Shown piece by piece: positions 1-48,085 of a DNA stretch of 48,085 nt. The DNA is from Gemmatimonadota bacterium (GTDB taxonomy: Bacteria > Latescibacterota > UBA2968 > UBA8231), in the NCBI GenBank assembly GCA_038153405.1, contig JAYOYH010000035.1:1-48085 (forward strand), in the 5' to 3' direction. Below the pieces are notes generated by a model, which searched no databases, had not been told where the DNA came from, and was given only the letters and a program-made list of their open reading frames with translations. Numbering within the stretch: the stretch's first letter is position 1; each line of letters starts with the position of its first letter. A program made the translations under genes and the position numbers.

Positions 1-300
1 GAATGCCGATATTTCGTATGCCGCACACTGGGTTCATGCGTCTTGTTTACTCATTCAACGGTTTTGGGCAAAGGGTAGACAGGTATCACCCCGTGCGCTT
101 TGTTAAGTGGTGTCGATTCAAACAGCGGCGAGCAAAAAAACCGCGGCACCGACTCATAGTATATAGGCGATTAGCCCATTTGACCACTTGTACGCGAGCT
201 GCGGCCAACGCGCTGCAGTCGCTCTTTTTTCGCAGCGGGTTTACGGTGTTCGACACATCTACTGCACGCATAAATAGAATGGGTTCACACCCTGCAGGGC

Positions 301-2802
301 ATGTGCATGCTGCGTAACGCACTCTGTGCCATGCTCTACTTATATGCAGTAGCCGGCCACGCACAGGAGGGCTATCGGAGGTTTTCCGACCGGATTGAAG
401 TGAGCGGACAGGCCAACTGGGCGGCATGGCAAGCACCGGTCGGCACGCGCGTACTGCACGAAGACGGAACAGTGACGCCGCGCTTTCTGCGCCGCAGCAT
501 CAATGCCACCCTCAACGCCGGTGATTTCGTCTACGTCAGCGAGGGGGATACGCTGGTCGGCGGCATCGCTGCAGCCGGGTCAAATCGCGAACGAGCCCAT
601 CGGGCCATAGATGGCGACGACGGCACCTACTGGGAGCCCGAGCGCGACAGCCCCGTAGAAGATTGGTGGATCGACATAGACCTGGGTCGCTTAGTTATTG
701 TGCGACGCATCGTGGTGCGCTTTGCAGAAGAAGGCATGGGCGATCCATTGCTCAAATTCCGCGTGCTGGCTTCGGACGGTCGCGTAACGTTTACCTACGT
801 GCGCCAACGCAGCTTTGAGCGCGTTGGGCTGGCCAATCTGGCCAATAAAACGCAGCGCGAATTCACCTTTGAAATGGAAGCGCCTGCGCGCACACCTGAA
901 TCCGTCGAAGGCATTGCTGCGCAGATTATTCGCATCGAAGCTCTCGATTCAGATGGGCCGCGCGGGGCGGCGATCGACAGCGTCACCTATAGTCAACTAC
1001 CGGCCGAAGAGCGCGGAGCGATAGACTACTTTCGCCGCACGGTCGCGGGAAGACAGATTGCGGTCGCGCAGTCGGTATACGCCGCGCTGCCGCCAGAAGA
1101 GCGCGGCGACGTGCGCCACTACCGCTACGAGCGACCGCGCCTAGCTGAGGTCGAAGTGCACACCGTTGGCGACAACGCCGTGCGCCTGACGCGCCCGCCT
1201 ATTGACGAGCCCCTGCGCGATGCGCAAGCGCGCAGCCAGCGCCCCTATACGGATGGCCTGTTTGCCACCTTCGGCAACGTGCTGGAGTACGATGCACAGC
1301 GCGACGAACGCCAGATCGTCATCGACTTGGGCGCCGAATATTGGCTCGACCGAATCCGCTTGCTGTCCCCGGCCGAACCGCCGCCAGCCTACCAGCTGCG
1401 GGTATCCGACGGATCGCTCAACGCCGATGGCGAACGCGTTTGGCGCCTCTTTGACGAGCGGCTCAACCGCGAGAGTTTTTTGCAGTTAGAGGAGCGCTTT
1501 GGCCTGCGGCGCGTGCGCTATATCGACCTGCGTCGCTTGCCGCTGCCGGCCGCGCGCAGCGAACGGGGGCAGATCAGTGAGATACAGGCCTACGGCGAGG
1601 GTTTCGCGCCGGAAGTCGTCATGTCTTCCCCGCTTATCAAGCTACCTTTTCCCGGCCTATTTACCCACGTCAGTTGGGTGGGTGATGTACCCAACGACGC
1701 GCATATTGCCGTGCGCACGCGCACGGGCAACGTGCTCGAAGAAATTCTGCACTACTACTCGGACAGCGGCAATGAGATCAGTCGCGTAGCCTGGGAGCGC
1801 CGAGCAGACGACCGACGTGGGCCCGTCGTCCTGGAAGAGCTACCGGGAGCCGATTGGAGCGGCTGGAGTCCGTTCTACTTCTTCTCCGGCGAAGCGTTCA
1901 AATCGCCCGCACCACGCCGCTATGCGCTCGCCGAAGTGCACCTGCGCAGCGAAGCGCCCCAGTCGGCGGCCACCATACGCGCCCTTCGCCTGCACTTTGC
2001 CCCACCCATCGCCGACGAAGCGGTGGCCGAGCTCTGGCCGCTGCGTCAGATTCAGCCCGGGGTCGATGAGGAGTTTACTCTGTATATACGACCGACCTTC
2101 AGCGCCAACAATCCCGGATTCGACCGTCTATTATTGAGCTCTTCTTCGGTCGCATCAATCGACGTGATAGAAGTTCGCTCGGGCACGGAAGGCCTGCTGC
2201 GTTTAGGGGCTGGCCAGATTCTGTGGCCCGGTCCCGTGCGTCTCGAGCGCGGGAATGAAGGGCAAGTCGAGCTAATTTTTCCCGCACCCGTGCGCCGCGA
2301 GACGCTCTACGCCATTCGCCTGCGCACCCGCGTTTTTATGGGGAATACGCAGTTTTTCGCCACCCTGTCCAACAGCGCCTTTCCCGAGCGAACGCAGCAA
2401 GTCAGCGCCGGCGATGCAACCGGGCTAGTCGCCAGCCAGTCGCTAGTCGCCGTGACCGACCTGAGCAATGATGAATTGCTTGCCGGTGTCGACGTCAGCC
2501 CGTCGGTCTGCACGCCCAACGGCGACGGCAGCAACGATGAAATCGCCATACGCGCAACGGTTTTTTCCGTTCGCGAAGGTGGTCGTCTACGCGTAGAACT
2601 ATTTGACCTGAGTGGTCGCCGCCTGCGCGATCTGGGCGAGGAACGCGTCCGTCCCAGCGGCGAATACGACCTGCGCTGGGACGGACGCGATGACAGCGGG
2701 CGGCGCGTGCCGCCAGGCAACTACCTGCTGCGCATAAAGTTAGACGTCGACGCGCGCGACCGCGGCCGCCAGATCGTGCGACTGATACAGGTGGCGTATT
2801 GA
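301..2802 (+). CDS. Cassette 1 gene A: secreted protein with two discoidin (F5/8 type C)-like domains and a C-terminal FlgD-Ig / T9SS type-B-like domain
   Basis: 833-aa ORF (start could be the ATG at 307). Signal peptide ending AGHA-Q. Discoidin-like motifs AIDGDDGTYW..WWIDIDLG..IVVRF and IDLGAEYWLDRIRL..ISEIQAYG. RTRTG..WSGWSP..SPAPRRY module. C-terminus TPNGDGSND..FDLSGR..WDGRDDSG..PPGNY..QVAY. Confidence 0.8.
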   Translation: MCMLRNALCAMLYLYAVAGHAQEGYRRFSDRIEVSGQANWAAWQAPVGTRVLHEDGTVTPRFLRRSINATLNAGDFVYVSEGDTLVGGIAAAGSNRERAHRAIDGDDGTYWEPERDSPVEDWWIDIDLGRLVIVRRIVVRFAEEGMGDPLLKFRVLASDGRVTFTYVRQRSFERVGLANLANKTQREFTFEMEAPARTPESVEGIAAQIIRIEALDSDGPRGAAIDSVTYSQLPAEERGAIDYFRRTVAGRQIAVAQSVYAALPPEERGDVRHYRYERPRLAEVEVHTVGDNAVRLTRPPIDEPLRDAQARSQRPYTDGLFATFGNVLEYDAQRDERQIVIDLGAEYWLDRIRLLSPAEPPPAYQLRVSDGSLNADGERVWRLFDERLNRESFLQLEERFGLRRVRYIDLRRLPLPAARSERGQISEIQAYGEGFAPEVVMSSPLIKLPFPGLFTHVSWVGDVPNDAHIAVRTRTGNVLEEILHYYSDSGNEISRVAWERRADDRRGPVVLEELPGADWSGWSPFYFFSGEAFKSPAPRRYALAEVHLRSEAPQSAATIRALRLHFAPPIADEAVAELWPLRQIQPGVDEEFTLYIRPTFSANNPGFDRLLLSSSSVASIDVIEVRSGTEGLLRLGAGQILWPGPVRLERGNEGQVELIFPAPVRRETLYAIRLRTRVFMGNTQFFATLSNSAFPERTQQVSAGDATGLVASQSLVAVTDLSNDELLAGVDVSPSVCTPNGDGSNDEIAIRATVFSVREGGRLRVELFDLSGRRLRDLGEERVRPSGEYDLRWDGRDDSGRRVPPGNYLLRIKLDVDARDRGRQIVRLIQVAY

Positions 2803-5543
2803 TGAGCGCACATGCCAACGGCGCAATCTCGAACTCGATGCGTCAAGCCATCCTACCTGCAATAGCCATGGTCGTCTTGACGCTCCTGTTTACCGCCTCG
2901 TCGACCGCGCAATCGACGCCTGCGCTCTACCCGCGCTTTCAGTTGGAGTATGTCGAGCCCCAACTGCACAGATGGTATCAACCGCGCCACTTGGCAGAAA
3001 CCTATTGGCAACCTTGGTACGCCGTCGATACGCAGTATGCGCGCCAGCCTTACAGCCGCTACGTGAACCGCTTGTTGGAAGGAGACGACTTTTTTGACGT
3101 CTTTGGAGAGCCCATTGGCCGCGGTTGGCTGGTCTATACGTGGACCCAGTATCAGCCGCAGGCCAGCGGCAGCCAGATTTTTAAGCGCCCTCCCGAAGAT
3201 CCGCGCAATAGTTCCGAACCGCGGCCCGGCAACGTAAACGCCTACGAGCGCTTTTTCGACCGGCTAGTGATTTCCGGTGACCAGCGCGGCACAACGTCTT
3301 ATCGCCTGATGGTGGGCGATGCCATCTACACGCGCTTCACGCCGCTGACCTTTTCCAAGCCTCAGTATAACGGCCTGCGCTTGGACTTGGCCAACCAGCG
3401 GCACAGCGCAACGATTCTACTTTCGCGCCCCAGCGATCCCAACGGCCCCTACCAGAATGACGTCGGCCTCATAAACTCCGGCAACGGCACCCACGCCACG
3501 CACCTGCTAGCCGGCCACGCCGACCTGGCGCTGGGCGATTGGATGCGCTTTGGACTGAGCTATGTCAACGCACACAATGCCCACACGCAAAACGAGATCA
3601 ATAACGGTAATCCCTTAAACGGCACGTTGACGCTGCTGCAAAACCAGAGCATCCGCAAGCTGTGGGTTCGCCTGCGCGACGATTCACCGCAGGACTTGCA
3701 AGGGGGTGCGGTCCTATTGGCACACGACATCGTCTTCACAGATACCAGCGGACAGCAGCACCGCGGTTCGGAAATAGGCTTCCTGCCAACGGTAGAAGGG
3801 GGGATAAGCAGCGGCGGTGCGCTCGTAGCCGACGGCAATGAGCGCATTGTGCTAGCCTACGACTTCGATGCGCTCAACCAAGAGGAGTTGACTACGGGCG
3901 CCCTGCGCAGCGTGCGCGTAGAACTCGACGTGGCCGACGACTACCGCGTAGAAACGGCTTCAAACCTGCAAATGGACGGCGTCGGCAGTTCGGCCAACCC
4001 CGTATTTCTCACCCAGGCGCGCGCCGGGAGCAATGTGCAAGACCGCAGCAATACGGGCCTGTTGACGATTGATTACGGCCTGCCCGTAGCCGGCGAGATA
4101 TACGGCATCAACTGGGATATGCCCAACTGGCGCGGCCTGTCCCTGCAGGGCGAAATCGCCGTCAACCGCCGCCTGCGGCGCTACCCCAACCCAGCGCTCA
4201 AACGCCAGCGGCAAATGGCCGAAACGGCAACCGCGTCCTATGCACAGGCAAGCTACCAGCGCTATCCCTATCGGGCTTCGTTCGAACTGTTTTCCATGGA
4301 CGACGACTACAGCACATCGCACTGGCTGACCACACCCAACGGCTCGCTGATCTACGATGCCGACATACCGCAGGTCTACGAATTCGTCGATGACGACGAC
4401 GATTTCAACGCCGTGCCCGAGTGGGTGCGTCCCTATCAGTCTTCCGCCGGCGAGGTCGCCTGGCCTGGCTACGACGAAAACGGCGACTTCCTCAATGACC
4501 ACAACCAAAACGGCAATCTCATCCCCGATTACGAAGAGCCCTTTTTGCGCTTTCGCTCCGACCGCCCCGAGATGCTGATCGGGCTGGACATGAACCACAA
4601 CGGCACCATTGACCGCCTAGAAAACGACCGCCTGCCCGACTATCCCTACAAGCGCGACCATCGCGGGTTTAACGTCTATCTGAAAAGCAACGTGGGGCCC
4701 GACGCATCGCTGACGATCGGTCGCCAAGACATGCACCTCATTGCAGGAGACGGCCGCACGCGGTCTTGGTATCTATTGGGTTTGTGGGTGCACAACCTAC
4801 CGGCAGGGCGCGTACGGCTATTTGAGTATGCCGCTCTGACCAAAGACTCAATCGCCGACGATTTAGTGCAGTGGGTGCAGCCGGTCGACGGTCAAGGACG
4901 CATGCGTGAACGGCCCGACGAACTGCCGGCGCAAAACACGTGGGAGCAGACCCTTTACGCCGACCTCGACCAGCGCGTAGGTCCCGACGTGCGGCTCCAG
5001 CACCGCCTCAAGTGGTCGCTGTGGCGCCAGCGGGACGGTGATGCAAGCCTACAGCGGCGCGAGGGTCGACGCACTAGCCACCTTGCCGGCCTGATTAACC
5101 GCGCCGAGTGGAGTATTCCCTTTGGCTTGGCCACCCTGCAGCCGCGCTTTAAAAGCGAGTATCGCAACGAGCGGCCCTACAGCACGCGCCGCCCGCAGTT
5201 CAGCGCACTGGAAGAGATGTTGGCACTGCTGTGGACGCAGCCGCTGATGGCCGAAGAGGTCGGCGTCAGCTACTTTCCGCGCTACGGACGCCAGCAGTTC
5301 AATACAATTCTCGAGCTGGGCATCGAAACGAGTCGGCTCTGGCTCTTGGAAGGGCACAGCGAGGAGTATGAGCAAAACTTCTGGCGCAGCACCCTCATCG
5401 TGCAGCTGCGCAACGGCGTCGCCTACGAGGGCTATCGGCTCGTCACGCGAGCCGGCCTGCGCCTGAGCCGCTGGCATTTTGACGACGGCCACAGCCAGCG
5501 CAGCAACACGCTCTTTATGACCATTAATGCAGGACTGCAGTGA
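2802..5543 (+). CDS. Cassette 1 gene B1: large uncharacterised secreted protein, putative outer-membrane beta-barrel
   Basis: ATG at 2802 overlaps the upstream stop (TGATG). Signal peptide ending STA-Q. The C-terminal third reads as amphipathic beta strands. Asp/Asn-rich core (DDDDDFN, DENGD, NQNGN, DMNHNGTID). Clear paralog of 44353-47043, more distant from 7474-10128 and 39644-42385. Confidence 0.75.
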   Translation: MSAHANGAISNSMRQAILPAIAMVVLTLLFTASSTAQSTPALYPRFQLEYVEPQLHRWYQPRHLAETYWQPWYAVDTQYARQPYSRYVNRLLEGDDFFDVFGEPIGRGWLVYTWTQYQPQASGSQIFKRPPEDPRNSSEPRPGNVNAYERFFDRLVISGDQRGTTSYRLMVGDAIYTRFTPLTFSKPQYNGLRLDLANQRHSATILLSRPSDPNGPYQNDVGLINSGNGTHATHLLAGHADLALGDWMRFGLSYVNAHNAHTQNEINNGNPLNGTLTLLQNQSIRKLWVRLRDDSPQDLQGGAVLLAHDIVFTDTSGQQHRGSEIGFLPTVEGGISSGGALVADGNERIVLAYDFDALNQEELTTGALRSVRVELDVADDYRVETASNLQMDGVGSSANPVFLTQARAGSNVQDRSNTGLLTIDYGLPVAGEIYGINWDMPNWRGLSLQGEIAVNRRLRRYPNPALKRQRQMAETATASYAQASYQRYPYRASFELFSMDDDYSTSHWLTTPNGSLIYDADIPQVYEFVDDDDDFNAVPEWVRPYQSSAGEVAWPGYDENGDFLNDHNQNGNLIPDYEEPFLRFRSDRPEMLIGLDMNHNGTIDRLENDRLPDYPYKRDHRGFNVYLKSNVGPDASLTIGRQDMHLIAGDGRTRSWYLLGLWVHNLPAGRVRLFEYAALTKDSIADDLVQWVQPVDGQGRMRERPDELPAQNTWEQTLYADLDQRVGPDVRLQHRLKWSLWRQRDGDASLQRREGRRTSHLAGLINRAEWSIPFGLATLQPRFKSEYRNERPYSTRRPQFSALEEMLALLWTQPLMAEEVGVSYFPRYGRQQFNTILELGIETSRLWLLEGHSEEYEQNFWRSTLIVQLRNGVAYEGYRLVTRAGLRLSRWHFDDGHSQRSNTLFMTINAGLQ
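4377..4650 (+). repeat. Dispersed diverged repeat: conserved core of the four B genes (other copies at ~8989-9276 +, ~40490-40790 -, ~45255-45560 -)
   Basis: Nucleotide similarity visible by eye, e.g. ATGAAC(C/T)ACAACGG(C/T)AC.AT.GA.CGC.T.GAAAACGAC in all four. Differences are mostly synonymous, so this reflects protein-level conservation. Confidence 0.7.
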
Positions 5544-7450
5544 TGAAGCGCTACGCCTGGGTCCTCGTCGCCTTGCTGAGCACAGTCGCCGCTGCGCAGG
5601 GCCAGCAGCGCTTTGTGCTGGGCACCGGAGGCGCACCGTGGCAGAGCGGTGGTGGTTTTCGCGATCCGACCGTGCTGTATCAGCCTAAAGGCACCAGCGT
5701 GCGCGAGGATACGACCAACGCACCCGGCGGGGCCATCGACTTCGAGCACAGACCGGGGTGGATCAGCCCGCTCTTTTTCGAAACCGATCAAAATATTGCC
5801 CCGCGCGCGCTCGAGCGCGACGGCCGCGTCTTTCTTATCAACGCGTTTTACGGCGCGACGCAAGCCGAGCAGCTACGCGGCACGGTCAACGGAGATCACG
5901 ACGTGGCCTTTGAACGCAGACCTAGCCTGACGGACCCTGCGCCCAAAATACGCGACGTATGGGTTGGACTCGACTTTGCCGTACTCGTCGGCATACACCG
6001 CGTGCGCTTTTACCCGCGCAATACGCTGGAAGAAACGCCGTTTTTTTCTTTTCAAGACGACTATCTGCGCGCCTATGAGCTATGGGTCAATCCCTTTGAA
6101 ACCGACCTTGCGACGCCCGACGTATTGGTGCGGCGCAACACAGCCAACGAGCATCCCGTCGTCGATATACAGCTAGCGCCGCAGTACATACGCCAGCTCA
6201 AGCTGCGATCGCTGACGGCCGTGCCCTTTGAGCTCGACGAAATCGAAGTCTATGGCACCGGTTATATGAGTCAGGGCAGGTATCTATCGGACATTATCGA
6301 CTTGGGCGATCGCGCGTCTATTGGGCCGCTGCGCTGGGTGCAAGACGCGGTCGGCGATTCGCTCTTTTCCAAGCTCAGCGTGCGCCTGCGCACCGGCCAC
6401 GACGACACGCCGCTTATCTACCAGCAGTGGCTGCGCGATTCGCAGGGGCGCATCACCGGGCCGACAGAGGTCACGCCCGAGCAGTACTACGCGCTGGAGC
6501 GCCGCGATCGCGTCTCTCTCGGACCAGAAGACGGCGACAACTGGAGTCCTTGGTTTGTCGTCGAGCACGGTCAACTAGCGACTGCCCCTCTGCCGCGGCG
6601 CTACGCGCAATTCGAGCTGGCATTTCAAAGTAGGCTCTTCGACAGCCGGTTGGTCAGAAACATCGAGTTTGAATACCTGGTGCCGCCCGTCGCCGACGGC
6701 CTGTGGGCCGAGGTCTACCCGCGACTGGCCGAGGCCGAACGGCCCGCGAGCTTTCGCTACGGCATCCGCTTGAAAAACAGGGGCGACGCGCGCGGCTTTG
6801 ATCGCTTAGAGATAGATACCAACGTATCCGTAACTGCCGTGCGCGAGCTAAAAATAGACGGCCAACCGGCCGACTTTGAGATTGAGTACGTGCGCGAAGA
6901 CGGGTTTGCGCTGCGCTTTCCCCTTATTCGGCAAGACGGCGCCGTGCTAGAATTTACCTTTGACCTGCCCATTTTCCGCTTTGGTACGACCTTTTCGGGA
7001 CGCGCCTTTAACGCGCAATTTGCCTCTGTGCCGCAGCAGCTGCAGGCGGGCGATGCCGTCGACTTCGGTCCCGATGACTTCGGTCCACTATCCGGGCTCT
7101 TCGTCGCCATTCCAAAGAAGCAGTTGGGCAAGCTGGTCGGCGAAATTGCAGTCGGCCATCGCATATTCACTCCCAACGGCGATGGGATAAACGAGCATTT
7201 TGAACTGTCGTTTAACCTGCTGCAGTTGGTCAAGCCGGCGCCCGTCACCCTCGACCTATTCGACCTGAGCGGTCGGTTCGTGCGCCGAGCGTTCAGCCAA
7301 GAGTTGGGCATTGGACCAGCCGAATGTGCGTGGGATGGACTGCTAAACGACGGGGCCTTGGCAGCCCCAGGCACCTATCTATGGGTGCTCACCGTGCGCG
7401 CCGACGCATTTGATGAAAAGCACACGGGTGCGATTTCACTGGCATACTGA
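5543..7450 (+). CDS. Cassette 1 gene C: secreted discoidin-like protein with C-terminal FlgD-Ig / T9SS type-B-like domain
   Basis: ATG at 5543 in a TGATG overlap. Signal peptide AAA-Q. Motifs RVRFYPRNT, ELDEIEVYGTGY, RTG..NWSPW..PRRYAQF. C-terminus TPNGDGINE..FDLSGR..WDG..PGTY..SLAY. Counterpart of 42428-44353. Confidence 0.8.
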   Translation: MKRYAWVLVALLSTVAAAQGQQRFVLGTGGAPWQSGGGFRDPTVLYQPKGTSVREDTTNAPGGAIDFEHRPGWISPLFFETDQNIAPRALERDGRVFLINAFYGATQAEQLRGTVNGDHDVAFERRPSLTDPAPKIRDVWVGLDFAVLVGIHRVRFYPRNTLEETPFFSFQDDYLRAYELWVNPFETDLATPDVLVRRNTANEHPVVDIQLAPQYIRQLKLRSLTAVPFELDEIEVYGTGYMSQGRYLSDIIDLGDRASIGPLRWVQDAVGDSLFSKLSVRLRTGHDDTPLIYQQWLRDSQGRITGPTEVTPEQYYALERRDRVSLGPEDGDNWSPWFVVEHGQLATAPLPRRYAQFELAFQSRLFDSRLVRNIEFEYLVPPVADGLWAEVYPRLAEAERPASFRYGIRLKNRGDARGFDRLEIDTNVSVTAVRELKIDGQPADFEIEYVREDGFALRFPLIRQDGAVLEFTFDLPIFRFGTTFSGRAFNAQFASVPQQLQAGDAVDFGPDDFGPLSGLFVAIPKKQLGKLVGEIAVGHRIFTPNGDGINEHFELSFNLLQLVKPAPVTLDLFDLSGRFVRRAFSQELGIGPAECAWDGLLNDGALAAPGTYLWVLTVRADAFDEKHTGAISLAY

Positions 7451-7473
7451 GAGAGGAACCAAGCGCTAAGAAC

Positions 7474-10128
7474 ATGCTGAATAGGATGCGAATATACGCG
7501 CTGGCAACCTGGGCCGTGCTAGCCCTGCCCAGCACACCGCTAAGCGCGCAGGACTACGGCACGCGTTTGGGGACCGTGCAGCGCGGCGGCAAGGTCTCGT
7601 TTGAACCGTCCGGGCCGGGTGTGCTCTTTGACGCGCTCGACCCGACGCTGCGGCGCTGGTACGTACCGCAAGCGCTCTACTCCGAATACCAGTGGAAGCA
7701 GTGGGAATACGCCAACTACGCGCGCGAAAACTATCAGCGCTACGTTTCGACCTCGCTGGAGGGCAATTTCTTCTACGACCTCTACGGCAACTTCGTCACG
7801 CGCGGCTGGCTGATCTACGACTGGCAAGAGCTCAGCCCCGAACCTTTTGGCAGTTCGCTGACCAAAACCTCGTTGTTCGGGCGCTGGTTTAACAACTTGG
7901 TAGTGGCATCCGACCACAAGGGGCAGTATCACTACGCCATCACCGTTGGCAACGAAATACGCACGACGCTGACGCCCATGACCTTTTCCAAGCCGCTGTT
8001 CAACGGCATACAGTGGGACTTTGCCACCGATAAGTACGAAGCGACGCTGTTGCTTTCGCGCATCAGCGATCCCAACTCGTTTATGGTTGGCGGCACGGCG
8101 CGGCAGCTGACCGACAATACCAATCTGGCCGGTGGACGCGTGACCGTGCAGGTGGGCGACTTCGTCAAACTCGGCGGCACCTTTGTCAACGCCCACCACA
8201 GCTATACGCGCGCCGAGGCATTCAGCGATGACCTCTTTAAGGGCAACCTTCTCGGCGCGCAGAACGAAGAACCCGTCGGCGCCATCTTCGTTCGCATACG
8301 CGATGATTCGCCAGAAGATGGCGAGGGCGGCGGAGCGCTTTTTGCCAGCGATATCGTGATAGAAAATCTGGCGGGCGAGGAAACGCGCGGCGCCGAAATC
8401 GGCTTCCGCGCCTCCATCGAAGGCGGCTTTCAGCGGCGTGGCTTCCTATCGGCCGACGGCAGCGAAGAGATCATCCTGACCTTTGACTTTGCCGATCCTA
8501 CCTATACCGGACCCGACGCGAGCCAGATTCGCCGAGTTGTATTGGAACTGGTGTTGGCTAACGACTACGCCGTAGAAATGGGATCCGATCGCCAGACCGC
8601 GCTCAACGGCGGCCGCGTTTACCTGCCTGTGGCACGGGCTTCAGGCAATGTGCAGGACGGATCAAACCAGCGCGTACTGGCCTTTGAATACGGCCTGCCA
8701 ACGGCCAATCAGATCGTCGGCTTTACGATGGAAATGACCGATCTGGAGGGAGTGGAAGCACACGTCGAGTACAATGTCAACCACCGCTATCGACAGTACC
8801 CCAATCCGCGCTTGAATATGCATAGCACCGCGAGCACGCGCGCCGACGCATGGACCGCGCAGCTATCCAAGCAGGCGTATCCGTTCTTTTTTTACGGCGA
8901 GGCTTTCGACGTCGATGACCACTACAGCACTTCCATGGACGTGGTCGATGAAAACGGCGCCATAGACTACAATCGCGATATACAGCGCTACGAATTTGTC
9001 GAGGACAACGACGACCAAGATCGGCGACCAGACTGGAAGCGCAAGGGCTGGAGTTTCGGCGATTTGGAAATCTTTCCTGGCTGGGATGAAAACAACGACT
9101 TTGTCTCCGATTTCAACCAAAACGACAACGAGATCAGCCCGAACCGCGTGCCCGATTACGACGAGCCCTTTCTGCGCTTCCGCACGGATCGACCCGAATT
9201 TCTCTACGGCGTCGATATGAACCACAACGGTACGATCGACCGCTTTGAAAACGACGAAGAAGCCGACTTGCCCTATCGGCGCAACCGCAAGGGATTCAAT
9301 GCCTACGGCGGGTTGTATGCCCACCCCGACGTGCGCCTGACCTTAGGCTGGATGCGCACGGGCGAAAAGGCGTCGGCCGGGCGCAATCGAGCGCTATACG
9401 CCCTTGCCACGGTCGATCACAGCTATCGACGCTTGGGGTGCGTTCAGCTGTTCCAAGATCTGCGCAACGTGCGCGATACGATCGCCGACGACCTAGTGCA
9501 GTGGCTGCAGCCGCCCAATTCGCGCGGCGATTTGTTCCCGGTGCCCGATGAGCTTCCAGCTCGAGATACGATCGTCAATACGACGTGGATGGGCTGGCAA
9601 GTCGAACCACTGCCCGGACTCCGCTTCGCCCATAAACTCAAGTGGCAGCGCCACCAGCAGTTGGCCAACGGCCGACAACTAGACCTAGCTGGAATGCGCC
9701 GCACGGCCTCGTTTCTCGGCGCGGTCAACCAGGTCGAATACCAGCTCAGCCTGAGCAAGCTCAGCCTGGTACCCGGCTGGAAGAGCGAGTATATTGACCG
9801 CACACCTGTGCTGCGCGGACGGGCGCGCCAGCGCGAGTGGAGCCAGTTCTTCATGCTGCTCACGCGCCTGCCCATCATGCGCCGCAGCACATTAGAGGGC
9901 GGCGTGGAGTACGAGATTTTCTCCCAGCTGCGCAATCCGCGCCCCCCGGGTGCCGAAGACTCGTTTAACGGCCTCGTCGCAGCCGTACAGCTAAACAACG
10001 TATCGGAATATTTGGGCTATCGGCTGACCACGCTGGCCGGCCTCCAGGTCACGCGGCGCAACTTTGAGATCGAGGGAACACAAACCAATACGCGCGGTTT
10101 TATGACCGTTTTTGCCGGAGTAGAATAG
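7474..10128 (+). CDS. Cassette 1 gene B2: large uncharacterised secreted protein, putative outer-membrane beta-barrel
   Basis: 884-aa ORF with GAGAGGA upstream. Signal peptide LSA-Q. N-terminus YGTRLGTVQRGGKVSF..GPGVLFDALDPT is nearly identical to that of 39644-42385. Same Asp/Asn core and beta-strand-rich C-terminus, ending MTVFAGVE. Confidence 0.75.
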   Translation: MLNRMRIYALATWAVLALPSTPLSAQDYGTRLGTVQRGGKVSFEPSGPGVLFDALDPTLRRWYVPQALYSEYQWKQWEYANYARENYQRYVSTSLEGNFFYDLYGNFVTRGWLIYDWQELSPEPFGSSLTKTSLFGRWFNNLVVASDHKGQYHYAITVGNEIRTTLTPMTFSKPLFNGIQWDFATDKYEATLLLSRISDPNSFMVGGTARQLTDNTNLAGGRVTVQVGDFVKLGGTFVNAHHSYTRAEAFSDDLFKGNLLGAQNEEPVGAIFVRIRDDSPEDGEGGGALFASDIVIENLAGEETRGAEIGFRASIEGGFQRRGFLSADGSEEIILTFDFADPTYTGPDASQIRRVVLELVLANDYAVEMGSDRQTALNGGRVYLPVARASGNVQDGSNQRVLAFEYGLPTANQIVGFTMEMTDLEGVEAHVEYNVNHRYRQYPNPRLNMHSTASTRADAWTAQLSKQAYPFFFYGEAFDVDDHYSTSMDVVDENGAIDYNRDIQRYEFVEDNDDQDRRPDWKRKGWSFGDLEIFPGWDENNDFVSDFNQNDNEISPNRVPDYDEPFLRFRTDRPEFLYGVDMNHNGTIDRFENDEEADLPYRRNRKGFNAYGGLYAHPDVRLTLGWMRTGEKASAGRNRALYALATVDHSYRRLGCVQLFQDLRNVRDTIADDLVQWLQPPNSRGDLFPVPDELPARDTIVNTTWMGWQVEPLPGLRFAHKLKWQRHQQLANGRQLDLAGMRRTASFLGAVNQVEYQLSLSKLSLVPGWKSEYIDRTPVLRGRARQREWSQFFMLLTRLPIMRRSTLEGGVEYEIFSQLRNPRPPGAEDSFNGLVAAVQLNNVSEYLGYRLTTLAGLQVTRRNFEIEGTQTNTRGFMTVFAGVE

Positions 10129-10129
10129 C

Positions 10130-11977
10130 GTGTATATACGGCGGAACATAGGTCGCGCCATCCCGGCGCTGGCCGCCTTACTGCTGCTGGCCGCGTGCAG
10201 CGACGAGGGCCGTCGGCTGATCGATACGACCTCTTCACCGGATGCAGTAGATCATTCTATCTTTGCCGATGCGGGACTAGAGAGAGCCGTGCGCTCGGCT
10301 TTGCAAATGCCTCGGGGCCCGATCGACCGAACGACGTTAGAGAATATTGAAGCGCTAGATGGCAGCCGTCGCGGCATTGCGAGCCTGCAGGGAATCGAAC
10401 AGCTGCGCGGTCTGAGACAGCTGCGCCTGGCGCACAACGAGATCCGCGACCCGACGCCGCTGAGTGCGCTCGATTCACTCACCGTACTCGACCTGTCCAA
10501 CAACGCACTCTTCAGCGCGGTAGCGCTTGCACAGCTCGTCCAACTAACGCACCTAAACCTCGACTTTAATCGCATTGCCTCGGTCGCGCCGCTAGCCCAG
10601 CTAGCCCTCCTAGAACTGCTCAACCTCAATGCCAATCGCGTCGCCGACATCGCCGCGCTGGCCAGACTACAGCGCCTGAAAACTGTCGAACTATCGGGTA
10701 ACCCGCTCAGCGCAGAGGCAATTGCTACCGACTTGCCGGCCCTAGTGCGGCGCGGCGTACAGGTCCACTTCTACCGCAGCGAAGGCGTCTTGCTAATACC
10801 CGACTTGCAGTTGGAAGCGCTGCTGCGACGCGTTACTAACAAGAATCTCGGCAACCTTACCCAAGACGACCTGAACCGCGTCGTGCGACTGACCATAGAG
10901 GGCAGCGATCGCATCAGCGATTTGCGCGGCATTGAAAGTCTAGTCAACCTGACTACGCTGCACATCAGCGACACGCGCGTGCCCAATGCCTTTCCCCTTG
11001 CTGGGCTGAATAAGCTGCGCACGCTTGAAATAAACAATACGCGTATTGAAGACGTGTCCTTTGTCACCGAATTGGTCGAACTGCGCACGCTCGCGCTAAA
11101 CAATACCGGCGTGGAAGACGTCGCGCCGCTGGCCAATCTGACCCAGCTGCAAACCCTCTCGCTCATCGGCAATAAAATCGGCGACCTGCAGCCGTTGGCC
11201 GGGCTGACGCGGCTGCTACGCCTCGAACTAACGCGCAACCGCATTCGCTCCATTCGCCCGCTGAGCGACCTGACCCGCCTGAACATTCTCAATGCCGCCG
11301 ACAACTCCATTGATGATCTATCTCCACTCAGTGGCCTTACGTCGCTCGATGCACTCGACCTCACGGCCAATTTCGTCGAAGACGTCTCTCCACTCAGTCC
11401 CCTAGATCGCTCGCTCAACCAGCTGATCTTGGCGGAGAACCGCATCGTCGACATACGGGGTATAGCGGCACTAAGCCGCATAATCCGACTGGACCTTTCC
11501 AACAACGCGCTCGTCGACATCGGCACGCTGAGTCGCCTGACGCGCCTGCGCGAACTCGACCTATCCGGTAACCGCATTGAGCGCATTGAAGCGCTGGCCC
11601 AACTGCCCCTGCGCGTGCTCGACCTGGCCAATAACCAGCTTGTCAACATCGCGCCGTTGGCCGAACTAAACCTGCTCACGTCCCTCTTTATTTTTAACAA
11701 TATGGTGAGCGATATTGCGCCGCTGGCCAATCTGCGGGGGCTCGAAATACTCGACCTATCGGTTAATCGCGTAAGCGACCTAACGCCCCTGGCCAACCTG
11801 GTTCAACTGCGCCGACTCAGCGCCATTGCCAACCGCATCGAGCAACTGACGCCGCTGCTCGAATTGGAAGACCTGCAGTTTGTCGCGCTTATCGGCAACC
11901 GCCTAAACGCACATGCCCTAAGCGTAGAAGTGGCGCAACTGCGCGCGCGCGGCGTGGAAGTCGTGCTCGGCGAATGA
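10130..11977 (+). CDS. Cassette 1 gene D: internalin-like leucine-rich repeat lipoprotein
   Basis: GTG start, lipobox LLAAC. Many 22-aa repeats of LxxLxLxxNxIxDIxPLxxL. Two helical caps (FADAGLERAVRSAL and IPDLQLEALLRR). Confidence 0.88.
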   Translation: MYIRRNIGRAIPALAALLLLAACSDEGRRLIDTTSSPDAVDHSIFADAGLERAVRSALQMPRGPIDRTTLENIEALDGSRRGIASLQGIEQLRGLRQLRLAHNEIRDPTPLSALDSLTVLDLSNNALFSAVALAQLVQLTHLNLDFNRIASVAPLAQLALLELLNLNANRVADIAALARLQRLKTVELSGNPLSAEAIATDLPALVRRGVQVHFYRSEGVLLIPDLQLEALLRRVTNKNLGNLTQDDLNRVVRLTIEGSDRISDLRGIESLVNLTTLHISDTRVPNAFPLAGLNKLRTLEINNTRIEDVSFVTELVELRTLALNNTGVEDVAPLANLTQLQTLSLIGNKIGDLQPLAGLTRLLRLELTRNRIRSIRPLSDLTRLNILNAADNSIDDLSPLSGLTSLDALDLTANFVEDVSPLSPLDRSLNQLILAENRIVDIRGIAALSRIIRLDLSNNALVDIGTLSRLTRLRELDLSGNRIERIEALAQLPLRVLDLANNQLVNIAPLAELNLLTSLFIFNNMVSDIAPLANLRGLEILDLSVNRVSDLTPLANLVQLRRLSAIANRIEQLTPLLELEDLQFVALIGNRLNAHALSVEVAQLRARGVEVVLGE

Positions 11978-13812
11978 AACGCATCGCACTATACCTCGTC
12001 GGCGCGCTGCTAGTCGGGTACGTCCAAGCACAGGCCCTCGATACGCTGCGGGTGGGGCGCGGCGCCGATCCCATGCGCTGGTCGTCTATTCTCGAGTCGG
12101 CCTCTTTTGTCGGGGTATCGGACGACTCGATCTGGACATGGACAACCGAGCGCGGGCAAAACCTCATTACCGGCCTGCGCGAGCGCGGCGGCCTCATCGC
12201 CGCCCAGATACAGGTATTGACGCCCGGCGGCTATGTCGATGCGCTGTCCGAGCGCGAACAATTGGCGCACTGGATCGACGGCGACGCGGCGACGGCCTGG
12301 GGGCCGGACAGCGACCTAGAGGTAGGACGGCGCGCCATCATCTACATCGACCTAGGCGCAACCTTTCGCGTCGACCGCATCCGCTTCTATCCGCGCCTAG
12401 ACAGCGACAATCGGGGGCTGTTGCTCAGCAGCTTTGCCCTGGCCAGCAGCGATGGGCAAGAAGGCTCGCCGCTCAACGCACCGTACCGCGCGCTGCCGGG
12501 CCTGAGTTTTTCCTCCTTTAACCCCAACCGCCAACCCGTCGTCGACGTGCGATTTGAGCGGCGCGACACCCGCTATATTCGGCTGATTTCACAAACCGGT
12601 GAACCTTGGGAACTAGCCGAGTTCGAGGTATACGCCGAGGGCACAATGCCGAGCGGCACGTTCACTTCCACACCGCTTTTTATACGCGGTGGCTATCCCA
12701 TCTGGGGGGCGATGTCATACGAGGGTGGCGATCTACAGGCGCTGCCCATTGTCGTGCAGACGCGCACGGGGCCAGACGAGGAGCCCCTGCATTATTTTCT
12801 TCAGCGCGGCGACGAGTTGGAGCGCGTTTCGGCCGAGGATTACTTCGACTTTAACCCACTTGATTTCTCCGGCGCGGCCGAGGTCGGATTGGGACCCATT
12901 CAGCCCAACCCGGAGTGGAGCCCGTGGCAGACGGTAACGGATGGGATCGTTCTATCACCAGCGCCGCGGCGCTATATTCAGTTTCGCGTCGAGATGACCG
13001 AACCGGGCACGGCAATCGAAAACTTTTTTATTGAGTATGTGCAGCAGCCGCTGGCCGATGAGCTAGTGGCCGAAGTCAGCCCGCTCGTCGTCGCGGCGGG
13101 CGCGCCGACCCAATTTACCCTATCTCTGCAGGTTCAACTCAACCACGGGCGCGGCGACACGGGCTTTCGCTACCTGCAGGTGCGCACGCCGGCCGCCGTC
13201 GATGGCGTGCTGGCGGTGCGCGTCGACGATAAAGACGCCGTATTCACGCCGCAGTATGACGAGAGGGGGTTTACCATTGACATATGGGAGCGCATCGCCC
13301 AGTCGGGTACGTTTATCCAAGTCGACTTCACGGCGACTGTGCTGCGAGACGGAACGACCTTTGAAGTGCGCGCGCTCGACGAACGCGCCGAAGATGGGCA
13401 AGTCGAATCCGTATACCAAACGGCGCGCCCGGGCGACGTCGATCCGCTATCGGTAGGCGGCGAACTGAGGGTGCGCTTGAGCGATGAGCGCAGTGCGCTG
13501 ATTAAAAACTTGGCAGCGCGTTCAACGACCATTACCCCCAACGGCGACGGCATAAACGACGCGCTGGAAGTTTCGTACAACCTGCTCAAGCTGACCGAAA
13601 ACGCCGCGGTATTCTTCCAAATATTCGATATGAGTGGAACGCTCGTGGCACGGGGAAGGAGCCTTGAGCGCAGCGGGCGCTTTGTCCGCGTGTGGCGCGG
13701 AGAAGACGGCAGCGGACGGCGCGTACCGCCAGGCATCTACCTATACCAGGTTGAAGTCGAGGCCGATATCGGCACGACCAGTCGGTTGGGCTCCGTGCGC
13801 GTCATCTACTAG
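11974..13812 (+). CDS. Cassette 1 gene E: secreted discoidin-like protein with C-terminal FlgD-Ig / T9SS type-B-like domain
   Basis: ATGA overlap with the LRR gene. Signal peptide. Motifs IDGDAATAW..YIDLG..RIRFYPRLDS and QTRTGPD..WSPW..SPAPRRYIQF. C-terminus TPNGDGIND..PPGIY..RVIY. Paralog of 33167-35035 and 36382-38217. Confidence 0.8.
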   Translation: MKRIALYLVGALLVGYVQAQALDTLRVGRGADPMRWSSILESASFVGVSDDSIWTWTTERGQNLITGLRERGGLIAAQIQVLTPGGYVDALSEREQLAHWIDGDAATAWGPDSDLEVGRRAIIYIDLGATFRVDRIRFYPRLDSDNRGLLLSSFALASSDGQEGSPLNAPYRALPGLSFSSFNPNRQPVVDVRFERRDTRYIRLISQTGEPWELAEFEVYAEGTMPSGTFTSTPLFIRGGYPIWGAMSYEGGDLQALPIVVQTRTGPDEEPLHYFLQRGDELERVSAEDYFDFNPLDFSGAAEVGLGPIQPNPEWSPWQTVTDGIVLSPAPRRYIQFRVEMTEPGTAIENFFIEYVQQPLADELVAEVSPLVVAAGAPTQFTLSLQVQLNHGRGDTGFRYLQVRTPAAVDGVLAVRVDDKDAVFTPQYDERGFTIDIWERIAQSGTFIQVDFTATVLRDGTTFEVRALDERAEDGQVESVYQTARPGDVDPLSVGGELRVRLSDERSALIKNLAARSTTITPNGDGINDALEVSYNLLKLTENAAVFFQIFDMSGTLVARGRSLERSGRFVRVWRGEDGSGRRVPPGIYLYQVEVEADIGTTSRLGSVRVIY

Positions 13813-13849
13813 GTCGACTGAGCGGGCACGGTTGGCGCCCAGCACACGT

Positions 13850-13878
13850 TTGTTTATCGCCGAGGGAACTCCTATCTT
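13850..13878 (+). promoter_or_regulatory. Candidate sigma70-type promoter for the first ABC transporter cluster
   Basis: TTGTTT (13850-13855), 17 nt spacer, TATCTT (13873-13878), within the 98-nt intergenic gap. AGGAG SD precedes ATG 13911. Confidence 0.35.
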
Positions 13879-13910
13879 GTAGGCCTGCTCTTCACCCGCA
13901 GGAGCCGCCG

Positions 13911-15389
13911 ATGAGCAAACGCACTCCGGTGCGCGGCTGGGACCGCAACTGGCCTGCCGCCGCCGCTTTCCTAGCGCCGAACTTCCTCGGATTCCTCTGC
14001 TTTACGCTCTCTCCCGTTCTGCTGTCCTTTGCCATGGCCTTTCACCACTGGACTCTGCGTCCCAGTGAAAAGGCGCAGTTCGTTGGCCTGCGCAACTTTG
14101 CCGATGTGCTCGGCGTGCGCGCGCTCGACACACCGCACAACGCTTTACTCATCCTCTACACCGCCTGCGCACTGGCGCTGGCAGCCGGGCTGATCGGCCT
14201 GCTCCTTGCCAACGTGCACGCGTGGCGCGGCACGCGCATTGGGGGCACCGCGGTGTGGGCAACGGGATTGGCGTTGGTCTGCGGTGCCGTCGCAAGCGGG
14301 GCGGCAGGGCACAGCGGCGCGCTGGCGTTTTGGTTCAGCGAGGGCGGCCAGGGGATATTCTTTGCCGGCCTACTGCTCCTGTTGTGCGGAGCGGCCGTCG
14401 CCGCGCGCGAAGACGGAGCGTGGAATTGGGGCGTGGGCGCTCTACCGGGCGTGGCTATCGCGCTGGCTGTCTTGGGGCTATGGCAGTTAGACGGCGCCAT
14501 GTGGTCGGCCTACGAACCACGCGACGCGCGCTTTTGGTATTACTTCTACAACACCCTCTTCCTCATGATGGGCTTGCCCGCGGCCGTGGGCGGCGCGCTC
14601 GCGCTGGCCCTGCTGCTCAATGAGGAATTGCCGCTCGGCACGTGGCGCCAGCGCCTCCCGGGCGCGCTGACCTGCCTGGGACTGGCCCTGCTGTGCGCCG
14701 TGCTGGGCTTTGGCCTCGGCTGGAAAAACATCGGCCTGCTCGCCGCGCTGATCTGGCTCTTTGCCGGACTGGGCTTTCTCTTCAACATCGTCACGTTCCG
14801 CACCATCTTTTACCTACCGCAGTTCACCTCCGGCGTCGCCGTCTTCATCCTGTGGAAATCGCTCTACCGGCCCGAAACCGGACCCATCAACATCGGGTTG
14901 GAAGCCGGCTTTGACGCACTCGGCCTAGCGCTATTGGCGCCGTCCTGGCTGGCCGAAATCGCCTGGGCTAAATCGGCCATTCTGGCAATGGGCGTGTGGA
15001 TCTTTATCGGCGGGCAAAATATGCTGCTCTACCTGGCCGCCCTCTCCAACGTGCCGCAGGAGCTGCTGGAGGCCGCCTCCATTGACGGGGCCAGCCGCTG
15101 GCAGCGCTTTCGCCACGTGACCTGGCCTCAGTTGGCCCCGACGACGTTCTTTATCACGGTCGTCTCCGTAATTGGCGGCCTGCAGGGCGGCTTCGAGCAG
15201 GCGCGCGTAATGACGGGCGGCGGCCCGGCCGGCTCGACGACGGCGCTCAGTTACTACATTTACAACAAGATGTTCCAAGACCTCGACATGGGCTATGCCG
15301 CAGCTATTTCCTGGGTCCTATTCGCCTTTATCTTCCTAGCTACGGCGCTCAACTGGCGCTTTGGACGCGATCAGGAAGTAGACCTGTGA
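13911..15389 (+). CDS. Carbohydrate ABC transporter permease (CUT1, MalF/UgpA-like) with extra transmembrane insertions
   Basis: FLAPNFLGF start, FVGLRNF, FRTIFYLP and EAA loop ELLEAASIDGASRWQRFRHVTWP. Ends MGYAAAISW. At 492 aa it is much longer than a typical ~300-aa subunit. Confidence 0.9.
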   Translation: MSKRTPVRGWDRNWPAAAAFLAPNFLGFLCFTLSPVLLSFAMAFHHWTLRPSEKAQFVGLRNFADVLGVRALDTPHNALLILYTACALALAAGLIGLLLANVHAWRGTRIGGTAVWATGLALVCGAVASGAAGHSGALAFWFSEGGQGIFFAGLLLLLCGAAVAAREDGAWNWGVGALPGVAIALAVLGLWQLDGAMWSAYEPRDARFWYYFYNTLFLMMGLPAAVGGALALALLLNEELPLGTWRQRLPGALTCLGLALLCAVLGFGLGWKNIGLLAALIWLFAGLGFLFNIVTFRTIFYLPQFTSGVAVFILWKSLYRPETGPINIGLEAGFDALGLALLAPSWLAEIAWAKSAILAMGVWIFIGGQNMLLYLAALSNVPQELLEAASIDGASRWQRFRHVTWPQLAPTTFFITVVSVIGGLQGGFEQARVMTGGGPAGSTTALSYYIYNKMFQDLDMGYAAAISWVLFAFIFLATALNWRFGRDQEVDL

Positions 15390-16243
15390 ATCGTCTCGGC
15401 ACATCGGCGCGCGCGCGCTTTGGCGCGCTAAGTTTGGTCGGCTTCCTGTTGGCTCTGCCCTTTGTGTGGATGACCGGCGCCTCGCTCAAATCGCGCGCCG
15501 AGATCGAAGCCGGCGGCGTGCACATCGTGCCCGAAGCAGTCCATGCGCAAAACTATCCCGTGCTCTTTGGCCAAGAGCCCGAGCCGGTGACCGGTCAAAA
15601 GCTGGAGCTCAAATTTGGCCGCTGGTTTTTCAACAGCCTATTTATCGCCTTTTCCAACACGCTGATTCAGGTGCTCACCTCTGCGCTGGCCGCCTTTGCC
15701 TTTGCCCGACTCGAGTGGCGCGGACGCGACAGCGTCTTTCTGCTCTATCTGGCGACGATGATGATTCCCGGCCTGACGCTGATGATTCCCAACTTCCAGA
15801 TCATGGTTTGGCTCGGCTTTCTCAACAGCTACCACGGGCTGATCATTCCCGCCTCGTTTAGCGCCTTTGGCACCTTCCTGCTGCGCCAGTTTATGCTCGG
15901 CATTCCCCGTGCACTTGACGAGGCGGCGCATATCGACGGGGCCAGCAAGTGGACGGTCTTTACCGACGTAACGCTGCCGCTGGCCCGGCCGGGCCTAATC
16001 GCCTTGGCGCTGATCACCTTTATTTTCCAATACCAGCAGTTTTTCTGGCCGCTGATCATGCTCAACGACCAGCAGTACTACCCGCTGCCGGTCGGCCTAT
16101 TGGAGCTCGATTCGACCTACGGCCAGCAGACCGAGCTCATCATGGCAGCAGCTACCATCACCGTGACACCGCTCATCGTGCTCTTTGTCGTCTTTCAAAA
16201 ATTTCTCGTCCGCGGTATACAGTTGGGCGGCGTGAAAGGCTAG
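15386..16243 (+). CDS. Carbohydrate ABC transporter permease (CUT1, MalG/UgpE-like)
   Basis: GTGA overlap. AAFAFARL, EAA loop ALDEAAHIDGAS, C-terminus FQKFLVRGIQLGGVKG. Confidence 0.92.
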   Translation: MNRLGTSARARFGALSLVGFLLALPFVWMTGASLKSRAEIEAGGVHIVPEAVHAQNYPVLFGQEPEPVTGQKLELKFGRWFFNSLFIAFSNTLIQVLTSALAAFAFARLEWRGRDSVFLLYLATMMIPGLTLMIPNFQIMVWLGFLNSYHGLIIPASFSAFGTFLLRQFMLGIPRALDEAAHIDGASKWTVFTDVTLPLARPGLIALALITFIFQYQQFFWPLIMLNDQQYYPLPVGLLELDSTYGQQTELIMAAATITVTPLIVLFVVFQKFLVRGIQLGGVKG

Positions 16244-16247
16244 GCGC

Positions 16248-17651
16248 GTGAAATACGTATTTGCCGCACTCATCGCCCTCTTTATCGCCCTATACGCCTA
16301 CGCCGTTGGCACGCTAGAGCGCGTGGGTGATCCCAGCAAAACGCAGGTGGTCTGGGCCAGCGACCCCAACCCGGCGCGCAGCAGGCAGATCGGCATTTTC
16401 TCCAATCTAAATCCCCAACTGGAGGGCATGGTAGAAAAGCTCGACGGCACGAAAATCATCGTGCGCTGCGCCACTGGCACCGGCCCCGACGTGGTCGACA
16501 TCTACGACGTATTCGAGTTGGCTACGTACGCCGAGGCGGGCATTTTGCTCGATCTAACTCCCTTCGCCGACAGCCTCGGCTTTGGCCTCGACAACACCTA
16601 CACCTCGCTGCGCGAAGGCCTCAGCTACGAGGGCAGGCAGTATCGCTTTCCGTGCAACGTGCACGCCAACGCCATCGTCTACAACAAGAAGGTATTGGAA
16701 GACCACGGCGCACCGCTGCCGCAGCCGGACTGGACCTGGGACGACTTTGTCGAAAGCGCGCTCGCTGTGCGCAACAATCCGTCGCGCAGCGGCGCCGAAC
16801 ACATTCCGCTGGCCAATTGGAATAGCGAGTGGATTTATCGCGACCTATTGGTCGGCCATGGAGGAGCGATCTTCACGCCCGACGGGCTGCACTCGCGCTT
16901 GGGGGAAGAGGCGGCGATGCGGGCGATGGAGCGCTTTCGCGATATGGCGCTCAAACACGATATCATGCCGACCTCGGCCGAGGCGCGCTCGCTCTCTTCG
17001 CAGGGCGGCTGGGGATCGGGTGGCATCGCCTGGTTTTTCAACCAGCAGGCCGCGTACCTGCACATCGGGCGCTGGGCCATCGTGCAAATACCCGTCTACC
17101 TACAGCGCAATCCGGACTTAGTGGAAAACATCGGAGCCGCCCGTCTGCCGCGCGTGCCCGGCCATCCCTCGCGCGGCATCGTCGGCACGCGCGCGGCCGG
17201 TATCAACGCCAAGACAAAGAATCCGCGCGCAGCGATGCGCTTTTTGCAGTATCTGGCCGGACGCCAGTATAGTGCGCTCATCGTCGAGGACGGCGACGGC
17301 CTGCCGCCCAACCCAGACATGGCGCAGGCGGGCGAGGACTTGGCCAATCAGATCGTGCCCGACCCGTCCTTTCACCAACCCTTTATCGACGCAGTTAGAG
17401 AGGGCGTGACGCTGCGCATGAGTCCGTTTATCGAGGCGCAAATCGTGCGGCGCTGGATGCTGGAAGCCGTTGAACAGGTGGAAAACGGCGCCGAACCGCG
17501 CGCAGCCATCGCGGGCGTGGCCGACGAAGTAGACGAGCGCATACGGCAGAACTTAGAGCGCCGCCCCATGCTGCAGGAAAAGTTCGAGCAGGTGACGGGT
17601 AGGCCCTATCGTGCAGACTGGTGGAAGGACGAGGTCGCGGTGCGACCGTAG
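16248..17651 (+). CDS. ABC transporter extracellular solute-binding protein (sugar-binding family 1)
   Basis: Hydrophobic N-terminus with no lipobox Cys. Motifs GTGPDVV, GILLDLTPF, AIVYNKKV, PDWTWDDF, AAMRFLQYL. Follows two permeases. Confidence 0.88.
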   Translation: MKYVFAALIALFIALYAYAVGTLERVGDPSKTQVVWASDPNPARSRQIGIFSNLNPQLEGMVEKLDGTKIIVRCATGTGPDVVDIYDVFELATYAEAGILLDLTPFADSLGFGLDNTYTSLREGLSYEGRQYRFPCNVHANAIVYNKKVLEDHGAPLPQPDWTWDDFVESALAVRNNPSRSGAEHIPLANWNSEWIYRDLLVGHGGAIFTPDGLHSRLGEEAAMRAMERFRDMALKHDIMPTSAEARSLSSQGGWGSGGIAWFFNQQAAYLHIGRWAIVQIPVYLQRNPDLVENIGAARLPRVPGHPSRGIVGTRAAGINAKTKNPRAAMRFLQYLAGRQYSALIVEDGDGLPPNPDMAQAGEDLANQIVPDPSFHQPFIDAVREGVTLRMSPFIEAQIVRRWMLEAVEQVENGAEPRAAIAGVADEVDERIRQNLERRPMLQEKFEQVTGRPYRADWWKDEVAVRP

Positions 17652-17667
17652 CCCGTTTCCAAGCGCG

Positions 17668-18204
17668 CTAGCGCAGCGCTCTGGCCAATGTTATGAGCGC
17701 TGCGGCCAGCTGGGCGATGCGCTCATGGATTTCTTCGCTGGCAACTCGCATATCCGATTGGCGATCGTTGGCAAAGTCGCCGCCGGTCGCATAGACAAAG
17801 CGCGGCACGATTAAGCAGCGAAAGTCGAGCATTAGGCTGTTGGCTAGCCCCATGATCGACATATAGCTGGAACGTCCACCCGCCGCACAGAGAAAGCCCA
17901 CGGGCTTGTCCGACCAGGCGCGGCCGGTCAGATCGACAACGTTTTTGACGGCGGCATTGGTGTCGTAGACGTAAATGGGAGCAGCTAGCGCGACGCCGTC
18001 GGCCGCCTGTATGCGCTCGATCAGCGCCAGCACGTCTGCCGTCTTGCAGTCGCCGGTGCCCGTGTGCAGCGGCAGATCGTGTTCGCGCAGGTCAATTAGG
18101 TCGGCGTCGACGCCGTGAGAGCGCACCGCTTCTTCGAAATGCCGCGCCAGCACATAGGACCGGCTCTGCGGATGCAGCGAACCGCTTATAATCGCAATAT
18201 TCAT
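17668..18204 (-). CDS. NAD(P)H-dependent FMN reductase (flavodoxin-like, SsuE/MsuE family)
   Basis: MNIAIISGSLHPQSRS, IDLREHDLP, ADGVALAAPIY..KNVVD, AAGGRSSY. Start moved to ATG 18204 because GGGAGA lies just upstream. Confidence 0.88.
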   Translation of the reverse strand: MNIAIISGSLHPQSRSYVLARHFEEAVRSHGVDADLIDLREHDLPLHTGTGDCKTADVLALIERIQAADGVALAAPIYVYDTNAAVKNVVDLTGRAWSDKPVGFLCAAGGRSSYMSIMGLANSLMLDFRCLIVPRFVYATGGDFANDRQSDMRVASEEIHERIAQLAAALITLARALR

Positions 18205-18307
18205 AGTTCTCCCAAAACGCGCACAGGAGTCACAGGCGCCGTGCAACGCAGTCCAGGCCGAGCTGCGCGTTGGATAAAAGTGCCAAGAAAGACGCGCCGT
18301 ATCAAGG

Positions 18308-18336
18308 TGGACGACAGCGGCGCAATTTCCTAAGCT
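18308..18336 (+). promoter_or_regulatory. Candidate sigma70-type promoter for the amidohydrolase-GHL10 pair
   Basis: TGGACG, 17 nt spacer, TAAGCT in the divergent intergenic region. AAGGGGA upstream of ATG 18370. Confidence 0.35.
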
Positions 18337-18369
18337 CTATGCCCAAACTCATCAAAGGGGACGGTTGGC

Positions 18370-19527
18370 ATGACATACGATGTGCTGTTAAAAGGCGGCC
18401 GCGTCATCGATCCTAAAAACGGCGTTGATGCGCTGGCCAACGTGGCGATAACAGACGGTAAAATCGCCGCCGTCGGCAAAGAAGTCGATGGCGAAGCGAC
18501 CAAGACGCTCGACGTGACGGGATACTATGTGACGCCGGGCCTCATCGACATTCACCTACACGCCTACGGCCGCTTTTTCGCCTGGCTACACCCCGATCAA
18601 CAGTGCCTGCCCTACGGCGTTACAACCTGCGTCGATACGGGCAGTTCGGGCTGGCAACACTTTGAAGACTTCGTCAATACGATTATCGCCAAGTCGACCA
18701 CGCGCGTGTTGGCCTTTATCAATATCGTTGGTGCCGGCATGGCCGGTGCCTGCGAACAGGACGTGAGCGAGATGATCGCCGAACCGTGCGCCGATATGAT
18801 CAAGCAGTATCCCGAGCACGTCGTTGGCTCCAAGTCAGCCCACTACTACGGACCGGGTTGGGAAGCGGCGCAGGGCGGTATTGACGCAGCGCGCATGAGC
18901 GATACAATCACCATGATCGACTTTGCTCCCAAGCCCGAGCGCAGCTACGAAGAGCTCCTCATCGAGCGCATGGCGCCCGGCGATATCCACACCCATCTCT
19001 ACGCCTCGCATATCCCGCTGCTCGACGAAGGCAAGCAAATCAACGCCTACGTGCGCGCAGCGCGCGACAAGGGCGTGATTTTCGACACGGGCCACGGCGG
19101 GGGCTCGTTTTGGTTTCGCATTGCCGTGCCGGCTATGCAGCAGGGCTTTCCACCCGACACCATCAGCACCGATCTACACACCGGCAGCCGCATGCGTCCC
19201 AACGCGACCATGGTTTCGACGATGGACAAGTTCCTCGCTATGGGCATGCCGTTAAACGAGGTCGTCTACCGGTCTACGCAGCGCCCGGCCGAAGTGATTC
19301 GCCGCCCCGAGCTCGGCCATATTGGCGTCGGTGCCGAAGCCGATGTCGCCGTGCTGGAAATCGAAGAAGGGCAATACGGCCTAGTCGATTCTGGGCGAGC
19401 GCGCATGGGCGCCACGCAGAAAACGTCGTGTCGCGTCACGCTGCGCGCCGGTCAGGTGGTCTGGGACGAATACGGACTGAGCTGTCCGCGCTGGGAAGAG
19501 GCGGGCGACTACAAGATGCTGCAGTAG
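18370..19527 (+). CDS. Amidohydrolase/deacetylase family metallohydrolase (dihydroorotase-like fold)
   Basis: LLKGGRVIDP, TPGLIDIHLH metal motif, GVTTCVDTGSSG, GDIHTH, FDTGHGGGSF, PDTISTDLH, GAEADVAVL. Confidence 0.88.
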   Translation: MTYDVLLKGGRVIDPKNGVDALANVAITDGKIAAVGKEVDGEATKTLDVTGYYVTPGLIDIHLHAYGRFFAWLHPDQQCLPYGVTTCVDTGSSGWQHFEDFVNTIIAKSTTRVLAFINIVGAGMAGACEQDVSEMIAEPCADMIKQYPEHVVGSKSAHYYGPGWEAAQGGIDAARMSDTITMIDFAPKPERSYEELLIERMAPGDIHTHLYASHIPLLDEGKQINAYVRAARDKGVIFDTGHGGGSFWFRIAVPAMQQGFPPDTISTDLHTGSRMRPNATMVSTMDKFLAMGMPLNEVVYRSTQRPAEVIRRPELGHIGVGAEADVAVLEIEEGQYGLVDSGRARMGATQKTSCRVTLRAGQVVWDEYGLSCPRWEEAGDYKMLQ

Positions 19528-19542
19528 AAAGGCGGAATTACT

Positions 19543-21117
19543 ATGCGGCATCGGCCGCTGCTCCAACTGGCCCTGCTGGCGTTCGCACTGAGCGCCGGCT
19601 GCGCCCTTCTACAGCCGCGAAAAATGGACCGAGACGCCGACATTCCTCTCATTGAGCGCGAGTTTCGCGCCGTATGGGTGGCCACCGTCGCTAATATAGA
19701 CTGGCCCTCCGAGCCAGGCTTGGACAGCGAGAGACAAAAGGCCGAAGCCATCGCCCTGCTCGACACGGCGGCGCAGATGGGCCTAAACGCCGTCGTGTTT
19801 CAGGTGCGACCGCAGTGCGATGCGCTCTATGCCAGCCGCACCGAGCCTTGGTCCTACTTTCTCAGCGGCGAGCAGGGCAAGGCACCGGAGCCCTACTACG
19901 ATCCGCTGGCCTTCTGGATTGCCGAGGCACACGCGCGCGGTATGGAGCTGCACGCCTGGTTCAATCCCTACCGCGCTCACCATCCCCAAGGCGGCCCCGT
20001 CGGCCCGCGCTCGCTGATCAACAAGCGCCCCGACCTAGCGCTGCAACTGGGCGAAGAGGGCTATTGGTGGCTCGATCCAGGCAAGCAGGAGACCCAAGAC
20101 CACGCCTACGCAGTCGTCATGGACGTGCTGCGTCGCTACGACATCGACGGCATCCACTTCGACGACTACTTCTATCCCTATCCCTCCTATAACGACGGGC
20201 GCGACTTTCCCGACGACGAGAGCTGGTCAGCCTATCGGCGCAGCGGCGGCAAGCTCAGTCTGGGCGACTGGCGCCGCGACAACGTCAATCGCTTTATAGA
20301 GCGGCTATACGAAGGCATAAAAAAGGAAAAGGCGCACGTCAAATTCGGACTGAGCCCCTTTGGCATATGGCGACCGGGCCATCCCAATTCCATTCGCGGT
20401 CTCGACCAGTATGACGTGCTCTACGCCGACGCGCGGCTGTGGCTGCAGCGGGGCTGGCTCGACTACCTCTCGCCGCAGCTCTACTGGCCCATTCGCCAAG
20501 TGCCGCAGAGCTATCCCATGCTCCTAGCCTGGTGGGTACAGCAAAACGCCCGGGGGCGCCACGTGTGGCCGGGACTCTATGCCAGCGGCATCGAAGAGCC
20601 TCGCGGCGCCGACGAAATCGTCAATCAGGTAATGGTCGCGCGCGCGCTGGCACCGGCGGGAGCTGGCCACGTGCACTTTAGCATGAAAGCGCTGCGCGAA
20701 AATCGCGGCGGTATCGTCGATTCGCTCATGGCACAGCCCTATGCGCAGACCGCGCTAGTCCCGGCTTCACCTTGGCTCGACAGCCGCGCTCCGGACACCC
20801 CCTCGCTCAAAATTGACGTGCAGGGCGAACAGGTGCGCGTGCAGTGGGCACACGCCAATGTGGGAGACGTCAACCGCTGGATCGTCTACCGACGGCGCGG
20901 CGCACGCTGGGACTATGCGCTCTTTCACCGCGACGTGCGCGAAACGCTGATCCCCGTGGTCCAACCGAGCACCGCAGAGGACGAGGCCGCCATCCCACAG
21001 CGGCTGGACGAAATTGCCGTATCGGCGCTGGACCGGCTGGGCAACGAGAGCGCCAAAGCGCGCATAGCACTGGGGGATTTATCCTATTTGGTGGGTACTT
21101 CTAGCGAAGGACCGTAG
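19543..21117 (+). CDS. Family 10-like glycosyl hydrolase lipoprotein (GHL10 / YddW-like)
   Basis: Lipobox LSAGC. REFRAVWVATVANIDWPS, LNAVVFQVRP, ELHAWFNPYR, YDIDGIHFDDYFYPY, FGLSPFGIW, DYLSPQLYW. FN3-like C-terminal segment (VSALDRLGNES). Confidence 0.9.
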   Translation: MRHRPLLQLALLAFALSAGCALLQPRKMDRDADIPLIEREFRAVWVATVANIDWPSEPGLDSERQKAEAIALLDTAAQMGLNAVVFQVRPQCDALYASRTEPWSYFLSGEQGKAPEPYYDPLAFWIAEAHARGMELHAWFNPYRAHHPQGGPVGPRSLINKRPDLALQLGEEGYWWLDPGKQETQDHAYAVVMDVLRRYDIDGIHFDDYFYPYPSYNDGRDFPDDESWSAYRRSGGKLSLGDWRRDNVNRFIERLYEGIKKEKAHVKFGLSPFGIWRPGHPNSIRGLDQYDVLYADARLWLQRGWLDYLSPQLYWPIRQVPQSYPMLLAWWVQQNARGRHVWPGLYASGIEEPRGADEIVNQVMVARALAPAGAGHVHFSMKALRENRGGIVDSLMAQPYAQTALVPASPWLDSRAPDTPSLKIDVQGEQVRVQWAHANVGDVNRWIVYRRRGARWDYALFHRDVRETLIPVVQPSTAEDEAAIPQRLDEIAVSALDRLGNESAKARIALGDLSYLVGTSSEGP

Positions 21118-22413
21118 CGCCTCGACCAGATCGCGCTCAACCCCCACGCAACCTGCCTGTCCCCTCTGGTCAAGTTGTTCAGCCGGGTCTTCTAACAGAT
21201 CGTACAGCGCCCCCCTAGCTCCATCGTCCCACTCCACCAATTTGTAGCGCCCGTCAAAGGCGACGCGCCAATTGTCCAGCGCCGAATGCACGCACGCGCG
21301 CGTTGCATCCGCCTCGCCGCTGAGCAACGGCCACAGCGAGCGGCTTTCCATCGCGGGCAGCATTTTAGCCTGTCCGACCTCCAGAAACGTGGCCACTAAG
21401 TCGAGAATCGTCGCCGGCGCGGTCACCGTTCGACCGGCTTCCACTCCGGGACCGGCCACCGTCAGCGGCACGCCGATGGAGGGCTGGTGCGGCAGCGATT
21501 TGCCCCAGCGGTCGTGGTCGCCGAGCATTTCGCCGTGGTCGCTGCTAAAAACGACGAGCGTGCGGTCGCGCTCGCCGCGCTGATCCAACGCCTCCATGTA
21601 CGACCCGATCCAGCGGTCGATATTTTCCACCATCGCCGCGTAGTTGCGCCGCACCTCCAGCAGGGCATCAGGCGGATCATCGCCGGCAGCACTGGGCTGG
21701 GGAAATTCAGCCTCCGCGTAGAGCGCTTTCATGCGCTCAGTGATATCCCAGGGATTGTGCGGCCCGGTAAAGTTGACCTGGAGAAACCACGGTCTGTCGG
21801 CCGGCGCGGCCGCGAGCAGGTCGAGTCCGTTTTGGCCGATCCAGTTGTCGCAATAGGCATCGTCGGGCAGCGGGGTAGCAAAGGAAGACAGCTTGGTGCG
21901 GCGGGCAAAATCGTCGATATGGGCCAGGCGCAGGCCGCGCTCCTCTAAGAACTGCAGATAGGGACCTTGCGGTTTTTCGCGTCCACTATTGGCTCCGTCC
22001 ATCTTGCCCTCGTTATTTATACCGGCGCTAAAACCCCATTCACTGAGATGGGCTCGACCGTCCAACCCCCACGCCGGACGACGCGCAATGCAGTCGCCTT
22101 TGTTGAGGTCGAGCTTGCCGCAGGCCATAGTGTGATACCCCGCCTCGCGCAGCCGCGTGTAGAGGGTCGGCTGATCGAGCGGCACGTTGTCGCCGTTTCC
22201 CTGCACTGGAGAGCGCGGATACTCGCGACCCGTTGCGAGGATGGCCCGACAGGGCGCGCACAGCGGCGAAGGGCAGACGGCATTCGCAAAGCGCGTCCCG
22301 CGCGCATCGAGCGCATTGAGATGGGGCGTGCGCAGCGGCAGTTCCGGATTGGCACCGGTCCAATCGTGGCGCAGCTGATCGGGAAATAAGAGCAGTATAT
22401 TGGGTTTTTGCAT
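21079..22413 (-). CDS. Sulfatase-family (formylglycine-dependent) hydrolase
   Basis: Start trimmed to MQKPNILLLFPDQLR. CxPxR motif (LCAPCRAILATGR), PHNPWD, VFSSDHGEMLGDH, LYDLLEDPAE. No signal peptide. Confidence 0.9.
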   Translation of the reverse strand: MQKPNILLLFPDQLRHDWTGANPELPLRTPHLNALDARGTRFANAVCPSPLCAPCRAILATGREYPRSPVQGNGDNVPLDQPTLYTRLREAGYHTMACGKLDLNKGDCIARRPAWGLDGRAHLSEWGFSAGINNEGKMDGANSGREKPQGPYLQFLEERGLRLAHIDDFARRTKLSSFATPLPDDAYCDNWIGQNGLDLLAAAPADRPWFLQVNFTGPHNPWDITERMKALYAEAEFPQPSAAGDDPPDALLEVRRNYAAMVENIDRWIGSYMEALDQRGERDRTLVVFSSDHGEMLGDHDRWGKSLPHQPSIGVPLTVAGPGVEAGRTVTAPATILDLVATFLEVGQAKMLPAMESRSLWPLLSGEADATRACVHSALDNWRVAFDGRYKLVEWDDGARGALYDLLEDPAEQLDQRGQAGCVGVERDLVEALRSFARSTHQIG

Positions 22414-22549
22414 ATCGATTCCGTCCAGTTTATCTGCTTGTGTATGTCGATCGTGCGCTACGGAGCCGGTATGGATGAATGCGTGAACCTGCCGCGCAGC
22501 GCACAGCCTACTACGGCAGCGCAGCGCAACTAACTTCAAGGAACGTACT

Positions 22550-24175
22550 ATGCCTAGCGGACAAGTGCTCTACTACGCATCGCAGCTCGATCAGACGCTG
22601 CAGCCTCTGCCCATTTGCACCAGCGCAAACCGCGCTGCGCCCATGCCGCTAATTCTCGACCTGAGCCCGGGCGCCATTTCCGATTTGGGGCAGTCAGCGC
22701 GGCGCTGCGCCGAATTTGTGCGCTTTGCGGAAGACGCCGGCCACGAAGCCGTTATCGCCAAGCCGTGCGGTCGCGGCCCCGGCAGCGTCTACCAAGGCCC
22801 AGGCGAAGTCGACCTTTTTGAAGCAATCGACTTTATCTGCGCCCACTATCCCATCGATCCGCAGCGCATCAGCCTGATGGGCGGTTCTATGGGCGGGGCG
22901 GCTACCTGGTATATCGCCTCGCACTATCCCGACCGCTTTGCCGCCGCCGCGCCCTTTTGCGGCTACTGCGACTATACCCTGTGGACCAAACCGGGTGGAC
23001 TTATCATGCGAACTATGCCCTGGGAGGAATACTCCTGGCAGAGCCGCGGTGCGGCCTACCGCGCCGCCAACCTCTCCAATATAGCCGTGTGGATGACGCA
23101 CGGCGAATGGGATATTGGCATCGGCGGCGGCGTGCCGATTGAGCACTCGCGGCAAATGGCGCAGCGCTTTGACCAACTCGGTATTTCCTACGAATTCACC
23201 GTCATGCCCGAATGCGGCCACAGCTGCATGGTCGAAGAGCAGCTGCGCCGCGTCGTTCCGTGGCTGTGCCAACAGCGGCGCCGGCAGCACCCAGAGCGCG
23301 TGCGGCTAGTGGCCCATACGCTGCGCCACAGCCGTTCTTATTGGCTGTCGATCGACGCGTTTGAAGCATACGGCACGCCGGCGCACATCGATGCCCATAT
23401 CGTCGGCGATGCGCTGAGCATAGAGACCGAAAACGTCCTGCGTTTTTCTATCGGCCCGGTGCCCCAACGGCGCGCCGTCCGCCTCGACCTGCCCGGCGTC
23501 GAATCCCAGCGATTCGACTTTTCACAGGCGACCCATTCCTTCGTCCGCGCTGGCCACGGCTGGAGGACGGACGAACAGCACGCGCTGCCCTCGGGGGTGA
23601 AACGGCGCGCACAGTCCGGACCCTTTGCCGACCTGTTCTTCGCACCCCTGTATATCGTCAAGGGAACGCACGGCAGCGCCCAAGAAAACTTTTTACAACA
23701 GTGGATGGCCGAAAACATTCCCGGCTATTTCAGGCAGACCAACGGCGGCGTCCATCGAGGCATATTCAATGGCGATAGCTACTACGACATCTCCGTTATC
23801 GACGACGAAGCCCTCTCAAACGACGCGCTCCACGGCGCCAACCTGCTGCTGTGGGGCACCGATCGCTCCAACTCGGTGCTGGCTCGGTTTATAGACCAAC
23901 TGCCGCTTTCCTTCGCGCCGGATGGCATAACAGTTGGCGGACAAACCTTTGTCGGGCAGCACGTCGGCCTAGCCGCTTGCTTTCCCCATCCGCTCAACGC
24001 ACAGCGCTATATGGCCGTCGTCGGCGGCGTATCGCCCGAAAGCATCACCAACGCCACCCACCTCAACCTGCAGTTGCTACCAGACTACTTGGTATGGGAC
24101 GCCGACCAGGTCTTGGCATACGGCCATTTCGATGCAGCCTGGCGCTGCACGCCAATAGAAGCGGCCGCAGTATAA
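22550..24175 (+). CDS. Alpha/beta hydrolase (prolyl oligopeptidase / esterase-like) with an uncharacterised C-terminal domain
   Basis: AAGGA SD. IDPQRISLMGGSMGG nucleophile elbow, THGEWD and PECGH give a plausible Ser-Asp-His triad. About 290 aa of C-terminal extension. Confidence 0.82.
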   Translation: MPSGQVLYYASQLDQTLQPLPICTSANRAAPMPLILDLSPGAISDLGQSARRCAEFVRFAEDAGHEAVIAKPCGRGPGSVYQGPGEVDLFEAIDFICAHYPIDPQRISLMGGSMGGAATWYIASHYPDRFAAAAPFCGYCDYTLWTKPGGLIMRTMPWEEYSWQSRGAAYRAANLSNIAVWMTHGEWDIGIGGGVPIEHSRQMAQRFDQLGISYEFTVMPECGHSCMVEEQLRRVVPWLCQQRRRQHPERVRLVAHTLRHSRSYWLSIDAFEAYGTPAHIDAHIVGDALSIETENVLRFSIGPVPQRRAVRLDLPGVESQRFDFSQATHSFVRAGHGWRTDEQHALPSGVKRRAQSGPFADLFFAPLYIVKGTHGSAQENFLQQWMAENIPGYFRQTNGGVHRGIFNGDSYYDISVIDDEALSNDALHGANLLLWGTDRSNSVLARFIDQLPLSFAPDGITVGGQTFVGQHVGLAACFPHPLNAQRYMAVVGGVSPESITNATHLNLQLLPDYLVWDADQVLAYGHFDAAWRCTPIEAAAV

Positions 24176-24208
24176 GCGCCGATTCATTGCCGCGCGATCG
24201 GCGGCGCA

Positions 24209-24988
24209 TCAGGCCGTATACAGGTCGGGGCGGCGCGTGGTCAGATGCGAGCCACCGGGCGAATGGCGCAGTGCATCGACCTGCGACAGATCAATATCTG
24301 TGATCGAGTAGCGGGTTTCGGCACCGTTATCGTCGCAGAGAATATCGCCATTGGGTGCGGTGACCAACGACTGTTGTGGATGGGTAAAAGCAATGGCGAT
24401 TTCGCTCTCGTACGAGCGGCAACGCACGATATAGAGGTTGCGCTCGTCGTGCATGCCATAGGTTGGATTGAAAATTACCCGCGCGCCCTTGAGCGCCAGC
24501 GTGCGCACCGTTTCTGGCCAGCGGCGATCGGCGCAGATCATTACGCCAAACGGGCCAAAGTCGGACGAGAATACCGGCAGGCGCTGACCAATGGCATATT
24601 TGGTATCCTCCGCCATCAGATGCGTCTTGTCGTACCAGTCGACGAGTTCGCCGGAGCGATTGAGGATCAGCGCCGTATTGTAGGCCCCCTCGGGCGCCCG
24701 GCGAGTGCAGCCAAATACGACCCACGCGCCGCGCTGCCGCGCCCACGCCGATAGCGCGTTGACATACGGGCTGTCGTGCGGATCGATGGCATAGGCACTG
24801 AGATCGGCGGCCGTAACCGCCTTCTCGGTGACGATATAGCCATCGAGAAAACACTCCGGCGTAATGAGCACGTCAAACCGCTCGTTTTCCATCTCCTTCA
24901 GAATGGACATCAGCGCGCGAAAATTTTCCTCCAACTTGCCCTTTTCGGGCACCGCCCGCACCTGTGCAACGCGAATGACGTTTTCCAT
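24209..24988 (-). CDS. Carbon-nitrogen hydrolase (nitrilase superfamily)
   Basis: Glu-Lys-Cys triad motifs TPECFLDGY, YDKTHL and GVMICADRRWPE. Also YNTA and LALKGA. Confidence 0.9.
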   Translation of the reverse strand: MENVIRVAQVRAVPEKGKLEENFRALMSILKEMENERFDVLITPECFLDGYIVTEKAVTAADLSAYAIDPHDSPYVNALSAWARQRGAWVVFGCTRRAPEGAYNTALILNRSGELVDWYDKTHLMAEDTKYAIGQRLPVFSSDFGPFGVMICADRRWPETVRTLALKGARVIFNPTYGMHDERNLYIVRCRSYESEIAIAFTHPQQSLVTAPNGDILCDDNGAETRYSITDIDLSQVDALRHSPGGSHLTTRRPDLYTA

Positions 24989-25146
24989 CTGATCTCAAGC
25001 CTCCGTTGGCCGCATTTCGCAGCGATCAGGGCGCACGCCGGTTGGATTGGCACCTATCTGCTGCGCGCCGTTTGCATTGTGCTCCATAAGATATGGCCTT
25101 TGCTATCAGTGCGTAAAATCGCGGCCGTACTTAAGTTATATGACCC

Positions 25147-27723
25147 ATGATTATCCGAAGAAAAAACGCACAGGCAATGCTACTTTTTGCGCTGATCGTT
25201 CTCACCGCTGGCTGCGCCCCCGCAGCGGCTGAAGAACTAATTATCTGGGGCACGCCCAACGACCGCGGCCTAAAGGCAGCGCTGCGCCAGTTTGAAGCCG
25301 AACACCCGGGATGGGAAGTGGTTACTTCGGCAGGCTCGAGCGGCGGCATGGACCCGCAAAAACTCATGTGCGGCATCGCCGGGGGCAGCCCACCTGATAT
25401 GCTGCAGCAAGACCGCTTTTCCGTGGGCGAGTGGGCCGTGCGCAACGCCTTTATTTCACTCGACGACTACGTGGCTACAAGCATCCGCCAAGAAGAGATG
25501 GCCGGTGCCGTTAGTGCGGCGCTGCAGCGCGGCGATCGCAAAACAGCAGCCGACGCCCTGACCGCGCTGGTATCGGCCCTGCGCCAGCGGGGTCCGAGTC
25601 GACAGCTAGATCTGGCTCTGCAGCTTCAAGGCAACGTGGACAGCGCAGAGCACCCTGCGCTGGTCGAGCGGGCAGAGGAGTTGCTCGCCCTGATGCAAGG
25701 CATCCATCCGGAGAAATTTTTTGACGCCTGCTGGCAGGAAGCCAGCTTTGGCCAGGGCAATGAGCGCCGCGTATACGCCATTCCCAACAGCACCGACAAC
25801 CGCGCGCTCTACTACAACGAAGACCTGCTGGAGCGCGCCGGACTGGTCGACGCACAGGGACGGGCCAAGCCGCCGAAAAACTGGCAAGAGCTCAAAGAGT
25901 ACGCCGTGCGCCTGACGCAGTACGATGCCGACGGCAATATGACCCAGCTCGGCTTTGCACCCAACTACGGCAATAGCTGGCTCTACATTTACGGCTGGCT
26001 CAACGACGGTCAGTTTATGAGCGACGACGGGCGCACCTGCACGCTGGCCGAGCCCCGCATCCAAGAGGCGCTGACCTTTATGGTCGAAGTCTACGACGCG
26101 CTAGGCGGCATAGAAAAAGTCGATGCCTTTCAAAGCGCCTTTCAATCGGGCGAGTTCGATCCGTTTTTCATCGGCAAAGTGGCGATGAAGATCGATGGCA
26201 ATTGGGGCCTCAACAACATCGCCGACTACGCGCCCAATCTGCGCTTTGGCGCTGTGCCGGCCCCCGCGCCCGAGGGCAAGTCCTCAATTACCTGGTCGGG
26301 CGGCTTTTCCTGGGCGATACCGGCCGGTTCGCGCCATCCAGAAATGGCCTTTGAGCTGCTGCGCTTTCTCAACTCCGATCGCGTGTGGGCGCTGCGCCAC
26401 GAGGTAGCGGCGCGCTACGCCTCGAGCCGCGGGCGCGCCTACGTGCCGTCGATGGCGCCGCTGCCGCATATCAATCAGTATACCTATAAGACGCTGGTGG
26501 CAGACAACGTCGATCTGCCGAGACGCATCAAAGACAGCTTCCTGCTCTTTGCCGAACTGATGGGCGTCTCGCGCTTTCGACCGGTGACCCCCGTTGGGCA
26601 GCTGCTGTGGGACGAGCACGCGCGCGCCTATGAAAAAGCCGTGCGCCACACCTATTCGCCGCAGGAGGCGTTGGAACGCGGACAGTTCAGCGTGCAGCGC
26701 GAGTTGGATCGCACGTATGGCCAAGAAAAGCGCCAATTAGTCAACTGGAATTACGCGCTCGTCGGAGCCGTCATCCTCGTGGCCGGCCTGCTCTTTGCTG
26801 CCTACTGGTTTGGCGGTCGCTCACAGTTGCTCAAGCAGCTCAAAAAGCACGAGTCGCTGGCCGCCCTGTGCTTTGTTTCACCGTGGCTGATCGGATTGAT
26901 CCTACTGACAGCCGGCCCCATTCTCGTATCCATCGTCTACAGTTTCTGTCGCTACGACGTGCTGCACGCAGCCGAATTCGTCGGCTTTCAAAACTATGCG
27001 CGCCTCTTTGGCGACGATCCGCTATTTTGGAAGTCACTGGCCAATACGGCCTATATGATGCTCGGCGTGCCGCTGGGCATGGCCGTCGGCCTGGCTATCG
27101 CCATGCTGCTCAACACCGAAGTGCGCGGCATGCGCGTCTATCGCACGCTGTTCTATTTGCCGGCCATCGTGCCGATGGTCGCCAGCGCCATTTTGTGGAT
27201 TTGGGTGCTCAACCCAGAGGTCGGCCTAGTCAACTCGCTGCTGCGCATGCTCGGCGTCGGCGATCCGCCCAACTGGCTGCAGAGTGCTTCGTGGGCCTTT
27301 GGCTCGAAGAGCGCCATCATACTTATGGGCCTGTGGAGCGCTGGATCGGGCATGATCATCTGGCTAGCCGGCCTCAAGGGCATTCCCCAGCACCTCTACG
27401 AAGCAGCCGAAATCGATGGGGCAGGGCCGTGGGGGCGCTTTTTCAACGTCACCATTCCCATGCTCTCACCCTATATATTCTTCAATCTGATCATGGGCAT
27501 CATCGGTACAATGCAGATTTTTACGCAGGCCTTTATTATGACGCAGGGCGGCCCCGACGACTCGACGCTCTTCTATGCCTACTATCTTTTCAACAACGCC
27601 TTCCGCTACTTCAAAATGGGCTACGCCTCGGCGCTAGCGTGGATTCTCTTTGTATTTATCCTAGGACTGACCCTCGTACAGCTCAAGCTAGCGCCGCGCT
27701 GGGTGCACTACGAGGCCGACTAG
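25147..27723 (+). CDS. Fused extracellular solute-binding protein + carbohydrate ABC permease (MalF/UgpA-like)
   Basis: 858-aa uninterrupted ORF (start may be ATG 25177). N-terminal SBP (IAGGSPPD, ALYYNEDL, PKNWQEL, GKVAMKIDGNW, SGGFSWAIP). C-terminal permease (FVSPWLIG, YRTLFYLP, LYEAAEIDGA, MGYASALAW). Confidence 0.9.
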   Translation: MIIRRKNAQAMLLFALIVLTAGCAPAAAEELIIWGTPNDRGLKAALRQFEAEHPGWEVVTSAGSSGGMDPQKLMCGIAGGSPPDMLQQDRFSVGEWAVRNAFISLDDYVATSIRQEEMAGAVSAALQRGDRKTAADALTALVSALRQRGPSRQLDLALQLQGNVDSAEHPALVERAEELLALMQGIHPEKFFDACWQEASFGQGNERRVYAIPNSTDNRALYYNEDLLERAGLVDAQGRAKPPKNWQELKEYAVRLTQYDADGNMTQLGFAPNYGNSWLYIYGWLNDGQFMSDDGRTCTLAEPRIQEALTFMVEVYDALGGIEKVDAFQSAFQSGEFDPFFIGKVAMKIDGNWGLNNIADYAPNLRFGAVPAPAPEGKSSITWSGGFSWAIPAGSRHPEMAFELLRFLNSDRVWALRHEVAARYASSRGRAYVPSMAPLPHINQYTYKTLVADNVDLPRRIKDSFLLFAELMGVSRFRPVTPVGQLLWDEHARAYEKAVRHTYSPQEALERGQFSVQRELDRTYGQEKRQLVNWNYALVGAVILVAGLLFAAYWFGGRSQLLKQLKKHESLAALCFVSPWLIGLILLTAGPILVSIVYSFCRYDVLHAAEFVGFQNYARLFGDDPLFWKSLANTAYMMLGVPLGMAVGLAIAMLLNTEVRGMRVYRTLFYLPAIVPMVASAILWIWVLNPEVGLVNSLLRMLGVGDPPNWLQSASWAFGSKSAIILMGLWSAGSGMIIWLAGLKGIPQHLYEAAEIDGAGPWGRFFNVTIPMLSPYIFFNLIMGIIGTMQIFTQAFIMTQGGPDDSTLFYAYYLFNNAFRYFKMGYASALAWILFVFILGLTLVQLKLAPRWVHYEAD

Positions 27724-27724
27724 T

Positions 27725-29536
27725 ATGCACCTGCTGCTCGCCGCGCTGATCTTCTTTTTCGAGTGGTCTATAGCGACTACCCTTGCCTTTGCCACGCTGG
27801 TCGGCAATATCGAAGACGAGTGGACAACGCTGGCTCTAATACTCAGTGCCGTTGCCGCCGCAAGCCTACTGCTGGCCTGGAAACTGACGCCTGCAGCTGC
27901 CTACAAATTCGGCGTGCAAACGGCACTAGTAGAAGGCTGCGTGCTCTTCGCCTTTCCCTTTGTGTGGCTGTTGAGCACGAGCATGAAGTACGACGAGGAA
28001 ATTTTCGTCTACCCGCCGCGCTGGCTGCCCACTCTGCCGGCCAATGTGCACTCATCGCCCTATGCCACCGAAGAATCGGTGAGCGCCGTTGACCGACCCG
28101 CTAGCTTTTCCACCAGCCGTTGGAATGCGCTGAGAGAAGGTGCTCGCCCCGCGCTCTACCGAGCGGCGCAACCCTTCCTAACAGAGACAGAAGACCAACA
28201 TTGGCTGCACGCCGCGCTGACCAGCGCGCTCTTTGCCGCCAGCGCGCGCGCCATGCCCTTGGCGCTGTGGGAGCAAGGGGAAGGCGATATCGTCGCCGCC
28301 ATGGAACAGCGCATCGACGCTGCCATGGTGCGCGATGCGGTCGCTATCGTATACCGGAGCGTTGCCCTGCGCGCACCGACGCTGCGCGACAGAGCGCAAA
28401 ACAGCTATGCGCTGGAAGGCGCAGTGAACCGCTGGCGCATAGTGCAGGGCGACGGCGCACTGCGCGAAGCCGACGCGAGCGGCGCAAGAGAATGGGCCTA
28501 CCAGTTTTCTGCGGGCGATGCCTTGGCCATAGAAGGCGAGTTCCCGCTGCCAGCCGACAGCGCGGCGCTACTCGGCTTCACGCTGCCGCTGCGCCAAGAT
28601 CGATCGTGGCATGCATGGCGCGTCGTACTGGAAGTGGAAGGCACGCGCTACGAGAGTCGCGACGCCCTCTACTGGGGCAAGCACCGCTGGCAGGAAGTGA
28701 ACTTTAAGCTAGCAGCGCTTGATGCGCGCGACGAGCGTGAACTGGGCATCTGGCCGCTTTACGAGGCGGCCAACCAGACAGACGTGCTGGGCAAAAAAGG
28801 GACAATGCGGGTGCGCATCGAAGTGGAGCGCGGATCGCGCTGGTCTACGCTCTGGCGCAAATACACCGACAACTACTACAGCGCCTACATCGCCACAGAA
28901 CACCGTTGGGCCTACGTATACAATAGCGTGCTGCTGGCATTTTTGACCATTCTCGGTCAGGTGCTGAGTTGCTCGCTGGCCGCCTACGCCTTTGCGCGCC
29001 TGCAGTGGCCAGGACGCGACTTGGTCTTTGGCGTGCTGCTCGCTACGATGATGCTGCCGGGCCAGGTTACGATGATTCCCGTATTTATGATCTTCCGCAC
29101 GCTGGGATGGTACAATACGCTCGAGGCGCTGTGGGTGCCCTCGTTCTTTGGCTCGGCTTTTTTCATTTTCATGCTGCGCCAGTTCATGCGGGCCATTCCC
29201 GGCGATCTGGAAGACGCAGCTAAGATCGACGGCTGCGGCTTCTTCGGCATCTACTGGCGCATCATATTGCCGCTGACGCGCCCCGCCCTAGCCGCTGTGT
29301 GCATTTTTACCTTTATGAATACCTGGAACGACTTTATGGGCCCGCTGATCTACATCAACGACCAGCGCCTCTACCCGCTGGCGCTGGGCCTATTTGACTT
29401 CCGCTCCGAGCACGGCAGCGAATTCGGCATGCTGATGGCCGCCTCGACTCTGATGACGCTGCCGGTAATTGCCATTTTCTTCGCCGCCCAGCGCTACTTT
29501 ATCCAAGGTGTTACGCTAACCGGTATGAAAGGTTAG
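27725..29536 (+). CDS. Carbohydrate ABC permease (MalG/UgpE-like) with a large extracytoplasmic insertion
   Basis: FPFVWLLSTSMK, then ~290 hydrophilic aa, then AAYAFARL, LEDAAKIDG and AQRYFIQGVTLTGMKG. Confidence 0.9.
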   Translation: MHLLLAALIFFFEWSIATTLAFATLVGNIEDEWTTLALILSAVAAASLLLAWKLTPAAAYKFGVQTALVEGCVLFAFPFVWLLSTSMKYDEEIFVYPPRWLPTLPANVHSSPYATEESVSAVDRPASFSTSRWNALREGARPALYRAAQPFLTETEDQHWLHAALTSALFAASARAMPLALWEQGEGDIVAAMEQRIDAAMVRDAVAIVYRSVALRAPTLRDRAQNSYALEGAVNRWRIVQGDGALREADASGAREWAYQFSAGDALAIEGEFPLPADSAALLGFTLPLRQDRSWHAWRVVLEVEGTRYESRDALYWGKHRWQEVNFKLAALDARDERELGIWPLYEAANQTDVLGKKGTMRVRIEVERGSRWSTLWRKYTDNYYSAYIATEHRWAYVYNSVLLAFLTILGQVLSCSLAAYAFARLQWPGRDLVFGVLLATMMLPGQVTMIPVFMIFRTLGWYNTLEALWVPSFFGSAFFIFMLRQFMRAIPGDLEDAAKIDGCGFFGIYWRIILPLTRPALAAVCIFTFMNTWNDFMGPLIYINDQRLYPLALGLFDFRSEHGSEFGMLMAASTLMTLPVIAIFFAAQRYFIQGVTLTGMKG

Positions 29537-30180
29537 CAGCCGGGGCCAATTGCGCCTCCTAGTAGCATAGTCAGCAGTGCCGAGTCGTCGACGTCAGAGC
29601 GGCAACACGAGGCGGCTGCGGCGACGGCTAAACTCGTAGGTAGCAAAAATTAGTTCGGTTGCCTGTAGCCCTTTGCGGCTCGACAGCTCGGGCTCGCGCA
29701 CCGTTTCTAACGCGTCTATTAGATCGAGCGCGAAAAGCGCCGTATCGCCGCCCGCGGGCACTGTGTCGGCCAAGTCTCCGTCAGAAAAATCTTCCCACGA
29801 ACCCTTAGCCTTGCGCAGCAGGCCCAGTGGGGCACGCTGTGGACCGCCCTACTTCTATGATCAGGGGCTGCACAGGCAGCTGCGCGGCCCCTGGCATCAT
29901 GGCATGGGCCGTGGCCAGCAGCCCCCCACGCCGCTGTGCCAGCGCACCCACGACAACCCGTTCGTTTCCAGCGCCGCGCCAACGACTTGGCTCTCTTCCT
30001 CTGCAGTAATCTGGCCCATTCGGCTGGCCCGTCGTCGCTGTAGTAGAAAAACACATTGAACCAGTGCATCTATCAAAGAGGTTAGAACAGGCGCCTTTGA
30101 GCCGTTGCAGTTAACCTATGGCCCCTTCGTCGAGCAACGCATCTGCCCTAACGAACTGGGCATCCAAGCGCCGCTATCTG
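29533..30180 (-). pseudogene. Decayed, 5'-truncated Gfo/Idh/MocA-family oxidoreductase
   Basis: Stitching minus-strand frames by hand gives RRLDAQFVRADALLDEGAIG*LQRLKGACSNLFD / HWFNVFFYYSDDGPAEW / MGQITAEEESQVVGAALETNGLSWVRWHSGV / GLLAT..IIEVG / ..LDLIDALETVREPELSSRKGLQATELIFATYEFSRRRSRLVLPL / DVDDSALLTML. This matches my recollection of the C-terminal two thirds of this family. In-frame TAA at 30111-30113 plus several frameshifts. Confidence 0.72.
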
Positions 30181-30197
30181 CGCAAAAAACGACCGGC

Positions 30198-31619
30198 CTA
30201 CGGTCCGTTCCAATTTACGGCAGCCACTTCGCCCTGACGCGCGTAGTCAACGGCTTCACCCAATATGCGCGCCGCCTCCTGCGGGGCGTGAAAACCCATC
30301 GAGTTTTCCGCCGCAATAAAATCCAGACGCCACTGTGCCTTGCGCTGTAGCTCGAGCGTTTTTTGCAGCTGCTCCGGCGTGGCGCCAGCCGCTTTGGCCG
30401 CGGCGATCGCATCGAGCTGCGCCATTAGCGCCGCTCCGGCGCGCTGCAGCAAATCGAAGTTGCGCTGTTGGATCTGGTCAGCGCGCGCCTTGAGCTCGTC
30501 TTCGGAAAAGTGGTGGCACGTCTGACAGGCGCGATTGATATTGAGCAGCGGACTGCGCACCCAGTGGTCCGATACTTTCGTGGCACCGTCGCGCATATAG
30601 GGCATGTGGCAGTCAGCGCACGCCACGCCACTGCGCGCGTGGATGCCTTGGCTCCACAGCTCAAATTCCGGATGCTGTGCCTTGAGCACTTCGGCACCGC
30701 TCTCCTTGTGTTTGTAGTCGTAAAAACGTCCGCCCTTATACTCGAGCTCGTCCCAGAACTTCTCGGCGTCTTCCATCTTCAACCCGTTGCCCCAGGGGAA
30801 GGTCAGCTTCATCCCACCAGCGCAGTAGTATTCAACGTGGCACTGGCCGCAAACAAAGGAGCGCATTTCCGTGCGACTGGCTGCCCTATTTGGGTCGTAG
30901 GGCTCACTGCGCGAACCGCTGCGCCACTGTTCAATAGATGGAATGGCGACAACCGGTGCCTCGGATTCGGCCAGCCGCTGGATGCCCTGAATAAAGCCCG
31001 GACGCGTTACGCGCAGCCCCATCGTCTCCGGGTCGTGGCAGTCGACGCAGGAAACTGGATGCGCATGACCACTCTCGTGCAGCATGGAGTTAAGCTCTCC
31101 GTAGGTATACTGGTACGATTTGTCGAACCCCGCCGCTGCATCGCCATCGCCCAGTTGGCGATACAGCGGCATAATCGACGCGTGGCAGTGCAGGCAGGAC
31201 CCGGACAGCGGTGCCGCTTGGCGCCCGGTATTTTCCTGGTCTTCTAGCATATAGGCATGGCCGCGGCGGTCGCGGTAATCCAGCGAGAAGGCGTAGCCGA
31301 GAAACATCCGCTTGAGCCAAGGATCGCGCTCAATCTTTTGCTCGGGCAGGGCTTCGCTGCCACCGTGCCCACCAAATCGCGTGCGCGTGGCCTCGGCAGT
31401 GCGCAGGTAGGTCTCATACTGGCGCGGCCAGTTAATACCCCACTTGGCCGGATCCGTATCGTCTTCGCCCACCTCGACCAAGCGCACGTGCGCGACGCGC
31501 GCCTCTTGCTTGCGATCGCTTATGTTGATCAACAAACTAGTGACCAGCACGCTGGCTGCAGCCACGGCAATCAGTAGGACAACAAAAAAGACCTTGGATT
31601 TTTGTGCGTCTTGGCTCAT
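30198..31619 (-). CDS. nrfA: Ammonia-forming cytochrome c nitrite reductase catalytic subunit (c552), CxxCH heme-1 variant
   Basis: Five heme motifs CLHCH, CVDCH, CGQCH, CADCH, CQTCH. RGH, CHVEYY and the diagnostic [18 protein letters not shown]. Adjacent to nrfH. Confidence 0.95.
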
Positions 31620-32116
31620 GGTGTAGGCATCCCCTTTTCGAATGCTTGCGCTGGACCGCCTAGGCCGACGTTCTCGCCGTGTCCAACGGAGCGATGACAG
31701 TGGATACAGCGCACGGAACCGGGTGGCGCCGCGGCACCGTGGACCAAGTCATCGACGAGTTGACCGTGACAGGCCAGACAGTTTTCCTGTAGTATGCGGC
31801 TATTTTTCTCGTTGATCTGAATCGGTTCGTGGAAATTCTGCAGGGTAAACGCTTTGGAGTGGTTCCAGCCGTTTTCTGCTTTCGCCAAGTACTTGGGCAA
31901 AAAATCGTGCGGCAAATGGCAATCTACGCACGTGGCCACGCCGTGGTGACTGGCTTTCTGCCACGAATCAAACTGCGGCTGCATAATGTGGCAATTGGCG
32001 CATGCCGATGGGTTGGCGCTAAAGTAGGAAAGGCCCTCGCCGTAGTACAGCGTAAAAGAGCCGATTCCCAACAGTATGCCGCAGAGCACAGCCAGTAATT
32101 TTTGCAATGGACTCAT
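31616..32116 (-). CDS. nrfH: Cytochrome c nitrite reductase small subunit (NapC/NirT family tetraheme)
   Basis: N-terminal TM helix. Four CxxCH (CANCH, CVDCH, CLACH, CIHCH). [16 protein letters not shown] overlap with nrfA. Confidence 0.95.
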
Positions 32117-32147
32117 CTACTCGCAATTCGCGCAGTCGGTTTGCTCC

Positions 32148-32178
32148 ATAATGGGTTCAAAAGGCTTCTACCTGTCAA
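32148..32178 (-). promoter_or_regulatory. Weak candidate promoter for nrfHA
   Basis: Perfect TTGACA (32178-32173) and CATTAT (32153-32148), but the spacer is an atypical 19 nt. Confidence 0.2.
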
Positions 32179-32321
32179 CTGATTTTTTGTCCGCCTCCAT
32201 TCGCTCTGTGGCGCGCTGGATTGAATGCCGCGCTCTTGGGTATATTGTTGGCGACCAAACGCCGTGCACCTATTTAGCGGACCCACGCCGAACGCGCCCC
32301 TAAAAACAACGGAGTCAAAGC

Positions 32322-33143
32322 ATGCCAATAACCGACGCCCTTCCCGATATGCAGCGCGAACTGAGGTTTTTTCCCTGCGCGAACAGAGCGCCTAAAAAAC
32401 TGACGCTGGAACAGATAGAGCAGTATAACAAAAAGGGCTATATATGCCCCTTAGACGTTTTTTCTCCCGCCGAAGCGGCGGCCAACCGAACCTATTTTAA
32501 CGCGTTGATGGACAGGGCCAAAGAGGCCGGGCACTCCAGTTACTCAATCAACGGCTGGCATCGCCACTGCCGCGGCATATACGACTTGCTGCACGACAAG
32601 CGCATTCTCGACTACGCCGAAGACCTGCTGGGGCCCAATTTGGTCAGCATTATGACCCACTACTTCAGCAAAGAGCCAGGCGATGGCAAACAGGTCAGTT
32701 GGCACCAGGACGCCTCCTACTGGCCGCTGACGCCGAGCAAAGTCGTCACCGCCTGGCTGGCTATCGACGACGTAGACGGAGATAACGGCCCGATGACGGT
32801 GATTCCGGGATCGCATCTGCACGGACAGATTCCCTTCGAGCGCAGCACAGCCGAGGAAAACAACGTGCTCGGACAGAGCGTGCACGATCCGCTCCAGTGG
32901 GGCGATGCCCCCGTGCCCTTTGTTATGAAGGCCGGACAAATCTCCATACATACGGACATGCTGCTGCACGGCTCAGAGCCCAACCGCTCCGCGCGTCGGC
33001 GCTGCGGCCTAACGCTGCGCTACATGCCACCCGATGTGCGCACGCGCGAAATCGAGCACGCACACGGCTACATATGCCGCGGCGAAGACGAAAGTGGCTA
33101 TTGGTTGAGTTGGTCGGTGCCCGCAGGTGACGCGGTGCCCTGA
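32322..33143 (+). CDS. Phytanoyl-CoA dioxygenase (PhyH) family Fe(II)/2-oxoglutarate dioxygenase
   Basis: GGAG SD. WHQDASYW (HxD), VTAWLAIDD..NGPMTVIPGSH, LLHGSEPNRS..R. Confidence 0.92.
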   Translation: MPITDALPDMQRELRFFPCANRAPKKLTLEQIEQYNKKGYICPLDVFSPAEAAANRTYFNALMDRAKEAGHSSYSINGWHRHCRGIYDLLHDKRILDYAEDLLGPNLVSIMTHYFSKEPGDGKQVSWHQDASYWPLTPSKVVTAWLAIDDVDGDNGPMTVIPGSHLHGQIPFERSTAEENNVLGQSVHDPLQWGDAPVPFVMKAGQISIHTDMLLHGSEPNRSARRRCGLTLRYMPPDVRTREIEHAHGYICRGEDESGYWLSWSVPAGDAVP

Positions 33144-33166
33144 GGAAGGAGAAGGGGAAAGCCCGT

Positions 33167-35035
33167 TTAATAGGCGACGTTGACGATGCCTTGCCGGTAG
33201 AACATGCCGGCATCGGCGTCTACTTCAATCTGGTAGAGATACACCCCCTGCGGCACGGTCCGACCATAGCGATCGCGTCCGTCCCAAATGCGGGCAAAGC
33301 GGCCGCTCTGGTCGGAGCCAGCAAAACCGCGCTGCACGCGCTTACCGGCTAGGTCGAATATCTCAAACAGCACCGGCGTTGGCTGGTTTAAACGCAGCAG
33401 GTTGTAGGATACGAGCAGATAATCGTTGACGCCGTCGGCGTTGGGCGTAAACGCCCGCGTAGAGGTGCGGATATCGTCGACCAGGGGATCGTTGCGCGAA
33501 GAGAGGCGCACGGCCAACGTGGCGCCGGGCGTGCGTGGATCGACGTCGCCAGGCTGGGCGAATTGGTAAACGATCTCGCGCGCTTCGGGCGTGGCGCGCT
33601 CGTCGAGCGCCTGTACGCGAAAGGCCGTACCGTCTGAGAATACGCGCGCCCGAAAGAATACTTCGATAAAGCTCGCCTTGGAATCGATCCGTTCCCACAA
33701 ATTGATTGAAAAGCCGTCGCCGGGGTTGATGCGCGAAGTAAAGAGGGCGTCGCGGTCTTTGACCAACACGCGGTCGATAGCGACGATCTCGGCCGCCGTC
33801 TGCACCTCCATCTGGCGAAAGCCCGACGTCGGCACATTAGAATCTTCCAACTGCTGGACCTGCAGCGCCAGCGCAAACTCCGTCTCCTGCCCGGCGTCGA
33901 CAATCGTCGGACTGATCTCGGCCTCCATCACCTGCGCTAGCGGCCAGCTGGTGTATTCGAAGTGCATCGTTTCAATCTTGAAACCGGGCTCATTCCACTG
34001 CAGGCGAAACTGAATATACTCCTTGGGGGAAGGAGAGATAATCAGTCCGTCCGTAACCGCTTCCCAGGCGCTCCATTCGGGGTTCGGCAGGATCGGTCCG
34101 CGCTCGGCTTCACCGCGCTCGACGTCGCTCAGGTTGACGATATTCTCCCAGCCCTTTCTACCCACCTCGCGCAGCGTCTGCGACTTGGTCAGACGCAAGA
34201 AGTACTGCACGGGTTTGGCGTCCGGACCGGTGCGCGTCTGCACGGTGACGGGCAGTTCGTCGGGATCGCGCCCGTTGATGCGCAAACGCCCCCATACCGG
34301 AAAGCCGCCGGGCACGGTGAGCGGTCGCGAAATAAACTCCACCGGCGCCACGCTGCCGTTGGCTATTATTTCGATTTCGGCAATTTCCCACGGCCGCTCG
34401 TTAAGGGTGACTACGCGCACGTGGCGCATCTCCTTATCATCGCGCGGTTGGTTGGGCAGCGGCCAAATGGCAATGCTCTGCGTATTGGGGGAGTTGACGT
34501 TGGCATTGATGAGAAATGGATTGCCAAAGGGCTCGGTGGCAATGGCGTCGGGCGATGACAGCACCGCCGGATCCCTGCTGTCGGAGCCGAGGGCAAAAGC
34601 CTGCACGTAGAGGTCGCGGTGATCGGAGTCAAGGCGCGGAAAAAAGCGAATCTGCTGCACGCCAAAGTGTCCGCCCAAATCAATGTAGAGCGAGGATTGG
34701 CGCGCTATGCCTATCTCGTCGGGGTTAAAAGCCGTATTATCGTCGCCGTCAATGGCCTTGGCCATGGCCGCGCTCGAGGCAAAATCGAGCGTTGGCGTAC
34801 CAAAGGTGGTCGTGCCTTCAACGGTGGCAAAGACGCGACCGCCGCGCGCGAGTGCACGCGGTGCCAAATTGTCGCCGGCCCGCACGTCCCACGTCCAGAT
34901 CGAGTCGCGCTCAACGCTCATCTTGGTCGACTCTTCGATCACGGCCGTCCACGGCAAGCCACCCGGACCGATCACCATTTCTTCGACGGCCCATCCCCGT
35001 GCAAATAGAAGCGCGACAAGCAGCAGCGTTTTCAT
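33167..35035 (-). CDS. Cassette 2 gene E': secreted discoidin-like protein with C-terminal FlgD-Ig / T9SS type-B-like domain
   Basis: Signal peptide. IDGDDNTAF..YIDLG..IRFFPRLDS, QTRTGPD..WSAW, TPNADGVND..WDGRD..PQGVY..NVAY. ATGA overlap with the upstream LRR gene. Confidence 0.8.
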   Translation of the reverse strand: MKTLLLVALLFARGWAVEEMVIGPGGLPWTAVIEESTKMSVERDSIWTWDVRAGDNLAPRALARGGRVFATVEGTTTFGTPTLDFASSAAMAKAIDGDDNTAFNPDEIGIARQSSLYIDLGGHFGVQQIRFFPRLDSDHRDLYVQAFALGSDSRDPAVLSSPDAIATEPFGNPFLINANVNSPNTQSIAIWPLPNQPRDDKEMRHVRVVTLNERPWEIAEIEIIANGSVAPVEFISRPLTVPGGFPVWGRLRINGRDPDELPVTVQTRTGPDAKPVQYFLRLTKSQTLREVGRKGWENIVNLSDVERGEAERGPILPNPEWSAWEAVTDGLIISPSPKEYIQFRLQWNEPGFKIETMHFEYTSWPLAQVMEAEISPTIVDAGQETEFALALQVQQLEDSNVPTSGFRQMEVQTAAEIVAIDRVLVKDRDALFTSRINPGDGFSINLWERIDSKASFIEVFFRARVFSDGTAFRVQALDERATPEAREIVYQFAQPGDVDPRTPGATLAVRLSSRNDPLVDDIRTSTRAFTPNADGVNDYLLVSYNLLRLNQPTPVLFEIFDLAGKRVQRGFAGSDQSGRFARIWDGRDRYGRTVPQGVYLYQIEVDADAGMFYRQGIVNVAY

Positions 35036-36324
35036 CGGCCAATCACAAAAGCGCCGCGATCGCGCAGAATCGGAATGACATTTTCGCGCGAATCGGATGA
35101 GAGGTTGTTCCCGCGCACCCAGATGCTTTTGAGGCCGTCCATATCCAACAGCGGCGAGAGGTCAGAGACTTCATTGTCCGTCAGGTTGAGCGTGGCCAGT
35201 TGGTCGAGGTCTCGCAGCGGCGAGAGATCCGTTACGCTGTTTTGCGCCAGGTTGAGGAACTTTAAGCGCGTCAGGTTCGACAGGCTGCTAACGTCCGAAG
35301 TGCCGGTGTTGGGCAGGTTGAGTTCCTCGAGCAGAATCAATCCTGCCAGCGGCAACAAGCTTTCGACCGGCGTGTCGCGCACGGTGAGAACCTTGAGTTT
35401 TATCAGGGAAGCCAGCGGCGTCAAATCGCTAAAACCCTGTATGTCCTCCGATGCAGAAAAGCGGATAAAGAGCGTTTCTACGTTGACCAGACGGTTCATG
35501 CCGCTGAGCGTTTGGATCGCCCCCGTAGTATTGAGGAAGAGTAGATCTTCCAATAGATCGTCGGTAACCGGTCCTTTTAGACCGCCCAGATGCGCTCGAA
35601 TATCTTCTTCGAGAGCCGCATCAAATGGGCTTTCGAAAGGCTGGTAGTAGTGTACGTCGACGCCGCGCCGAACCAGTGGATCAATCGCGGCCACGTCGGC
35701 GAGGGGATTGCCCGAAAGCTCCAAATCCGTCAGCAGCCGCAGTCCCAGTAGAGGGGTTATATCGCGGATCTGATTGTTGTCGAGGTTGATCAGGCGCAGC
35801 CGGCGCAAATCGGCCAGCGGCGCAATATCGACGATCTCGTTGTTTTGCAGATCGAGATGGGACAGCTGTTGCAGGGTGCGCAGACCCGCAATATCGACAA
35901 TCTCGTTGTTGGACAGATTGAGCGCGGTCAGGCGCTGCAGCGAGGAGAGCGGCGCCAAATCGCTCACGCTGTTATCGGATAGGTCAAGCGTTTGCACGTC
36001 GACTAGCGACGACAGGGGAGTTAGATCGCCCAGTGCATTGGCTCCCAGATCGATCGTACGCAGTCCCGTCAGGCGTTCGATGCCGTAGAGGGAGGTGATG
36101 CCGCACTGGGCGGCAGGCAGCGCATCAATCCCACCCAGTTGCTCAGCACCGAGTGCGCCGCGTGGCTGGTCAAGCGCTTCGCGCACGACGCGCTCCAAGG
36201 CCACGTCGGCAAATTCCGTGTGATCGAACACCTCGGACGGATTGACCGCCAGCGGCGGCGTTGGCGCGTCCTGACAGGCTAAGGTGAGTAATGCTGCAAG
36301 CGCGAGTACGATATTGATCATCAT
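35032..36324 (-). CDS. Cassette 2 gene D': internalin-like LRR lipoprotein
   Basis: Lipobox LTLAC. Cap DHTEFADVALERVVREAL. 22-aa LRRs in two blocks. Ends IPILRDRGAFV. Confidence 0.88.
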   Translation of the reverse strand: MMINIVLALAALLTLACQDAPTPPLAVNPSEVFDHTEFADVALERVVREALDQPRGALGAEQLGGIDALPAAQCGITSLYGIERLTGLRTIDLGANALGDLTPLSSLVDVQTLDLSDNSVSDLAPLSSLQRLTALNLSNNEIVDIAGLRTLQQLSHLDLQNNEIVDIAPLADLRRLRLINLDNNQIRDITPLLGLRLLTDLELSGNPLADVAAIDPLVRRGVDVHYYQPFESPFDAALEEDIRAHLGGLKGPVTDDLLEDLLFLNTTGAIQTLSGMNRLVNVETLFIRFSASEDIQGFSDLTPLASLIKLKVLTVRDTPVESLLPLAGLILLEELNLPNTGTSDVSSLSNLTRLKFLNLAQNSVTDLSPLRDLDQLATLNLTDNEVSDLSPLLDMDGLKSIWVRGNNLSSDSRENVIPILRDRGAFVIGR

Positions 36325-36347
36325 GGCAACTATTGAGTAGATGAGTA

Positions 36348-36375
36348 AAGATAGGGCCTAGTTAGCGCGCGTCAA
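36348..36375 (-). promoter_or_regulatory. Candidate internal sigma70-type promoter for the extra LRR + CTD gene pair
   Basis: TTGACG (36375-36370), 16 nt spacer, TATCTT (36353-36348), in a 57-nt gap, the widest inside either cassette. Confidence 0.45.
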
Positions 36376-36381
36376 AGGTCC

Positions 36382-38217
36382 TCAATAAACGACGTTTACT
36401 AGCCCGTAGCGGGCCGTTTTTTTTGCGTCGGCATCGATCTGCAGCTGGTAGAAGTAGGTGCCCGGAGCTACCCGCGCTCCTGAGGCATCGCGGCCGTCCC
36501 ATAGGCGCATATACGAACCACTTGGATCCTCGGACGCATAGCCTCGGCGCAGCAGGCGTCCGCTCAGGTCGTAAATGCCAAACGCAATGTCGGCCGGCTG
36601 TGTCAAGCGCAGCACGTTGTAGGTAAGCACCAGATAATCGTTGCTGCCGTCGCCGTTGGGCGTAAAGAGCGCGCTGCGCAGGCGGGGATCGTCCAATAGC
36701 TTCTCGCGGTGCGAAGCCAAGCGCACGCGCAACGTGCCGCCCGGCGTGCGCGGGTCTACGTCGGCGGCCATCGCCGATTGGTAAGCGTCTTCATCGCCCG
36801 TTCCCGTAGGGCGGCGATCGCGCGCACGCACGCGAAAGTCCGTTCCGTCGACGAATACACGCGCGCGAAAAAATATCTGCACAAACGACCCTTGTGGGTT
36901 GATGCGCTCGGCAAAGCGCAGCGAAAAACCGCCGTTCACCAAGCGCTCGGCGCTGTAGAACGCCGGACGATCCTGCACATAGACGCTGTCGATGGCAACG
37001 ATCTCGGCGCGCGTTTGCACTTCGATATAGCGAAATCCCGAATCGACGCCGCCCGTATCTTCGATGCGGCGCGCGCGCAGGTCGATGGCAAAGGGCGTCT
37101 CCTGACCGGGATAGACCGCGACCGGATTGATTTCGGCCGACAGCTCCTGGGCCAGCGGACGGCTGGTGTATTCGATGGCGACTTGTTCGATGCGCGTGCC
37201 GGGCTGCAGGACCTGAACGCGAAACTGAATAACGGCCTGCGGCGGCGACGATATCTGTCCGTCGTTGAGTGATTCCCATGCACTCCACAGCGGATTTTCG
37301 CGCGGTGGCGCCTGAATGCCGGGAATGGCAGTGGTCCAATCACTCTTGCTCACTAGTACCAGATCGGCTCCGCGTTCGAGAAAGTACTGCACCGGCGCCA
37401 AGTCGGGCCCGCTGCGCGTCTGCACGATAATCGGCAGTTCGTCAGGCGGTAGGCCGTTTACCGACAGGCGCCCCCATACCGGTTGCGCATTGCGCACTTC
37501 CAGAGGCACCGATAGATACTCGCCGGGCGGGGCCGAACCGTCGGCGATAATCTCGATCTCCGCCACTTCCCAGTCGCGCTCGCTGAGCGTGCGCAGCCGC
37601 ACGTGACGCATCGGCCTCGGGTCATTCGGCTCGTTGGGATGCGGCCAGAGCACGATACTCTGGTCATTCGGCGCATTGATATGCGCGTTGATCAGCGTAG
37701 GGCTACCGCAGCACACGTCAAATATATCGGTGGCAATTTCCGCCGGGTCGAGCGCATCGGAACCGAGTTGAAACGCCTGCAAATAGCGGTTGCGATGGCC
37801 GGAATCAAGGCGAGGAAAAAAGCGAATTTGCTCCACGCCGTAATGGGCCCCTAGGTCGATATAGACATCCATCTGGCGCTGGGCGCCGTCCGCTTCCGGA
37901 TCAAATGCGGTGCCGGCATCGCCGTCGATCATACGCCCGATGCTCGGCGTGCGCAGTAGGGCCGGATAGAGGCCGCCCACTGCGTCGGCTTTTTCAGCAA
38001 TGGCAAAGATGCGACCTCCGCGCTCTAGGATGCTTGGCGCGATATTTTCACCGCGCACAGCCTGCCAGATCCACAGGGAATCATCGGCTACAGAAAGGCG
38101 GTTGGATTCCTCGCGCACCTGCGCAAAAGAGAGCCCGGCGCGGCCAATAACCAGCGATTCAACGGCCAAGAGCACAGTCGGCGCCAAGAGCGCACAGCAC
38201 AGGACGAGCGATCTCAT
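36382..38217 (-). CDS. Cassette 2 gene E: secreted discoidin-like protein with C-terminal FlgD-Ig / T9SS type-B-like domain
   Basis: Signal peptide. IDGDAGTAF..YIDLG..IRFFPRLDS, QTRSGPD..WSAW, TPNGDGSND..WDGRD..PGTY..NVVY. ATGA overlap. Confidence 0.8.
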   Translation of the reverse strand: MRSLVLCCALLAPTVLLAVESLVIGRAGLSFAQVREESNRLSVADDSLWIWQAVRGENIAPSILERGGRIFAIAEKADAVGGLYPALLRTPSIGRMIDGDAGTAFDPEADGAQRQMDVYIDLGAHYGVEQIRFFPRLDSGHRNRYLQAFQLGSDALDPAEIATDIFDVCCGSPTLINAHINAPNDQSIVLWPHPNEPNDPRPMRHVRLRTLSERDWEVAEIEIIADGSAPPGEYLSVPLEVRNAQPVWGRLSVNGLPPDELPIIVQTRSGPDLAPVQYFLERGADLVLVSKSDWTTAIPGIQAPPRENPLWSAWESLNDGQISSPPQAVIQFRVQVLQPGTRIEQVAIEYTSRPLAQELSAEINPVAVYPGQETPFAIDLRARRIEDTGGVDSGFRYIEVQTRAEIVAIDSVYVQDRPAFYSAERLVNGGFSLRFAERINPQGSFVQIFFRARVFVDGTDFRVRARDRRPTGTGDEDAYQSAMAADVDPRTPGGTLRVRLASHREKLLDDPRLRSALFTPNGDGSNDYLVLTYNVLRLTQPADIAFGIYDLSGRLLRRGYASEDPSGSYMRLWDGRDASGARVAPGTYFYQLQIDADAKKTARYGLVNVVY

Positions 38218-39629
38218 CGTATGCCGATAACGGAAATGCCGCGCGCGCGCAGCGCCGGAATATGCTCTTCAATAGATGCTCTGCTCAGCGGATTATTCCC
38301 CAGTGAAACAATCTTCAAGTTTTCCAGCGCCAACAGCGGCGCTACGTCGACAATGCGATTAGAGGCCATGCGCACGTCTTCGAGCGAAACCATACGCGCC
38401 AGCGGCGCGATATCGACAATGGCGTTGGACGCAATGTTGAGATGGGTAATGCCGCGCAGCGAGGTCAGCGCCGAGATATCTTCGATGTCGTTGCTGGCCA
38501 AGTCGAGCTTTTGTAGGCGCAGCAGGCGGCGCACCTGGTGAATCTCGCGTATCTGGTTGCCGGTCAGGATGAGTTCGCGCAGCTCGAGCTGATTGCCCAA
38601 CCCGTTGAGCGTGGTCAGCCGACCTATGCTGACGCGCAGCGACGCAAGGCGGCGCAATTCACGCAGAGGGCGCAGATCGATAATCGGCGTGCTGATAATA
38701 TTGAGCGAACGCAAATTTTCCAGTTCGGCCAGCGGCCCCAAATCGTTGAGCAGAGCGCGGCTACCGCGAATGGATAGCGCCTCTAGGTTTTGCAGATGCT
38801 CGATGCCGCCGAGCGTTTCGATCGCACCGGTGACAACCAGTTCGCGCACGCGCAGAAAGTCGTCCTCCTCCAGAGGACCCACCGGTTTGTCGAGCGCCGT
38901 GCGGATGCTCGTCTCGACGTGCTCGCTGCTGATGGTCAATGCCTCGGCGTAGTACGTCACTTCGACGCCGCGCTGGCGCAGCGCGCTCAGCGTCGAGCGC
39001 TCCAGTGGGTTACCCGACAGTTCGACGCGGCGCAGCAGCGGCAGGCCGGTCAGCGGCGCGATATCGCGCACCAAATTGTTGTCGAAGTTGAGCTGGCGCA
39101 GGCGGCGCAGGCCGCGCAGCGGCGCCAAATCGGATACGGCGTTGTCGTCAAAGTCCAGCGCTTCCAAGCTGGTCAACGCGGCCAGCGGTGCCAAGTCGGT
39201 CACGGCATTGTCGGCCAGCACCAGCACGCGCAGGGCGCGCAGCGGAGCGAGATATTCGAGTGAATCGAGGCGATTGTGCGCTAAGTCGAGCGTGTCGAGC
39301 GCGGCTAGGGCGGCGAGCGGTGCCAGCGCACCGCTGCCCAAGGCATTGCCGGCCAGGTGCAGGCGACGCAGGTTCGACAGGCGCTCGATTCCTTCGAGAC
39401 GAGCGATACCTCGCTGCGACAGGTCGAGTCGGTAGATTGACTGTAGGTCGGCCTCGGCTAGCGCGCTGCGCTCCTGCGATAGCACCTGGCGCACCGCGCG
39501 CTCGAGCGCCTCGTCGGCAAACGCGGTGTGATCAAAGAGCACGCTGTCATCCGGACCGGGCTGCAGCGGTACGTCGCGCGCGCTGCAGGCGGTCAAGGCA
39601 AGAGCGTATAGAAGTAGACATTTCTTCAT
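38214..39629 (-). CDS. Cassette 2 gene D: internalin-like LRR lipoprotein
   Basis: Lipobox ALTAC. Cap DHTAFADEALERAVRQVL. Two LRR blocks, closed by RQRGVEV and RARGISV. Confidence 0.88.
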   Translation of the reverse strand: MKKCLLLYALALTACSARDVPLQPGPDDSVLFDHTAFADEALERAVRQVLSQERSALAEADLQSIYRLDLSQRGIARLEGIERLSNLRRLHLAGNALGSGALAPLAALAALDTLDLAHNRLDSLEYLAPLRALRVLVLADNAVTDLAPLAALTSLEALDFDDNAVSDLAPLRGLRRLRQLNFDNNLVRDIAPLTGLPLLRRVELSGNPLERSTLSALRQRGVEVTYYAEALTISSEHVETSIRTALDKPVGPLEEDDFLRVRELVVTGAIETLGGIEHLQNLEALSIRGSRALLNDLGPLAELENLRSLNIISTPIIDLRPLRELRRLASLRVSIGRLTTLNGLGNQLELRELILTGNQIREIHQVRRLLRLQKLDLASNDIEDISALTSLRGITHLNIASNAIVDIAPLARMVSLEDVRMASNRIVDVAPLLALENLKIVSLGNNPLSRASIEEHIPALRARGISVIGIR

Positions 39630-39643
39630 GCGCGCCCGCCGCG

Positions 39644-42385
39644 CTAGCGTTCGACTCCGGCGTAGACCGTAATAAAGCCACGCGTCGAAGTGCGTGGCCC
39701 TTCGACCTCGAAGTCCTGGCGGCTGATGGAAAAGCCGAGCACGGTCGTCAGCCGATAGCCCTGGTAGTCCGACACATCGGTCATTTGCAGCAGCGCCGTC
39801 AGCTCGGTAAAGCTATCGTCGGCGCGCGGCGGCGTCGGATCCTGCAGCTGGAAGAATTGATGGTACTCGAGACCGGCCTCCAGATAGGTGGTGTACATCA
39901 CGGGAAGGCGGCCGATGACCATGCCAATTTCGCTCAGTTCGCGCCGCGTTGCCTCCGTCGCGTTAAATGATGAATAGCGCAGAAACTCGCTCTTCCACGC
40001 CGGGATCAGCGAAAAGGGACCAGCACTTATGCGATACTCGGCCTTGTTGACCACGCCGAGAAAAGAAGTCTGATCGCTCATGTCGCGCAGGTCGAGTTCC
40101 TTGGCGCCATCGAGCTGGTGGTAGAGCTGCCAGCGCAGCATATTTTTCATTTTGAGACCGGGCATCGGTTCAAAATCTATGCCGAGCCACGAAGTATTTA
40201 CCAGCGTATTGCGCGCCGGCAGCGGGTCGCGCACCGGGCGCAGTTCGCCGCGCGAGTTGGGCGGCTGCACCCACTGGATCAGATCGTCGCGAATCGTGTC
40301 TTTGACTTTGCGCGCGTCTTGAAAAACGCGCAGACGGCCCCAAGAAAAGGCGTGGGCGCCGTTGAGCATAAAGTAGGTCGCCAAGTTGCGCCGCTTATCG
40401 GATATCTGCGCGATGCGCTGCTGGCCAACGGTCGTGCGCCAGTTGGGATGCACATAGCGCCCCAGATAGATATTGTACCCCTCCTGGTCGCGCCGATAGG
40501 GTAGGTCGGCCAGCTCGTCGTTTTCAAAGCGATCAATGGTGCCGTTGTGGTTCATATCGACGCCGTAGAGAAACTCTGGACGCTCGATGTGAAACCGCAG
40601 AAAGGGCTCTTCGTAGTCGGGTATGCGGTTGGGGCTATCGTTGTTGTCGTTCTGGTTAAAATCCGAAATAAAGTCATTGTTTTCGTCCCAGCCGGGAAAG
40701 ATGCTAATATCGCCGCTGGTAAAGCCGCGCCGCCGCCAGTCGGGATCGCGGTCCTGGTCGTCGTTGTCATCGACGTACTCGTAGAGCTTGAGATCGTCGG
40801 CGTAGTCGACAATACCCGTCTCCTGCACCGTGCGAAACGAGGTGGCATAGTTGGGGTCGGTATGAAAAAATTCACCGTAGACAAAGTAGGGATGCGTCAC
40901 GCGCGAGACGTTGGCCATCCACGCCAGCGCTTTGCGGCCGCTGGCGTGGTGCTCTTCGAGATTGGGATTGGGGAACTTGCTCCACCGGTTGTTTACGTTT
41001 ATTTCGAAATAACCGTCGAGACCTTCCAAATCGGTGAGTTCTACGGTAAAGCCGGCGATCTGGTTGGCCGTCGGCAAGCCATAATCAAAGACCAACACGC
41101 GCTGGTTAGAAGAGTCTCTGACGTTGCCGCGAGCGTTGGCTACCGGCACAAAAACCTGGCGTAGAAAGATATCCGTCTGCAGGTCTGAACTTACTTCGAT
41201 TGCATAGTCGTTGGCCACGACCAACTCCAGCTGAATGCGTGCAATTTCCGCCGGGTCGGGCCCCGAATAGGTGCGGTCGAGCAGATCGTAGCGCAAGAGA
41301 ATTTCTTCACTGCCGTCAGCGGCCAAAAATCCCTTGCGCTGGAACCCCCCTTCAATGACGGCGCGGTAACCTATTTCCGAACCGCGCGTCTGGTTGCCCT
41401 CTAAATCCCACAGCAGGATATCGGAATCAAAAAGCGCGCCGCCGCCCACTCCGTCCTCCGGCGAGTCGTCCCTGATTTTGATTTCTATAAAGCTGAGATT
41501 TTCCAAGTTTTGCGAACCCGTCAGGCTGCCTTTGAAAAAGTTGCCGGATAGGGCATCGTTTTGCGTCTGCGAATGATGCGAGTTGATAAAGGTGCCACCC
41601 ACTTTGACGAAGTCACCGACCTGTAGCTCGACGCGCCCGCCGACCAAGTTGGTATTATCCGTGCGCGCCGCGGCCGTAATCTGGCCGGGGCTAGTCTGTG
41701 CGCCATCCGGCTCGCTAATGCGCGAGAGCAGCATAGTGCCCATATACTTGTCGGAGGCAAAGTCGAGCTGGATGCCATTAAAACGCGGCTTGGAAAAGGT
41801 CATCGGCGTCAGCGTCGTGCGAATTTGATTGCCCACCGTTATCGCGTAGTGGTACTGTCCTTTGTGATCGGAGGCAATGACGACATTGTTAAACCACGAA
41901 CCAAAGCGACCGTCTTTAAACAGCGTCGAGCCAAAGGGCTGCGGGTTTTCTTGGCGCCAGTCGAAAATGAGCCAACCGCGGTTGAGAAAGTTGCCGAACA
42001 AATCGTAGAAGTAGAATCCCTCGATAGAGGTAGACACATAGCGCTGATAGGTCTCGCGCGCGTAGTTGGAATACTCCCACTGTTTCCAACCGTACTCGGC
42101 GTAGAGTTCCTGCGGTATAAACCACTTGCGCACCGTCGGGTCGAGGGCGTCAAAAAGGACGCCGGGGCCGGTGGGATCAAACGAGACTTTGCCACCGCGT
42201 TTGACAGTGCCCAGGCGCGAACCGTAGGTCTGCGCATCGACGCCGACCGCCAGCGCGAGGAACGCAGCCATCACGAACCAACGCGTCGCCCAGCCAATCC
42301 AAACTGCTCGCACGGGTGGTACGCTGTGCCTTCGACGCGCTCTGCGCGTGGAGACCACCGCCGCAATATTCAACTTTTGTATCAT
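39644..42385 (-). CDS. Cassette 2 gene B2: large uncharacterised secreted protein, putative outer-membrane beta-barrel
   Basis: 913-aa ORF; the start is uncertain and may be up to ~110 nt downstream. VDA-QTYGSRLGTVKRGGKVSF. Colinear with 7474-10128 over the full length. Ends ITVYAGVER. Confidence 0.75.
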   Translation of the reverse strand: MIQKLNIAAVVSTRRARRRHSVPPVRAVWIGWATRWFVMAAFLALAVGVDAQTYGSRLGTVKRGGKVSFDPTGPGVLFDALDPTVRKWFIPQELYAEYGWKQWEYSNYARETYQRYVSTSIEGFYFYDLFGNFLNRGWLIFDWRQENPQPFGSTLFKDGRFGSWFNNVVIASDHKGQYHYAITVGNQIRTTLTPMTFSKPRFNGIQLDFASDKYMGTMLLSRISEPDGAQTSPGQITAAARTDNTNLVGGRVELQVGDFVKVGGTFINSHHSQTQNDALSGNFFKGSLTGSQNLENLSFIEIKIRDDSPEDGVGGGALFDSDILLWDLEGNQTRGSEIGYRAVIEGGFQRKGFLAADGSEEILLRYDLLDRTYSGPDPAEIARIQLELVVANDYAIEVSSDLQTDIFLRQVFVPVANARGNVRDSSNQRVLVFDYGLPTANQIAGFTVELTDLEGLDGYFEINVNNRWSKFPNPNLEEHHASGRKALAWMANVSRVTHPYFVYGEFFHTDPNYATSFRTVQETGIVDYADDLKLYEYVDDNDDQDRDPDWRRRGFTSGDISIFPGWDENNDFISDFNQNDNNDSPNRIPDYEEPFLRFHIERPEFLYGVDMNHNGTIDRFENDELADLPYRRDQEGYNIYLGRYVHPNWRTTVGQQRIAQISDKRRNLATYFMLNGAHAFSWGRLRVFQDARKVKDTIRDDLIQWVQPPNSRGELRPVRDPLPARNTLVNTSWLGIDFEPMPGLKMKNMLRWQLYHQLDGAKELDLRDMSDQTSFLGVVNKAEYRISAGPFSLIPAWKSEFLRYSSFNATEATRRELSEIGMVIGRLPVMYTTYLEAGLEYHQFFQLQDPTPPRADDSFTELTALLQMTDVSDYQGYRLTTVLGFSISRQDFEVEGPRTSTRGFITVYAGVER

Positions 42386-42427
42386 TCTCCTACCTTGTCG
42401 AAAAGGGCACCCAAACCACAGGCCGCG

Positions 42428-44353
42428 CTAGTATGCTACGGCGATGCTGCCCGAGTGCACTTCTTCAAACGCATCCGACTCGACGCGCAGCACCCATACA
42501 TAAGTGCCCGGCAACAGTAGATCACCGTCGCCCGTTCGCCCATCCCAAGTGAATTCAACGGGCCCAATGCCGAGTTCAGCGGAAAAAGCAGTACGCACGC
42601 GCCGCCCCGCCAAATCGTAGACTTCAAAGACTACCGGAGCGGGCTCCGTTATTTGCAACACGTTGAAAAACACGTCCAGCTGATCGTTGACGCCATCGCC
42701 GTTGGGGGTCAATAAACGCGTATTCGCAACGATCTCGCCGACGAGCTTGCCGATTTGTGGCTTGGGAATGGAGACGGCCAATCCCGACAGCGCATCGTCA
42801 TCTCCGGGGCCAAAGTTGACGGCATTGCCGCTGACAACAGCCTGCGGCACACCCGCGGCCGCGCTGTTAAAAGCGCGACTGCTAAACGTCGTGCCAAAGC
42901 GAAAAATCGGCAGGTCAAAGGTCAGCTCGAGCAGCGCCTGATCCTGCGTTACTAAGGGAAAGGAAATGCCGAAACTATCCTCGTTGGCAAAGTCGATAGC
43001 GTATTCAATTGGCTCGCCATTGATCTTCACTTCGCGCACGTCGGTCGTGGCCACGTTGGTATCCACTACGAGGCGATCGAAACCGTAGATCGGCAGCAGG
43101 TTGCCCTCCTCGTCGCCGGCGCGCTCCAGGCGCAGAGCATAGCGAAACGTGGCCGGCTCCTCGGCCTGCGTCAGACGCGGAAACACTTCGCCAACGATGC
43201 GATCGGCCAGCGGAGGACTGAGGTAGTCAAATTCGAATTGGTCTAATTCGCGCGTGCGAAACAACTCGCCGGCAAACTCGAACTGGAACTGCACGTAGCG
43301 ACGCGGCGACGGCGCGGTAATCAATTCGCCGCTGGCAACCGGTCTCCAAGTGCTCCAGTTGACGTCGTCTTCGCTAATTGGCCCGCGATCGAGCGGATCG
43401 AGCGCAAAAAAAGCATCCGGGCCAATATCGACTAACACGCGCGTCGGATTACCTCCCGCATCCGTGCCGCGCTCGACCCGGTTGTAGCGCAGTGGCGTAG
43501 GATCGGTTCCCGTGCGCACGCGCGCGCTGAGAGAGGAAAACTCCGCCTCGCCGACGGCATCTTCCAGCCAACGCACCGGGCCAACGGTGGCGCGCTGTCC
43601 AAGGTCAATGATGTCGGTAAGATAGGTGGCTCGCTGCAAATAACCCGTGCCGTAGACTTCGATTTCATCGATCTCAAACGGCACGTTGGCCAACGACTTG
43701 AGCCGCAGCACGCGCACGTACTGGGGCGGCACGGCGATATCGACGATGGGCTCTTCGTTTTCCACGTTGCGCTCGACGAGTATATCGGGCGATGCCAAGC
43801 TAGGGCGCTCGGGATTTATCCATAGCTCAAAGGCGCGTAGAAAATCGTTTTGGTAGGGGTGAGTTGGCGTCGGCACAACGGTGTTGCGCGGATAAAAGCG
43901 CACGCGCTGCACGCCGATGGCCGTGCCGAAGTCGAGAATGACGCGGACGTTGCGCGCGTTGACTTCTGGCTCAAACGCCGTCGGTTTGCGCGTAAAAGCT
44001 ACCGTTGGGCTGCCGTTTACCGTGCCGCGCAACTCGGCTTCAAAACCGCGCCCCACGTCGGGGGACGTAATCGAAGCTCCGGGCAGTAACACGCGCGCGG
44101 CGACGTTTTCTCCCTCTTCGAAAAAGAGCGGACTGATCCAACCTGGGCGCCGATCGAACTCAATCGAATCGTCCGGCGAGTTGGTCGTATCGATCGATGC
44201 GCCGCTGCGCACCTTGGGATCGATGCCGCTACCGCCGGTGCGCCAGGGCGTGGAAGGCGAACCAATGATAAACGTGCGCGCGCGCTGCGCGTCAACGCCG
44301 CCCGCAACAAGCAGCAGAGCAACCAGAGCGCATATTTCGCACAATCGCCGCAT
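42428..44353 (-). CDS. Cassette 2 gene C: secreted discoidin-like protein with C-terminal FlgD-Ig / T9SS type-B-like domain
   Basis: ATG 44353 in a TGATG overlap. RPGWISPLFFE, RVRFYPRNT, EIDEIEVYGTGY, FDLPIFRFGTTFS and TPNGDGVND..AVAY, all shared with 5543-7450. Confidence 0.8.
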   Translation of the reverse strand: MRRLCEICALVALLLVAGGVDAQRARTFIIGSPSTPWRTGGSGIDPKVRSGASIDTTNSPDDSIEFDRRPGWISPLFFEEGENVAARVLLPGASITSPDVGRGFEAELRGTVNGSPTVAFTRKPTAFEPEVNARNVRVILDFGTAIGVQRVRFYPRNTVVPTPTHPYQNDFLRAFELWINPERPSLASPDILVERNVENEEPIVDIAVPPQYVRVLRLKSLANVPFEIDEIEVYGTGYLQRATYLTDIIDLGQRATVGPVRWLEDAVGEAEFSSLSARVRTGTDPTPLRYNRVERGTDAGGNPTRVLVDIGPDAFFALDPLDRGPISEDDVNWSTWRPVASGELITAPSPRRYVQFQFEFAGELFRTRELDQFEFDYLSPPLADRIVGEVFPRLTQAEEPATFRYALRLERAGDEEGNLLPIYGFDRLVVDTNVATTDVREVKINGEPIEYAIDFANEDSFGISFPLVTQDQALLELTFDLPIFRFGTTFSSRAFNSAAAGVPQAVVSGNAVNFGPGDDDALSGLAVSIPKPQIGKLVGEIVANTRLLTPNGDGVNDQLDVFFNVLQITEPAPVVFEVYDLAGRRVRTAFSAELGIGPVEFTWDGRTGDGDLLLPGTYVWVLRVESDAFEEVHSGSIAVAY

Positions 44354-47043
44354 CACTCACCCAACCCCGCGTTAATGGACAGAAAGAGCATGCTGGCGCG
44401 CTCGGTCGGACGCTGGGCAAAATTCTGCCGCTCGACCTGCACGCCGAGGCGCGTGACGAGCTGGTACCCCTGATAGGCTACGCGGTTGGTCAGCTGAGTG
44501 AGCAGAGTCCAAGAGCGAAAATCCTCGGCAATCTCCTCGCGCGCCCCGTCGAGCATCCAAAACCAGGAGCACTCCAAGCCGATCTGCAGTTGGCTATCAA
44601 AGAGCTGCCGGCCGTAGCGCGGGAAGTAGGACACGCCCGCCGACTCGGCAAAGAGCGGCTGGGTCCACAGCAAGAACAGCGTCTCCTCGAGGCTTTCAGC
44701 CCGATCCAAGCGCGTCGTGAACGGGCGGTCGCGGCGGTACTCGCTCTTCCAACGCGGCTCGAACACGGCCAGACCGACAGGCATGCTCCATTCGATCTTG
44801 CTGATGGAACCCAAAAAACCGCTGCGCTGGCGAGCCGGAAAGCCGAAGAGATCGGTCGTCTCGCTGGCGCGCTGGTGCACTTCCTCCCACTTAACTCGGT
44901 GCAGCAAGCGTATATCGGGGCCCATGCGCTGGTCTAGGTCGGCGTAGAACGTGCCTTTCCAAGCGTCTTTAAAAGGAAGCTGATCGAGCGTCTCCCGCAT
45001 GCGGCCAGGTGATCCCATCGGCTGAAACCACATCCATAAATCATCGGATATATTGTCTCTGACCGAAGCGCCGTGGGCGAATACCCGCAGCCCGCTGCCG
45101 CCCTTGAAGCGATAGCGCCACCCCAGCAGCCCGTACCACGACTGCGTGCGGCCGTCGCCGGAAATCAGACGCATATCCTGACGCCCGAGCGTGAGCGAAA
45201 AGCCGGGGCCGATATTGGCTTTGGCATGCGCGTTAAAGCCGCGGTGATCGCCCTTGTAGGGATAGTCGGGCAGATCGTCGTTTTCAAAGCGATCAATCGT
45301 GCCGTTGTAGTTCATATCCAGGCCAAAGAGAAATTCTGGGCGGTCGGAGCGGAAGCGCAGAAACGGCTCTTCGTAGTCGGGAAAGGAATTGCTATTTTGG
45401 TTGTGGTCGTTGATGAAGTCGCCGTTTTCATCGAATCCCGGCCAAGCGATATCGTTCCAGCTGCGCGAGCGCACGATATTGCCCGCGCTGCGCTCCAAGT
45501 CGGGCCGCTGCCACTCGGGCAGCGCGTTGTAGTCGTCGTCGTCGTCGACGAATTCCATAATTTGCGGAATGGGGTCCTTGTAGCGAATGCGTCCTTCCTT
45601 ATCGACGAGCCAGTAGTTAGTAGTGTACTCGTCCTCGATGCGGAACCCCTCGAAAAAGAGCGCCCATGGATAGGCGTTCCAATCGGCCTGCACGTAGGAT
45701 GCCGTGCCGCTCAAATCGTGCCGATAGTGCGTTTTTTCCACCGAATTGGGGTAGGAAAAAAAACGCCGATTGAGCACGGCCTCGCCGCGCATCGACAGGC
45801 CGTGCCAATTGCTCAGCTCCCAGTTGGTGCCGAGCAGCTCGTTGGCCGTCGGCAAGCCGTAGTCGACTTCGATAAATCCGGTATTGCTGTTGTCCTGCAC
45901 GTTGCCGCGCGCGCGCCGCACGGGCAGAAAGATAATCTCCGGATTAAAGCGCTCGCCGTCCGTCTGCAGGTTAGATGCCACTTCGATTCGGTAATCATTG
46001 GCGACGGACAGTTCAAACGTGGCGCGCGTAATATCGGCTGAGGTAATATCCTCATAGCGAAAGCGCGCCAAATCGTACTCGAGCACGATATTTTCTGCAT
46101 CGCGTGCGACCAGGCGTCCACCTTCATTGCCCCCGCCCGAAATTTTGGGCAGCAGCCCAACTTCGCGCCCGCGATAGACGTTGCCCTCGCGGTCCTCGAT
46201 GACAATTTCGTAATCGGCCAACACGGCCGCCGCATCGCCCTGTCCCGGCGAGTCGTCGCGCACCCGCACCCATAGCTTATCGAGCGTGCGGTTTTGCTGC
46301 GTCGAGAGCGTGCCGCGCAGCGGGTTGCCCTCGTTGACTTCGAGTTCGGTCTGGGCGTTATGGGCGTTGACGTAGCTAAAGCCCAGCGTGCTGAAGCCCC
46401 CTAGCTGAATCTCGGCGTGGGCGGCCAACATCTGCGTCACGTCGGTGCGGTCTTCGCCGTCGGGCGCCGAAGGGCGCGAAGCCAGCAGCGTCGCCATCAG
46501 CACGTCGTTGGCATAGTCCATCCGCACGCCGTTAAAACGCGGCTTGTACAGCGTGAGCGGGGTGAAAAACGTGTAGATCTGATCGCCGATCATCAGGCGG
46601 TAGTTGCCGCCGTCGCGGCGATCGCCGGCCACGACCATGCGGCCGAAAAAACGCTGATAGGCGTTGCCGCCGGTGTCTTTATCGATGCGGCTGCCGCGCG
46701 GCAGCGGCTGTTCCTGGCTCCAATTGTAGACCAGCCAACCGCGCCCTAAATGCGTGCCAAAGGTATCGTAAAAATCCGCGCCCTCGAGCAGGTTGTTGAC
46801 GTAGCGCTCGTAGGGTTGCACGGCATAGCGCGTATCGGCCGCGTACCAGGGCTGCATATAGGTCTCGGGTAAGTGGCGCAGTCCGTACCACTTGTGCAGC
46901 GCGGGGCGGGCGTAGTCGATTTCAAAGCGATTGCCGTAGGGATTGACCGTGGCCAGACCCCAGTTCTGCGGATCTTCTAAGCGGCCCTGGGCCAATGCAT
47001 AGACGGGCAATAAGAGCAGGAGAAGGGCGGGCGCGCTACGCAT
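44353..47043 (-). CDS. Cassette 2 gene B1: large uncharacterised secreted protein, putative outer-membrane beta-barrel
   Basis: ATG 47043 in a TGATG overlap. Signal peptide ALA-Q. Shares LHxWY..RHLxETY.QPWYA and LLWTQPL..GVSYFPRYGRQ with 2802-5543. Confidence 0.75.
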   Translation of the reverse strand: MRSAPALLLLLLPVYALAQGRLEDPQNWGLATVNPYGNRFEIDYARPALHKWYGLRHLPETYMQPWYAADTRYAVQPYERYVNNLLEGADFYDTFGTHLGRGWLVYNWSQEQPLPRGSRIDKDTGGNAYQRFFGRMVVAGDRRDGGNYRLMIGDQIYTFFTPLTLYKPRFNGVRMDYANDVLMATLLASRPSAPDGEDRTDVTQMLAAHAEIQLGGFSTLGFSYVNAHNAQTELEVNEGNPLRGTLSTQQNRTLDKLWVRVRDDSPGQGDAAAVLADYEIVIEDREGNVYRGREVGLLPKISGGGNEGGRLVARDAENIVLEYDLARFRYEDITSADITRATFELSVANDYRIEVASNLQTDGERFNPEIIFLPVRRARGNVQDNSNTGFIEVDYGLPTANELLGTNWELSNWHGLSMRGEAVLNRRFFSYPNSVEKTHYRHDLSGTASYVQADWNAYPWALFFEGFRIEDEYTTNYWLVDKEGRIRYKDPIPQIMEFVDDDDDYNALPEWQRPDLERSAGNIVRSRSWNDIAWPGFDENGDFINDHNQNSNSFPDYEEPFLRFRSDRPEFLFGLDMNYNGTIDRFENDDLPDYPYKGDHRGFNAHAKANIGPGFSLTLGRQDMRLISGDGRTQSWYGLLGWRYRFKGGSGLRVFAHGASVRDNISDDLWMWFQPMGSPGRMRETLDQLPFKDAWKGTFYADLDQRMGPDIRLLHRVKWEEVHQRASETTDLFGFPARQRSGFLGSISKIEWSMPVGLAVFEPRWKSEYRRDRPFTTRLDRAESLEETLFLLWTQPLFAESAGVSYFPRYGRQLFDSQLQIGLECSWFWMLDGAREEIAEDFRSWTLLTQLTNRVAYQGYQLVTRLGVQVERQNFAQRPTERASMLFLSINAGLGE

Positions 47044-48083
47044 CAATACACCAAGTGCAGCAGACGGGCAGTAGCCGTGCCGTCGGCGCCGCTATCCGTT
47101 GCCAGATGAATGCGCAGCACGTACAGACCCGGCGCCATGATGTGACCGCCGTCGTCGCGGCCATCCCAAGAAAATACGTGCTCGCCGCTGGGAAAGGAGC
47201 GCAGCACGCTCAGGTCGCGCACGCGTTGGCCAGCCAAGTTCAGCACTTCGACGCCGAGCTTCTTCTCTCGCTCCAAGTGGTACACCGTAATGCGAATATC
47301 GACTTGGTCGTTGATGCCGTCGCCGTTGGGCGTAATCACGCCCGGTTCGACCTGCACATCTTCGAGCAGCGAACTATTCTGCAGGCGGGACGTGACCGAC
47401 AGGCTCTGCGTAGCCACGACTTGCGTGGCGTCGCCGCCAACTACGTCTTGCACTAACCCCGGCCGCGCGGCGTTTTCCAGCTGCGCGCTAAAGACCGTGC
47501 TCTGCAGAAAAACGCGCGTGCGAAAGCGAAAGGCGTATACCTGATTGCCGCGCGCTACCGGCGCGGGAAAACGCACGACGACGGAGCCTTCGTCGCCGCG
47601 CGAAACCTCGAGCGCCCCATCGGGCCATAGGCGCGTACCCGCGCCAAAGCGCAGACTGCTGTCGCTGCCTACCAGCACCTCGCTCAGTTCAAGCGGCTGC
47701 GAAGACGTAGAGCGCAGGACAATCTGATCAAACCCCGGGTTGTCGGGTCCAAAGACCGGGCGCACGTAGAGAGTAAACGTCTCTTCAACCCCCGGCTCGA
47801 CGCCGCCGATGGGAAAGATTTCGCCAAAGACGGTGTCTACCAGCGGCGGCACAAAGTGCAAGCGCAGCGAGCGCAGCCAGGCGCGCTGCAGCGGTTCGCG
47901 CGATAGCAGGCGCACCTGCACTTTAACCAGCGGGCGCGGTGCCGGCGATTTAAAAGAATCGCCGGACTCCGTATACGGCGGACTCCAATTGCTCCAATCC
48001 GGACCCGTTATTTCCTCGAAGACGGGCGGTGGACGCGGCGTCTGCTCCGTATCGGGCAGGCGGCGCCACAGATCTTCGGAAAT
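47043..48083 (-). CDS. Cassette 2 gene A (partial, 5' end outside the window): secreted protein with C-terminal FlgD-Ig / T9SS type-B-like domain
   Basis: The frame stays open to the window edge (ISEDLWRR..GPDWSNWSPPY..FKSPAPRP). It aligns with the second half of 301-2802 (FTLYVRP..NPGFD, TPNGDGIND, HLVY). Confidence 0.8.
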   Translation of the reverse strand: MSEDLWRRLPDTEQTPRPPPVFEEITGPDWSNWSPPYTESGDSFKSPAPRPLVKVQVRLLSREPLQRAWLRSLRLHFVPPLVDTVFGEIFPIGGVEPGVEETFTLYVRPVFGPDNPGFDQIVLRSTSSQPLELSEVLVGSDSSLRFGAGTRLWPDGALEVSRGDEGSVVVRFPAPVARGNQVYAFRFRTRVFLQSTVFSAQLENAARPGLVQDVVGGDATQVVATQSLSVTSRLQNSSLLEDVQVEPGVITPNGDGINDQVDIRITVYHLEREKKLGVEVLNLAGQRVRDLSVLRSFPSGEHVFSWDGRDDGGHIMAPGLYVLRIHLATDSGADGTATARLLHLVY

Positions 48084-48085
48084 TT

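Follow-up and report, generated by a model that had tools for sequence, protein, structure and literature searches.

Two facing cassettes on one contig

The window, by which we mean the whole 48,085-nt contig analysed here, comes from an uncultured estuarine Latescibacterota bacterium and carries two copies of one gene cassette, alpha (copy 1) and beta (copy 2; Table 1). The copies are convergent, with copy 1 on the plus and copy 2 on the minus strand, and 19,354 bases separate the end of copy 1 from E' of copy 2; this spacer encodes two sugar-type ABC transporters, a GHL10 protein and a sulfatase. Copy 2 reads A(partial)-B1-C-B2-D-E-D'-E', and the positions of the open reading frames confirm the initial annotation, which had described this minus-strand order as the mirror of copy 1. 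Its statement that all frames are intact also holds, except that A of copy 2 is incomplete at the contig end; the gene is merely cut, its N-terminal ~495 residues standing at the end of contig C77 (C77:15916-17503). The D-E and D'-E' pairs of beta are the outcome of a later tandem duplication.

Table 1. Genes of the two cassette copies in the window
Gene	Position	Strand	Length (aa)	Description
alpha A	301..2802	+	833	F5/8 type C domain and tail
alpha B1	2799..5543	+	914	barrel family
alpha C	5540..7450	+	636	
alpha B2	7474..10128	+	884	barrel family
alpha D	10130..11977	+	615	LRR lipoprotein, LAAC
alpha E	11974..13812	+	612	
beta E'	33167..35035	-	622	tagged passenger; tandem duplicate of E
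beta D'	35032..36324	-	430	LRR protein, Cys after hydrophobic leader; tandem duplicate of D
beta E	36382..38217	-	611	tagged passenger
beta D	38214..39629	-	471	leucine-rich-repeat (LRR) lipoprotein, LTAC lipobox
beta B2	39644..42385	-	913	predicted barrel of ~24 strands, two large inserts on long-loop side
beta C	42428..44356	-	642	discoidin/CBM32-like domain, beta-sandwich stalk, T9SS-like C-terminal domain
beta B1	44353..47046	-	897	predicted large outer-membrane barrel; no Pfam/NCBIfam family
beta A	47043..48083	-	346 (C-terminal)	tagged passenger; truncated by contig end

The shared motifs reported previously are all present: GVSYFPRYGRQ in both B1 proteins, RGGKVSFxPxGPGVLFDALDPT in both B2, FDLPIFRFGTTFS in both C and RF(Y/F)PRLDS in all three E genes. 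BLASTP identity between positional counterparts is 47% for A, 53% for B1, 52% for C, 59% for B2, 40-42% for E and 37-40% for D, and across classes it is 36-38% for B1 against B2 and 25-29% where A, C and E resemble one another most. That each gene is closest to its positional counterpart is thus true of A, B1, C and B2 but not of E, as E and E' of copy 2 are 50% identical to one another, more than either is to E of copy 1. At the DNA level the similarity of the copies is patchy, the longest matches reaching 65-68% across ~2 kb, and the long repeats listed for this DNA are coding homologies. Predicted promoters (6 against 5.7 in shuffled sequence) and terminators (23 against 17.8 ± 4.0) between positions 31500 and 48085 were both near the shuffled level, and searches of this DNA found no tRNA and no Rfam match. 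One RNA run placed 8 short pieces over 9 of 30 bins, some within copy 2, and these may be DNA carry-over.

Two copies that face one another on one contig, the end of which falls within copy 2, could be explained by a chimera of two organisms or by a recent local inverted duplication, but we regard such an origin as next to impossible. In each of two congeneric genomes (G001 and G002) a single contig bears both copies, arranged convergently as here, so copy 2 is no chimera; mapped reads cover 30 of 30 spacer bins in four runs, although two of these runs yielded almost the same rows. A recent inverted duplication is likewise rejected, since the copies are not mutually closest and their synonymous sites are saturated.

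Four old cassette types under purifying selection

The genome carries the paralogous repertoire that the initial annotation had suspected, comprising four full cassettes (alpha, beta, gamma on contig C12 and delta on contig C10) and, genome-wide, 23 barrels and 52 tagged passengers of these families. However, the supposition that copy 2 derives from copy 1 finds no support. Copy 2 is nearer to gamma than to copy 1, and a clade of copies 1 and 2 is rejected by the AU test (p-AU 1e-47 for an alignment of 14 rows, 7e-9 for one of 26); rather than a local duplicate and its source, the two are distant types sitting as neighbours. Trees built for each family group the genes by position and not by cassette, B1, B2, A, C and E each being monophyletic by class within this genome. 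Over 47 cassettes from 28 genomes the trees for A, B1, C and B2 are congruent, sharing 34-39 of 44 splits; strongly supported conflicts affect just 2 of the 6 gene pairs and are confined to a single shallow group. This upholds the earlier view that the whole unit duplicated long ago. Provided that no transfer took place between genera, these trees show that the four types arose by duplication of the entire unit before the family's genera split. Duplication alone would be ordinary family expansion; what is new here is the duplication history of the cassette, which is evidence that barrels and tagged partners behave as one fixed machine, its four types separate since before that split.

Orthologue comparisons demonstrate that the unit is kept under selection, as had been proposed: dN/dS was 0.03-0.20 for copy 2 (all 32 comparisons) and 0.06-0.18 for copy 1 (all 18), and 31 of the 34 strain differences examined are synonymous. 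The comparison originally suggested, that between the copies, gave a dN/dS of 0.24-0.42 that is unreadable because synonymous sites are saturated, pS between copy 1 and copy 2 (0.54-0.66) being equal to that between congeners. The cassette types are under purifying selection and do not swap parts with one another. Between-type divergence is spread across whole proteins (0.56 for both the discoidin domain and the tail). In the barrels the N-terminal 116 residues are the most conserved (0.91 within types and 0.74 between them), and an Asp/Asn-rich insert is also strongly conserved. When the evolutionary rates of the A, B1, C and B2 genes were compared for covariation (63 branches, 43 cassettes), no pairing was preferred, the bootstrap interval spanning zero. 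The cassette is dispensable across the family, since class C is found in just 36 of 62 family genomes and is missing from the other 26, finished ones included.

Predicted barrels, passenger tails and putative export machinery

B2 is predicted to be a large barrel, its structural model having ~24 strands, and homology to B2 (36%) suggests the same fold for beta B1. None of the four barrels of the contig (B1 and B2 of both copies) matched a Pfam or NCBIfam family. The TonB-receptor and plug profiles (PF00593, PF07715) had no match on the B proteins, all 7 PF00593 matches of the genome lying in other genes, and a genome-wide search with the PorP/SprF profile PF11751 had no match, its control being equally silent. 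Fold searches with B2 returned only generic large barrels, namely MtrB, LptD, ushers and Deinococcus SlpA, with Foldseek E-values down to 6e-7 and VIA Z-scores up to 14.4, and the absence of a family from these listed matches excludes nothing. The matches are weak (TM-score ≤0.28 of query, 4-10% identity, rmsd mostly >8) and the likeness is one of shared barrel geometry only. Against the PDB, the B2 sequence had one chance match only, and the nearest named atlas cluster, DUF6029 (0.88-0.89), is a lead only.

SlpA barrels rank near the top of the Foldseek matches to B2 (E 4e-6 to 2e-5), and no other long VIA alignment has so low an rmsd (5.0 across 368 residues; Z 9.0). Taken with the conserved Asp/Asn-rich insert, this could point to a structural coat, that is, a calcium-stabilised SlpA- or S-layer-like lattice of barrels and passengers whose paralogues vary the surface. 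We consider such a coat very unlikely, given the low TM-scores and the absence of class C from so many family genomes, and given that strong purifying selection without part swapping opposes variation of the antigenic type.

The passengers may be type IX cargo. C is predicted to join a CBM32-like domain to a T9SS-like tail: in its model, residues 57-217 superpose on CBM32 modules (Z 15.4, rmsd 2.1) and the tail on the C-terminal domain of PorU (Z 12.5, rmsd 2.4, 99 residues). PF13585 is over its cut-off in 5 of the 7 passengers of the contig, and TIGR04131 is under its own in all 7 (13-25 bits against 35). The genome has two non-overlapping tail classes, for 45 of the 52 family passengers carry TPNGD and all 52 end in Y, H or W, whereas among the 33 other tailed proteins none has TPNGD, 32 have PNPF and 31 end in R or K. 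An SprA homologue (PF14349 over cut-off, a 2133-aa frame on C29) and adjacent PorV and PorU homologues over cut-off on C91 are encoded as well; the GldL profile TIGR03513 had no match in the genome, although its control was silent too.

The passenger family was found in all 65 genomes that encode a close barrel (E ≤ 1e-140), in 1 of the 16 whose barrels are all distant and in none of the 59 that lack barrels, unlike SprA, which is found in 139 of 140; the genomes are kin, so these counts are not independent, and the co-occurrence may reflect merely shared operons. In this genome a passenger lies within 0.9 kb upstream of 17 of the 23 barrel genes, and 18 of the 52 passengers are >10 kb from a barrel or on barrel-free contigs. 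Such tight co-occurrence, and a barrel size like that of ushers and LptD in the weak fold matches, would fit private export pores in which B1 and B2 translocate the passengers without SprA. We find these pores hard to credit, since the passengers bear a T9SS-like tail, the genome has an SprA homologue and no specific structural match was obtained.

A surface complex and a possible importer

We propose, with moderate confidence, that each of the four old, separately conserved types, copy 2 among them, builds a barrel-held surface complex of type IX-exported lectin-fold proteins. A, C, E and E' would cross the inner membrane by Sec and the outer membrane via the SprA homologue, with the tail retained. 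They would then dock non-covalently on cognate partners, which gene order suggests to be B1 for A, B2 for C and D for E, in a manner perhaps resembling type B cargo on PorP/SprF. The LRR lipoprotein D, encoded directly behind B2, and the cassette's own giant barrels would thus hold lectin-fold proteins on the surface, and the types may be retained since they bind different ligands, probably glycans. The PorU-like tail of C, the PF13585 matches, the two tail classes, the SprA, PorV and PorU homologues, the placing of passengers upstream of barrels and their distribution across genomes all argue for this surface complex.

T9SS type B cargo is paired with PorP/SprF shuttle or anchor barrels, as in SprB-SprF and PG1035-PorP-PorE (PMC9143113; PMC12618676); the gene order reported is cargo then shuttle barrel, and one paper calls type IX secretion exclusive to Bacteroidota (PMC12618676). 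The cassettes are alike in that a tagged cargo gene lies directly upstream of a barrel gene, numerous cognate pairs occur along with orphan cargo within one genome, the CHU_C-like TPNGD tail is separate from the PNPF class, and SprA, PorV and PorU are encoded. They differ in fixing two barrel classes, three cargo classes and an LRR lipoprotein, in a tail that falls under the TIGR04131 cut-off and ends in Tyr, and in a host phylum outside Bacteroidota in which no GldL match was found (control silent). Furthermore, the cassette barrels, at 880-910 aa and without a PorP/SprF match, are ~3 times the length of PorP/SprF. A search of mainly open-access main texts found no paper title on the cassette and no paper linking Latescibacter with type IX secretion, T9SS/SprA or FlgD/outer membrane; the cassette also goes unmentioned in the relevant passages of PMC4454575 and PMC7081726.

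Several observations weigh against docking on cognate barrels. Beyond their length, the barrels belong to no Pfam or NCBIfam family; the tails score below the TIGR04131 cut-off and their structural match is to the PorU tail; passengers outnumber barrels and many are far from any; and at one locus, on C7, a small PorV/UPF0164-like barrel behind a passenger offers an alternative anchor. Rate covariation gives no sign of A-B1 or C-B2 pairing, divergence between types is as high in the tail as in the discoidin domain, and shared operons may account for the co-occurrence. Finally, a surface complex of this kind needs no ExbB-type motor, yet a gene for such a motor is linked to three of the genome's barrel loci: delta and two others with TPR and ExbB-like genes. 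In G003 and G007, delta is followed by genes for a CBM9-like protein, a lipoprotein, a small barrel, a 1079-aa TPR protein and a MotA/TolQ/ExbB protein, and in this genome the same set lies on C10/C85.

The motor could instead belong to an energised SusCD-like importer, which we think possible but doubtful. B1 and B2 would act as gated pores, with the passengers and D serving as lids or binding proteins on the surface, and the ExbB-type motor and long TPR protein beside delta would power all copies in trans. The barrel has the size required, and conservation peaks in its N-terminal 116 residues, as might be expected of a plug; D takes the place of SusD directly behind B2, and the spacer genes include sugar-type transporters, GHL10 and a sulfatase. 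The initial annotation likened the repertoire to that of susCD pairs in Bacteroidota, which is apt for copy number: both are paralogous repertoires of an outer-membrane barrel, a lipoprotein and glycan-binding-fold surface proteins, and some cassette loci have the motor gene. The comparison fails in that the barrels match no profile of TonB-dependent receptors, D is an LRR protein, SusD (PF07980) had no match in this 93% complete genome (the control matched in B. thetaiotaomicron), the passengers are tail-tagged and not lipoproteins, and the flanks appear to hold no constant CAZyme set. Gamma is flanked by fumarase and hemA, and alpha follows an EF-G-like GTPase, the ABC transporter being absent there in G002, and GH99 or GHL10 adjoins two other loci; several E-first loci had no TPR/ExbB match within the 20 kb fetched.

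It is rather unlikely, in our judgement, that Latescibacterota built their own SusCD-like repertoire for glycan import from type IX parts, with a shared ExbB-type motor and unrelated to TonB-dependent receptors. If they did, the importer would be a fixed machine that combines two giant barrels with three tail-tagged lectins and one LRR lipoprotein, in substrate-specific types. The cassette hints at a possible means of substrate capture in an uncultured marine lineage, and its types supply natural cognate and non-cognate pairs for testing the sorting of a second type IX tail class outside Bacteroidota.

Two cassettes facing each other

The inverted, diverged second cassette that the initial annotation described is real, old and under selection. 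The window comprises contig C35 in full. The two copies lie 19,354 bases apart (see table), the motifs listed as shared between them were each found in the genes named, and each gene is closer to its positional counterpart (A 47, B1 53, C 52, B2 59, E 40-42, D 37-40% identity) than neighbours of one family are to each other (B1-B2 36-38%; A-C-E 25-29%). Here A, C and E are tail-tagged passengers, B1 and B2 predicted large outer-membrane barrels and D LRR lipoproteins. In the family trees of this genome (4.86 Mb, 93% complete), grouping is likewise by position and not by cassette, a branch with support 100 setting each of the classes B1, B2, A, C and E apart from the rest.

Coordinates of the cassettes and associated features
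Feature	Contig	Position	Strand	Content
Copy 1 (alpha)	C35	301-13812	+	A-B1-C-B2-D-E
Copy 2 (beta)	C35	48083-33167	-	A(partial)-B1-C-B2-D-E-D'-E'
ABC transporter	C35	13911-17651	+	Sugar-type, immediately after copy 1
Fusion and permease	C35	25147-29536	+	858-aa solute-binding domain-ABC permease fusion, then 603-aa permease with large insert
Intergenic stretch	C35	29647-29794
Cytochrome pair	C35	30198-32116	-	Cytochrome c552 (NrfA-like), NapC/NirT (NrfH-like)
Strain-difference cluster	C35	43838-44023		Discoidin region of C
Oxidoreductase gene	C12	31104-32102		Gfo/Idh/MocA, between C and B2 of gamma
SprA homologue	C29	30661-37059		~2100 aa

We reject an assembly artefact or chimera, as two other genomes (contigs G001:C18 and G002:C10) each carry both copies, convergent, on one contig; most of their spacer genes are the same as in the window. 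Contigs of four metagenome runs cover 30/30 bins of 14000-33999 at fairly even depth; two of these runs, almost the same row for row, are treated as a single one, no one contig crosses this interval, and the two joints listed have sides of only 21 letters. Runs containing window DNA come from estuary and seawater. Copy 2 A is truncated at the end of contig C35, and its missing N-terminal part is the end of contig C77: this fragment groups with copy 2 orthologues in the A tree, and its neighbouring genes on C77 correspond to those lying past copy 2 in G001 and G002. After the A fragment, the right end of C77 runs into G and C homopolymers, a low-quality tail that accounts for the assembly break.

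Within the spacer, the cytochrome pair was not seen at the corresponding place in G001, G002 or G006 and is thus likely a recent insertion. The sugar-type transporter is present in G001 and lacking from this position in G002 and G006. The fusion and permease are conserved in G001 and G002. The intergenic stretch, without an Rfam match, is covered by a contig of an RNA run, in which DNA carry-over is possible.

Four cassette types under selection

Genome-wide profile searches found 23 genes of the barrel family and, requiring at least 250 matched profile columns, 52 passengers, and the suspected paralogous repertoire amounts to four full A-B1-C-B2 cassettes: alpha, beta, gamma (contig C12) and delta (contig C10). 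The eight genomes of the genus carry 2-4 copies each. The parallel drawn with SusCD pairs holds for copy number and for nothing else. Gene trees proved congruent, as anticipated, A, B1, C and B2 having 34-39 of 44 splits in common across 47 cassettes from 28 genomes (those with all four genes long enough, among 60 fetched stretches and the genome's own copies); strongly supported conflicts, in 2/6 gene pairs, are confined to one shallow group.

Copies 1 and 2 are not sisters: the trees of A, B1 and B2 all place copy 2 with gamma, a grouping that the C tree leaves open, and an alpha plus beta clade is rejected (p-AU 1e-47 with 14 rows, 7e-9 with 26 rows; LG+G4, the tested group having been named after the first trees were seen). 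Since the two copies are not sisters, we reject local duplication as the origin of copy 2. Given that alpha is found in three genera, and beta and gamma each in two or more, the duplications would be older than those genus splits, unless cassettes moved between genera. One side of the unrooted cassette tree has E upstream of A (19 rows, delta included) and the other has D-E after B2 (28 rows). The D and E trees track the same types, four of the genome's five LRR lipoproteins of the D kind belong to the alpha, beta and gamma cassettes, and D'-E' arose by tandem duplication inside beta, partly present in another genus too.

The oxidoreductase insert in gamma occurs in the source genome and G001, with a same-sized ORF in G002 and G005, and is absent from G004 and G006. 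Rearranged cassettes include a tandem B2 (L041, G119), A at the far end on the opposite strand (L057, G142) and B1 and C separated by an insertion of ~20 kb (L030/L054, G017).

Selection on the unit, proposed from its intact frames, is borne out against orthologues (32 comparisons give copy 2 a dN/dS of 0.03-0.20, and 18 give copy 1 one of 0.06-0.18); when copy 1 is set against copy 2, synonymous sites are saturated. Among 34 strain differences, taken from 40 rows among 143, 31 are synonymous. The cluster in the discoidin region of C, with 15 differences, 14 of them synonymous, in one run, is possibly a recombined tract. A class C gene turned up in 36 of the 62 family genomes, and the 26 where it was not found include single-contig assemblies; the cassette is conserved where present yet dispensable.

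Proposed export and display of the passengers

The cassettes are real, old, selected paralogues of an undescribed envelope system, on which searches of main texts and listings found no paper. What this analysis adds is the history of the four types, the finding that local duplication is rejected, estimates of selection and a patchy distribution. B2 homologues that bear names come from Candidatus Latescibacterota/Handelsmanbacteria. Tails in the genome fall into two clean classes: TPNGD tails, ending in an aromatic residue, in passengers of the cassette family, and PNPF tails, ending in R/K, in 33 other proteins. The genome encodes SprA, PorV and PorU homologues; a search for GldL gave no match in it, and its control was silent too. 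These homologues make up a type IX core outside Bacteroidota, whose motor may be a different one. A SprA homologue occurs in 139/140 phylum genomes, and PorU and PorV are adjacent on contig C91.

The system that the cassette works most like is the cargo-anchor pair of type B type IX secretion, although its barrel is not a PorP/SprF member. As two papers describe, type B cargo of Bacteroidota requires a cognate PorP/SprF barrel, encoded usually directly downstream, and may remain bound to it (PMC12618676, PMC9143113). A passenger precedes 17/23 barrel genes here. Across 140 phylum genomes, passengers occur in 65/65 with close barrels, 1/16 with distant barrels only and 0/59 without barrels; these searches used a single query each and scored few candidates in any genome, and related genomes are not independent. 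When beta gained the passenger E', it gained D' with it, so that each passenger still has one partner. On this analogy, gene order, co-occurrence and pairing, we favour a reading whose truth we hold evenly balanced, in which passengers would be exported through SprA and displayed on cognate partners, to which they putatively bind. Rate covariation was blank for passenger-barrel pairing, and we count as cautions that passengers outnumber barrels (52 vs 23) and that at one locus the gene after a passenger encodes a small PorV/UPF0164-like barrel.

The main rival, rather unlikely in our judgement, is that the cassette is an energised importer: delta is continued by an operon with TPR and MotA/TolQ/ExbB genes, and the same holds for two further barrel loci, whereas alpha, beta and gamma have no TPR/ExbB-type neighbours and no constant substrate genes in their flanks. 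Display and import can both be true.

B2 is predicted to be a barrel (pLDDT 88, residues 1-68 of low confidence), with 23 long strands counted from the DSSP list besides shorter N-terminal ones, and probably has 24 strands. It has no sequence relative in Pfam, NCBIfam or the PDB, and fold searches gave generic barrel matches only. Its beta-rich (223-385) and Asp/Asn-rich (459-582) inserts both lie in the model on the long-loop side, which by standard topology would be extracellular.

The types differ from each other along the whole of the proteins. Divergence peaks in the short loops on the long side of B2 (0.46) and in a helical protrusion of C (0.29), and is lowest in the N-terminal part and acidic insert of B2; the pattern is consistent with a fixed core bearing type-specific contacts and singles out no ligand site. 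The predicted structure of C (pLDDT 90) superposes at residues 512-619 on the tail of PorU (Z 12.5, rmsd 2.4) and at residues 57-217 on modules of the CBM32/discoidin kind (Z 15.4, rmsd 2.1). As the latter fold is present also in non-lectins, such as DOC domains, we infer only that C may bind sugar.
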